This document shows positions 1 through 32,000 of a stretch of DNA of 32,000 bases, piece by piece. Numbering within the stretch: position 1 is the first letter of the stretch; every line of letters starts with the position of its first letter. The translations under genes were made by a program, and so were the position numbers. The notes under the pieces were generated by a model that was given only the letters and a program-made list of their open reading frames with translations, did not search any database and had not been told where the DNA came from. Source of the stretch: Planctomycetales bacterium (GTDB lineage Bacteria > 4484-113 > JAFGCY01); contig CP060262.1 of assembly GCA_022646745.1 (NCBI GenBank), forward strand, positions 3,750,001 through 3,782,000, read 5' to 3'.

Positions 1-721
1 GCACATGCCAGTTCAGTGTATGTGACCCAAGATACTGATTAACAGTTTGGAAATTATCTTGATAGATATCGGCTTCGCGCAGGTTTACCCCAGTCCCAAT
101 TACGCCTATGATCACACAATCTTCTACTTCTGAATCATGCCGCATGCTGTCTTCACACGTACCCAGCATTTCGTACAACCAGCAATCTGAGGTAGAAAGG
201 TCGCTGTCACCTGCCAGTGATTTTTCAGAAAAGGTTCTTACGGGCTGAGGATCCTGCCACGAGACTAACACTTGATTACGTAACTCCTTATCATTTGACA
301 TGGACATCTGCCGCAACCATTCCGCAAAGTCACGCTCAGATGCAGGCTCACTATCTGCCGTACATAGAACCGTCACATGCACCAGGGCCGATTCCGCGAA
401 GTCAAAATACTCAAAGTCAGCTGTACCAGTCTCGCCGATGTAGATCATATATGCTTCCAGCATCTGCACAAGCAGAACGCATATCCACTCCTGACCGATC
501 GGTTCTCCGTTGGAATACTTTTCCACGAGCTTTACTGTCAAACTGTAAACTTTTTGGAAGATACGAACAAATTTGACGAGACGCTCATGAATTGAGGTTG
601 TAGCATCATACTTTATGGAGTCTAGAATATTTCTGACGACAGCAATCTGTTCTTTGCTGACTTTGCCTTTATTCCGGACGAAATTGATTTCATATGTTCT
701 TGTAACCCAATACATACTCAT
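1..721 (-). CDS. Hypothetical protein, N-terminal 240 codons. The gene continues past the window start. Third gene of the TPR operon.
   Basis: Hand translation of the reverse strand from the ATG at 721 (MSMYWVTRTYEINFVRNKGKVSKEQ...) stays open for 240 codons down to position 1. An AAAGGA motif lies just upstream, and the start is 14 nt after the upstream gene's stop. It is absent from the supplied ORF track because it has no stop inside the window. The plus-strand ORFs 217..576 and 377..595 are antisense shadows of it. Confidence 0.6.
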   Translation of the reverse strand, partial: MSMYWVTRTYEINFVRNKGKVSKEQIAVVRNILDSIKYDATTSIHERLVKFVRIFQKVYSLTVKLVEKYSNGEPIGQEWICVLLVQMLEAYMIYIGETGTADFEYFDFAESALVHVTVLCTADSEPASERDFAEWLRQMSMSNDKELRNQVLVSWQDPQPVRTFSEKSLAGDSDLSTSDCWLYEMLGTCEDSMRHDSEVEDCVIIGVIGTGVNLREADIYQDNFQTVNQYLGSHTLNWHV

Positions 722-735
722 TCCTTTGGAATAAA

Positions 736-1479
736 CTACGGGCAGGTCCACTCGATACGACACTGATTCGGGCTGCTTAAATCGTAATACGGTTTGTCGT
801 CTTCCCACTCCGGATCACTATGAGCGTGACCAACAGCTTTGTACGAATTAATGACTTCGTCTTCCAGATATTTTTCTTCCCCACAAGTGAAATCGAGCGA
901 ACTGCTAATGGAATTCTTCCACAGCCTATCTTTTTCGTCCATAACATAAAACGTCACTTCATAAGGGAATGTCCTTCTGATACAGGGTGTTGAGGGGGTG
1001 CAGATTGCGCATGTGTATGCCTGCCCCGTGCTGAAAGGATCGTGCTTACTAGTTGTTTTGAACCAGGGATATGATCCATCAGTGGGCTTCGGAAGCAGTT
1101 TACCCACAGGGTTTTCTTTTGCATTGACGGGTATAAGCCTGATCTCTGTCAGCACATTATCAATCTGCCCGGAAGAATTCACTGTAAAACGGATTGAGTC
1201 CTTTAGTTCATTAAGTCTTGCCATGAATGCAAACCGGACAAGAACACTGCTGTCATCTTTCACCATAGGTATCACTTTTGCCTGTGGAGTGGATTTTGCA
1301 ATCAGTGTTTCCCTCTCATTGTTCGCATAGTGATGTATTATCACGTTGTAGTGCAAATCTCCGGAAAGTGAGGAATCAAGACCAGCATAATCATTGTCAT
1401 ACAGGTATCGGCAATGACTCATACCATTGTCCGAAGCGAACACTTGAAGTTTCTGATTTGGAATCGATACGATTGTCAT
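736..1479 (-). CDS. Hypothetical protein (247 aa), no recognisable domain
   Basis: ORF from the track. AAGGAG lies 7 nt upstream of the ATG (reverse complement of 1480-1495 = gagctAAGGAGaattg). It starts 16 nt after the stop of the TPR gene, so it is probably co-transcribed. I recognised no motif. Confidence 0.6.
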   Translation of the reverse strand: MTIVSIPNQKLQVFASDNGMSHCRYLYDNDYAGLDSSLSGDLHYNVIIHHYANNERETLIAKSTPQAKVIPMVKDDSSVLVRFAFMARLNELKDSIRFTVNSSGQIDNVLTEIRLIPVNAKENPVGKLLPKPTDGSYPWFKTTSKHDPFSTGQAYTCAICTPSTPCIRRTFPYEVTFYVMDEKDRLWKNSISSSLDFTCGEEKYLEDEVINSYKAVGHAHSDPEWEDDKPYYDLSSPNQCRIEWTCP

Positions 1480-1495
1480 GCAATTCTCCTTAGCT

Positions 1496-3223
1496 CTAAT
1501 ATATCGGAGACTCTTTATCCACGGAATTCCGCTGAGCCTGATTGACTTTTAAATCAGTGAGTTGTCTGTGAAAGTCTAGATCTACCGGTCTTCCCAGGGC
1601 CTCATACAGGGCATCAGCTCTGGCCTGGGAATCCTGCCTGCCATGTTCGTCTCCGGCCCGTTGATGAGCCATTGCCAGCATCACGATTGACCGGCCCTCG
1701 AAGATGTGCTCACCCAGTTCATTGAACAGCTCCGCAGATTGACGCAGTTCGTTGATTGCCAGTCCATGCCGCCTATCAGCTGACAATGCCCAGCCTCGTA
1801 CCTGCAGCAGGTAGGCAAACTCCGTAGGATGCTCCTCGCGATCACAACCTGCTCCCAGCAGCTGCAGTTCCTGCTGCGCTGCTTCGGCCTGACCTTCTTC
1901 CAGCAGCATTACTGCCAGATGTATTTTGACCTGATACATCATTCCCGGCAGGAGTCCCTGCTCCACCAGCCCGAGACATTCCGCATAGCGCGCACGGGCC
2001 AGCTCACGATTACCTGAAAGACGCTCTACGTTGCCAAGGCCTTCAAGAGCAATAATGGAGTTGTTAAACTCCCCCGATTTCCGAGCATGCTCCAGCACCG
2101 CAGTGTACTCGTCTCTCGCCAGCTCCGTTTTTCCCATATCCAACAGCAACTTGCCAAGATACTGACGTGCATTCGTTTCCAGACGCTTGTCCTTCAGGTG
2201 CAATGCGATTGCCAGGGACTGTTCGTACATCCGGCGCGCCTCTGTCAGTTGACCGCTGCGATGGCGCAGGATACCGATGTTTGCCAGGATGGTTGCTTCG
2301 CTGCCCCGCTCACCACATTGACGAAGATCCGCCATCGAACTATTGAATGCAATGATTGCTTCCTGGTTCAGACCAAGAGACATCAAAACGCTGCCTCTGT
2401 CGCCCTTCAGCTTCGCGAGCAACAGGACATCACTTTCCTGCTCAGCTTGCATGATTGCCTGTTGAAGATGTTCGAGTCCTTTTTGTGCGGCTCCTGTATA
2501 AAGCTCTTCGAATGCCTCCAACCTGCTCAGCCTTGCGCTTGTCTCACAGTGCTGAGTTGCCAGATTGCGCCACCGCTCCATTTCAGCTGAACGGCCATAC
2601 TCCAGGTGTCGTAGGGCCACCTCACAGGCAAGTCCATGTGAATTGAAGTCGTCGGAAAGGTCGGCATACATCTGCAGCATCGAAGTTGCGATTGCTGCGT
2701 TCTCTAGATGCAATCCCACTTTGCGCATCGTTGTGACTAGCTGTCCAAGATGTGCCTGACTGTAATGATCCAAATTGCCAGGAGCTATGAGTAGCTGTGG
2801 ATCACTCATCGCTAGCTCTTCCGCCAGCCCTCGTTCAATGCCAAGCAGTCCGGCCAGTTGCTCAGCATCCAGTTCTTCAAGGATTCCGTACTTCGCAATC
2901 AGACCGACCAGCTGAACTGGAGATGCATTTCCATCTCCAAGTTCCAGAATTGCAGGACCCTTCCGTTTTTGTGCCGTGTCCATCCTGCATTCATTAATAC
3001 ATAGGCTGAAATCCAAGTCAACATACGGCAACAGAGAAGTGACAGATTTCTCGACCCATGAGCCATTGCTTTGAGTACATGCACTAACGTGACCCAGGTC
3101 AACTTCCTGAGCGGGCCGGCTCCTTTTCACCGGCACCGCAGTTGGTTCAGTCAGCAACCGGCTGACCGGTTGCAACTTGGCAACAGTGTTTCCCGTACTA
3201 GTGGTAATCGTTAATTTGTGCAT
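1496..3223 (-). CDS. Tetratricopeptide-repeat (TPR) protein, 575 aa, with an unassigned N-terminal ~250 aa
   Basis: The C-terminal ~300 aa consist of repeated ~40-aa helical units with a TPR-like consensus. Examples are ATILANIGILRHRSGQLTEARRMYEQSLAI, ARQYLGKLLLDMGKTELARDEYTAVLEHA and ALEGLGNVERLSGNRELARARYAECLGL. It is the longest ORF over this span, and all plus-strand ORFs here are short shadows. Confidence 0.75.
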   Translation of the reverse strand: MHKLTITTSTGNTVAKLQPVSRLLTEPTAVPVKRSRPAQEVDLGHVSACTQSNGSWVEKSVTSLLPYVDLDFSLCINECRMDTAQKRKGPAILELGDGNASPVQLVGLIAKYGILEELDAEQLAGLLGIERGLAEELAMSDPQLLIAPGNLDHYSQAHLGQLVTTMRKVGLHLENAAIATSMLQMYADLSDDFNSHGLACEVALRHLEYGRSAEMERWRNLATQHCETSARLSRLEAFEELYTGAAQKGLEHLQQAIMQAEQESDVLLLAKLKGDRGSVLMSLGLNQEAIIAFNSSMADLRQCGERGSEATILANIGILRHRSGQLTEARRMYEQSLAIALHLKDKRLETNARQYLGKLLLDMGKTELARDEYTAVLEHARKSGEFNNSIIALEGLGNVERLSGNRELARARYAECLGLVEQGLLPGMMYQVKIHLAVMLLEEGQAEAAQQELQLLGAGCDREEHPTEFAYLLQVRGWALSADRRHGLAINELRQSAELFNELGEHIFEGRSIVMLAMAHQRAGDEHGRQDSQARADALYEALGRPVDLDFHRQLTDLKVNQAQRNSVDKESPIY

Positions 3224-3300
3224 TCCTGCTTCCGCTATTGAAACTGTAGCCAGACTTTCTCAAGGATCCCTCAAGCAGCTTTCCAGATTGCATCAATTCA

Positions 3301-3314
3301 CCAATTGCAATTGG
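3301..3314. promoter_or_regulatory. Perfect 14-bp palindrome CCAATTGCAATTGG in the divergent intergenic region; candidate operator
   Basis: Read directly: the sequence equals its own reverse complement. It lies in the 245-bp gap between the divergently transcribed TPR operon (start 3223) and the diiron/GNAT/b5 operon (start 3469). No binding protein is identified. Confidence 0.3.
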
Positions 3315-3468
3315 GACAAGCAGTAAATTCCGGGGTTGCCAGGCCAACCCTGCTCAATTGACCCGAAGCTGAGATGCTCTTGAGGATTGCTTGATTTGTC
3401 GCGGATAGCCTCTGATCAACGGGCGATTTTTACAATCCACCCGACTACTCAGATTCTGGAGACTGCAA

Positions 3469-4233
3469 ATGCAAGCAATCAAAATCACGCCTGGTGAAGC
3501 ACTGAATGAAGCCGAGGCACAGGAGTTCATACGGCACATTGACAACCGTATCCAGGCGCACCTTGAATCAGTCCTCGAAAGCGAGATGTGGCGTACCCTG
3601 TCAGATCCGAAAACTGACCCAGCTCTGGCGAGGGCCATTTTCCGTGAGGTGCACCTGGAGATCTACTCCTACCAGCCGCATGTCACGGAAGCCAGCTACC
3701 TGTTAATCAGCAAGATGCCCAAGCACGACACCGAACTTATTCGCAACCTGACGCTGCAGGAACTTGACGAGGTTGACCACGGCGAGATGGCGTTGAAGGA
3801 CTACATCGCGCTTGGCGGCGATGAAGAGTTCGCACGAAGTATCCGTCGTACGCCCGCCGCCCTGGCCTTTGATGGCATGTGGTGGGAATTCGCGCGTTCT
3901 GAAAACCCCTTCTGTTACATGGGGGCAATGTATCCCTTTGAGGGGCTTACTCCGGAGTTCAGTGAACGGGCCAAGCGGATCATGCTCGGCACTGGTGCAC
4001 AGGAGGACGAACTGGGGTTTGTAGTGTTCCACGCAGAAGAGGATATCGCGCATGCTGCGCTTGTGCGTAACACCATCAAGCGCGTGGTGATGACATACCC
4101 CGGGGCCGCAGAGCATATCGAATACGGCCTGGAATGCTTCATGCAGTTGTTCCCCCTGCCTATTTGGCAGTTTGCCTATGAACGTGCGCTGGCAATGGCA
4201 GGTCCCGGGCATTCTGCTGCCAGCGCATCCTGA
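3469..4233 (+). CDS. Heme-oxygenase-like fold, iron-containing redox enzyme family protein (putative diiron oxidase/oxygenase; PqqC/TenA/CADD-like)
   Basis: 254-aa ORF with GGAG 7 nt upstream of the ATG. It is all-helical in character and carries DEVDH (ExxH) and HAEEDIAH (HxxxDxxH). These are the type of carboxylate/His pairs that ligate the metal site in heme-oxygenase-like diiron enzymes. The assignment is from motif memory only. Confidence 0.55.
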   Translation: MQAIKITPGEALNEAEAQEFIRHIDNRIQAHLESVLESEMWRTLSDPKTDPALARAIFREVHLEIYSYQPHVTEASYLLISKMPKHDTELIRNLTLQELDEVDHGEMALKDYIALGGDEEFARSIRRTPAALAFDGMWWEFARSENPFCYMGAMYPFEGLTPEFSERAKRIMLGTGAQEDELGFVVFHAEEDIAHAALVRNTIKRVVMTYPGAAEHIEYGLECFMQLFPLPIWQFAYERALAMAGPGHSAASAS

Positions 4234-4264
4234 TCAGTTCTACATCAATGACGAGGAGAGACAC

Positions 4265-4879
4265 ATGTATACAGTAGAACTTGTCACATCAGAAGCACAG
4301 AAATCCGAAGTCTTCCGGCAACGTTACAGGATCTATGTTGAGGAAATGGGTCGACATCAGGTCCATGCGGATCATGTCAGACGCGAAATCAGGGAACCGA
4401 TGGATGAACAAGGTGCAATCTTTGCTGCCTACACTGGAAATGAGTTGTTAGGGTCCCTGCGAGTGAATCTTGCTCGAGATGGTGCACTGGAATGTCCTGA
4501 ACTTTATGACTTTGATCAGTTTGGGAGTGCGTTTCCAGACAAGGTCTCCTTACTCACCAAACTGATGGTGGAACGGAATCACAGATCTACAGTCGTCTTC
4601 AATCTTCTGGCAATCTCTGCATATGAATATGGCCTGAGAAGCGGAATAACACATAACTTCATCAACTGCAACGATCACCTCGTTCGCAGTTTCGAACGTC
4701 TGGGGCACAGGACTTACAAGGGAAAAGTATCTCACCCAGAATATGGCAACGTTACTCCAATGGTGTGTATCGTACATGATCGCGAATACATGGAACAAAT
4801 GCGATCTCCATTGTTGCGAACCCTGGATATGTTCCTTCAGAAGGCTGCACAAACACAACTTAGTCGGGATGCCGTCTGA
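4265..4879 (+). CDS. GNAT-fold N-acyl amino acid synthase / autoinducer-synthase-like acyltransferase (FeeM / exosortase-associated acyltransferase type)
   Basis: The track ORF 4172..4879 overlaps the upstream gene. The internal ATG at 4265 has GAGGAG 6 nt upstream and begins MYTVELVTSEAQKSEVFRQRYRIYVEEMG. This is the F-R-x-R-Y-x-V-Y-x-E-E block typical of N-acyl amino acid synthases and LuxI-like enzymes, followed by G.LRV and a conserved C-terminal core. Confidence 0.6.
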   Translation: MYTVELVTSEAQKSEVFRQRYRIYVEEMGRHQVHADHVRREIREPMDEQGAIFAAYTGNELLGSLRVNLARDGALECPELYDFDQFGSAFPDKVSLLTKLMVERNHRSTVVFNLLAISAYEYGLRSGITHNFINCNDHLVRSFERLGHRTYKGKVSHPEYGNVTPMVCIVHDREYMEQMRSPLLRTLDMFLQKAAQTQLSRDAV

Positions 4880-5187
4880 TGCTCGAAACATGCAAACAGG
4901 CTTCGAACGAGGAACAGCTCAATGAACCTTGTTCGAATCTCCCCTCAATCACACCTGCAGAACTTGAGCTCTGCAATGGACAGACGGGCAAGCCTGCCTG
5001 GATTGCGTTTGAAGGTTACGTCTACGACCTGAGTGCCAGCAGACTGTGGCCAAACGGCAGGCATATGCTGCGCATTTATGCAGGACGAGACCTGACGGGA
5101 CTAATGCAAGATGCTCCGCACCGAAGCGAAATACTAAGGAGGTTCCCCTGCATCGGAAGGCTGGCAACCCTATCTACCAAGAATTGA
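4879..5187 (+). CDS. Cytochrome b5-like heme/steroid-binding domain protein
   Basis: The ATG overlaps the upstream TGA (TGATG, 1-nt overlap), implying translational coupling. The sequence ELELCNGQTGKPAWIAFEGYVYDLSASRLWPNGRHMLRIYAGRDLTGLMQDAPHRSEILRRFPCIGRL fits the bacterial cyt-b5/MAPR-like pattern (NG..G.PA.IA..G.VYD.S.S..W..G.H....AG.DLT.....APH....L...P.IG.L). Confidence 0.7.
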   Translation: MLETCKQASNEEQLNEPCSNLPSITPAELELCNGQTGKPAWIAFEGYVYDLSASRLWPNGRHMLRIYAGRDLTGLMQDAPHRSEILRRFPCIGRLATLSTKN

Positions 5188-5319
5188 TTGGCAATCAATT
5201 GCAACTTACTGAAAGTCATTGCTGGAATGTTTCCACTTAATATACAAGGCACGGTGACATTCAGCTTCCTATTTCGGTAACCCATTTCATTGTAACCAAT
5301 TATGTCAAGGAGCATAAGT

Positions 5320-7356
5320 ATGAGAAGTTACCAACATTCTTTCCTGATTGTCATTATTGCAATATCAATTGCAACTTTGAGTTCGTGCGGTAGCGGAGGA
5401 GCTCAGACAACAAATCCACCCAAGCCCCAGGCGGATACAGCGCCACCTTTGTGGATCAGCTCCAGCAATCTATCGGAGTTGGAAAGGACAGAGGACACCA
5501 TATCGCTCAGTTGGGAACCTGCCAGCGATACCGTTGACAGTCCCGACAGAATCAGTTACAAGGTTTACTACGGTATCGACAGTGAACCTTTCGACGATGA
5601 ATTTCAGGAAACTGGAAAAGGTGCAACAAGCAAAGTCGTCAGTGGACTCAAGGCAGGCACAAAGTACTTCTTTGGTATCAGACCAGTCGACAGCAGTGGC
5701 AACGTCGGGCCGAACTCAACAGTGATTAGTGCATCCACCCTGGCAATCGAATCAGAAGATTCTGAGCCTCCCACCTGGCCAGGATCACCGGGCATTGCAG
5801 ACGTTGAACCGGGAGATGGCAAAGCGGTTCTCACCTGGAATGCGGCAAGTGATAACGTAACATCAGGAAACCGTATTAAATACCGAGTTTTTGTTTCACA
5901 GAGTGATAAGCCTTTTGCATCATCTCCTTTAGAAACTTCTGCAGGAGTTACTACCTGGACGGCCACCAATCTTGAAAATGATGTTACTTACTATTTTTGT
6001 GTGAGAGCCGGGGATGAGGCTGGCAACTGGGAAACAAACACAACAGTGTTGAGTAGCACTCCTACCGGAAAGCCCGTGATTGACGGGGATAGCACTCCTC
6101 CGAGTTGGTCTTCAAATCCAGGCGTGGAAAATCTTGAGCCGCTTGATTCTGCTGTCAAAGTATCATGGAAGAGTGCTTCGGATGATGTTGATTCTTCTGG
6201 CTCACTCGTCTACCGCGTATACTTTGGCAATGACAGCGACCCTTTTGATGATGAATATGTGGAATCACTCCCTGGAGCAAAGTTTCTTACTGTAACCGGG
6301 CTTGACAATGAAGTGGAATACTTCTTTGCTGTTCGAGCGCGTGATACTTCGGGAAACTGGGATGACAATCAACATGTCGTTAGTGCAATTCCGGTCTCAT
6401 CTTCCCAGGGCGATGTTGAGCCACCTGTATGGCAGGGTGCTCCTGGCGTTCAGCTTGTGGAAGCTGGAGATGAGCACATCATGGTGTACTGGAACCCCGC
6501 ACTGGACAATCATGACAATCCTGAAGACATCTGGTATCGGGTTTATTACGATACAGATCCTAATCCCTTTGACCAGGAAATGACTGTAGTCACAGATCTC
6601 AACGTTTTTGAAAAGGGTCTAGGCGGCCTGTCAAATGGAACCACGTACTACATCGGAGTGCGAACCAGGGACCAATCTGGCAACTGGGATGACAATGAAG
6701 TTGTGATGTCATGTACTCCACAGATCAGCCAGTATGAAACCACCCTTACCATTATTGATATCTGTGCTGATGAGTTGACGGACCTGGACCTCTGGGGCAT
6801 CGATGACGAAGATGAGGTGTTTCTGCAGGTTTACTGGCAAGTCAATGGTGAACTTCAGGGCACAATGCGCTGGCCACCTGAAGGTCACTGGAGTTTGCAA
6901 CGTGATGAGTCAGCTTCAAATCACTGTGTCGCTCAGCAGACAACTGACCTTTCGAGAAAGTTCATGGTTCCTAGAAATGGCGAGCTTGTCATCGGAGTAC
7001 AGATTATAGAAGAGGATGACTGGGGCGTGAATGAGTGGAATCAAGTGGTTGGACAACTGATAAAGTTCGTGGATATTCCAGCCCCCTGGCTGGCTACTAT
7101 GAATGACGTGATCAATGCTGCAACAGTGCTAGGTATAGATCTTCATAACAGCAATGATGTCATTGGATCCTTTCAGTTCACCGTCACGAATAATGAAGGC
7201 CACAATGATGCCGTGATTTTTGACGAGAATTTGCATCAGTGTACACTAGCTGAGTGGAAGAGATGGGAAGCTGGTGTCCAGGAGATCCATTACAGGTTTA
7301 ATGGAGACGGATCCATGTACCCAACCTGGTGGAGAATCCAGCAAACTTCTAACTAG
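5320..7356 (+). CDS. Secreted lipoprotein with four fibronectin type III repeats and an unassigned ~215-aa C-terminal domain
   Basis: AAGGAG lies 7 nt upstream of the ATG at 5320 (the track start at 5302 lacks an RBS). There is a signal peptide with lipobox LSSC. Four ~105-aa repeats share PP.W...(S/T)W..ASD.V......Y(R/K)VY.....PFD......Y(F/Y)F.VRA.D.SGNW(D/E).N, an FN3-like pattern. The C-terminal domain (ISQYETTLTIIDICADEL...WWRIQQTSN) is not recognised. Confidence 0.8.
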   Translation: MRSYQHSFLIVIIAISIATLSSCGSGGAQTTNPPKPQADTAPPLWISSSNLSELERTEDTISLSWEPASDTVDSPDRISYKVYYGIDSEPFDDEFQETGKGATSKVVSGLKAGTKYFFGIRPVDSSGNVGPNSTVISASTLAIESEDSEPPTWPGSPGIADVEPGDGKAVLTWNAASDNVTSGNRIKYRVFVSQSDKPFASSPLETSAGVTTWTATNLENDVTYYFCVRAGDEAGNWETNTTVLSSTPTGKPVIDGDSTPPSWSSNPGVENLEPLDSAVKVSWKSASDDVDSSGSLVYRVYFGNDSDPFDDEYVESLPGAKFLTVTGLDNEVEYFFAVRARDTSGNWDDNQHVVSAIPVSSSQGDVEPPVWQGAPGVQLVEAGDEHIMVYWNPALDNHDNPEDIWYRVYYDTDPNPFDQEMTVVTDLNVFEKGLGGLSNGTTYYIGVRTRDQSGNWDDNEVVMSCTPQISQYETTLTIIDICADELTDLDLWGIDDEDEVFLQVYWQVNGELQGTMRWPPEGHWSLQRDESASNHCVAQQTTDLSRKFMVPRNGELVIGVQIIEEDDWGVNEWNQVVGQLIKFVDIPAPWLATMNDVINAATVLGIDLHNSNDVIGSFQFTVTNNEGHNDAVIFDENLHQCTLAEWKRWEAGVQEIHYRFNGDGSMYPTWWRIQQTSN

Positions 7357-7383
7357 CAAATCAGAACTATCTCTGAGCGAGCG

Positions 7384-7418
7384 GGAGGACCAGCAGTTGC
7401 TGGTCCTCCTTTGTTGTT
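7384..7418 (+). terminator. Rho-independent terminator after the FN3 lipoprotein gene
   Basis: An 11-bp perfect GC-rich stem, GGAGGACCAGC (7384-7394) / GCTGGTCCTCC (7399-7409), with loop AGTT. It is followed by TTTGTTGTT (7410-7418) and starts 28 nt after the TAG stop. It lies between convergent genes. Confidence 0.75.
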
Positions 7419-7454
7419 AAGATCTAGTATTCAAAATTCTTAAACAAGTCTTCA

Positions 7455-8429
7455 TCACTTCAGCCAAACAAGTCCATGCGCCTCGACTTTCAATGATCCA
7501 TTTGCCGTGAAATCCTCTGTACCAGGCAACGGAACTGATATGGTGTACTGCACCATGTGGGCATCCTCCCTGGCAGGGATCGTGAAACTAAACTCGGTAA
7601 TGCCTGTCTTGGCAACCGGGTAATTGAAGTAGCCTGGATCCAGAGGTTCATATCTATCGGCGTTTGCTTCCACAGTGTTGTCCTTATCAAGTTCAGGTAT
7701 ATATACCTTTACATTGTATCCAGCCCGCAGTTCCACGGGTAAGTCAAAGAGGTATTCATGTTCGATTCGAGCACTGACCTGTACGTTGCCATTCTCCAGC
7801 TGCTTATGCAAGTTAAGAATCGTGATTGGTTTTATCTTGTCTGACTGGTCCAGCACCTTGCGCAATACACCTGCGGTGTTTTCATCTATGGTTATACGGG
7901 TGATTACCTTGCCATCCTCGTTCAAAAGATAGCTTGACGGAATGAACGGAGCAAGCCTGTTCAGGGACTGCTTCACTTCCGGTTGTGATCCCATGTAAAG
8001 CACCGGATAGGCTATTCGATTGTCATCCAACTTGCTGATCAGCCCTGCAAGGTAGTCCAGGTCATCCTTGGAAACAGAGATCAGCTGGAAATCCCCACGA
8101 TGTGAAAACTGCTCATCAATGCCAATCAAGTCCGGCAACTGCCGGGTACAGGGTGCTCACCAGCTGGCTGTGAAGTTCAGCAGCGTCCATTTGCCCTGCA
8201 GGGAATCCTGGGTGAGAACTTCTCTTGAAGAAGCATCCATCCCGGTGAAATCCGGGAGTCGCAATCCAGGCGAAGGTGGGTAATTCGCTTTCAGCTTGCC
8301 ATTGAAGCTTGCCAGTTCAACCGGCAGAGGCTTTACAGGGGGATCCTGCTGGGGAAAGTAGCAGGACAGGCTGAATCCTGACAACACAAGCACTGCAACA
8401 GTGGCAATCCGGATTGTCAAGTGTTTCAT
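7455..8429 (-). CDS. Thioredoxin-fold thiol:disulfide oxidoreductase (TlpA/ResA-like) with in-frame UGA read as selenocysteine (U-A-P-C redox motif). Has a signal peptide and an extra ~150-aa C-terminal beta-rich domain.
   Basis: Track ORFs 8157..8558 and 7455..8138 are in the same frame and are separated only by TGA (8157-8159) plus 6 sense codons. The joined reading is GKWTLLNFTASW-U-APCTRQLPDLIGIDEQFSHRGDFQLISVS...YPVLYMG...IPSSYLLNEDGKVITRI. This is the canonical TlpA/ResA layout (G K . . L . N F W A . W C . P C), with TGA exactly at the first Cys of CxxC. The start is chosen at ATG 8429, with GGAG 6 nt upstream, giving MKHLTIRIATVAVLVLSGFSLSC (signal peptide, possible lipobox). TGA is used as a true stop by at least five neighbouring genes. 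Confidence 0.65.
8132..8145 (-). promoter_or_regulatory. Candidate bacterial SECIS hairpin (CCGGC-AGUU-GCCGG) 11 nt downstream of the in-frame UGA
   Basis: On the mRNA strand: UGA GCACCCUGUAC CCGGCAGUUGCCGG. This is a 5-bp all-GC/CG stem with a 4-nt loop, AGUU, that contains G and U. The stem begins after exactly 11 nt, which is the spacing reported as required for the minimal E. coli fdhF SECIS. The stem is short for a SECIS, hence the moderate confidence. Confidence 0.4.
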
Positions 8430-8688
8430 TTCACTCTCCTGCAGCTTCATACTTGTACATGGATCATTCATACCAAGTTCCAGCGCTGACGCTTCCAATG
8501 CCTGGTGCATCCCACTCGCCCGGTCCGACGGACCCCATTCGTAAATCGCCGGCTGCATTTGCCCGGCGATCTGCGAATGAACTTACAAACAGTCTGACTC
8601 GGACTCAATCATCTCCTCGCCTGTCTCAGGAGCCTTGATGATGCTGAGTGATGTATACATGCTTCAAACATTCAGCTATTGAGTTGTA

Positions 8689-11600
8689 TTAATTCGTAAC
8701 GGGATTGCCAGCCCATATACCACTGTTCCAATCCCAGTCATTCCATGCCTTGTCACTGTACCGTCGTGATTGGATTGCAAACCAGATTGTTCCTGATGGA
8801 AAATCGTTCTTAGGGATTGTAATCTGGCTGTTAGATGTAAATCCGCCTGTGTCAATCCAATCGCTCGAGTAAATATCTGGTGTAATGAAGCCTACGTAAT
8901 AAAACAGATGAAATGTACATCCATCCTTTGGATTTGGCCTGTCAAACGAAATGGTCCAGGAACTTCCGTCATCCGTGACAGTTACATTCGTACAACGATC
9001 CGGCGGCGAAGCCCAGCCGCGTGCCTGAGAGCTCTCGCCACTGTCTCCTCCGGCATTTGTAGCTTTGATCGTATAGTAGTAGTTGACCCCGTCAGAATCG
9101 GGATCCCTCGTGTAGCTACTTAGAGACGGGGTTGCAATCAAGTCTCCAAGAACACCTGCTGTGTCGGATTCGTAGACTTTATAGTTCGTTGCACCTGGTA
9201 CATCGTCCCAATCAATATCGATCGTATGACTTTGCGTGCCCTTTGTAGCTGTGACATTCACTGGGATGTCCGGAGGAACCACGATGTAGGTCCCCAGGAA
9301 TGACCCCACTGTCCTGTCAGAATCATCAATGCTGAAGCTGCGCTCCGCTGGTGAAAAGGTCCACCCTGATTTTGCGGGAGTTACCGTATAGCTCCCGTTC
9401 GGCAGACCGTCACGGATCCAGTAACCACTCCCGTTAGTCTGAACGGATGCATGGCCTCCAGTGAAGGACATCGTCACTCCTGACAACGGTGTTGTACCGT
9501 CGTCTTCGTATACGTATCCCTCTGCCGAATGGAGAAGCACCTCCTGTGCCCCCAGGAATGACCCTACTGTCCTGTCAGAACCATCAATGCTGAAGCTGCG
9601 CTCCGCTGGTGAAAAGGTCCACCCTGATTTTGCGGGAGTTACGGTGTAGCTTCCGTTAGACAGGCCGTCACGGAGCCAGTATCCACTTCCGTTCGTCTGA
9701 ACGGATGCATGGCCTCCAGTGAAGGACATCGTCACTCCTGACAACGGTGTTGTACCGTCGTCTTCGTATACGTATCCCTCTGCCGAATGGAGAATCACCT
9801 CCTGTGCGCCCAGGAATGACCCTACTGTCCTGTCAGAACCATCAATGCTGAAGCTGCGCTCCGCTGGTGAAAAGGTCCACCCTGATTTTGCGGGAGTTAC
9901 GGTGTAGCTTCCGTTAGACAGGCCGTCACGGAGCCAGTATCCACTTCCGTTCGTCTGAACGGATGCATGGCCTCCAGTGAAGGACATCGTCACTCCTGAC
10001 AACGGTGTTGTACCGTCGTCTTCGTATACGTATCCCTCTGCCGAATGGAGAATCACCTCCTGTGCGCCCAGGAATGACCCTACTGTCCTGTCAGAACCAT
10101 CAATGCTGAAGCTGCGCTCCGCTGGTGAAAAGGTCCACCCTGATTTTGCGGGAGTTACGGTGTAGCTTCCGTTAGACAGGCCGTCACGGAGCCAGTATCC
10201 ACTTCCGTTCGTCTGAACGGATGCATGGCCTCCAGTGAAGGACATCGTCACTCCTGACAACGGTGTTGTACCGTCGTCTTCGTATACGTATCCCTCCGCA
10301 ACAAATGTTGTTGGCTCATCCACGAACTCCCAATATTCAATGTGTTGCAGAGGAATCACATTGAAACACTTCTCATACTCGAACTCCAACTCGAACAACT
10401 CAAAATCGAATCCAGCACAAACATCAGTTGCCCAACTCAGTTCAGCGTTACCCTCCAATGGAGGATATGACAATTCACAATCCAGCTGAGTGAAGGGCTT
10501 CACAGAAAAATTGGGGCCTACCTTCCATACTCTGGCCTGCAGTTCAATGATCAAATATAATTGAACGAAGCCTTCTGCAGTTGCAACTATCGTCAATGGA
10601 TGATAATTGAAACTCGAGGTCACATCTGCCGAACTTACCCACGCTGGTTGCCTGCCACTGCGCCAATCAGCGCCAATGCTAAAACTACTTGTAGCATCGA
10701 ATCCGGTTGTAGCCTCAGCCTGTACCTGGCCATTGACCGTAGCACCAACATATAAGTTCAGGTCTAGATCACCAAACACTGGACCTAAACTCCAGGGGAC
10801 AGGAGGAGGAGAAGGTATTTCAATGGGTTCAGGCGAGTACTCACCTTGAATATCTACATCCGCATTGATATCTAAGTCAAGACTCACCTCACCAGCTGCT
10901 GACATTTCAAGTTCATATGGCACACCGAGAAATTTATCCACCCGGCAATACACATCAGGAGTTATCTCGAGCCGGGCATTACTCAAATAAATACTTAAGA
11001 ACTGATCTTCATACAATGATGTATCAGAAAAGTCTATTACAAGTGGGTCATTTGTCATCGACTCTCTGATCTTTGCAAAATCTTCCACCCTTACAGGCGA
11101 AATCCTGGAAACACCCTTGCCATTACCAAATACATTATTGCCTCTAAGGGGAAGCACTAGATCCCAATAGCCATCATTAATCACTTTGTTAACATCGACT
11201 GAAGACCCGCGAAACCTGAGAGAGTTGCTGTCAAGAATCTCGACTTCCTCTACGTCTACTATGAATCCATTTTCACTTGATCCCGTGCTGCCACCTCCAA
11301 ACACAATACTTTCCTCTGTGATGGCCTCATTTGAGCCTTCTAGTTCAACGTAGTACCAGCCGTTTGTGTAGCGATCGAACAAGTTTCCACTGTCCGGTCC
11401 AAGGAGTATTGCCTTTCCTGTAAGCTTTATTATGTAGTCTGTGTTACTTTCTCTTTGAATTCGTCCCTTCGAATCTATTGACATAGCACGATACTTATCG
11501 TAACCCGGCTGATTCAACTCATAGTCGATTTCCAGTGCTGGGTCATCCTTTAGAACATCACTTCTGTCAACAGTCTCTACAACCGTCCAAGTTTCAGAAC

Positions 11601-12192
11601 CATCCGCCATTGTGCCTTCAATTCGATAACTTCCTATAAAATTCTTAAAGTGAACCCCAATCGGAGTAACATCAGAAATATTTACTTCACCATTACCATC
11701 ACCGTCTGCTACCCTTGCACTAGACCAGTTTGGGTCCCCTATCTTGGCATTAAAATACACAGCAATGCGTGTGAGGTCAGCTACGTTTACTTCACCATTC
11801 AGGTCATAATCTCCAATATTTTCATATGTCCAACTAATTCTGTAATCTTGGTTGCCGGGCTGGTCACGCCATATATGCAGATCTGAGATCGCATTGACAG
11901 ATTTTTGTGATACATACCGATCAGTGCTATTCTCTCGCAGCACGGCAATTAGAGCTGATTTCAGCTCATGCATTAAATCGTCATCAAACGATTCAGTAGG
12001 GGTGAACTCCTCAATCTCACGTATAGCATCGTCCAAGATAATACCCATTTCTCCCGTATGCTGGTCTTCCAATTCTGCTGAGTGCAATGTATCCTGAGAT
12101 ATATTATTTGCTGCACCGCTTCCAAGACCACCGCATCCCGCTGTCATGCAAACTGAAATCATCATTGCAAAAAAAGATAGTTTAATCTTCAT
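8689..12192 (-). CDS. Giant cell-surface lipoprotein: dockerin-like Ca-binding repeats, a large unassigned beta-rich region, four tandem CarboxypepD_reg-like (prealbumin-fold) domains, and C-terminal FN3-like domains
   Basis: AAGGAG lies 6 nt upstream of the ATG at 12192, giving MKIKLSFFAMMISVCMTAGCGG (signal peptide plus lipobox). The track start at 12258 adds 22 unlikely residues. Dockerin-type EF-hand pairs are GDYDLNGEVNVADLTRIAVYF and DGDGNGEVNISDVTPIGVHF. The 4 x 86-aa repeat is AEGYVYEDDGTTPLSGVTMSFTGG..VQTNGSGYW.RDGL.NGSYTVTPAKSGWTFSP. An FN3-like segment reads PVNVTATKGTQSHTIDIDWDDVPGATNYKVYES...YYYTIKATNAGG. Confidence 0.8.
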   Translation of the reverse strand: MKIKLSFFAMMISVCMTAGCGGLGSGAANNISQDTLHSAELEDQHTGEMGIILDDAIREIEEFTPTESFDDDLMHELKSALIAVLRENSTDRYVSQKSVNAISDLHIWRDQPGNQDYRISWTYENIGDYDLNGEVNVADLTRIAVYFNAKIGDPNWSSARVADGDGNGEVNISDVTPIGVHFKNFIGSYRIEGTMADGSETWTVVETVDRSDVLKDDPALEIDYELNQPGYDKYRAMSIDSKGRIQRESNTDYIIKLTGKAILLGPDSGNLFDRYTNGWYYVELEGSNEAITEESIVFGGGSTGSSENGFIVDVEEVEILDSNSLRFRGSSVDVNKVINDGYWDLVLPLRGNNVFGNGKGVSRISPVRVEDFAKIRESMTNDPLVIDFSDTSLYEDQFLSIYLSNARLEITPDVYCRVDKFLGVPYELEMSAAGEVSLDLDINADVDIQGEYSPEPIEIPSPPPVPWSLGPVFGDLDLNLYVGATVNGQVQAEATTGFDATSSFSIGADWRSGRQPAWVSSADVTSSFNYHPLTIVATAEGFVQLYLIIELQARVWKVGPNFSVKPFTQLDCELSYPPLEGNAELSWATDVCAGFDFELFELEFEYEKCFNVIPLQHIEYWEFVDEPTTFVAEGYVYEDDGTTPLSGVTMSFTGGHASVQTNGSGYWLRDGLSNGSYTVTPAKSGWTFSPAERSFSIDGSDRTVGSFLGAQEVILHSAEGYVYEDDGTTPLSGVTMSFTGGHASVQTNGSGYWLRDGLSNGSYTVTPAKSGWTFSPAERSFSIDGSDRTVGSFLGAQEVILHSAEGYVYEDDGTTPLSGVTMSFTGGHASVQTNGSGYWLRDGLSNGSYTVTPAKSGWTFSPAERSFSIDGSDRTVGSFLGAQEVLLHSAEGYVYEDDGTTPLSGVTMSFTGGHASVQTNGSGYWIRDGLPNGSYTVTPAKSGWTFSPAERSFSIDDSDRTVGSFLGTYIVVPPDIPVNVTATKGTQSHTIDIDWDDVPGATNYKVYESDTAGVLGDLIATPSLSSYTRDPDSDGVNYYYTIKATNAGGDSGESSQARGWASPPDRCTNVTVTDDGSSWTISFDRPNPKDGCTFHLFYYVGFITPDIYSSDWIDTGGFTSNSQITIPKNDFPSGTIWFAIQSRRYSDKAWNDWDWNSGIWAGNPVTN
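9293..10299. repeat. Tandem direct repeat, period 258 bp, ~3.9 copies, inside the surface-protein gene
   Basis: Four antisense ORFs in the track start exactly 258 nt apart (9461, 9719, 9977, 10235) with near-identical peptides. Direct comparison of units 9551-9808 and 9809-10066 shows only isolated mismatches (e.g. gtgccccc vs gtgcgccc, agaagcac vs agaatcac). The lowest-coordinate unit (9293-9550) is more diverged in its middle. 258 = 86 codons, so the frame is preserved. Confidence 0.9.
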
Positions 12193-12277
12193 CGATTTCT
12201 CCTTGATTAAGCAATGTAAATGACTTTTCTGGTTTATAGTGAGACAATTTAGACACAATTAGACCTTCTACTTGTTA

Positions 12278-15229
12278 TCAGTTGAATACTGAGTAGTGCA
12301 ATGTCCCACCTGTCCCTACATAAATTAGTCCTGGTTGCCCAGAGACATTGAGTAAAGCCGGGTTTGGATCTGCACCAGTGGCTTCGACAATGACTTCAGC
12401 TGTGTTCCATGCGGACCCTGTTTCATCTAGAGCAGATGCTAGTAGAATCGTCTTGTTAATGTAGAATGCTATGTGGGGCACGCCGGAAATCACAGCCAAG
12501 GAAGGATTGTTGCCTTCAGGGTGAACTTGAATGGATTCTCCCCATGAACTTCCATCCTGGTCCATGGCGCGAACATAAGATACTCTTCCGAATGAAATTG
12601 CTGGATTGCCAGCAACAACATCCAGACTTAGCCTTCCTCTGCCCTCGGTCGTTGCCAATTCAACTGGCTGCGGCCACCATGCAGTACCGTCCTTGTTACT
12701 GGCACTGGTATACATTAGTTTGTACTCAATTGGACCTTCCTGCCATGGCGTACGATAAACCCAGGCAATTGATGGAGAATTGTTAATGTATTCCAGTTGA
12801 TGCTGTATGTCTTGTACATCGTAACCTAGGTTAATACTTCCGCCTGCTTCCCGTCTGTATCGCAAACCATTATCAGGGTGATTGAGAGAAGCAGCTATTG
12901 ATCCATTTATCTCGGCTGCGACAATTCCATCAGGACAGATTGCTTCTGAACCTGTTAGAAAGTCCTGTGGACTGCTCCATGTATAACCATTCTCATCAGA
13001 ACTAAATACGCGTGAAATAGTCCAATACCAATCTGGGGATCCCTTTACTGCACTAAACATAATCTCCGGGGTACCATTGACTACTGCAATTGAAGATCCT
13101 CCCTCGACTCTCCAGCCACTCCCCGTTGGCCAGACTGCCACTGAAGTTGGCACACCCCAACTTATGCCAAATTGGTCCAGGGATCTGGAATACCTAATTG
13201 TCCTTCCATAAACGTATGTGAATGCTGGTTGATCATTCACTAAACATGCATCCCATACTCCATTAGGAATCTCTTCGGAGACTTGCCTGTGGGTCCAGAT
13301 TCCACAGACTATGTCATTAGTAGCTATGTCAGCTGCATCATTGTCATCTTTGGTTCGTACAGCAACTGTGTGTACTCTGCGCTCCATGAAAGTGTGACTT
13401 TGGAGTGGATAGATCCCACTATCATCAGCATTAAACGTCCCGTCATAATCCCAATCCCATTCATAAAGCGTAATTCGACCATCTGGATCATGTGATTCCG
13501 ATGCATCAAACTGTATTGTCAGCGGAGAGCTGCCTTCATGCAGGTTACTGGTCAATGCTGCTTCGGGGGGCAGATTGCCATAGACATTTACAGAAACATT
13601 GCTGGAACCTGTAGCGCCGTAGTTGTCAGTAACAACAAGTTCAACATCGTAGGTACCGGGTGACTGATAGTCATGCCACGGCGCTGGCCCACTGTCAAAC
13701 GTGATTACTCCGTCACCAAAGTCCCAGTCATACTGTGTTATCTGACCGTCCTCATCCGAACTTCCAGTAGCATCAAAAGCTACTCGTAGGATTGACTTGC
13801 CCTCCAGGGGATCAGCAGCAAGCTCAGCTGTAGGGGATCTGTTTGCCAGTATCGAAGTTTCAATAATGCCAATATCTGTACCGTCATTATTGTCTGTCAC
13901 ACGCACAGCCGGCAAGTAGGTCCCACTATCCGAGAATTCGTGGCTGATCATTGCTTCTGTTGATGTCTCATCAGCCTGGAAAGCACCATCAAAATCCCAA
14001 TCCCACTCATATAGAACAATCTCACCATCCAGATCTGAACTCAGGCTGGCATCAAGAACCACTGCAAGTGGCGGTTCACCACTGGTCAAAGAGGCTTCTA
14101 TCACTGCAATTGGCAAACTGTTGTGGAGTTCGACCTGAGTAGTTGCTTTATGTTGAAATCCGTCGTTATCAGTAACCCTGACAGCAGGGTGATACGTTCC
14201 AAAGTTTTCGTAAGTAGTATTTGTCAAGGGCTCAGTTGTTTCGAGGTCCACTTCAAATGTACCATCATGGTCCCAGTCCCATTCATACTTTACGATACTT
14301 CCACCAACGTCCATACTCCCACTAGCATCCAGCTCCACCTGAACTGGAATCACCTCATTGACAGGGGTGGCGACCAGGTTTGCAATTGGCTTGCCAATAC
14401 TTATTGAGAGAATGTTGGAGGCTTCTCCTTCTCCCTTAGTTTTTTCATCAAACGGAACAACGTAGTATTCATACTCACCTTCGATTGCTTGTTCTGTAGT
14501 TGTATATTCGTATACAACAGGTGCATCTGGATGGTCAGGGGGAGGTCGGCTGATAGTTAACAGCATTCCTGACTCCGCAACTAACTCAGCATCCTCTTGG
14601 CCAGGGCCTCGCCGATATAGACGGTATCCGTTTAAACCCTTCTTCCAGTTAATTGCAATAGGGGTTATATCCGCAGCGTTAATTTCTCCATTGCCATCAC
14701 CATCAATACGGGCTAATCGCCAATTGTATGCTCCAGAGTCCGCGGAAGGAGATTCCAATGCTGTATCACCACCAAAGTCAGAAGGATCACCTTTTGGCCA
14801 ATGTCCCACCCCATTTTTATCCTCAGACGAGAAGTACGAAACTCCAGTTCCCAGTTTCAAGCCTAGCGGCGTCAGGTCCGAAATGTTGACTTCACCATTC
14901 TGATCATAATCACCAGCAAGTCGTTCAACCCATGTAAGCTGCACACTGAATTCATTAGACCCAGGCAACAACTTTCCTTCGAGATTAAACACACGGCTTT
15001 CCTCGCCACTGGGAGGTGATGATGGCTCTCTCTCAGGATCCTTGCCTAACCGTTTCAACTCTTGAAGTAGCAGATTTTCCATGGCAACCTGAGGCAAATT
15101 GGTCATATTGTCATTGAGAGGGGTAAGTGAATGATCTGATTGAGTTGGAGAATTGCCTTGGCAGCTAAGCAACCCCAAGGTTGCAAGGAAAAGAATAGTC
15201 GCAATTGCAAAAAACTTCGATTTGATCAT
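12278..15229 (-). CDS. Cell-surface lipoprotein: dockerin-like repeats, four PKD domains, and a C-terminal BNR/Asp-box (sialidase-like beta-propeller) region
   Basis: Signal peptide plus lipobox: MIKSKFFAIATILFLATLGLLSCQG. Dockerin-like pairs are GDYDQNGEVNISDLTPLGL and DGDGNGEINAADITPIAINW. Four ~90-aa PKD-like units read (L)DAS.S.D.DG.I..YEWD(W/F)D.DG.F........H.(Y/F)...GTY...V.VTD(N/D). At least five Asp-box-like motifs are present: SLDQFGISWG, SSDENGYTWS, SNKDGTAWW, AMDQDGSSWG, ALDETGSAWN. Confidence 0.8.
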   Translation of the reverse strand: MIKSKFFAIATILFLATLGLLSCQGNSPTQSDHSLTPLNDNMTNLPQVAMENLLLQELKRLGKDPEREPSSPPSGEESRVFNLEGKLLPGSNEFSVQLTWVERLAGDYDQNGEVNISDLTPLGLKLGTGVSYFSSEDKNGVGHWPKGDPSDFGGDTALESPSADSGAYNWRLARIDGDGNGEINAADITPIAINWKKGLNGYRLYRRGPGQEDAELVAESGMLLTISRPPPDHPDAPVVYEYTTTEQAIEGEYEYYVVPFDEKTKGEGEASNILSISIGKPIANLVATPVNEVIPVQVELDASGSMDVGGSIVKYEWDWDHDGTFEVDLETTEPLTNTTYENFGTYHPAVRVTDNDGFQHKATTQVELHNSLPIAVIEASLTSGEPPLAVVLDASLSSDLDGEIVLYEWDWDFDGAFQADETSTEAMISHEFSDSGTYLPAVRVTDNNDGTDIGIIETSILANRSPTAELAADPLEGKSILRVAFDATGSSDEDGQITQYDWDFGDGVITFDSGPAPWHDYQSPGTYDVELVVTDNYGATGSSNVSVNVYGNLPPEAALTSNLHEGSSPLTIQFDASESHDPDGRITLYEWDWDYDGTFNADDSGIYPLQSHTFMERRVHTVAVRTKDDNDAADIATNDIVCGIWTHRQVSEEIPNGVWDACLVNDQPAFTYVYGRTIRYSRSLDQFGISWGVPTSVAVWPTGSGWRVEGGSSIAVVNGTPEIMFSAVKGSPDWYWTISRVFSSDENGYTWSSPQDFLTGSEAICPDGIVAAEINGSIAASLNHPDNGLRYRREAGGSINLGYDVQDIQHQLEYINNSPSIAWVYRTPWQEGPIEYKLMYTSASNKDGTAWWPQPVELATTEGRGRLSLDVVAGNPAISFGRVSYVRAMDQDGSSWGESIQVHPEGNNPSLAVISGVPHIAFYINKTILLASALDETGSAWNTAEVIVEATGADPNPALLNVSGQPGLIYVGTGGTLHYSVFN

Positions 15230-15400
15230 TTAAGTTAACCCACCTGACTCGTGTACTCTTATAAGCAATTGACAGCCTCTGAATAAGCGGAATGCATTCC
15301 CGCTACAAAACTGAACGCTTTAAGGGTGGGTAAAATGAGATAAATTTGATTAAATCAAAGTAAAATTTCCAGATTCATCGATCAAGATTCGGACATATTT

Positions 15401-17992
15401 TTACTCAGCTCGCGCCAGGCCAGTATCCAGCAAGTTCCAGTAGTAGGTGAATACTTCACCGTCCGTGGTTTCTATTTCCACGCGGCTGGGGGTATCCCCA
15501 CCGCTGTAGGCCGTGTATCCTGCACTGAAGAGCATGTTGTGGTCAAGCATATCCAGCGATACGAGGAGGTAATCGTCCTCATCCAGCGAACCATCGAACA
15601 GCGGGACACGCCAGAAATACTCTGCCTTCTCGTCACCAACAATGACGATGTGGCCAACGTCGGTATCTAGATATTCCCTTATCCCCTCGACTAGCTTATC
15701 CTCTTCCACAAGCCAGTCTGCCAACTGCGTCAGTGGCGCATCCCTGTCCTTTTCCCACTCAAGCAACGCTTCCAGGGAGTCAGTGCTCAGTCCACGGGAA
15801 TACAGGATCCTGCGCACTGCAGGACTTTTTGTGAACATGCTGTTCAGGTAATCCGAAGCGCTGTCATAGTCATCATCCGGATTTTCGTGATACTTCAGTG
15901 AGTCACTGAGTGCATAGCTGTTGCCGTTGAAACTGATGCTGCCTTCGTGGCCGGCATAGATACTGAAGTTGCGATCTCGTTGAGTGAAGTAAAGCTCACC
16001 GTCCCCAGGCTTCTTCATCGAGAACACCCTGGGGGCAATGAAAATCTCTTTGTAATCTCCATTTTCTCCCTTGGCATACAGGTAAATCCGCATTTCCCTG
16101 AGCTTGCGCAGATGCAGCTTGTCATCATTCAGCATTATCAGCGGCATGATTTCCTTGCTGACAACTTCATTGAGTTGGACAGGATTACTAACTGCCGCAA
16201 AACTGATTGCAGGTTTTGAACCACTGGCAGGCAATGTTCTACTGGCTTGATAGACCGGGTATGCAAGGCCCGCCATACCGTAGAAGTACTTCCGGTTCTC
16301 ATCCGGTATGGCAACATTCTTGACGACCTTCTGCATAACTCGGTCCTTGGGATGGACGAGACAGAGGAACTGGAAGGAGTTGCTGCTCATGAGCTGGAAA
16401 CTGACTTCCGTGCCAGTCAGGTCTGTTACGAGATCACCGTTGATGTCCCATTCCGGGGGACTGTCCATATCCGGCATCCCCTGTTTGCAGGTTAATGTCA
16501 GATGTGCAATGCTGCCGATCCCTTCATGCTGAATATCAATGTCGAAGTCCAGCGGCTTGACTGAGAAATCGGCATCCTGGGATTCATATTCAGCTGGATC
16601 TGTCATTGTGAAATCGACAAGTCGAACCGTGAATCGCCCATTTACGCTTCCCAGCTTTCCCTGCATCAGTAGAGGTTCGCCGATGATGGCATCAGATTCA
16701 TTCTCCTTCCAACGCCCCTCCTTGAGCGGATTTCCAGTTAGTCTTCTCAACCAATAAATCGTTGGGAAAGTGCGCGTCTCACCGGATTGCTGGTTCTCAT
16801 AGTAAACCTCATACATCGGCAGCATGCCGGGATCCGCACCGTACACCATCAGATTGGGATAGGGGCCGGCTTCTGCCGAGGAAACATCAGCCACCCATTC
16901 GTAGCACCATTGTGCATTCCCATTGGCAACCGGTTGGGCCAGCAGGGCGTACCTTCTGCCGGGAAGCGGATGCCAGCTGGCAATCGTTTCACCAATCCCC
17001 CGTCTGATATCCAGTTGTTCCTTCTGTAGCTCCGGAATGGAGTCTCCCTTTGTGACCTTGATGCTGCCGTTATCCTCATCAGGAGGATTGTCAGTCCGGT
17101 ACCAGCCCCTGTGGATACCAGACCGCCTTTGTCTGTCGTCCTTCTCATACTCCTCGCTGTAAGCTATCAGCCGGATGTCATCCGGATTGATATTCCTGGC
17201 AATCAGCTTGCGGTCCTGCAGGCTGACACTGATGGTCAAATCATCAGACTGGGGACCGTCCACTTCGAAGATGCCATCCAGCACCCGGCCATAGGCAAAG
17301 TTCGTCGGCCACTCGCGGTCCCGGGTAATGCTGCCCGACCATACGGTCTCTGCCTCCGCGCCAAGCTGAAGTGAAACAGAGTCTTCCAAAGAATGCGCTT
17401 CACCTGGTTGCAACTCCAGACCCTCTGTTAACGTCACCTGCTCCTCGCTCAACTTCAGGTCAATTCTTCTGTAGCGCTCGGTATCCGGGTCATTGGGCAT
17501 GTAGCTGATGCTGTCGCCCACCGGATTGCCATCCCAGTACAGTGCAAATGTACGGTCCTGCTTTATCTCGGGACCGCCAAGCGTGAACATCCCCAACGCA
17601 TCACTGCTGCCGACGTATACCGGCATTTCATGTTCCACTCCGCCGGCAGAGACTTCAAACACGTCCACGTTTGGCAAACTTACACCAAGCATGCTGTTCA
17701 ACACCTGGCAGAACAACCAGTTACCTTCCCCAGCCATCGCCGGTTCTCCGAACAGTCCGGGCAGGGAAGAGGAATCATCACTTTGCATACCAAAGCGGTC
17801 CACGCCCGCAATCACAAGTACCAGCGCGGCAATGGCAACCGCATACCGGACGAGCACGCGCCGCAGCTGGCTGCGGTGATCCTGTTCCCGCAGTACCCGG
17901 TCCTTCGCCCGTAGGAATGCCGCGCGCGAGTGCCGGTGGTACTCCTCTGGTGAGCTGTACGGACTGCCGTGTTGTTTGTCGTCGTGTTTCAA
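15401..17992 (-). CDS. Single-pass membrane protein (863 aa) with a large extracytoplasmic region. Positionally a candidate anti-sigma factor or sensor partner of the adjacent ECF sigma.
   Basis: It starts 12 nt after the sigma gene stop, with GAGGA upstream. There is a short charged N-terminus and then one hydrophobic helix (VLVRYAVAIAALVLVIAGV). The remaining ~790 aa are hydrophilic with no motif I recognise. No HxxxCxxC zinc anti-sigma motif is present, so the anti-sigma role is inferred from position only. Confidence 0.5.
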   Translation of the reverse strand: MKHDDKQHGSPYSSPEEYHRHSRAAFLRAKDRVLREQDHRSQLRRVLVRYAVAIAALVLVIAGVDRFGMQSDDSSSLPGLFGEPAMAGEGNWLFCQVLNSMLGVSLPNVDVFEVSAGGVEHEMPVYVGSSDALGMFTLGGPEIKQDRTFALYWDGNPVGDSISYMPNDPDTERYRRIDLKLSEEQVTLTEGLELQPGEAHSLEDSVSLQLGAEAETVWSGSITRDREWPTNFAYGRVLDGIFEVDGPQSDDLTISVSLQDRKLIARNINPDDIRLIAYSEEYEKDDRQRRSGIHRGWYRTDNPPDEDNGSIKVTKGDSIPELQKEQLDIRRGIGETIASWHPLPGRRYALLAQPVANGNAQWCYEWVADVSSAEAGPYPNLMVYGADPGMLPMYEVYYENQQSGETRTFPTIYWLRRLTGNPLKEGRWKENESDAIIGEPLLMQGKLGSVNGRFTVRLVDFTMTDPAEYESQDADFSVKPLDFDIDIQHEGIGSIAHLTLTCKQGMPDMDSPPEWDINGDLVTDLTGTEVSFQLMSSNSFQFLCLVHPKDRVMQKVVKNVAIPDENRKYFYGMAGLAYPVYQASRTLPASGSKPAISFAAVSNPVQLNEVVSKEIMPLIMLNDDKLHLRKLREMRIYLYAKGENGDYKEIFIAPRVFSMKKPGDGELYFTQRDRNFSIYAGHEGSISFNGNSYALSDSLKYHENPDDDYDSASDYLNSMFTKSPAVRRILYSRGLSTDSLEALLEWEKDRDAPLTQLADWLVEEDKLVEGIREYLDTDVGHIVIVGDEKAEYFWRVPLFDGSLDEDDYLLVSLDMLDHNMLFSAGYTAYSGGDTPSRVEIETTDGEVFTYYWNLLDTGLARAE

Positions 17993-18004
17993 TGCATCCT
18001 CAGA

Positions 18005-18610
18005 TTAGAGCAATTCCCTGACTGATTCCGGAATGTAAGCTGACAGAACCTTCTTCTTCATATACCTTATGCGCTGCGCAATTGCGTTTGGTGACAGGCC
18101 GACCACCCGTGCCACTTCATTAACGGACAAACCATGCGCATATCTGAGAACCAGGATGCGCAGGTTTCGTTCGTCGCCGACATTGGCACCGATCAGGTTG
18201 AGCAGATGGAGGAATCCGCGTTCCCTGAACTGCAGCTCCTCTGGACTGGCGTCCCTCGATACTGGCGTCCATCCGGCCTCTGATCGTTCCTCCAGTGAAA
18301 AAATGGGCTTCCGCTTGCCGCGGCCGGTCACCTTGTCCCTGGCAACACTCACGATGATTTTTGCAAGCAAGGTGCGGAAAGAATTCTGGCTGTAGCCCCT
18401 CAGGTGATTACGGATCACAGTGAAATCTTCCCTCATCAGTTTGATGATCAGTTCCTGGTAGACATCATCGAGGTCCGGTTCCGGTACCCCCAGCCTGTAG
18501 CAAACCGAAGACATGAAACCGCCGAAGATCTCATGGAACAGCTCCCAGCAGTCTTCTCCTGATACCAAACGCTCAAGGCATTCAATCTGTCTTGAATGGT
18601 CTTCAGTCAC
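18005..18610 (-). CDS. Sigma-70 family RNA polymerase sigma factor, ECF-like (regions 2 and 4 only)
   Basis: 201 aa. The region-2-like segment is DLDDVYQELIIKLMRE...FRTLLAKIIVSVARD. The region-4 helix-turn-helix is RNLRILVLRYAHGLSVNEVARVVGLSPNAIAQRIRYMKKKV. Size and two-domain layout fit ECF sigmas. It is the first gene of the co-directional cluster running to ~7455. Confidence 0.75.
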   Translation of the reverse strand: MTEDHSRQIECLERLVSGEDCWELFHEIFGGFMSSVCYRLGVPEPDLDDVYQELIIKLMREDFTVIRNHLRGYSQNSFRTLLAKIIVSVARDKVTGRGKRKPIFSLEERSEAGWTPVSRDASPEELQFRERGFLHLLNLIGANVGDERNLRILVLRYAHGLSVNEVARVVGLSPNAIAQRIRYMKKKVLSAYIPESVRELL

Positions 18611-19507
18611 CGATATTCAGACTAGCTACTGCAGAAGTCATGGTCAATGAGACATTATATGTACGTTGATTAAGATAATCTCATAGCATCCTGCTATTGG
18701 ACGAGGCTTCGACTTCCGTTCCCGGGCGGCAACGTCCTGACGAGTAGCGGTTGAACGCTGCAGACTACCCTCCCCTGCCGCACCTCAAGCATGCCAGAAT
18801 GCCCGGTGTTGGCGACCTTTCAGTCATTCTGGCAATCTGGATTGCTGGGCAAAGCACTTGACTACCTCGGTGCAGATTGGTCAGTAGATTGGCAATAATG
18901 CCTCCATTTGAGAGAAAGTGCTCCAAAAGCTCTTGACGATGTACAGGCTAGTCAAGAGCTCCGAGGGCAGTCCTGGTGCGGCCTGGGAGAATCGCGATTT
19001 CCGTTGTTGTGAATGAAATTCCTGCTAATGTTGACTACGGGAAGCTCTCAATCAACAGGTCGGTAGGCTTCTTTATTTCTCGAATAGCGGGATCGTAGGA
19101 TGGTTGCGCAGAGCCTCGATGCAGGTTTCCCTTACACCGGCATTGCTGGCATAATGTTACTTATCCATAGTAAGCAGAACTGTTGATTCTGGCGGAATGG
19201 AGTTGACTTCGCCAACTCAGTCAATAGCCTTGCCTGCTCCTTACAACAGTGGATTTGTATCCGCTGGCGATCAGCACTTTCTGATTATCTAATGAATAGG
19301 TAATGTAGACATGATCCTACCGCATATGCGTTCACACCGATGAGAGTTGTGATTCCAAAATTATCGGCGGTACACCCGGACTACCCCTGGATTCCCCTCT
19401 ACACTTCCCAAGTGAGGGATAATTGAATGCTGGACCAGGACACTTGATCCCATGCAAAATCAAGCACATTCAGGAATTGGATGCATTGCTAGCAGACAGG
19501 CTTTGAC

Positions 19508-20308
19508 ATGAAAACTGACGACTTACAAATTCCTGCTGCAGCTGCAAAGCTGATAAGAAATCAGGGCAGAGTTACTCAGGTCATTCTGACAATGATGGAG
19601 TATCAGGTCCAGGAATATGGCACTGCAATCGTCAGAGTGAATGCGATGAAAGCGGTATTGCAGTCAAGAAACCTTATGAACAAAAGCATGGCAGTCACGA
19701 AGAGCAGCTTGACGGAAATGGTCCTGACCCGATCAGACCTGGTCAGGCTATTCGTGGATAAATCCGGGAATGTCCACTTCACACGTCTGAATGATCTTCT
19801 GCCTGGCAAGTTCGTTTCGCTTTCACGCCTTCAAAAGGGAATTGGATTGGAGTCATACAACCTGACAACCCCGCCCTACCCCGCACCGGAATTTTATCAG
19901 GTTGTTTCAAAACAGCCGGTGTTCCTGCGCAAGTCCGGTACAGAGGAGGAAATGAGAATTGGCACTCATCAGCCGACACCTCGAGAGCCGAGGAAGTATC
20001 GCATCAGACTAAATGATTCGTCTGCACCTGTAAGGAAGGAATACGTACAGATCAGAATTGAGGAGAGCAAAAAGGACAATCAGCCTGTCAAGGGTCAGGT
20101 TCGAAGACGGAAGGAAGCCAGGATTCCCAAACGATGGGCTGACAAGAAGCTGACAACCGAACTGGAACGTGAGATCATCGAGCGAAACACACGATACCGC
20201 GAAAAGCTGCGGAAACTAAGGCTGCTGCATGATCCCCGAAAACGAGGCAAGCACGACGCATGGCATTCAGCAATCCTCAATGGCATCGGTGGGAAGTTCA
20301 AGCTGTAG
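19508..20308 (+). CDS. Hypothetical protein (266 aa) with a strongly basic C-terminal third
   Basis: It is the only long ORF in this span. The C-terminal part is rich in K/R (KGQVRRRKEARIPKRWADKKL...RYREKLRKLRLLHDPRKRGKHD), suggestive of nucleic-acid binding. I saw no clear Shine-Dalgarno sequence and no recognisable domain. It sits immediately upstream of the high-GC island. Confidence 0.45.
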   Translation: MKTDDLQIPAAAAKLIRNQGRVTQVILTMMEYQVQEYGTAIVRVNAMKAVLQSRNLMNKSMAVTKSSLTEMVLTRSDLVRLFVDKSGNVHFTRLNDLLPGKFVSLSRLQKGIGLESYNLTTPPYPAPEFYQVVSKQPVFLRKSGTEEEMRIGTHQPTPREPRKYRIRLNDSSAPVRKEYVQIRIEESKKDNQPVKGQVRRRKEARIPKRWADKKLTTELEREIIERNTRYREKLRKLRLLHDPRKRGKHDAWHSAILNGIGGKFKL

Positions 20309-20390
20309 CAAAGACTTCCTAGAGTTCAAACCCTACCTCTAGCCACACACTATCTCCTCCCCTAAAATGATCCGAACCAAGGGAGGCCTA

Positions 20391-23300
20391 ATGACTGGTG
20401 CGGCGGATTCGGTTGATCTGGGGCACAACACCCCGCGAAACGGGATGCTGGCGGTAGTGCGCAACCGCCGGGGGATCATCAGCAATGTGCGGCAGTTCGA
20501 CGCGAACGAGGCTGGCCGCTACCACCTCGTGCAGATCGACTACAAGGACGAGCACCTGCCCACGAATGAGGAGCTGGTCTGGGAGCTTGAGCCGGTCCGC
20601 CAGGTGCTGCAGCCCAACGACCTGCCCAGCATCAAGAGCGAGCCGATGCTGCCTGCGGACTTCGACGCCCTGGTCCGCGCCGCACGCTGGACCGCGATCA
20701 GCCCCTACCTCGACCCCGACGAGTCCGGACCGCTGGATCGCCTGCCTGCCGCTTCGCCCTTTCATGGCGCGGTGGAGATTGAAGACTACCAGCTGGTGCC
20801 CCTGCACAAGGCGCTTGAGATGCCGCGCGTCAACATGATGATTGCGGATGATGTTGGCCTTGGTAAGACCGTTGAAGCCGGCCTGATTCTCTCCGAGCTG
20901 CTGATCCGCCGGCGCATCAACCGAGTGTTGATCCTCACTCCGGCTTCGCTGCGCCTGCAGTGGCGCGATGAACTGGACTCAAAGTTCTCCCTGCCGTTTG
21001 AAGTCGTGGACCGCGACAGCACCCTGAAGCTCAAGCGCTCACTCGGAATTGATGCCAACCCCTGGCGAAGCAACTCCCGCATCATCGCTTCCTACCACTA
21101 CCTGCGCCAGCCGGACATCCTTGAGGAGTTCCTGGCCGCCAGCCAGGTCCGTGAAGGCTCCGCCACTCTGCCCTGGGACATGCTGATCGTTGACGAGATC
21201 CACAACCTGATGCCGGCACCTTTTGGCGAGGACAGCCAGCTCTGCCAGATGCTGAGGCGGATTGCCCCGATGTTCGAGCACCGCCTGTTCCTGACTGCCA
21301 CGCCGCACAACGGCCATACCTATTCCTTCACCGGGCTACTGGAGATCCTCGACCCGGTGCGCTTCAGCCAGAATTCTGAGCTGGGCGAGGCCGCCAGCAA
21401 GCGCGTGCCGCAGGTCGTTGTCAGAAGGTTGAAGCGGGAGATCAACGAACGGACTGATCCTCCAAAGTTCTGCCGGCGCATGCCTCCAACAGCCATCCCA
21501 CTGACCTTCAGCAAGGAAGAACTGCGCCTGATAGATGCCTTTGATGAATTCCGGGCTGCCGTCCGGCAGCTGATGCAGGACTCCACCCGCAAGCGCCGCC
21601 AGGCGGGGAACTTCGCGCTGGAAATCCTCGGAAAGCGCCTGCTCAGCGGACCGATGACATTCCTTGATTCATGGCAGCGCTGCAAGTCCGGTCTGTCTGA
21701 ATCATCGCTGGCCGATGACTCTGAAGTGATCACCGCCGTCAAGGCGGCCAATGAGGAGAACGCTGACGACCGCGAATCGGAGCAGAACGCCTCCATGGCA
21801 GCCGGGGTAGTAGGCTCATGGCTGAAGGCATTTGCAGACGACCTAGCCGCAGAGATCCATGCGATAGACGCCGCCGCCGCCGCGCTCGGCGTGGTAATGG
21901 AAACAAGGATCACAGCGCAGGACCCACAGGCTGATGCCCGGTTCACAGCCATCTGCGAGCTGCTGGACAGCAAGCTGCGTGACGGCAAGGAGTGGAGGAA
22001 GGACGAGCGTATTGTCATCTTCACCGAGTACAAGACCACGATGGACTACCTCCTGCGCAGGCTGCAGGAACGCTTCAAGGGAAATGACGACCGCTTCCTC
22101 CAGCTCTTCGGTGGGATGGATGACAACGAGCGTGAGGAAGTCAAGGAACGATTCAGTGACCTGTCCGATCCTGCCCGCATCCTGATCGGCACAGACGCTG
22201 CCTCGGAAGGTCTAAACCTGCAGGCTACGGCCCGTTACCTGCTGCATTACGACTGCCCCTGGAATCCATCCCGGCTGGAGCAGCGCAATGGCCGCCTCGA
22301 CCGCTACGGTCAGCTGCGTGATGTGTATGTCCATCACTTCGTCAGCGACCAGGCTGCGGACCTCAAGTTCATGGACCTGCTGATCCGCAAGGTGGAGCAG
22401 ATCCGCGAGGACCTTGGTGCGACCGGAGAACTGTTCGATGAGGCGATCCACAAGCGCCTGATTGACGGCGAGTCCGTTGAGGATGTGCAGCTCTTCCTCG
22501 ATGCCAATGTAGAAACCGCACGCAAGGCAGTCGCAATTGAGGCTGACGACAATTTTGTCCTGTCCGATGATCTCAAGCGCAAGCTGCAGGCCCTGAAGGA
22601 TGAACTGGACCTCGACCCCGAAGCGTCGCGCCTGACGCTTGATGCAGCGATGGTGCATGATGCCAACGGCAGCAGGCCGCAGCTTACAGAGCCGGACGAA
22701 AAACTGCTGTTCAATGTTGTCAACCCGAACCTGCCAGGCTGGGCCGAAACGATAGATGAGTCCGTGCGTGTGGGCAGTGAGCGCAAGCTGAAGGGAATAA
22801 TGCCTCGTCTGACGTTCAGCACTGAGTGCTTCAAGGAAGTGCGGGAAGGGCGGGAGATCTTCATTCCGCGAAAGGATGCCGCGCTCCTGCACCTCTCGCA
22901 TCCGATGATGCGCAAGGCGCTGACGACGCTGACCCGCTGCCGCTTCCCCCAATTCGGCCAGGGCCGGGAATATTCCCGCTGGGCTGTACGCCTCGGCGGT
23001 GTGCCGGATGGCAGCGATGCCCTGATCATCCTGCACCTGGAAGAACTGGCGGTCAACGAGCTGCGCGAGACATTCCACCACTGGATCAGCAGCATCTGCA
23101 TTCCCATAAAGGATGGCGAACTGCAGGAAGCCCTGCCGCACTGTCCGGCATGCCTGCTGGGTGACAGCCAGGCTTGCACTGACAACAGTCGCAAGGCAGC
23201 TGCGCAGGGCATGGCTGACGAGTTCGAGCCAGAGCTGAAACTCTTCATCCGCGAACGCCGGGCCAGGCTGGCAGAGATGCTTCAGGCCCAAATGGAAAGC

Positions 23301-23675
23301 GACCTTGACAAGGCCCTGAAGGATGCCGAAGCACGCTACCAGAGCCGCCAGGGTGAGATTTCCCAGCTCATCCAGGAGCGCACCATGAACCGCCTGATGC
23401 AGGAGATTGTCAGAATGCGGCAGCAACAGCAGCAGGGCAATCTTTTCCATAACAAGCAGGACCTGGACGAACTTGAACAGAAGCTGGAACGGCGCGAAGA
23501 GGAACTGCGGCGCATGCGCGAACAGCTGGAGCATTCCCGCGAGCAACTTGCCAAGGAAAGGGAACGCGTCACCAAGCTGCTGATTCCGAAGCGCTACACC
23601 CTTTCCGGCGAAGCACAGGTCTTCCCGGTGGCACTTGAAGTGCGCCTGCCCCTGCAGCCGGGAGGTGCCCTGTGA
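20391..23675 (+). CDS. drmD: SNF2-family helicase/ATPase (DISARM class 1 DrmD-like) with a C-terminal coiled-coil tail
   Basis: GGGAGG lies 6 nt upstream of the ATG at 20391 (the track start at 20367 lacks an RBS). SNF2 motifs: YQLVPLHKAL, motif I DDVGLGKT (20847-20870), LILTPASLRLQWRDEL, motif II DEIH (21192-21203), LTATPHNG, and helicase-C blocks LIGTDAASEGLNLQ and PWNPSRLEQRNGRLDRYGQ. The last ~130 aa are heptad-like and Q/E/R-rich. The drmD label rests on gene order (SNF2, large N6A methylase, helicase), not on a homology search. Confidence 0.8.
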   Translation: MTGAADSVDLGHNTPRNGMLAVVRNRRGIISNVRQFDANEAGRYHLVQIDYKDEHLPTNEELVWELEPVRQVLQPNDLPSIKSEPMLPADFDALVRAARWTAISPYLDPDESGPLDRLPAASPFHGAVEIEDYQLVPLHKALEMPRVNMMIADDVGLGKTVEAGLILSELLIRRRINRVLILTPASLRLQWRDELDSKFSLPFEVVDRDSTLKLKRSLGIDANPWRSNSRIIASYHYLRQPDILEEFLAASQVREGSATLPWDMLIVDEIHNLMPAPFGEDSQLCQMLRRIAPMFEHRLFLTATPHNGHTYSFTGLLEILDPVRFSQNSELGEAASKRVPQVVVRRLKREINERTDPPKFCRRMPPTAIPLTFSKEELRLIDAFDEFRAAVRQLMQDSTRKRRQAGNFALEILGKRLLSGPMTFLDSWQRCKSGLSESSLADDSEVITAVKAANEENADDRESEQNASMAAGVVGSWLKAFADDLAAEIHAIDAAAAALGVVMETRITAQDPQADARFTAICELLDSKLRDGKEWRKDERIVIFTEYKTTMDYLLRRLQERFKGNDDRFLQLFGGMDDNEREEVKERFSDLSDPARILIGTDAASEGLNLQATARYLLHYDCPWNPSRLEQRNGRLDRYGQLRDVYVHHFVSDQAADLKFMDLLIRKVEQIREDLGATGELFDEAIHKRLIDGESVEDVQLFLDANVETARKAVAIEADDNFVLSDDLKRKLQALKDELDLDPEASRLTLDAAMVHDANGSRPQLTEPDEKLLFNVVNPNLPGWAETIDESVRVGSERKLKGIMPRLTFSTECFKEVREGREIFIPRKDAALLHLSHPMMRKALTTLTRCRFPQFGQGREYSRWAVRLGGVPDGSDALIILHLEELAVNELRETFHHWISSICIPIKDGELQEALPHCPACLLGDSQACTDNSRKAAAQGMADEFEPELKLFIRERRARLAEMLQAQMESDLDKALKDAEARYQSRQGEISQLIQERTMNRLMQEIVRMRQQQQQGNLFHNKQDLDELEQKLERREEELRRMREQLEHSREQLAKERERVTKLLIPKRYTLSGEAQVFPVALEVRLPLQPGGAL

Positions 23676-26600
23676 GCCAGCCGATGCATGACTGGTGGGC
23701 CAGCCTGCGCCATGGCGGAATGCTCGTTGACATGAACCGTCTGGTTCTGCTGCTTCCGCAGGCTCTGGAACCTGAGAAGCTGCTGCAATTCCACCGCGAG
23801 GACAAGCTGCGCCGCGAACTGGCTGAATTCCACAGTGACCCGGAGAAGCTGCGCAACCAGCTCGTGCGCTTCATACTGGAGCATATCTGCGGGATCGGCA
23901 CGGATGATGGCAAGTGGCTGGCAGGAACGAACATTGATTCATCCTGGAACAGACATGGACTGGCCGGGGAATCCATAAAACCGCAGTTGCTCTGGCAGCA
24001 TGCTGCATCGGATGCGGTATTCCCGGTGTTCATTGACAGTTCAGGCCGGCGTTTGGGGATTGGCAGGAGCCGCCGCGAATACACGCGGGTGCTGCGTTGG
24101 CTGCGCAGTGGCCGGCAGCAGCTGGCAATCCTGACGAACGGATTCCAGTGGCGGATCATCTTCGCGGGCCTTGACTACGACGCCTGGTGCGAGTGGGAGT
24201 CCTCCGCCTGGTTCAGCGAGGGGCAGCCCAGCGCGGAGCTGGCCGGATTCTGTGCGCTGGTCTCAACACAGCTCTGGCTGCCCGCTGGTGAGGGACAGCC
24301 CAGCCCGCTGGTGGATGCAGTCAATGACAGCCGCAAGGGCCAGGCTGAACTGTCCGCCGTGCTGGGTGAGCGCGTTCGCAAGGCTGCCGAAAAGCTGATC
24401 ATCGCGCATGCCCCGCTGCTCAGCGACCAGTTCCCGCATATCAAGCCTGAGGAAATCTACCGCGCCTCAGTGCGCATGATCATGCGCATCGTGGTGCTGC
24501 TGTTCGCGGAAAGCCGTGAAGGCCTGCTGCCGCGTGACAATGAGATCTACCACAACTCCTACAGTGTGCAGCAGCTGCGCGATGCCCTGCGCAACCGCAG
24601 CGATTACCGGCTGAAGCATTCGACTTCAGCCTGGCCGCGCCTGCTGGCCCTGATGTACATGGTTTACAAGGGATCGCCGCATGAGGCGGTGCCGATCCCG
24701 CAGTATGGCGGGGAACTGTTCCAGCCCGGCAGCAGGGACAGCGCGGACGGACTGCAGAAGGTGCTGCACATCTTTGAGAACGGCTGCTACCAGTCAGATG
24801 TACTGATCACGGATCTGCAGATCCGCGAGATCCTCAACCTGCTGACAATGACGGAAATCAGCATCCGCCAGGGCCGCAGCCGCATGCGCGTGCCTGCGCC
24901 GGTGGACTTCTCCAGCCTGGACAGCGAGTACATCGGCATCCTCTATGAGGGCCTGCTGGACTTTGAGCTGCGCCAGGTCGGCAAAGACCAGCCCATCGTC
25001 TTCCTGGCTGTCGGCAACCAGCCAGCCCTGCCGCTGGAAACCCTGGAAGCGATGGATGACAAGGACATCAGGAACCTGCTGGAGAAGATGAAGGACAAGT
25101 CTTCCTCATCCGACTCTGAGGATGAGGATGCAGACGAGGACAGTGCCAATGAGGGAGAGCAGGACGAGGCAGAGGAAGACGCCGAAGATGAACTTGGGGT
25201 TGAAGCTGCTGCCGAGGATGAGGAATCTGACGACGACCAGCGCGCAACGTTGAGGCAAAGAGCGGAGGAATGGGCGCGCAAGGCAGTGATCGCGGCAAGT
25301 CTGGTCAAGAAGACAAAGAGCAAGAAGCAGGATGCCCAGGCTCAGTACGAACGTGATGTTGCCAATAAAGCCAAGGCACTGATTACAGCAGTGCTGCTGC
25401 CAGGTCAGTGGTACCTCGTGCGCTGGGGAGGAACCCGTAAGGGCAGTGGCACTTTCTACACCCGGCCCCAGCTGGCGATCCCGACCGCGCACCGCACGCT
25501 CAGGCCGCTGGCCTACGACCCGCCGACTGGCAGCGACGGGCAGCCTGATACCAGGGCAGCCGCCGCCCTATGGACGCCGAAGCTGCCGGAGCAGATCCTG
25601 GCGCTGAAGGTCTGCGACCCGGCCTGCGGATCAGGCTCTTTCCCGCTGGCAGCGATGCGCTTCCTCACCAACGCTCTGTTCGAGTCACTGATCTTCCATA
25701 AGCGGATTGACGAGCATGCGGACCACTCAGTCCTGCAGCTTATCGAGGGCAGCACGGAGCAGGCCGATGCCGGCAGTGAGCGCATCCCTGTTCCCATGAC
25801 AGATGACAACTTCGAGCAGCGGACCAAGGCCGTGCTGAAGCGCTATATCGTGGAGCGCTGCATCTACGGCGTGGACCTCGACCCGCTTGCCGTCGAACTC
25901 TGCCGCCTGAGCCTCTGGATCGAAACCCTGGACCGCAGCCTGCCGATGACCTTCCTCAACCACAAAATCAAGTGTGGCAACAGTCTCGTCGGTGCCTGGT
26001 TTGACCAGTTTGCGCATTACCCGGTGATGGCCTGGGAACGCGAGGCTGGCGACACCAGCCATACCAACGGGGTGAACTACGCGCCCAAGGTGATGACGAA
26101 GCAGATCAATGAAATCAAGAAGCAGGTCAAGGCACAGATCATCGGCATCATAGACGACCGCCTGCAACTCAGCGGAGTTGACCTGCAACAGGCCCAGCAG
26201 AGCCATGCCGATGCAATGCGGGTGCTCAATGAAATTCACGGGATAGGCATCAATGACGCGCAGAAGCGAACGGAGAAGTATGAAGAGCTGCTGGAAGAAC
26301 CCGATTACATCAGGCTGAAGGAAAGCTTCGATCTCTGGTGCGCCATCTGGTTCTGGCCACTCAGCCGCATCTGCGATGCTCCATTGCCGACGCCTTTTGC
26401 AAAAGGTGAGATTGACGACGAGACGATTAAGCAAGTGAGAGACCTTGCAGCTTTCTTCCGCTTTTTCCACTGGGAGCTGGAATTCCCGGATGTATTCAAT
26501 GCTGATAGCTCAGGTTTTGATGCCATGCTGGGCAACCCGCCCTGGGACATTGCCAAGCCAAACAGCAAGGAGTGGTTTTCCGCGCAGGACCCACTGTACC

Positions 26601-29020
26601 GTACCTATGGCAAGCAGGAAGCACTGGCCAAGCAGCGGGCCATGTTCTCCACGCCGCGAGGCATGGGAGTCGAGGGAGACTGGCTGGCTTACTGCGACTA
26701 CTTCAAGGCCATGAGCAACTGGGTGAAGTACTCCGGCTTCCCCTTTGGCAACCGTGAATCCGAGAATTCATCCGGATCGCGTAGCCATGACTTCAGCCTC
26801 GGAACTGGTGGTAAGCACAGCTTTGCCAATTCCGTTGAGCGACACGAACTGTGGCGCAAGAAGAGCCTGGAGTCGCGGGGATTCGCAGATACGGAGCATG
26901 TCTTCCGGCACCAGGGCAGTGGGGACATCAACCTCTACAAGACTTTCCTGGAACAGGCGCATGCCTTGCTCAGGCCGAATGGACGTATGGGCTTCATCGT
27001 ACCCAGCGGGGTATATTCCGACTTCGGCACGATTGACCTGCGCCGCCTGTTCATAGAGCATTGCCAGTGGGAATGGCTGTTCGGATTCGAGAACCGAGAG
27101 GGTATATTCGACATCCACCGCAGCTTCAAGTTCAACCCGCTGGTGATCCAGAAGGGTGGTGAAACCCAGGCAGTGCGCACGGCCTTCATGCGCCGCGACA
27201 TCTCAGACTGGGAGAATGGCGAGGACTTCGAAACAGCCTATCCGCGTGAGCAAGTGCAGCAGTTCAGCCCCAACAGCCTGGCAATCCTGGAGATTCAGTC
27301 CGATAGGGACCTGGAGATCCTCACGAAGATTTACAGCAATTCAGTGCTGCTTGGCGACCAGGGGCCGGACGGCTGGGGCATCAAGTACGCAACTGAATTC
27401 CACATGACGAATGACTCCAGGCTCTTCCCGCCCAGGCCGAAATGGGAGGAGTGGGGTTACATCCCGGATGAGTACAGCCGCTGGGTCAAGGGACCCTGGC
27501 GCTCGGTCGTTGAACTCTGGCAGCAACTCGGGGTTGACCCGGCCCGGCCAGTTCCGCTTGATGCGGCCTGCCAGCAGGCTATAGAGGCAGGCATTGCCAG
27601 CGGAGAAGTGGAGAGAACAGGGGAAATCAACCACAGAGGCACAGAGGGCACAGAGGATTCGGAAAACAGCAACCAGGCCAGGCGGCTGCGCATCGCCCAG
27701 CCACCCTACGACCGCCTGCCCATCCCGCGTGCTGATATCCCCGAGGGCATCATCCTCAGCCGTGACGGCCAACACTTCATACACGAAGACGATATTCCGG
27801 TTGTCACCTTTACGGAAGCAAACGGCAAGGTGCTGACAATCTCCGAGGGCAAGGGTAAGAGCAAGAAGACGCGAGAAGTGAGAGGCAAGGCGATTGCACT
27901 GCCATTGTATCAAGGGGCAATGATTTGGTTGATGGATTATTCATTCAATGGTTACGCAAGCGGTGCAGGGAACAGAACTAGTTGGGAAAATGTGCCTTGG
28001 AGTTCAAAGCAGATAAATGCTCAGTTCATGTTGCCATCAGTATTAATGGATGGAGAATCATCAATTCATCGCTGGTCCCTTCGTGATATCTCCAATGCCA
28101 CAAATCAAAGATCATTCATTTCTGCTTTACTACCTGATTATCCTGCTGGCAACTCTGTACCTCTTCTGAAACCAAGCCGAGGTGAAAGGTCAGAAGTATT
28201 GCTTGCTGGGACAGCTGCAACTTTCGTGTTTGACTTTGCCGTTCGCCTGAGAATGACTGGCATGCACTTGAACTACTTCATACTGGAAGAGCTGCCGCTG
28301 CTTGTTCCAGATTGCAGTGAATATTTTGTAATCTTGACTGCCAAGCTCAACTTGGACAACAGATTGTTTGCAGGTTCCTGGCTGAAGAATAATACAGGAA
28401 ACGAAGTTAGCTCAGTGAATGCGCTCTCGAGGCATGAGCGAGTCCGCCTGTTCGCAATAATGGAAGCGTTGATGATGGGATTTTGGGACTTGTCTGCAAC
28501 TGATGCATGCCGTGTAGTCGCAGGTTGTGATGTGCCCTTAAGAGATATGGCGGGATTAGCAGCAAAGCTCGACGGAACAGGCTTCTGGCGCGTTGACAAG
28601 GACAAGCATCCCGAGCATCGCCTGACTGTGCTCAGCCTCGTGGCCTTCCACGACCTGATGCAGCATGTGGAAGCCTGCGGCGGGGACCGGGAAGCCGGTA
28701 TCGCCTCCTTCATGGCCCAGAATGACGGCGAGGGCTGGATGCTGCCGGAAAGCCTGCGCCTGGCGGACTACGCCCTCGGGCATGACGAGCGCGCAAAGGA
28801 GCACCAGCCGGTGCGTGAGTGCTTCGGCCCGCGCTTCTACGACTGGCAACTGGCACAGACCCCCGAGGAGAGCTGGAAGGAATGCCACCTGCACGTCCGC
28901 AACCTGCTGGGCAAACAGGGCTACCAGGACCTGCTGGATGAACTGGCGGGCAAGAAAGTGGAGAAGAAGTCGGACAAGCCCGCTGGCAACGGCGGGACGC
29001 TGTTCGGGGAAGATAATTAA
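23672..29020 (+). CDS. drmMI: Very large (1782 aa) gamma-class N6-adenine DNA methyltransferase, Eco57I/PglX-like (DISARM class 1 DrmMI-like)
   Basis: The GTG start overlaps the SNF2 stop (GTGA, 23672-23675), with GGAGG 6 nt upstream. The AdoMet motif I is VCDPACGSGSFPLAA (~25610-25650). The catalytic motif IV is NPPW (26534-26545, in GNPPWDIAKP), and motif I precedes motif IV as in gamma-class enzymes. The N-terminal ~600 aa contain an ILTNGFQWRII block like the N-terminal modules of PglX / type IIG enzymes. The C-terminal ~450 aa contain LPLYQGAMI and RDISNATNQRSFISALLP blocks. The long antisense ORFs here are high-GC shadows. Confidence 0.8.
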   Translation: MSQPMHDWWASLRHGGMLVDMNRLVLLLPQALEPEKLLQFHREDKLRRELAEFHSDPEKLRNQLVRFILEHICGIGTDDGKWLAGTNIDSSWNRHGLAGESIKPQLLWQHAASDAVFPVFIDSSGRRLGIGRSRREYTRVLRWLRSGRQQLAILTNGFQWRIIFAGLDYDAWCEWESSAWFSEGQPSAELAGFCALVSTQLWLPAGEGQPSPLVDAVNDSRKGQAELSAVLGERVRKAAEKLIIAHAPLLSDQFPHIKPEEIYRASVRMIMRIVVLLFAESREGLLPRDNEIYHNSYSVQQLRDALRNRSDYRLKHSTSAWPRLLALMYMVYKGSPHEAVPIPQYGGELFQPGSRDSADGLQKVLHIFENGCYQSDVLITDLQIREILNLLTMTEISIRQGRSRMRVPAPVDFSSLDSEYIGILYEGLLDFELRQVGKDQPIVFLAVGNQPALPLETLEAMDDKDIRNLLEKMKDKSSSSDSEDEDADEDSANEGEQDEAEEDAEDELGVEAAAEDEESDDDQRATLRQRAEEWARKAVIAASLVKKTKSKKQDAQAQYERDVANKAKALITAVLLPGQWYLVRWGGTRKGSGTFYTRPQLAIPTAHRTLRPLAYDPPTGSDGQPDTRAAAALWTPKLPEQILALKVCDPACGSGSFPLAAMRFLTNALFESLIFHKRIDEHADHSVLQLIEGSTEQADAGSERIPVPMTDDNFEQRTKAVLKRYIVERCIYGVDLDPLAVELCRLSLWIETLDRSLPMTFLNHKIKCGNSLVGAWFDQFAHYPVMAWEREAGDTSHTNGVNYAPKVMTKQINEIKKQVKAQIIGIIDDRLQLSGVDLQQAQQSHADAMRVLNEIHGIGINDAQKRTEKYEELLEEPDYIRLKESFDLWCAIWFWPLSRICDAPLPTPFAKGEIDDETIKQVRDLAAFFRFFHWELEFPDVFNADSSGFDAMLGNPPWDIAKPNSKEWFSAQDPLYRTYGKQEALAKQRAMFSTPRGMGVEGDWLAYCDYFKAMSNWVKYSGFPFGNRESENSSGSRSHDFSLGTGGKHSFANSVERHELWRKKSLESRGFADTEHVFRHQGSGDINLYKTFLEQAHALLRPNGRMGFIVPSGVYSDFGTIDLRRLFIEHCQWEWLFGFENREGIFDIHRSFKFNPLVIQKGGETQAVRTAFMRRDISDWENGEDFETAYPREQVQQFSPNSLAILEIQSDRDLEILTKIYSNSVLLGDQGPDGWGIKYATEFHMTNDSRLFPPRPKWEEWGYIPDEYSRWVKGPWRSVVELWQQLGVDPARPVPLDAACQQAIEAGIASGEVERTGEINHRGTEGTEDSENSNQARRLRIAQPPYDRLPIPRADIPEGIILSRDGQHFIHEDDIPVVTFTEANGKVLTISEGKGKSKKTREVRGKAIALPLYQGAMIWLMDYSFNGYASGAGNRTSWENVPWSSKQINAQFMLPSVLMDGESSIHRWSLRDISNATNQRSFISALLPDYPAGNSVPLLKPSRGERSEVLLAGTAATFVFDFAVRLRMTGMHLNYFILEELPLLVPDCSEYFVILTAKLNLDNRLFAGSWLKNNTGNEVSSVNALSRHERVRLFAIMEALMMGFWDLSATDACRVVAGCDVPLRDMAGLAAKLDGTGFWRVDKDKHPEHRLTVLSLVAFHDLMQHVEACGGDREAGIASFMAQNDGEGWMLPESLRLADYALGHDERAKEHQPVRECFGPRFYDWQLAQTPEESWKECHLHVRNLLGKQGYQDLLDELAGKKVEKKSDKPAGNGGTLFGEDN
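27629..27656 (+). repeat. Solo copy of the CACAGAGG-triplet repeat, in frame inside the methyltransferase (encodes NHRGTEGTE)
   Basis: AACCACAGAGGCACAGAGGGCACAGAGG. It matches the repeat at 29019-29046 at 26 of 28 positions and is in the same orientation. Confidence 0.85.
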
Positions 29021-29046
29021 CCACAGAGCCACAGAGGTCACAGAGG
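29019..29046 (+). repeat. Left inverted repeat, AACCACAGAGCCACAGAGGTCACAGAGG (three tandem CACAGAG(C/G) octamers)
   Basis: Read directly. Its first two bases are the last two bases of the methylase TAA stop. Confidence 0.9.
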
Positions 29047-29055
29047 AAAACGAAT

Positions 29056-29433
29056 ATGGAAGGAAACCGGGATCCGTTGACAGAACAGATAATCGGGGCT
29101 GCCATTGAAGTGCACCGTGCTGTCGGCCCCGGTTTACTTGAGTCAATCTATGAAGAGTGCATGTGCCGCGAACTTGCCATACAGGAACTGTCATTCCAGC
29201 GGCAGGTGCCAGTCCCGCTGATTTACAAGGGTGTACGCCTCGAAAACCCATTGCGGATGGACCTGGTAGTGGAAGACCAGGTTGTGCTTGAACTGAAAGC
29301 CGTTGACAAACTGTCCGGCCTGCATGAGGCTCAGCTATTGAGTTATCTGAAACTGGCTGGCAAGAGACGGGGCTTGTTGATGAATTTCAACTCCGAGAGA
29401 CTTGTGGATGGAGTAAAGAGGATGGTCCTTTGA
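29056..29433 (+). CDS. GxxExxY family protein (small PD-(D/E)XK nuclease-fold protein)
   Basis: 125 aa, with GAGG 9 nt upstream of the ATG. It contains the family signature G-L-L-E-S-I-Y (in VGPGLLESIYEECM) and a D...E-x-K core (RMDLVVEDQVVLELKAV). Confidence 0.85.
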   Translation: MEGNRDPLTEQIIGAAIEVHRAVGPGLLESIYEECMCRELAIQELSFQRQVPVPLIYKGVRLENPLRMDLVVEDQVVLELKAVDKLSGLHEAQLLSYLKLAGKRRGLLMNFNSERLVDGVKRMVL

Positions 29434-29454
29434 TAATGACGCTGAATTTGAATT

Positions 29455-29481
29455 CTCTGTGCCCTCTGTGGCTCTGTGGTT
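29455..29481 (-). repeat. Right inverted repeat (reverse complement AACCACAGAGCCACAGAGGGCACAGAG)
   Basis: The plus strand reads CTCTGTGCCCTCTGTGGCTCTGTGGTT. Its reverse complement differs from the left repeat at one position (G vs T). Confidence 0.9.
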
Positions 29482-29515
29482 GGAATTCTTCTCATGCAAT
29501 GTTGGCGGTGCTCAA

Positions 29516-32000
29516 ATGGCACTGAACCCGATCAGCTACACAGAGAAGATCGTCCGCAGTTTCCTGCGTTACCAGCTCTCCGCGTATCCCTTCACTGACG
29601 AGAAGCTGTATGCGCAGATGCGCGGCTTGCTGAACCTTGACAACGAACGCCGCACGCCGCTGCTGAAGGGTCCGTACATCACCCTGTCTCGCAGTTTCCG
29701 CGAAGGTGCAACCGTCAAGCAGATGATTGACGAGGGGATCTTCCATCCGCACATGGCGCATGTCACGCAGGGGATCACGAACCTGCGCGGACACCAGGAG
29801 CAGGCCATCCGCGCGGTGCATGCGGGCAAGGCAACGCTGGTATCCACGGGTACCGGCTCCGGCAAGACGGAATGCTTCCTGTACCCGATCATCAGCAAGT
29901 GCCTGCAGCTCAACCAGGCTGGCGAGAAACCGGGCATCAGCGCGGTGATCGTGTACCCGATGAATGCACTGGCCGAGGACCAGCTGGACCGCCTGCGCGG
30001 CCTGCTGGCTGGCAGCGGCGTGAGTTTCGGGATGTATGTCGGCAAGACGCCAGAGCATGAGCGCGAAGTAAGCGGCAAGCGCATGAAGGCGGGCAGCACC
30101 CGCGCGGACTACCTTGCTGCACTGGAGGAAGCCAGGAAGAAGGGCAAGGGCGACACGGTGCATCCGGTTGAGGAAATCTGCAGCCGAGAGATGATGCGCA
30201 CGCCCGGCAGCCAGCCGCGCATCCTGCTGACGAACGTGAAGCAGCTGGAACTGCTGCTGACTCGGCAGAAGGACATCGAGCTGTTTGACAATGCCCGGCT
30301 GGATTTCCTCGTATTCGACGAGGCACATACCTTCACCGGGATTAACGGCGCGGAGACGGCCTGCCTGATCCGCCGCCTGATGAAGTACTGCGACGGGGTG
30401 ACAGCGCACACGACCTGCATTGCCACTTCCGCAACCATCGTGGACAAGAAGAACCCCCATGCCGCAGAGCACTTTGCTGAGCGATTCTTCGGTGTACCGG
30501 CAAGTGAGGTTGCCTGCATCCATGAGGACTATGAGGCGGATGCCTGGCAGGATGAGCGCCGCAAGCCGGCGCAGCCGCAGGCGAACCTGTCCGAGCTTCT
30601 GAAGCGGACACTGACAGCAGTAGACCATGCTGATGCGGACACTGAAGTGCGCGAGGTGTACCGGCAGCTGACTGGCTGGGAACTGGCCGCAGGGGATTGG
30701 AGCGAGGCACTGTTTGATGCGCTTACAGCGAACGAACTTGCTTACCAGATTCGCCAGGCGATAGACAGGCCTCGTGCCCTGGAGAGCCTGCTGAACGAAC
30801 TCTCCGCCCGTGCTGGACACGATGTCTGCGAAGAGGAGCTGCTGATATACCTGGCCCTGGGAGCAGCAGCCTTCAAGGTTGACAGGCCCGTGTTCAGGCC
30901 GGTGGTGCATGCATTCATTCGAGGAGTGCCCGGCGCGGTTGTCAGCTTCCCTCCCGGCAGTGATGAGCCAAAGCTATATCTGAGCAGCGAAGACCAGATA
31001 AAGGAATTCGAGGGCCAGGGCAATATCTGGCGGCCACCGGTGTACGCCTGCACAACCTGCGGCCAGCATTACATGGTGAGCTGGCTGAAGGACTTCCAGT
31101 TCATCGGAGCAAGGCCGGATGGCGGCCAGCTGACTGAAGGTGGAAGCGGCTACTGGGAAGCCCAGACGGAAGAAACGGGTGGGCAGCGCGTTGTGCTCCT
31201 GGATCGCGTGATCGGCATGGATGATGACGAAGAACTCGGCGAGCATAAGCGCATGCACGAGCTTCACTTCTGCCGGCATTGCGGGTCAGCCTATGAAACA
31301 GAATCAGGCAGTTGCCAGGCCTGCTCGGCGACAGGCAGCAGGGTGAAACTGTATGCGCTGCTCAGCTCCAGGGACAACCCCGGCTACCTGAACTACTGCG
31401 TATCCTGCGGTTCCAAGGGTCGGCCCCAGACGGGCCGCTACCGTGAACCGATCCGCCCTGTGCGCGCGGTCAATGTCTCAGACGTGCATGTGCTGGCGCA
31501 GGATATGGTGCAGAACGCCCAGCGCAAGCGCCTGCTGCTGTTTGCTGACAACCGCCAGGATGCAGCATTCCAGAACGGCTGGATGAAGGACCATGCACGG
31601 CGCTTCCGCCTGCGCGGACTGATGAGCGAGGAACTGAAGAAGGGCGCAATCTCGGTCGGTGACATGGAGTCACGGCTGAATGACCTGCTGGCAGCTGACG
31701 AGGTGCTGTCGCGGGCACTGATACCGGAAGTCTGGCGGGCAGAACCCAGTGCAGGTGCAGCACATGACAACCAGAGGCGCTACTTCCTGCGCATCCAGGT
31801 GCTGCGTGAACTGACAATGGCAGCCAACCAGCAGATCGGCCTCGAACCATGGGGCCGGATGCGGGTGGACTACATCGGCCTGGACAGCAGCGGGCAGTTC
31901 TTCCAGAAGTGGGCCAACAAGCTTGGAATCCCTCCGGAGGACCTGCAGGGTGGCGTCGCAGCGGTGCTGGACCAGCGCCGCCGGCAGAGAATCCTGCACG
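29516..32000 (+). CDS. drmA: DEAH-box superfamily 2 helicase, N-terminal 828 codons. The gene continues past the window end. DISARM DrmA-like.
   Basis: Hand translation from the ATG at 29516 (MALNPISYTEKIVRSFLRYQLSAYPFTDEKL...) stays open to position 32000. It is not in the ORF track because it has no stop in the window. Motifs: Q-like GHQEQAI, motif I GTGSGKT (29849-29869), Ia VYPMNALAEDQ, motif II DEAH (30317-30328), motif III TSAT (30425-30436), and a later block LLLFADNRQDAAF. The 472-aa minus-strand ORF 29492..30910 is an antisense shadow. The drmA label comes from gene context only. Confidence 0.8.
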   Translation, partial: MALNPISYTEKIVRSFLRYQLSAYPFTDEKLYAQMRGLLNLDNERRTPLLKGPYITLSRSFREGATVKQMIDEGIFHPHMAHVTQGITNLRGHQEQAIRAVHAGKATLVSTGTGSGKTECFLYPIISKCLQLNQAGEKPGISAVIVYPMNALAEDQLDRLRGLLAGSGVSFGMYVGKTPEHEREVSGKRMKAGSTRADYLAALEEARKKGKGDTVHPVEEICSREMMRTPGSQPRILLTNVKQLELLLTRQKDIELFDNARLDFLVFDEAHTFTGINGAETACLIRRLMKYCDGVTAHTTCIATSATIVDKKNPHAAEHFAERFFGVPASEVACIHEDYEADAWQDERRKPAQPQANLSELLKRTLTAVDHADADTEVREVYRQLTGWELAAGDWSEALFDALTANELAYQIRQAIDRPRALESLLNELSARAGHDVCEEELLIYLALGAAAFKVDRPVFRPVVHAFIRGVPGAVVSFPPGSDEPKLYLSSEDQIKEFEGQGNIWRPPVYACTTCGQHYMVSWLKDFQFIGARPDGGQLTEGGSGYWEAQTEETGGQRVVLLDRVIGMDDDEELGEHKRMHELHFCRHCGSAYETESGSCQACSATGSRVKLYALLSSRDNPGYLNYCVSCGSKGRPQTGRYREPIRPVRAVNVSDVHVLAQDMVQNAQRKRLLLFADNRQDAAFQNGWMKDHARRFRLRGLMSEELKKGAISVGDMESRLNDLLAADEVLSRALIPEVWRAEPSAGAAHDNQRRYFLRIQVLRELTMAANQQIGLEPWGRMRVDYIGLDSSGQFFQKWANKLGIPPEDLQGGVAAVLDQRRRQRILH

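Follow-up and report, generated by a model that had tools for sequence, protein, structure and literature searches.

Layout of the locus and its protein product

The gene described here lies on the minus strand of a 32-kb window (the whole stretch of DNA that was analysed), which is part of a 4.11-Mb contig whose source record is labelled Planctomycetales. A preliminary description of this DNA took two adjacent same-frame ORFs, split by one TGA, to be a single gene; in agreement with this, the frame running from 8429 to 7455 holds a single internal stop, at 8159-8157, around which read-through gives ...GKWTLLNFTASW-[TGA]-APCTRQLPDL.... As that description also anticipated, the gene has been annotated as two fragments, both of which were deposited by NCBI as "hypothetical protein"; the start at ATG 8429, which yields a 90-aa upstream fragment, was picked by gene callers in six of eight assemblies. 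The features of the locus, in window coordinates and with the basis for each in brackets, are as follows:

8436..8440, minus strand: AGGAG, resembling a Shine-Dalgarno sequence, 6 nt before the start codon at 8429 (sequence)
7455..8429, minus strand: complete candidate selenoprotein gene, 324 codons plus stop (sequence, translation, Pfam, family alignments)
8429-8427, minus strand: start codon ATG (translation)
8361..8429, minus strand: candidate signal peptide, residues 1-23, MKHLTIRIATVAVLVLSGFSLS-C (read by eye)
7878..8267, minus strand: thioredoxin-fold (TlpA/ResA-like) domain, residues 55-184 (Pfam, structure matches)
8157..8159, minus strand: in-frame TGA, residue 91, proposed selenocysteine codon of the U-A-P-C nucleophile (translation, alignments)
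8148..8150, minus strand: TGT codon of the resolving Cys, residue 94 of U-x-x-C (invariant column in alignments A1 and A3)
8132..8145, minus strand: SECIS-like hairpin CCGGC-AGUU-GCCGG (fold, RNAalifold, covariation)
7458..7832, minus strand: C-terminal all-beta domain, residues ~200-324 (AlphaFold2, family conservation)
7457-7455, minus strand: terminal TGA, with a second TGA directly after it (sequence)
7383..7410, strand unassigned: GC-rich hairpin with a 12-bp stem, in the gap that separates this gene from the convergent gene 5302-7356 (hairpin scan)

The last of these was entered by the scan on the plus strand, where a run of T follows it; the same hairpin may also terminate the minus-strand candidate selenoprotein gene. 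Cytochrome c maturation and Sco genes were sought near the gene, and none was found there.

When the internal stop is translated as C, residues 55-184 of the read-through protein pass the Pfam gathering thresholds of AhpC-TSA (PF00578; 50.9 bits against a cut-off of 26), Redoxin (PF08534; 44.5 against 26.6) and Thioredoxin_8 (31.8 against 27). The solved structures nearest to the thioredoxin-fold domain are of ResA and TlpA type (4nmu, E = 6.5e-10; 1st9; 1jfu), and the TGA aligns with their active-site Cys; that is, it occupies the position of the nucleophilic first Cys of the WCxxC motif, as had been proposed. The invariant columns of the family alignment are W90, U91, P93 and C94, together with P164 of an 'IP' motif, which we take to be the cis-Pro of the thioredoxin fold. 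The N-terminus, when read by eye, is signal-like (a basic n-region and a hydrophobic core, with S-L-S-C resembling a lipobox), and relatives within the family carry AxA-type signal peptides at the equivalent position. The protein is presumably exported and probably lipid-anchored, and it may act as a reductase or isomerase.

The preliminary description was right about the presence of an extra C-terminal domain but not about its size, which is about 125 aa (residues ~200-324) rather than ~150 aa. AlphaFold2, applied to the C-terminal fragment (P0001), models this domain as seven strands in a beta-sandwich-like arrangement, most of which has pLDDT values averaging 73-92 per block; the cut-off thioredoxin part of the same fragment is modelled at low quality. 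The domain is kept across the family and bears a family motif, [LIV]PG[TS]E. The fold gives no clue to function, since its structure matches are only generic ones (to ApaG, transglutaminase beta-barrels and GH2 Ig-like domains, all at TM-scores no higher than 0.46).

A family with TGA or Cys in the active-site column

Only 13 relatives came up when 1.84 billion representatives were searched exhaustively with HMMER. Nine of these start just past the CxxC motif, as is expected of genes cut at a TGA; the other four are full length and carry W-C-[G/K]-P-C. W-TGA-G-P-C was found in frame in all five of the short relatives whose DNA was examined. Eight further TGA genes with the same layout, in three MAGs, were found through a DNA pattern scan of genomes, which returned 15 matches in 13 loci against a rough expectation of about 17 chance matches; the other seven matches were chance ones without ORFs, a single one of which had a hairpin-like complement.

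The TGA column is thereby shared with 13 other family genes, which are ~21-33% identical to the window protein over its full length, fall into roughly nine distinct groups (lineages or sets of paralogues), and are without any other stop or frameshift. Across the 14 genes, the block G[KR]WVLLEFWA[ST]W is kept upstream of the TGA, and [G/A]PCxxQLP and the rest of the fold are kept downstream of it. The expectation that the aligned column would hold either Cys or Sec is borne out: full-length homologues have Cys, and the Sec-type genes have TGA. The W-C-[G/K]-P-C motif is carried by P0009, P0012, P0013 and P0015-P0019 and by tandem paralogues in loci L013, L014, L098 and L100; Sec and Cys paralogues are found in tandem. 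Of the representatives that the window protein can detect, nine are Sec-type and four Cys-type, and among the matches listed the Cys-type homologues with W-C-G-P-C are single ORFs of 284-352 aa.

Close orthologues of the window protein are very rare, and scans of genome and metagenome collections with the window protein alone gave no match; the source genome is not among the species representatives. A metagenome scan with the family alignment returned generic Cys-type TlpA-like genes only, and thus did not extend the family, because the search patterns required Cys. When the related loci were scanned for further genes split by a TGA and bearing a hairpin, family genes alone emerged from the noise.

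The downstream hairpin and the proposed decoding of the UGA

The hairpin that was initially reported to lie 11 nt past the UGA is present there: CCGGC (8145-8141) pairs with GCCGG (8136-8132) around an AGUU loop (8140-8137), at a UGA-to-loop distance of 16 nt and with an energy of -8.3 kcal/mol. It marks the only site in the window at which a TGA between two long same-frame ORFs bears such a hairpin. Published criteria for bacterial SECIS elements specify a loop of 3-9 nt, a stem of 4-16 bp, a G at either of the first two loop positions with U after it, a UGA-to-loop distance of 16-37 nt, and a minimum free energy of -7.5 kcal/mol or lower (PMC13188914); the window hairpin, with its 4-nt loop, G at loop position 2 followed by U, and 5-bp stem, agrees with all of them. 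Rfam, by comparison with which the whole window was searched at gathering thresholds, gave no match; a permissive search of 8050-8250 gave a chance snoRNA match only, and no family for the hairpin.

In a single-sequence fold the hairpin forms, but with z = 0.33 the region's energy is unremarkable; support for the hairpin is therefore comparative rather than thermodynamic. RNAalifold predicts it unaided from the family alignment. In all 14 Sec-type genes a stem with an AGUU loop stands 11 nt past the TGA, and all five stem pairs are present in 12 of them. Pair 31:42, whose 3' partner falls at the third, synonymous position of a Pro codon, is GC in six genes, AU in five and CG in three, and is broken in none; pair 30:43 is GC in six, CG in four, GU in three and mismatched in one. 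Overall, 97.1% of paired cells are complementary, compared with 80% in shuffled alignments, and the covariation score is 0.475, compared with 0.123; in none of 500 shuffles was either the pairing or the covariation score as high as that observed. When the register is shifted, pairing falls to 40-79%.

As a negative control, 89 Cys-type W-C-x-P-C TlpA-like genes were taken from the metagenome scan; only one of them forms all five pairs at this register, as against the 12 of 14 Sec-type genes that do so (Fisher p = 8e-13). Eight of these 14 genes came from the DNA pattern scan, whose pattern required CAGTTG but put no constraint on the stems; in those eight the AGUU loop was thus built into the selection. 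When the test is restricted to the six genes identified only through protein homology, the hairpin is distinguished from the Cys-type control at p = 2e-5, and the AGTT loop occurs in all six (versus one of the 89 Cys-type genes). At the protein level the loop falls on Q-L, which is always encoded by CAG TTG in Sec-type genes (the share of TTG among Leu codons in the window being only 13%); Cys-type family members have E, K, N or L at the first of these positions and L or M at the second, the codons being, where the DNA was read, GAG or GAA followed by CTG or ATG. The codons for [R/G]-x-L-P account for some of the stem complementarity, and with a shift of register a 4-bp hairpin is possible in one Cys-type paralogue (L014:8840-9736).

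Judged from these sequence comparisons, the stretch 8429..7455 very probably constitutes one gene, for an exported 324-residue TlpA/ResA-like thiol-disulfide oxidoreductase that uses Sec as its nucleophile by way of hairpin-directed UGA decoding. According to this model, the UGA at 8159-8157 would encode selenocysteine at the active-site nucleophile, within the motif W-U-A-P-C. SelB-GTP carrying Sec-tRNA(Sec) would bind CCGGC-AGUU-GCCGG, inside the coding sequence 11 nt downstream, the loop of which would present G-U to SelB; SelB would then deliver Sec to the A-site UGA in place of release factor 2. Once mature, the enzyme would pass electrons to and from extracytoplasmic disulfides by way of a Sec91-Cys94 selenenylsulfide. 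No tRNA genes were found within the window, nor were tRNA-Sec or sel genes found in the window or in the flanks of related loci. Complete Sec-insertion gene sets have been reported in several Planctomycetes (PMC4807772). The source genome presumably carries selA, selB, selC and selD, and Sec is presumably what is inserted at the UGA.

The UGA might instead be read through without Sec--by a near-cognate Trp or Cys, by a suppressor tRNA or by Cys-tRNA(Sec)--with the hairpin serving as a general stimulator, or with the ratio of short to long product being regulated. In favor of this, the inserted residue is not identifiable from sequence alone, the Sec machinery of the source genome is something that we infer, and the hairpin is unusually small. 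To our knowledge, however, there is no bacterial precedent for conserved non-Sec read-through at a CxxC nucleophile. The site corresponds, moreover, to the redox-active Cys, which is the hallmark position of Sec/Cys exchange (PMC1794560), and both the spacing and the G-U loop match the SelB-type SECIS model (PMC13188914); read-through of this kind is therefore considered very unlikely.

That the gene is a pseudogene, in which a nonsense mutation changed TGC or TGT to TGA in a Cys-type TlpA-like gene and left two dead ORFs, is extremely improbable. A single transversion would be enough, NCBI and other gene callers do give two "hypothetical protein" fragments, and close orthologues are, as noted above, scarce; yet the same TGA occurs in 13 other genes in which the active-site block is highly conserved to either side of it, the covarying hairpin goes with the TGA, and the sole stop sits on exactly the codon expected for Sec. 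Conservation of the TGA across relatives thus effectively refutes this explanation.

Two separate genes, namely one for a 90-aa secreted peptide and one for a 227-aa protein starting from TTG 8138, are what ORF finders and the deposited annotations give, but there is virtually no chance that this is correct: the break would fall midway through the active-site motif and so sever the thioredoxin fold; the supposed TTG start is part of the hairpin loop and is without a ribosome-binding site; the downstream start varies among relatives (ATG, TTG, other positions) whereas the TGA column is fixed; and in Cys-type homologues the two halves are not separate genes but single ORFs. A sequencing or assembly error, for which it might be said that the source is a MAG in a very long contig, consistent with long-read data, has a negligible probability and is refuted by eight of eight independent short-read assemblies, from several studies and 99.9-100% identical, that have TGA at 8159-8157 rather than TGC or TGT. 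A TGA-sense genetic code is refuted just as firmly: the gene ends at 4233, 4879, 5187, 23675 and 29433, previously listed as terminating in TGA, were all listed correctly, and because TGA terminates eight of the 16 large ORFs in the window (the stop of 8429..7455 itself included), it is not reassigned in this organism; three Sec-type relatives likewise have TGA as their own terminal stop.

Relation to known selenoproteins and significance

Thioredoxin-like and Prx-like selenoproteins were already known, as the preliminary description itself had pointed out (PMC1794560, PMC13188914), and TlpA-like, redoxin and Prx-like selenoproteins with UxxC have been catalogued (PMC13188914; PMC1794560, Table 1). 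The gene is therefore less novel than that description implied; it almost certainly extends, genuinely though without surprise, a class of bacterial selenoproteins that is already known, and it leaves the general understanding of selenoproteins unchanged. With the catalogued UxxC proteins it shares the thioredoxin fold, the proposed Sec as the first residue of the CxxC motif, Cys homologues, an intragenic SECIS after the UGA, and the Pfam families PF00578 and PF08534. The subfamily to which the window protein belongs differs from them in its further, conserved all-beta domain (about 125 aa) at the C-terminus, in its rarity (13 of 1.84 billion representatives) and in its almost invariant compact SECIS, GC-AGUU-GC.

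Two NCBIfam selenoprotein models, NF041054 (ResA-like WAxxUGC) and NF045694 (TsoB), likewise describe redox selenoproteins whose thioredoxin fold is of the ResA/DsbD type. The window protein, however, has W-U-x-P-C where these models have WAxxUGC, and it scores far below their cut-offs (12.3 bits against 300 for NF041054, and 16.7 against 805 for NF045694); no NCBIfam selenoprotein model matches the two-domain subfamily. With ResA (Bacillus), TlpA (Bradyrhizobium), StoA and CcmG/DsbE the protein has in common its fold, the W-C-x-P-C geometry and, probably, an N-terminal export or anchor signal, and it differs from them in having a proposed Sec for the nucleophilic Cys and in its extra C-terminal domain. 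Because its scores fall far below the cut-offs of the corresponding NCBIfam models (ResA, 44.8 against 170; TlpA, 36.1 against 230; StoA, 35.2 against 210; DsbE, 24.5 against 123), none of these proteins is its orthologue.

The minimal SECIS of E. coli fdhF is given in PMC8659212, with reference to Liu et al. 1998, as a 17-nt upper stem-loop, located 11 nt from the UGA, in which U17, G23 and U24 are singled out. The likeness to this element that was originally claimed holds in part: both hairpins lie within the coding sequence, 11 nt after the UGA, and have a small apical loop with G-U; but the window hairpin is shorter (14 nt), and has an AGUU tetraloop on a perfect 5-bp stem from which the bulged U is absent. 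A lower stem, CCUGC...GCAGG, occurs only in the relatives in L009, L011 and L014 and is absent from the window gene.

It is possible, with somewhat less than an even chance, that these genes constitute an uncatalogued subfamily, found in uncultured MAGs that are unclassified or labelled Planctomycetales, in which a TlpA-like domain is joined to an all-beta domain, most detectable members are Sec-type, Sec and Cys paralogues occur in tandem, and the SECIS, which in every Sec-type gene would have an invariant GC-AGUU-GC core placed exactly 11 nt past the UGA, is among the smallest natural ones in bacteria. If so, the subfamily would supply a minimal SECIS, together with its SelB, that engineers could use as it stands, as well as a clean system in which to study Cys-to-Sec conversion after gene duplication. 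It also offers a compact case of RNA-level selection within a coding sequence, inasmuch as Sec-type genes have CAG TTG where Cys-type genes encode E-L or E-M, and the synonymous base of a Pro codon covaries with a base in the opposite arm of the stem.

Finally, a mis-annotation is mended, in that one redox enzyme takes the place of two "hypothetical proteins"; since the split annotation recurs in every relative found, the family has been invisible in protein databases. A presumably exported, two-domain TlpA-like selenoprotein is hereby added to lineages that have been little studied for selenium use and, if confirmed, it would mean that the host organisms decode Sec.

A single frame with an internal TGA

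The minus-strand frame that opens at ATG 8429 runs for 324 codons to a TGA at 7457-7455, with one internal stop, the TGA at 8159-8157, and translates as MKHLT...GKWTLLNFTASW-[TGA]-APCTRQLPDL...VWLK. Sequence and translation bear out in every detail the preliminary description of a TlpA/ResA-like frame with an in-frame TGA and a hairpin 11 nt beyond it. The landmarks are:

6 nt upstream of ATG 8429, minus strand: AGGAG
Residues 1-23: putative lipoprotein signal, MKHLTIRIATVAVLVLSGFSLS followed by C, read by eye
8145-8132, minus strand: hairpin CCGGC-AGUU-GCCGG, beginning 11 nt past the TGA
7383-7410, listed by the scan on the plus strand: 12-bp GC-rich hairpin between the selenoprotein gene and the convergent gene 5302-7356

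The TGA is real, not an error. The C-terminal fragment is identical to a deposited NCBI protein from a 4,112,261-bp contig, and the locus recurs at 99.9-100% identity in eight further assemblies from different samples (ENA, Logan), all eight of which keep TGG TGA GCA CCC TGT rather than the TGC or TGT for which a check had been proposed. TGA also serves as an ordinary stop, as had been argued: 8 of the window's 16 large ORFs (the selenoprotein gene among them) terminate in it, as do three Sec-type relatives, that is, genes with TGA at the active-site Cys column. Everywhere, as predicted, gene callers report two fragments, one of 90 or 133 aa and another of 227 aa; the TTG 'start' called for the longer one, at 8138-8136, lies within the hairpin. 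A scan of the window found no second TGA with both long flanking ORFs and such a hairpin.

With Cys substituted for the stop, residues 55-184 match Pfam AhpC-TSA (50.9 bits, cut-off 26), Redoxin (44.5, cut-off 26.6) and Thioredoxin_8 (31.8, cut-off 27). Among solved structures, ResA and TlpA-type proteins come closest; alignment with these places the TGA, as claimed, at the first Cys of WCxPC. The NCBIfam models for ResA, TlpA, StoA and DsbE score far under cut-off, leaving no named orthologue, as do the selenoprotein models NF041054 and NF045694. The signal peptide noted earlier would be residues 1-23, which look lipoprotein-like; the extra C-terminal domain is likewise present and conserved, its size being ~125 aa rather than ~150. 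This domain follows the thioredoxin fold and carries the motif [LIV]PG[TS]E; AlphaFold2, run on the exact C-terminal fragment with six family sequences, predicts seven beta-strands (pLDDT block means 73-92 over most of the domain), for which Foldseek returns only generic beta-sandwich matches (TM-score at most 0.46).

Relatives with TGA or Cys

The genome and metagenome collections searched contained no close orthologues, and an exhaustive HMMER search with the 227-aa fragment against 1.84 billion representatives returned only 13 proteins. Nine are ~190-240 aa long and start just past the CxxC motif; the other four (292-352 aa) contain FWA[ST]WC[GK]PC. In all five short relatives whose contigs were fetched (L009, L010, L011, L013 and L014) the DNA reads in frame ...G[KR]WVLL[ED][FL][WM]A[ST]W-TGA-GPC..QLP..., and the contig of a sixth, P0007, has the same split layout. 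Scanning species-representative genomes with a DNA pattern that fixed CAGTTG but not the hairpin stems gave 15 matches. Seven were chance matches lacking an ORF; the other eight are complete members of the family, from the three MAGs "bacterium UBP7 HKST-UBA01", "bacterium AC1.30" and "Planctomycetales bacterium Ww346".

The 14 Sec-type genes, ~21-33% identical to the window protein, encode, with the exception of L010, two-domain proteins of 279-347 aa with N-terminal signal peptides. Because the TGA is kept in these relatives and none of the 14 genes has another stop or a frameshift, a pseudogene is excluded; two separate genes are excluded as well, since relatives carry TGA or Cys within a single frame. 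Full-length Cys-type homologues settle the earlier question about the two halves: they are one gene. In the exception, L010:8417-10696, a same-frame N-terminal extension of ~520 aa with abundant hydrophobic stretches precedes the thioredoxin domain, suggesting that the family includes a fusion form integrated in the membrane.

On four contigs one or two Cys-type members of the two-domain family stand immediately upstream of the Sec-type gene; these tandem duplicates are distinguished by their Cys or Sec and by whether they have the hairpin:

L013:134-1895, tandem Sec/Cys paralogues
L014:7901-10720, tandem Sec/Cys paralogues
L098, ~5038-6800, tandem Sec/Cys paralogues
L100, ~1292-3000, tandem Sec/Cys paralogues

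The hairpin as a probable SECIS

From an alignment of the 14 Sec-type genes (A2), RNAalifold predicts the hairpin unaided. The three inner stem pairs are near-invariant; column pair 31:42 varies (GC in 6, AU in 5, CG in 3) and is never broken, and pair 30:43 (GC 6, CG 4, GU 3) is mismatched in 1 of 14. Pair 31:42 has as its 3' member a synonymous site, the third base of a Pro codon, which tracks the first base of the Arg/Gly/Glu codon three codons upstream: CGG goes with CCG, AGG with CCU, and both GGG and GAG with CCC. Paired cells make up 97.1%, versus 80% in shuffles, and the covariation score is 0.475 versus 0.123, with none of 500 shuffles reaching either value; sliding the register lowers pairing to 40-79%.

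The hairpin is also specific to TGA genes. In the same register, all five pairs form in one and four pairs in seven of 89 Cys-type (W-C-x-P-C) genes drawn from the fetched loci, versus five pairs in 12 and four in 2 of the 14 Sec-type genes (Fisher p = 8e-13). For the six Sec-type genes that protein homology alone had identified, p = 2e-5, and the loop AGTT is present in 6/6 of these versus 1/89. Every Sec-type gene encodes Q-L as CAG TTG (eight having been retrieved by a pattern fixing CAGTTG), although in the window only 13% of Leu codons are TTG; at these positions the Cys-type members of the family have L or M preceded by E, K, N or L, encoded, where DNA was read, by GAG/GAA then CTG/ATG. 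The hairpin is small, its single-sequence fold energy is ordinary, and [R/G]-x-L-P codons account for part of the stem complementarity.

Published bacterial criteria specify a loop of 3-9 nt, a stem of 4-16 bp, an MFE <= -7.5 kcal/mol, a G as first or second loop base with G/U after it, and a UGA-to-loop distance of 16-37 nt (PMC13188914); the hairpin (16 nt, -8.3 kcal/mol) falls within all of them. The E. coli fdhF SECIS has the same 11-nt spacing and G-U loop (PMC8659212); the window hairpin differs in having no bulged U. Judged by sequence, the hairpin thus behaves like a SECIS, in keeping with the initial suggestion.

SelB with Sec-tRNA(Sec) would recognise it, Sec being inserted at UGA 8159-8157, and the exported enzyme would perform thiol-disulfide or selenenylsulfide exchange through Sec91 and Cys94. 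ResA and TlpA-type proteins are re-reduced through a CcdA/DsbD-type membrane pathway, and by analogy this enzyme may be as well. No tRNA-Sec occurs in the 32-kb window or the fetched flanks of relatives; absence of Sec machinery from the source genome is unlikely, since TGA and hairpin are kept across about nine lineages or paralogue groups.

Neighbourhood and novelty

Upstream synteny is conserved with the closest relative:

Window 12278-18610 (minus strand) and L009:794-8317: ECF-sigma-like gene, ~860-aa protein, large repeat proteins

The ECF-sigma-like gene (43% identity) precedes the selenoprotein gene in both; the ~860-aa proteins are 24% identical over their full length, with no Pfam match, and the very large, repeat-rich secreted proteins have PKD and PQQ beta-propeller domains in the L009 copies. 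This arrangement hints at a shared extracytoplasmic module.

Other features of the window are as follows. The minus-strand ORF 8689-12258 encodes a 1189-aa secreted protein in which near-identical modules of ~86 aa correspond to a 258-nt tandem repeat (9292-10296; 3.9 copies, 98% identity); the short-read contig L001 has about three fewer units, either because the assembly collapsed there or because copy number truly varies. A PD-(D/E)XK_3 family gene (29056-29433; Pfam E = 1.3e-41) is flanked by a 27-nt inverted repeat built of CACAGAG heptads (29019-29045 and 29455-29481; 96% complementary), whose 16-mer has a third copy at 27631-27646 (chance expectation 0.07); the region 29019-29481 looks like a small inserted module. 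Three tightly packed plus-strand genes with overlapping neighbouring ends lie at 3469-5187. Their products are an iron redox enzyme resembling haem oxygenase (Haem_oxygenas_2), an N-acyl amino acid synthase resembling FeeM and a cytochrome b5-like protein, and the three may form a small operon for the biosynthesis of lipids or N-acyl amino acids.

Complete Sec-insertion gene sets have been reported for several Planctomycetes (PMC4807772). As the preliminary description stated of thioredoxin-like and Prx-like selenoproteins, the kind is known, since UxxC TlpA-like, redoxin, Prx-like and thiol:disulfide-interchange selenoproteins have been catalogued since 2004-2006 and figure in current reviews (PMC1794560 Table 1; PMC13188914). 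What is new is the two-domain subfamily, its rarity and its tandem Sec and Cys paralogues; the excess of Sec-type over Cys-type members (9 versus 4) among representatives detectable from the window protein; and the compact, almost invariant SECIS. It is also new that, among the matches listed, databases hold this family only as fragments named "hypothetical protein".

Follow-up and report, generated by a model that had tools for sequence, protein, structure and literature searches.

The window analysed here, a 32,000-nucleotide stretch of the Planctomycetales bacterium contig CP060262.1, ends within an operon of three long co-directional genes that encode an SNF2 helicase (armA, 20391..23675), an N6-adenine methyltransferase (armB, 23672..29020) and a DEAH helicase (armC, 29516..32000), all on the forward strand, with a 125-aa GxxExxY gene lying between the methylase and DEAH helicase genes. 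We use the gene names of ARMADA, a system named in 2025 that combines an SNF2 helicase, a PglX-like methylase and a Druantia-like YprA helicase-nuclease (Bell et al., bioRxiv 10.1101/2025.09.15.676423). The armA, armB and armC frames are intact, their catalytic motifs are all there, and the HMM matches of the locus genes, with E-values of 1e-22 to 0, lie far beyond chance. The GTG start of armB (23672) overlaps the TGA stop of armA (23673-23675) in the sequence GTGA. These results bear out the initial annotation in its view of the locus as a defence-type helicase-methylase-helicase operon cut off by the window end, with both helicases and the 1782-aa methylase confirmed by ORFs, motifs and Pfam, and with the first two genes overlapping as it had described.

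GC content is ~0.60 across the operon compared with ~0.48-0.53 in its flanks, a contrast that points to a foreign origin of the operon. A 266-aa ORF upstream of the operon had no PADLOC or Pfam match, and a promoter and terminator scan of the locus returned chance-level matches only, with no terminator-like site found between armB and armC. The locus was extended on the public contig L001, which is 100% identical to the window over 2601 bases. Its gene content comprises SNF2, Eco57I methylase and PDDEXK_3 genes, then a gene whose 1804-aa product contains DEAD, Helicase_C and MZB domains; downstream of armC, on the opposite strand, lie genes for a Phage_int_SAM protein, two unknown proteins, a serine recombinase and a DUF2924 protein.

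The mechanical ORF of armA spans 20367-23675 (1102 aa), and a better start is the ATG at 20391, preceded by a GGGAGG ribosome-binding site, which yields a 1094-aa SNF2 / RapA-BrxHII-like helicase homologous to DrmD. The public record calls a 1094-aa product as well, corresponding to a start at this ATG, which explains why the 1102-aa ORF had no exact database match. ArmA matched the Pfam SNF2-rel_dom and Helicase_C models and carries GLGKT at residue 164, DEIH at 276, TATP at 310 and QRNGR at 639 (numbered from 20367). PADLOC scored it at 668 bits as DrmD and 246 bits as BrxHII, and NCBIfam at 667 bits as DISARM_DrmD (equivalog cutoff 610) and 163 bits as RapA.

The armB product, which was found in the public database by exact look-up, is a PglX-like / Eco57I-family N6-adenine DNA methyltransferase homologous to DrmMI, with a Pfam Eco57I domain, DPACGSG at residue 649 and NPPW at residue 955. 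Its best PADLOC match was REase_MTase_IIG (1358 bits), with DrmMI at 412 bits, and the PglX models of PADLOC and NCBIfam matched it weakly. ArmB has more than 100 full-length orthologues, 1700-1850 aa long and ~50-70% identical to it. The acidic, D/E-rich linker at 25103..25306 (residues ~478-545) was seen in 25 of 25 aligned orthologues and, as judged from this alignment, is a family feature rather than a locus-specific insert. Identity to orthologues drops to 0.25-0.33 in a hypervariable region at 27989..28531 (residues ~1440-1620); the catalytic core, by comparison, stands at 0.7-0.87 and residues 1681-1740 at 0.83. Weak matches of type II methyltransferase models fall at residues 1463-1543, and the hypervariable region is probably the target-recognition part of the protein.

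The AlphaFold model of ArmB residues 1-470 (pLDDT 79) includes an alpha/beta module at 23909..24211 (residues ~80-180) and resembles a PD-(D/E)xK / type IIL nuclease module in fold, its best Foldseek matches being the type IIL enzyme DrdV (7lo5; prob 0.92, E 0.02) and Hjc resolvases. The Foldseek matches for this model and for that of the ArmC C-terminus were weak, none reaching E <=0.001, and were used as supportive only. Pfam HMMs run on the isolated ArmB N-terminus were uninformative, although matches of E up to 10 were admitted, and the ArmB alignment, used as a profile against the PDB sequences, matched none of them. No conserved (D/E)xK motif was found in the module among orthologues, in which only D122 is nearly invariant, and ArmB carries Ser-Gly at the site where many orthologues carry Glu-Lys, a pattern suggesting that the nuclease-like module is probably catalytically inactive. 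The DrdV-like fold and the best PADLOC model would also suit a stand-alone Type IIG/IIL restriction-modification enzyme, in which the 1782-aa protein both cuts and methylates and the helicases at its sides are unrelated to it. This reading is nevertheless highly improbable, given the sequence of the module, the translational overlap of armA with armB, the co-occurrence of armA, armB and armC across phyla, and the requirement for all genes in defence by ARMADA II. ArmB shares with the MmeI / DrdV family of Type IIL/IIG enzymes and with BREX PglX a gamma-class Eco57I-type methylase core with NPPW and a layout in which a helical spacer comes after the nuclease-like module of the N-terminus; it differs from them in its much larger size, its acidic linker, its helicase operon and its lack of a conserved nuclease motif.

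The armC frame is open from the ATG at 29516 to the window end, encoding the N-terminal 828 codons of what is, on L001, an 1804-aa YprA-family DEAH helicase-nuclease. The motifs GTGSGKT, DEAH and SAT are found at residues 112, 268 and 305, and Pfam matched DEAD, Helicase_C and MZB/DUF1998 (residues 1540-1618) in the full protein, with a four-cysteine cluster (C1606, C1610, C1614, C1617) that is invariant among orthologues. The part of armC beyond the window encodes the rest of RecA2, the OB-CON-DUF1998 region and a predicted, Vsr-like C-terminal nuclease. PADLOC scored ArmC at 376 bits as DruE1 versus 54 bits as DrmA and, consistent with this, a profile search of the PDB ranked E. coli DruE (9tu7, 4.5e-71), the nearest solved structure, and YprA/MrfA (6znp, 2.7e-35) at the top. 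A zinc-binding module at 31049..31408 presents four CxxC motifs (C512/C515, C586/C589, C600/C603 and C628/C631), with 8 of 8 cysteines invariant in 21 orthologues; according to Bell et al. [quoted passage not shown] BrxA-like and MarR-like inserts are also found in ArmC.

In the orthologue alignment, the C-terminal domain of ArmC contains an invariant TPDV...YLDG...H...D..IR motif, with D1712, D1731 and H1738 invariant. Its structural model (pLDDT 81.6) has a PD-(D/E)xK-like topology with the element order alpha-beta-beta-beta-beta-alpha-beta, and the top Foldseek matches were all PD-(D/E)xK proteins (TnsA, R2 endonuclease, Cas4 and 3hrl), at weak E-values of 0.05-0.3; 3hrl is also the match given for the Type I Vsr domain by Bell et al. 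(2025). Pfam HMMs on the isolated C-terminus gave no Vsr match and nothing useful at E up to 10. The ArmC C-terminus is therefore predicted to be the nuclease of the system and to be Vsr-like, an assignment that rests on weak structural matches. The initial annotation had seen no evident endonuclease domain in the locus, which agrees with an ArmB module without a conserved catalytic motif but less well with the nuclease-like fold of that module and with a predicted ArmC nuclease outside the window. The insertions that it had called atypical are all present, although most of them, namely the acidic linker, the CxxC modules and the variable methylase C-terminus, are family traits.

The same annotation had assigned the operon to class 1 DISARM, in which drmD-drmMI-drmA are accompanied by drmB and drmC downstream. 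Its identification of the first two genes as DrmD and DrmMI homologues was upheld by the PADLOC models of those names and by the NCBIfam DISARM_DrmD score, which lies above the equivalog cutoff; these homologues do not discriminate between the two systems, however, because the components are shared with ARMADA. Likewise, one PADLOC model labelled DrmA matched ArmA (488 bits), showing that older DISARM models absorb ARMADA proteins. The drmA-like designation of the third gene is contradicted by the far stronger match of ArmC to DruE, and the position of motif I, at residue 112, leaves no room for the EVE-like, trigger-loop and jelly-roll N-terminus of class 1 DrmA. Genes for drmB and drmC had been expected beyond position 32000, with their absence named in advance as evidence against DISARM. 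On L001, DUF1998 has no gene of its own but is fused within the 1804-aa helicase, and no PLD gene is present within 4 kb downstream of armC or elsewhere on the contig; full ArmC had no DrmB match among the best 25 of 33 PADLOC families. HMM matches to another system had also been named as evidence against DISARM, and the PADLOC search, one of those it had proposed, placed the helicase with DruE, outside DISARM. Class 1 DISARM, to which we assign next to no probability, is thus ruled out by the downstream sequence with its fused DUF1998 and no PLD-type drmC.

The locus is related to DISARM without being a DISARM system. The two have homologous SNF2 helicases and N6-adenine methylases and a common logic that joins a YprA-family helicase with DUF1998 and a nuclease. 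DISARM, however, encodes DUF1998 apart from the helicase, has a PLD protein of its own as nuclease and an EVE-like N-terminus in DrmA, whereas the present locus unites helicase, DUF1998 and nuclease in a single protein, of the Druantia-like clade, whose nuclease is predicted to be Vsr-like. Druantia types I-III were considered as well: among characterised proteins, DruE is nearest to ArmC by sequence, and the two have in common the insertions after RecA1 and within RecA2. These types were rejected, because the partners specific to them are absent next to the helicase, with no DruH, DruA-D or DruM/F/G and with an SNF2 helicase and an m6A methylase in their place; in addition, the C-terminal nuclease of ArmC is predicted to be Vsr-like rather than PLD.

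The features described above correspond instead to ARMADA Type I. The adjacent BrxHII/RapA-like SNF2 helicase required for this type is present (ArmA), as are a PglX-like N6-adenine methyltransferase with SAM-binding and NPPW motifs (ArmB) and, in a YprA helicase with a predicted Vsr-like C-terminus (ArmC), the fusion of OB-CON-DUF1998 to the helicase core, seen as the MZB match, and, by sequence, at least two CxxC motifs in the zinc module. As in Type I, ArmD (a RelE-GajB helicase) is absent; tblastn with E. coli ArmD found nothing on L001. Furthermore, ArmC is identical to UNM08185.1 / MCB1221951.1 of Planctomycetales bacterium CP060262.1; Table S1 of Bell et al. (10.1101/2025.09.15.676423) has both accessions under "ARMADA Type I helicase", which places the protein in the Type I clade. 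The locus is therefore already known through the published ARMADA census, and the suggestion that, failing DISARM, it might be an undescribed helicase-methylase-helicase system does not hold, since ARMADA was described in 2025 with this ArmC in its Table S1. It departs from the general Type I order armC-armA-armB in its order armA-armB-armC, which is described for 'many archaea and cyanobacteria' and not explicitly for Planctomycetota (Bell et al. 2025), and in the cassette and repeat remnant considered below.

Relatives were collected by a contig profile search with the ArmC alignment, which returned 403, of which 80 were kept; a single-sequence query returned none. Two related loci, L008 (79% identity) and L012 of Vulcanococcus (56%), are both arranged armA-armB-armC, and armB lies upstream of armC on the same strand in 42 of the 56 species-level relatives with enough upstream flank. 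This order is also that of ARMADA Type II (E. coli O157 z5899-z5902), raising the alternative of a Type II system that has lost armD, and in a few ArmC relatives (e.g. L027 and L043 of Rubripirellula) armC is indeed followed directly by a GajB-like gene. With the ARMADA II and Druantia III reference proteins taken from the E. coli Sakai genome, however, ArmC shares only 25-32% identity with Type II ArmC and resembles it no more than it does E. coli DruE; with 1804 aa it is also the shorter protein, and its one C-terminal nuclease-like domain contrasts with the additional EEP and second Vsr domains of the 2113-aa Type II ArmC. No ArmD-like gene was found in 57 of 60 relatives and, together with the Type I listing of ArmC, these differences make loss of armD from a Type II system very hard to credit. 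The motifs on which Type II defence depends (Walker A/B in both helicases, ArmA and ArmC, and NPPW in the methylase) are nonetheless present here. Taken together, these data identify the locus, with high confidence, as an ARMADA Type I system, predicted to act against phages, in armA-armB-armC order, situated in a high-GC region of Planctomycetales CP060262.1 with recombinase genes downstream.

The GxxExxY cassette occupies 29019..29481 on the forward strand, at the armB-armC junction, and consists of the 125-aa gene (ORF 29056-29433) between 27-bp terminal inverted repeats at 29019-29045 and 29455-29481 (pair I2, 96% complementary). The protein, found in the public database by exact look-up, matched Pfam PDDEXK_3 (1e-41) and TIGR04256 (2e-43). 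A pattern search for the repeat gave 3 matches versus 0.23 expected and revealed a solo copy, AACCACAGAGGCACAGAGGGCACAGAG, at 27629..27655 on the forward strand (inverted-repeat pair I1), which lies in frame in armB and reads ...INHRGTEGTE.... In the alignment, this repeat insert is confined to the present lineage and the L008 orthologue, in which both arms are in frame, and orthologue P0145 carries a different insert at the same position of armB. L008 has the same cassette at the same site, with 93% amino-acid identity in the GxxExxY protein; between the two loci, dS is 0.41 and dN/dS 0.105 for the cassette gene, and dS is 1.05-1.34 for the arm genes.

The cassette reported by the initial annotation is thus present in the operon, but the junction that holds it usually carries inserted defence or toxin genes in related loci, most of which have larger inserts than this one; the inserted genes include DarG, SoFic, Septu PtuA, PARIS AriA, AbiEii and M78/HTH pairs. 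The GxxExxY gene is most likely a small mobile cassette in a junction generally tolerant of inserts and is probably not a core component of the system, and its position could influence armC co-expression. More tentatively, and with somewhat more doubt than belief, the junction may be a dedicated slot for defence and toxin genes, in which GxxExxY is a mobile element bounded by inverted repeats that leaves in-frame, ORF-less miniature copies in armB. In a stronger version of this proposal, the retained nuclease-fold protein may modulate or complement ARMADA in this lineage. The cassette and its repeat remnant receive no mention in Bell et al. 2025 (10.1101/2025.09.15.676423).

Because a mobile cassette parts armB from armC and a repeat remnant is translated within armB, the locus could be read as decaying, its insertions having inactivated the system. 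We consider this improbable, in view of the intact ORFs with all their catalytic motifs, of dN/dS values of 0.11-0.19 for armA, armB and armC against L008, of the location of the remnant in a variable, indel-rich linker of ArmB, and of the even larger junction inserts in most related loci.

For the ARMADA Type I system proposed here, a mechanism can be outlined by homology with ARMADA Type II, DISARM and Druantia III. In E. coli, ARMADA II, the experimentally tested type, protects against phage without abortive infection, with native-host data also available; all of its genes are needed for this, as are the Walker motifs in ArmA and in ArmC and the NPPW motif in ArmB. By analogy, ArmB would methylate adenines of the host DNA at N6, its variable C-terminal region determining the motif that is marked. 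ArmA, an SNF2/RapA-like protein, and ArmC, a 3'-5' helicase of the YprA type that bears zinc modules and a canopy formed by OB-CON-DUF1998, would be loaded onto incoming DNA lacking the mark, or having single-stranded stretches, and would move along it. The predicted Vsr-type PD-(D/E)xK domain at the ArmC C-terminus would then cut this DNA, leading to direct, non-abortive phage clearance.

For the organisation of defence islands, both the putative cargo slot at the armB-armC junction and the GxxExxY cassette, together with its miniature read in frame in armB, may be of interest; they leave the identity of the locus unchanged. The main value of these results lies in the correct annotation of such loci. 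HMM libraries label the operon piecemeal, as DISARM DrmD in NCBIfam and as DrmD, a type IIG enzyme and DruE in PADLOC v2, a patchwork that is likely to lead readers and pipelines alike to report DISARM or some hybrid system. The operon belongs instead to ARMADA Type I, a family that is large and has been catalogued already. As an intact Planctomycetota example of Type I in A-B-C order, the locus could serve as a test case for ARMADA Type I.

On the forward strand, the region from ~20.3 kb to the end of the window contains four ORFs, three of them long and one short, and the sequence features noted in the initial annotation (the three long ORFs, their motifs and the GTGA overlap between the first two) were all confirmed. 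The first gene, armA (20391-23675, mechanical ORF from 20367), encodes a SNF2-family helicase (Pfam SNF2-rel_dom and Helicase_C) with GLGKT, DEIH, TATP and QRNGR motifs. The GTG start codon of the second gene, armB (23672-29020), overlaps the TGA stop of armA, and its product is a 1782-aa N6-adenine methylase with an Eco57I-type gamma-class core, with the motifs DPACGSG (residue 649) and NPPW (residue 955). It is followed by a 125-aa GxxExxY/PDDEXK_3 gene (29056-29433) and by armC, which starts with ATG at 29516, remains open at 32000 and contains GTGSGKT, DEAH, SAT and four CxxC motifs. GC content climbs from ~0.48 to ~0.60 where armA begins, and the 20 kb upstream hold unremarkable genes for proteins of the cell surface and of regulation (TPR, fn3, PKD, CarboxypepD_reg and an ECF-type sigma factor). 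Just 5' of armA, a forward-strand 266-aa ORF (19508-20308) with GC content below that of the operon has no match in Pfam, PADLOC or NCBIfam.

This gene order had been proposed to represent class 1 DISARM (drmD-drmMI-drmA), with drmB (DUF1998) and drmC (PLD) expected beyond position 32000. The armB sequence is recorded on three contigs, NCBI JAGRNS010000040.1 among them, and a public contig stretch reaching past the window (L001) is 100% identical to it over the 2601 bases compared, making it a valid extension. The complete ArmC encoded on L001 is an 1804-aa helicase with DEAD and Helicase_C domains, into which DUF1998 is fused as an MZB/DUF1998 zinc domain (residues 1540-1618). Downstream of armC, L001 harbors neither a separate DUF1998 gene nor a PLD nuclease gene, the outcome that the initial annotation had itself set as refuting its proposal, and class 1 DISARM membership was rejected.

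Profile searches are consistent with a locus that is related to DISARM without belonging to it, and the class 1 DISARM interpretation is upheld only in part. ArmA matches PADLOC DrmD with 668 bits and passes the cutoff of the NCBIfam DISARM_DrmD equivalog (667 bits, cutoff 610), while DrmMI (412 bits) is the second PADLOC match of ArmB, after a type IIG model (1358 bits). The full ArmC protein, in contrast, scores 250-376 bits against Druantia DruE models and only 54 bits against DrmA, and in a PDB sequence search with a profile of 21 ArmC orthologues, 9tu7, identified as E. coli O157 DruE, came first (4.5e-71) and YprA/MrfA (6znp) second. The ARMADA anti-phage family combines a YprA-like helicase closest to Druantia with a BrxHII/RapA-like helicase and a PglX-like methyltransferase, the latter two being common to class 1 DISARM (Bell et al. 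2025, bioRxiv 10.1101/2025.09.15.676423). Table S1 of that study labels the armC product "ARMADA Type I helicase" under both of its accessions, UNM08185.1 and MCB1221951.1, with entries for Planctomycetales bacterium CP060262.1 (locus tag H7A35_15240) and JAGRNS010000040.1 (KDL30_14920). This settles the identity of the locus, which is an already catalogued member of ARMADA Type I. The same table includes one further ARMADA Type I helicase from the CP060262.1 genome (H7A35_15510, UNM08238.1), ~54 genes downstream and outside the window, and likewise a second one from the sister MAG, on JAGRNS010000030.1.

All genes 3' of armC on L001 run on the opposite strand. They encode a Phage_int_SAM_1 fragment, two proteins of unknown function, a 507-aa large serine recombinase and DUF2924 (L001 21369-24942, ~35040-38613 in window numbering). 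Together with the GC jump at ~20.3 kb, these recombinase genes suggest that the ARMADA operon is the cargo of an integrated element; direct repeats flanking the operon were not found in the sequence at hand.

ARMADA Type II shares the A-B-C order and adds ArmD, a RelE-GajB helicase (Bell et al. 2025). ArmA, ArmB and ArmC are ~25-32% identical to their counterparts in the E. coli Sakai ARMADA II reference over most aligned segments, and E. coli ARMADA II ArmC is no closer to the ArmC studied here than is E. coli DruE. This low identity fits Type I rather than Type II, and no ArmD-like gene follows armC at the window locus or in 57 of 60 relatives. In a few Type I ArmC relatives, mostly from Planctomycetota, a GajB/ArmD-like helicase 37-38% identical to E. 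coli ArmD lies directly 3' of armC (L027 15838-17877; L043 15793-17817; L029, labelled Paceibacterota, 6629-8428; L021 7509-9023), blurring the boundary between the two types.

Most of the traits that had been considered atypical are features of the family. The Zn-ribbon-like insertions of the helicase correspond to four CxxC motifs (ArmC residues 512-631) whose eight cysteines are invariant in orthologues and which match the zinc-binding module of the ARMADA and Druantia lineage (Bell et al. 2025), indicating a clade feature. At its C-terminus, the last 140 residues of ArmC carry an invariant signature, TPDV...YLDG...H...D..IR, and their AlphaFold model (pLDDT 81.6) has an alpha-beta-beta-beta-beta-alpha-beta element order. 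The best Foldseek matches of this model, at weak E-values of 0.05-0.3, are all PD-(D/E)xK folds (TnsA, R2 endonuclease, Cas4 and 3hrl), and Bell et al. (2025) also give 3hrl for the "active? Vsr domain" of Type I. The signature and the model are tentatively supportive of a putative C-terminal Vsr-like nuclease domain in ArmC. A large subgroup of ~56% identical, ~1970-aa orthologues presents an additional Peptidase_S24 (LexA-like) domain C-terminal to the Vsr-like one (e.g., Vulcanococcus L012, 10001-15928), which ArmC of the window lacks.

The size of ArmB is likewise normal for the family, with over 100 full-length orthologues in the 1700-1850 aa range, and its acidic insert is a linker (residues 478-545) found in 25 of 25 aligned orthologues. 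The catalytic core and residues 1681-1740 show high identity to orthologues, which falls to 0.25-0.33 across residues 1440-1620. Such a profile is what one would expect from a specificity-determining region, and it explains the reported "mosaic" C-terminus. When modelled (pLDDT 79), residues 1-470 are structurally similar to DrdV, a type IIL enzyme (prob 0.92), and to Hjc resolvases, pointing to a nuclease-like fold at the N-terminus. Since D122 is the only near-invariant residue of this domain and orthologues lack a conserved (D/E)xK motif, we infer that it is probably inactive, in keeping with a modification subunit of the PglX/DrmMI type.

What remains is a modest novelty, concerning the armB-armC junction and the behavior of the GxxExxY cassette. 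We surveyed 80 species-level relatives of armC, scoring the position of armB in the 56 whose upstream flank spans 9 kb or more. In 42 of these, armC is preceded on its own strand by armB, with a gap of 70 bp to 9.4 kb (median 4.2 kb). Gaps longer than 1 kb are seen in 36 of these 42 loci and hold 1-9 kb of extra genes, many matching known defense or toxin families in Pfam (M78 peptidase with HTH, AAA_15/21, Schlafen, Macro, Fic, AbiEii) and PADLOC (CapP, RmrA, AriA, NsnB, SoFic, DarG, PtuA, AbiEii). This distribution suggests that the junction may be a recurrent cargo slot in ARMADA Type I operons. The inserted cassette described in the initial annotation is accordingly a minor example of a feature common to the subclade. 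A text search of Bell et al. (2025) returned no mention of junction inserts or GxxExxY.

The cassette (29019-29481) consists of the 125-aa gene enclosed by 27-bp inverted repeats (29019-29045 and 29455-29481). The same cassette occupies the same site, directly 3' of the armB stop codon, in a 79%-identical locus (L008, 9504-9966). Between the two lineages, dS is 0.41 for the cassette and 1.05-1.34 for armA, armB and armC, and the cassette gene has a dN/dS of 0.105, indicating purifying selection and a common ancestry younger than that of the surrounding operon. Divergence climbs again just outside the repeats, and the cassette fits a putative discrete mobile unit. A third repeat copy (27629-27655) lies in frame inside armB and is translated as INHRGTEGTE. 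In L008, a translated ~140-bp insert in the variable linker of armB (7985-8127) carries both repeat arms in frame but encloses no ORF, which makes it a miniature derivative of the cassette; the window armB keeps only the left arm.

E. coli ARMADA II confers protection against many phages while the cell is neither killed nor arrested, and this protection depends on every gene of the system, on the NPPW motif of ArmB and on the Walker motifs in both ArmA and ArmC (Bell et al. 2025), as confirmed by deletions in the native host. At the window locus, the direct result is that the parts are present and intact. By homology with the Type II system, on which the experiments were performed, methylation of host DNA would fall to ArmB, and ArmA and ArmC would move along invading DNA that is unmarked or contains ssDNA, which the predicted Vsr-like domain of ArmC would cut.

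PADLOC v2 model PDLC02572, labelled "DrmA", matches the SNF2 protein ArmA (20367-23675) end to end with 488 bits. Taken together with the DISARM_DrmD match of ArmA, this indicates that current DISARM models seem to include ARMADA proteins, and that ARMADA loci will be mislabelled by them.

What the first reader, a model, noticed from the sequence alone, without database searches (positions are those of the whole stretch)
27629..27656. Terminal repeat of the GxxExxY cassette also occurs as a solo copy absorbed in frame into the methyltransferase
AACCACAGAGGCACAGAGGGCACAGAGG is translated as N-H-R-G-T-E-G-T-E within ...EVERTGEINHRGTEGTEDSENSNQ.... It matches, at 26 of 28 positions and in the same orientation, the repeat that overlaps the methylase stop codon 1.36 kb downstream (29019-29046). 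Even the following bases are related (GGATTCGGAAAAC vs GGAAAAC).

A repeat normally found at the ends of a small intergenic element has therefore become a hydrophilic linker in a coding region. This suggests that the last ~450 codons (27657-29020) were joined to the methylase through an event involving this element. It also suggests that the direct repeat pair 27629 / 29019 could mediate deletion or exchange of the C-terminal module.
Basis: seen in the sequence. Interest (0 to 1): 0.6.

Follow-up and report, generated by a model that had tools for sequence, protein, structure and literature searches.

The report
One-armed hairpin repeat relic inside methylase
A 28-base repeat that normally forms the arms of small hairpin elements sits in frame in a flexible loop of a phage-defence DNA methylase; it is the leftover of a tolerated selfish insertion, not the seam where a new protein module was attached.

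Summary
Bases 27629-27656 match the cassette's left arm (29019-29046) at 26 of 28 positions. A profile of 15 other arms from this genome finds the site at E = 3.6e-8.

The last ~450 codons were not attached through this element. 116 of 117 full-length homologues lack NHRGTEGTE but carry the same C-terminal region without a break.

The repeat lies in a 19-codon lineage-specific insertion (27626-27682) in a linker that varies from 6 to 161 residues. AlphaFold gives residues 1320-1327 pLDDT below 50.

The closest homologue is 73.5% identical and comes from a syntenic metagenomic locus. At the same site it has a 56-codon insertion with both arms, which folds as a hairpin (z = -6.2). The window copy therefore looks like a one-armed relic, 111 nt shorter.

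Hairpins with other 7-base units occupy this linker in three further homologues. One encloses a whole 23S-IVS-type gene.

A module exchange did occur, at 27939-28564. That stretch is the core of the target-recognition domain, and its boundaries are not at the repeats.

The closest known analogue is in-frame Rickettsia palindromic elements. Earlier notes of this scan describe the same element class in other genomes.

The parts
23672..29020 (+). 1782-aa DISARM-type (DrmMI / type IIG-like) N6-adenine DNA methyltransferase, the host gene of the embedded repeat
   Evidence: ORF, with DPACGSGSF and NPPW motifs read. Pfam Eco57I 1e-21. PADLOC REase_MTase_IIG E = 0 and DrmMI 1.3e-123.
27626..27682 (+). 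19-codon (57-nt) lineage-specific in-frame insertion, residues I1319-R1337 (INHRGTEGTEDSENSNQAR)
   Evidence: Alignment with the 30-residue linker class (…SGEVARTEW|RVRCAQ…). Absent from 116 of 117 homologues. The sister locus has 168 nt at the same site.
27629..27656 (+). Embedded solo arm: AACC followed by three CACAGAG units at 8- and 9-nt spacing
   Evidence: Sequence. nhmmer E = 3.6e-8. No inverted partner within 110 nt. Core identical at 27 of 27 nt to the sister locus. Residues 1320-1327 have pLDDT below 50.
27939..28564 (+). Low-GC core of the target-recognition domain, exchanged relative to the sister locus
   Evidence: GC 0.44-0.48 against about 0.60. GC3 0.43 against 0.73-0.83. No blastn match to L005. 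Amino-acid identity 22-32% against 87-96% in the flanks. TRD fold matches.
29019..29046 (+). Left arm of the GxxExxY cassette; it overlaps the methylase stop codon
   Evidence: Same arrangement in the sister locus.
29056..29433 (+). 125-aa GxxExxY / PD-(D/E)XK (PDDEXK_3) cassette gene
   Evidence: Pfam PF13366 1.3e-41. TIGR04256 1.7e-43.
29455..29481 (-). Right arm of the cassette, inverted; it is also complementary to the embedded arm
   Evidence: Identical at 32 of 32 nt to the sister locus. Duplex with the embedded arm -77.1 kcal/mol, against -59.9 for the cassette's own left arm.
20367..23675 (+). DrmD-like SNF2 helicase, upstream gene of the operon
   Evidence: PADLOC DrmD 5.3e-201.
29516..31999 (+). 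Start of the DEAD/DEAH helicase gene. The sister-locus orthologue has 1806 aa and a DUF1998/MZB domain.
   Evidence: Pfam DEAD 3.3e-22. Start codon placed by comparison with L005.

Best explanation
The 28-nt repeat is a degraded, one-armed copy of a small hairpin-forming repeat element. The arms of this element are tandem CACAGAG units. A copy entered the methylase gene before the window locus and its closest known relative diverged.

It entered a length-variable, hydrophilic loop near the start of the target-recognition region. It survived because it adds a whole number of codons without a stop, and because it codes for a disordered surface peptide.

The sister locus still has both arms. The window copy later lost 111 nt, including the right arm, and is now a 19-codon insertion. 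It is read through as protein and probably does nothing for the enzyme.

Shown:
- membership of the repeat family;
- absence from homologues;
- the full hairpin at the same site in the sister locus;
- the low-confidence loop in the predicted structure;
- the ancestry of the C-terminal region.

Inferred:
- the order of events, with the two-armed form first and the deletion afterwards;
- neutrality of the insertion;
- the way the element arrived, whether by transposition-like insertion or by templated copying.
For: Family membership: nhmmer E = 3.6e-8 with a profile that excludes the site. There are 24 exact double-unit hits in the genome and 0 for the reversed control.

Insertion status: 116 of 117 full-length homologues and all 26 aligned cluster representatives lack the segment. 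Linker lengths run from 6 to 161 residues.

Sister locus L005: same gene order and the same GxxExxY cassette. At the same codon it has 168 nt with arms 13351-13376 and 13466-13491, 88% complementary. It folds at -67.7 kcal/mol, z = -6.18. The window is 111 nt shorter and has no local inverted repeat.

Structure: residues 1320-1327 have pLDDT below 50, between well-modelled parts.

Typical form of the family: 83 of 126 exact-match arms in other genomes have an inverted partner. The median loop is 72 nt, and the control found 0.

Precedent in the same genome: a solo arm sits in frame in dnaE, inside an insertion of about 120 aa that five relatives of the same family lack.

Recurrence at this linker: hairpin inserts with other 7-nt units occur in P0203, P0168 and P0180. 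The last has a PF05635 gene in its loop (1.6e-38). These homologues lie in separate clades.
Against: Only two sequences carry CACAGAG at this site, so the direction of change is set by parsimony alone. The change could be a loss in the window or a gain in the sister.

About half of the strong arms in this genome have no partner, so a solo arm could have arrived as such.

The arm is better conserved than neutral drift predicts:
- The embedded core is identical at 27 of 27 nt, while third-codon positions agree at 57% and synonymous codons at 61%. The chance of 9 of 9 identical codons is about 0.012.
- The cassette's right arm is identical at 32 of 32 nt, against about 67% in the adjoining spacer.
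This points to constraint, or to copy correction between arms, rather than plain junk.

No target-site duplication and no transposase were identified.
Confidence: 0.75

Rival explanations
1. The embedded arm is kept by selection as a working signal. In one version it acts in RNA, as an alternative pairing partner for the cassette's right arm 1.8 kb downstream, for example making an RNase III-type processing stem that cuts the methylase message. In another it acts in DNA, as a partner for deletion (with 29019) or inversion (with 29455) that switches the methylase off.
For: The arm core is identical at 27 of 27 nt between two loci that are 76% identical in flanking DNA (P about 0.012). The predicted duplex of the embedded arm with the right arm is -77.1 kcal/mol, stronger than -59.9 for the cassette's own pair; shuffles average -29.7. 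RNase III excision of hairpin-flanked IVS elements is established for Coxiella 23S rRNA (PMC4990558).
Against: In the sister locus the embedded left arm has its own right arm 89 nt away, and that would win over any 1.8-kb pairing. Both known loci have the same arrangement, and no deleted or inverted variant is on record. High arm identity can come from copy correction among the many arms. A deletion would give a truncated protein lacking the recognition core.
Confidence: 0.1
2. The arm was not inserted as a mobile unit. It was written in place by a repeat-generating or copy-correcting process, such as templated repair or gene conversion from other arms seeded by local microhomology. This process would act repeatedly on this hairpin-prone linker.
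For: Different 7-nt units occupy the same linker in separate clades. In L137 the array runs straight out of the conserved L-G-V codons, CTGGGAGTGGCGAGTGG. The window's ancestral codons GAGAGAACAGGGG just upstream resemble degenerate units seen outside other arms. No target-site duplication or transposase was found.
Against: The exact 27-nt arm occurs in at least 119 stretches from many phyla and about 45 times in this genome. That needs copying of a pre-existing sequence and does not fit local invention. The sister's insert has the size and shape of a typical free-standing family member.
Confidence: 0.12
3. One reading: the element mediated the fusion of a formerly separate C-terminal module (27657-29020) to the methylase.
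For: The repeat sits at a length-variable point of the protein, and a second copy marks the gene's end.
Against: Homologues without any repeat have the same contiguous architecture: 36 of them with only a 6-residue linker, and the full-length 1600-2100-aa hits. TRD-like structure is matched on both sides of the linker. DNA on both sides of the arm has the same 76-81% identity to the sister locus.
Confidence: 0.02
4. The similarity is a coincidence of ancestral coding sequence, a G-T-E repeat.
For: The 9-nt spacing of two units keeps the reading frame.
Against: The 8-nt then 9-nt spacing and the AACC leader are the signature of the arm family. E = 3.6e-8. 116 of 117 homologues lack the segment.
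Confidence: 0.01

Closest known systems
Rickettsia palindromic elements (RPE; Ogata et al. 2000, as summarised in PMC10969869)
   Same: Small palindromic repeat elements, present in many copies, that are inserted in frame into unrelated protein-coding genes. They are read through as extra peptide segments compatible with the fold. Here this applies to the methylase, and to dnaE in the same genome.
   Different: No sequence relation was tested or is expected. The arms here are tandem arrays of a 7-nt unit. The same arm sequence occurs in many phyla, not in one genus. Larger relatives carry small genes. The window copy has only one arm.
23S rRNA intervening sequences with an S23p / PF05635 ORF (Coxiella burnetii IVS, PMC4990558)
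   Same: A small gene, or nothing, enclosed by complementary arms that form a long stem. The element is inserted into a host transcript without destroying the host function. One methylase homologue (P0180) carries a PF05635 gene in such a hairpin at this very linker.
   Different: IVS elements sit in rRNA and are cut out by RNase III. An insertion in a protein-coding frame cannot be removed in that way and has to be translated. The cassette gene in this window is GxxExxY/PDDEXK_3, not PF05635. RNase III processing was not tested here.
Prokaryotic MITEs and intragenic ERIC/BOX-type repeats (review PMC10969869)
   Same: Short non-autonomous repeats with terminal inverted repeats, mostly intergenic, that occasionally make in-frame fusions with host ORFs.
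   Different: No target-site duplication and no partner transposase were identified. The arms are internally repetitive.
Intergenic heptamer direct repeats (TAACTGA repeats of Beggiatoaceae, Cyanobacteria and Bacteroidetes; PMC4679880)
   Same: Tandem 7-nt units spread across distant phyla, often just upstream of start codons and occasionally inside ORFs.
   Different: Those are direct arrays with almost no inverted copies. The CACAGAG arrays mostly come as inverted pairs that form hairpins.
Swapping of target-recognition domains in type I (HsdS), type IIG (MmeI family) and BREX PglX methyltransferases (my own knowledge of the field; structures 5hr4, 8q56, 9ewz and 7bst matched)
   Same: A recognition-domain core of foreign composition and incongruent ancestry lies between conserved flanks (27939-28564).
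   Different: This concerns the neighbouring tract and not the repeat. The repeats are not its boundaries.

Membership tests
CACAGAG-armed hairpin repeat family of this genome | AACC leader followed by three CACAGAG units at 8-10-nt spacing | tested here: met
   nhmmer 35.2 bits, E = 3.6e-8, profile positions 2-34, with the site excluded from the profile.
CACAGAG-armed hairpin repeat family of this genome | An inverted partner arm close by, so that the unit folds as a hairpin | tested here: not met
   No inverted repeat in 27590-27700. The local fold is no better than shuffles, z = +1.74. The nearest complementary arm is 1.8 kb away. The feature is met at the same site in sister locus L005. 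About half of the strong arms in this genome are also solo.
RPE-like in-frame palindromic insertions | The element is repeated in the genome and inserted in a protein-coding gene whose frame stays open | tested here: met
   About 45 arm sites in the genome. The 1782-aa ORF is intact with its catalytic motifs.
RPE-like in-frame palindromic insertions | The insertion is absent from homologues of the host protein | tested here: met
   116 of 117 homologues lack it. The only carrier is the syntenic sister.
RPE-like in-frame palindromic insertions | The inserted peptide lies in a surface or loop position compatible with the fold | tested here: met
   AlphaFold2 gives pLDDT below 50 for residues 1320-1327, with flanks at 84-97. 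This is a prediction only.
RPE-like in-frame palindromic insertions | Sequence homology to one of the described RPE families | not tested
   No RPE sequences were on hand, and none is expected to match. The claim is one of analogy, not membership.
MITE | Terminal inverted repeats plus a target-site duplication | tested here: inconclusive
   Inverted arms are present in L005. By eye there is no convincing duplicated target at the L005 or cassette borders.
MITE | A parent transposase that recognises the ends | not tested
   No candidate was sought beyond the window.
23S-IVS-type cassette | Arms form a stem that RNase III cleaves | not testable with these tools
   Only predicted duplex energies are available.
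DISARM class 1 methylase (DrmMI) | N6-adenine methyltransferase that matches DrmMI models and lies next to DrmD | tested here: met
   PADLOC DrmMI 1.3e-123. The best model, however, is REase_MTase_IIG at E = 0. DrmD 5.3e-201 lies upstream.
DISARM class 1 methylase (DrmMI) | A complete system with DrmA, DrmB (DUF1998) and DrmC (PLD) | tested here: inconclusive
   The helicase runs off the window. The sister orthologue has DEAD, Helicase_C and MZB/DUF1998 domains. The best PADLOC hits for the window's part are DruE models. No PLD gene was seen.

The most novel reading that the evidence does not exclude
The loop at the start of the recognition domain of DISARM-type methylases may be a preferred landing site for a cross-phylum class of heptamer-armed hairpin and cassette elements. 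This class would include IVS-type four-helix-bundle cassettes. In that case the arms are kept at the nucleotide level because they act as RNA-processing or recombination signals, which tune expression of the defence methylase or help exchange its recognition core.
Probability: 0.12. Interest if true: 0.75.

Novelty: new variant of a known kind. Interest (0 to 1): 0.45.

Why it matters
This is a clean, dated example of selfish hairpin DNA becoming protein sequence in a bacterial defence gene. The full element survives in one lineage and a one-armed relic in the other.

Together with the other homologues, it marks one loop of these large methylases as tolerant of insertions of 19 to more than 150 residues. 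That is useful for domain mapping and for engineering. It also shows that long low-complexity stretches in such proteins can be repeat-element debris and need not be functional linkers.

It corrects a tempting misreading. The real modular exchange in this gene is a swap of the recognition-domain core between conserved motifs, and the repeats are not involved in it.

The element class itself, with arms of tandem 7-nt units and the same 27-nt arm in many phyla, was not described in the literature I could search. Earlier notes of this scan, however, report it in other genomes.

Tried and rejected
- Orthologues in 59 related genomes: none found with this query. The island is accessory, so no close comparison within the lineage was possible.
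- Metagenome scan for the embedded-arm junction, meant to find population variants or the predicted deletion: 0 hits.
- Rfam, permissive threshold, over 27400-29700: nothing.
- Foldseek against the PDB: no match at E <= 0.001. The second-look aligner then gave the TRD matches.
- Link between the arms and GxxExxY genes: rejected. Arms flank two of the five GxxExxY genes in this genome. Only 3 of 119 loci from other phyla have such a gene within 120 nt of an arm.
- Conserved cargo gene downstream of solo arms: most have no credible ORF. The recurring 'MFVRLI' reading looks like another repeat module and not a gene.
- Embedded arms in long ORFs of other phyla: 11 candidates. The four tested gave no Pfam support at the arm; in L105 the DUF885 match starts after the arm. 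They were treated as spurious high-GC frames.
- L135 hairpin by folding energy: z = -1.1, not significant in GC-rich sequence. The case rests on the inverted repeats.
- L136/P0170 as a hairpin insert: not confirmed.
- L139/P0175: shows only a one-sided array.
- Extending the embedded copy upstream into GGAGAGAACAGGGG: rejected as part of the insertion, because homologues without repeats encode the matching GEVxRT residues.
Full report
**Observation**

Bases 27629-27656 read AACCACAGAGGCACAGAGGGCACAGAGG. They lie in frame in the 1782-aa ORF 23672-29020 as N-H-R-G-T-E-G-T-E, residues 1320-1328.

The sequence at 29019-29046 differs at two of 28 positions and overlaps the TAA stop codon. An inverted copy lies at 29455-29481, after the 125-aa GxxExxY/PDDEXK_3 gene at 29056-29433.

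The genome is one contig of 4.11 Mb with 61% GC. It holds 24 exact double-unit matches, against none for the reversed control.

I built a profile from 15 other arms, leaving this site out. It recovers the site at 35.2 bits and E = 3.6e-8, among the six best of 45 hits.

**What the repeat family is**

The arms are not a private feature of the GxxExxY cassette.
- The genome has five GxxExxY genes, and CACAGAG arms flank two of them.
- Strong arms come as convergent inverted pairs 60-600 nt apart, with or without a gene between them. About half have no partner within 2.5 kb.
- The exact 27-nt arm (AACCACAGAG, S, CACAGAG, NN, CACAGAG) occurs in at least 119 stretches of the species-representative genome collection. 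These come from Cyanobacteria, Planctomycetota, Myxococcota, Verrucomicrobiota, Chloroflexota and others, including archaeal bins.
- In those stretches, 83 of 126 arms have an inverted partner downstream, with a median loop of 72 nt. A reversed-arm control found none.
- Only 3 of the 119 loci have a GxxExxY gene next to the arm.
- Rfam has nothing for the region.

**Is the coding copy an insertion?**

The methylase has no counterpart in 59 related genomes, so the comparison uses database homologues.

A full-library search with residues 1150-1782 gave 2689 hits. The full-length ones (1600-2000 aa) align on both sides of the repeat, with a break around it.

Among 117 full-length homologues, the linker between the conserved …ELWxxLGV and RxRCAQPPYD motifs is distributed as follows:

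| Linker length | Number of homologues |
|---|---|
| 6 residues | 36 |
| 21-34 residues | 25 |
| 48 residues, a conserved EDWLFD…HGHLLKPGDV form | 47 |
| Assorted other lengths, up to 161 residues | the rest |

The window's linker is the 30-residue form (…DAGIASGEVARTEW|RVRCAQ…) with 19 extra residues, I1319 to R1337. That is 27626-27682. 116 of the 117 lack NHRGTEGTE, and so do all 26 cluster representatives aligned.

**The sister locus**

The one homologue that has the segment is P0153, 73.5% identical overall. Its contig, L005, has the same gene order: DrmD-like SNF2 helicase, methylase, GxxExxY gene, then helicase. It has the same cassette, with the left arm overlapping the stop codon. DNA identity to the window is 76-81%.

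At the same codon P0153 carries 56 extra residues. These are, in order:
- the same left arm, core identical at 27 of 27 nt;
- a degenerate second left arm;
- a spacer;
- a right arm translated as SSVNSVALW.

The arms at 13351-13376 and 13466-13491 are 88% complementary. The element folds as one long hairpin at -67.7 kcal/mol, z = -6.18.

The window has 111 nt less at this point, no local inverted repeat and no unusual fold. The size and shape of the sister's insert are those of a typical free-standing family member.

The simplest history is this. A two-armed hairpin element entered the linker before the two loci diverged. The window lineage then lost the loop and the right arm. The direction is inferred, not shown.

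**Where it sits in the protein**

An AlphaFold2 model of residues 1150-1782 was built on 106 aligned homologues. It has mean pLDDT 85 and pTM 0.81. Residues 1320-1327 fall below pLDDT 50, between well-modelled parts.

The second-look structural alignment matches model residues about 97-493 (protein 1246-1642) to the DNA-recognition domains of these enzymes:

| Enzyme | Z-score |
|---|---|
| M.BseCI | 13.3 |
| Salmonella PglX | 11.6 |
| E. coli BrxX | 9.9 |
| MmeI | 8.1 |
| M.TaqI | 7.8 |

The match spans both sides of the linker. The repeat therefore lies in an internal loop of the recognition region, not at a joint between a methylase and an added module.

The C-terminal 450 codons are ancestral, because every homologue has them contiguous.

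A module exchange is visible, but it lies elsewhere. Bases 27939-28564 (residues about 1425-1627) have 44-48% GC, against about 60% around them. They have no nucleotide match to L005, although DNA on both sides matches at 79-81%. In this tract the two proteins are 22-32% identical, against 87-96% in the flanks.

For this tract P0153 ranks 220th among the fetched homologues. The best matches, at 44-45%, are P0007 and P0161. For the flanks P0153 ranks first.

The tract is the core of the recognition-domain fold. It lies between the family-wide motifs ALPLYQG and FWRVDKDKxPE. It shows the same drop in third-position GC in five other loci.

Its borders are about 280 nt and 450 nt away from the repeats. 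A deletion between 27629 and 29019 would give a 1348-aa protein without the recognition core. No data were available to look for such variants.

**Recurrence at the same loop**

Other homologues carry in-frame inserts at this linker built from other 7-nt units.
- P0203/L135: GGGAACN arms, 32 nt, 75% complementary.
- P0168/L138: GTGGCCA arms, 34 nt, 74% complementary.
- P0180/L137: 40-nt arms, 80% complementary, 409 nt apart. They enclose a complete 23S-IVS-type four-helix-bundle ORF in another frame (PF05635, 1.6e-38). The methylase frame stays open through all 498 nt.
- P0175/L139: a one-sided array only.
- P0170/L136: a possible hairpin that could not be confirmed.

On a tree of the methylase body these carriers fall in at least four separate places (no support values were examined).

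In the window's own genome a solo CACAGAG arm also lies in frame in dnaE. It sits within an insertion of about 120 residues that five relatives of the same family lack.

**An open point**

The arms are better conserved than their surroundings.
- The embedded core is identical at 27 of 27 nt. Third-codon positions agree at 57% and synonymous codons at 61%, so the chance of nine identical codons is about 0.012.
- The cassette's right arm is identical at 32 of 32 nt, while the adjoining spacer agrees at about two thirds.
- The embedded arm is predicted to pair with that right arm more strongly than the cassette's own left arm does: -77.1 against -59.9 kcal/mol.

This could reflect copy correction among arms, or a function in RNA or DNA. 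I rate a functional role at about 0.1. In the sister locus the embedded arm has its own partner 89 nt away, and no rearranged form is on record.

**Comparison with what is known**

In-frame palindromic repeat insertions are known from Rickettsia (RPE) and, more rarely, from ERIC and other MITE-like repeats (PMC10969869). Hairpin-flanked elements that carry a PF05635 ORF, and that RNase III excises, are known from 23S rRNA (PMC4990558). Tandem heptamers shared across phyla are known as TAACTGA repeats (PMC4679880).

The present case behaves like an RPE. It belongs, however, to a different element class, with arms made of tandem 7-nt units, and I did not find that class described in the searchable literature. 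Earlier notes of this scan report the same class in other genomes, including one-armed in-frame copies. I reached the reading from my own tests before I consulted those notes.

**Verdict**

The feature is a tolerated relic of a hairpin repeat insertion: a new variant of a known kind, of moderate interest.

Noticed in passing
window 27939-28564 (also L005 13771-14417): The core of the methylase's target-recognition domain is compositionally foreign (GC3 0.43 against 0.73-0.83). It is only 22-32% identical to the sister protein, while the flanks are 87-96% identical. The sister ranks 220th for this tract. The same GC3 dip appears in five other homologous loci. This looks like a recognition-core swap between the conserved ALPLYQG and FWRVDKDKxPE motifs.
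   Followed up: partly
L001 3632-7909 (-), genome 3625631-3629908; arm at L001 5331-5354: The DNA polymerase III alpha gene (dnaE) of this genome carries three long low-complexity in-frame insertions made of recurring repeat modules. One includes a solo CACAGAG arm, translated here as STTEAQRTQS. About 120 residues of the first insertion are absent from DnaE in five relatives of the same family.
   Followed up: partly
L008-L126 (genome contigs matches): The exact 27-nt arm AACCACAGAG-S-CACAGAG-NN-CACAGAG is present in at least 119 stretches from very distant phyla, including archaeal bins. It mostly forms short hairpins with a median loop of 72 nt, and is rarely next to a GxxExxY gene. I cannot explain why one arm sequence is shared so widely.
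   Followed up: partly
L137 5687-6235 (+), inside the methylase gene 1501-7770: A complete PF05635 (23S rRNA intervening-sequence protein) ORF with 40-nt heptamer arms sits inside the methylase linker of homologue P0180. The 2089-aa methylase frame stays open across all 498 inserted bases.
   Followed up: partly
L136 6963-7685; L139 549-1004; L005 14906-15283; window 29056-29433: Homologous DISARM-like operons often carry a small unrelated gene at a gene junction. DUF3800 or GxxExxY lies between methylase and helicase, and PF05635 lies between the SNF2 helicase and the methylase.
   Followed up: no
window 29018-29024 and L005 14867-14873: In both loci the methylase stop codon TAA is the TAA of the arm's TTAACC leader. 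The cassette therefore seems to supply the stop, and may have replaced the original end of the gene.
   Followed up: no
genome 380915, 394397, 1849327, 2190873, 2197572 (10-nt-spaced arm subfamily): Arms of the ACACAGAGATCCACAGAGTTCCACAGAG type are followed by a conserved ATGTT(T/C)GTCAGGCTCATT and then by GCTCATT-type units. This is probably another repeat module and not a gene. The complementary AATGAGC units follow the arm in dnaE.
   Followed up: no
window 20362 / L005 6085: Similarity between the window and the sister contig starts abruptly at the DrmD-like gene. Upstream, L005 has a serine recombinase and a DUF2924 gene instead. The defence island therefore sits in different surroundings in the two genomes.
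   Followed up: no
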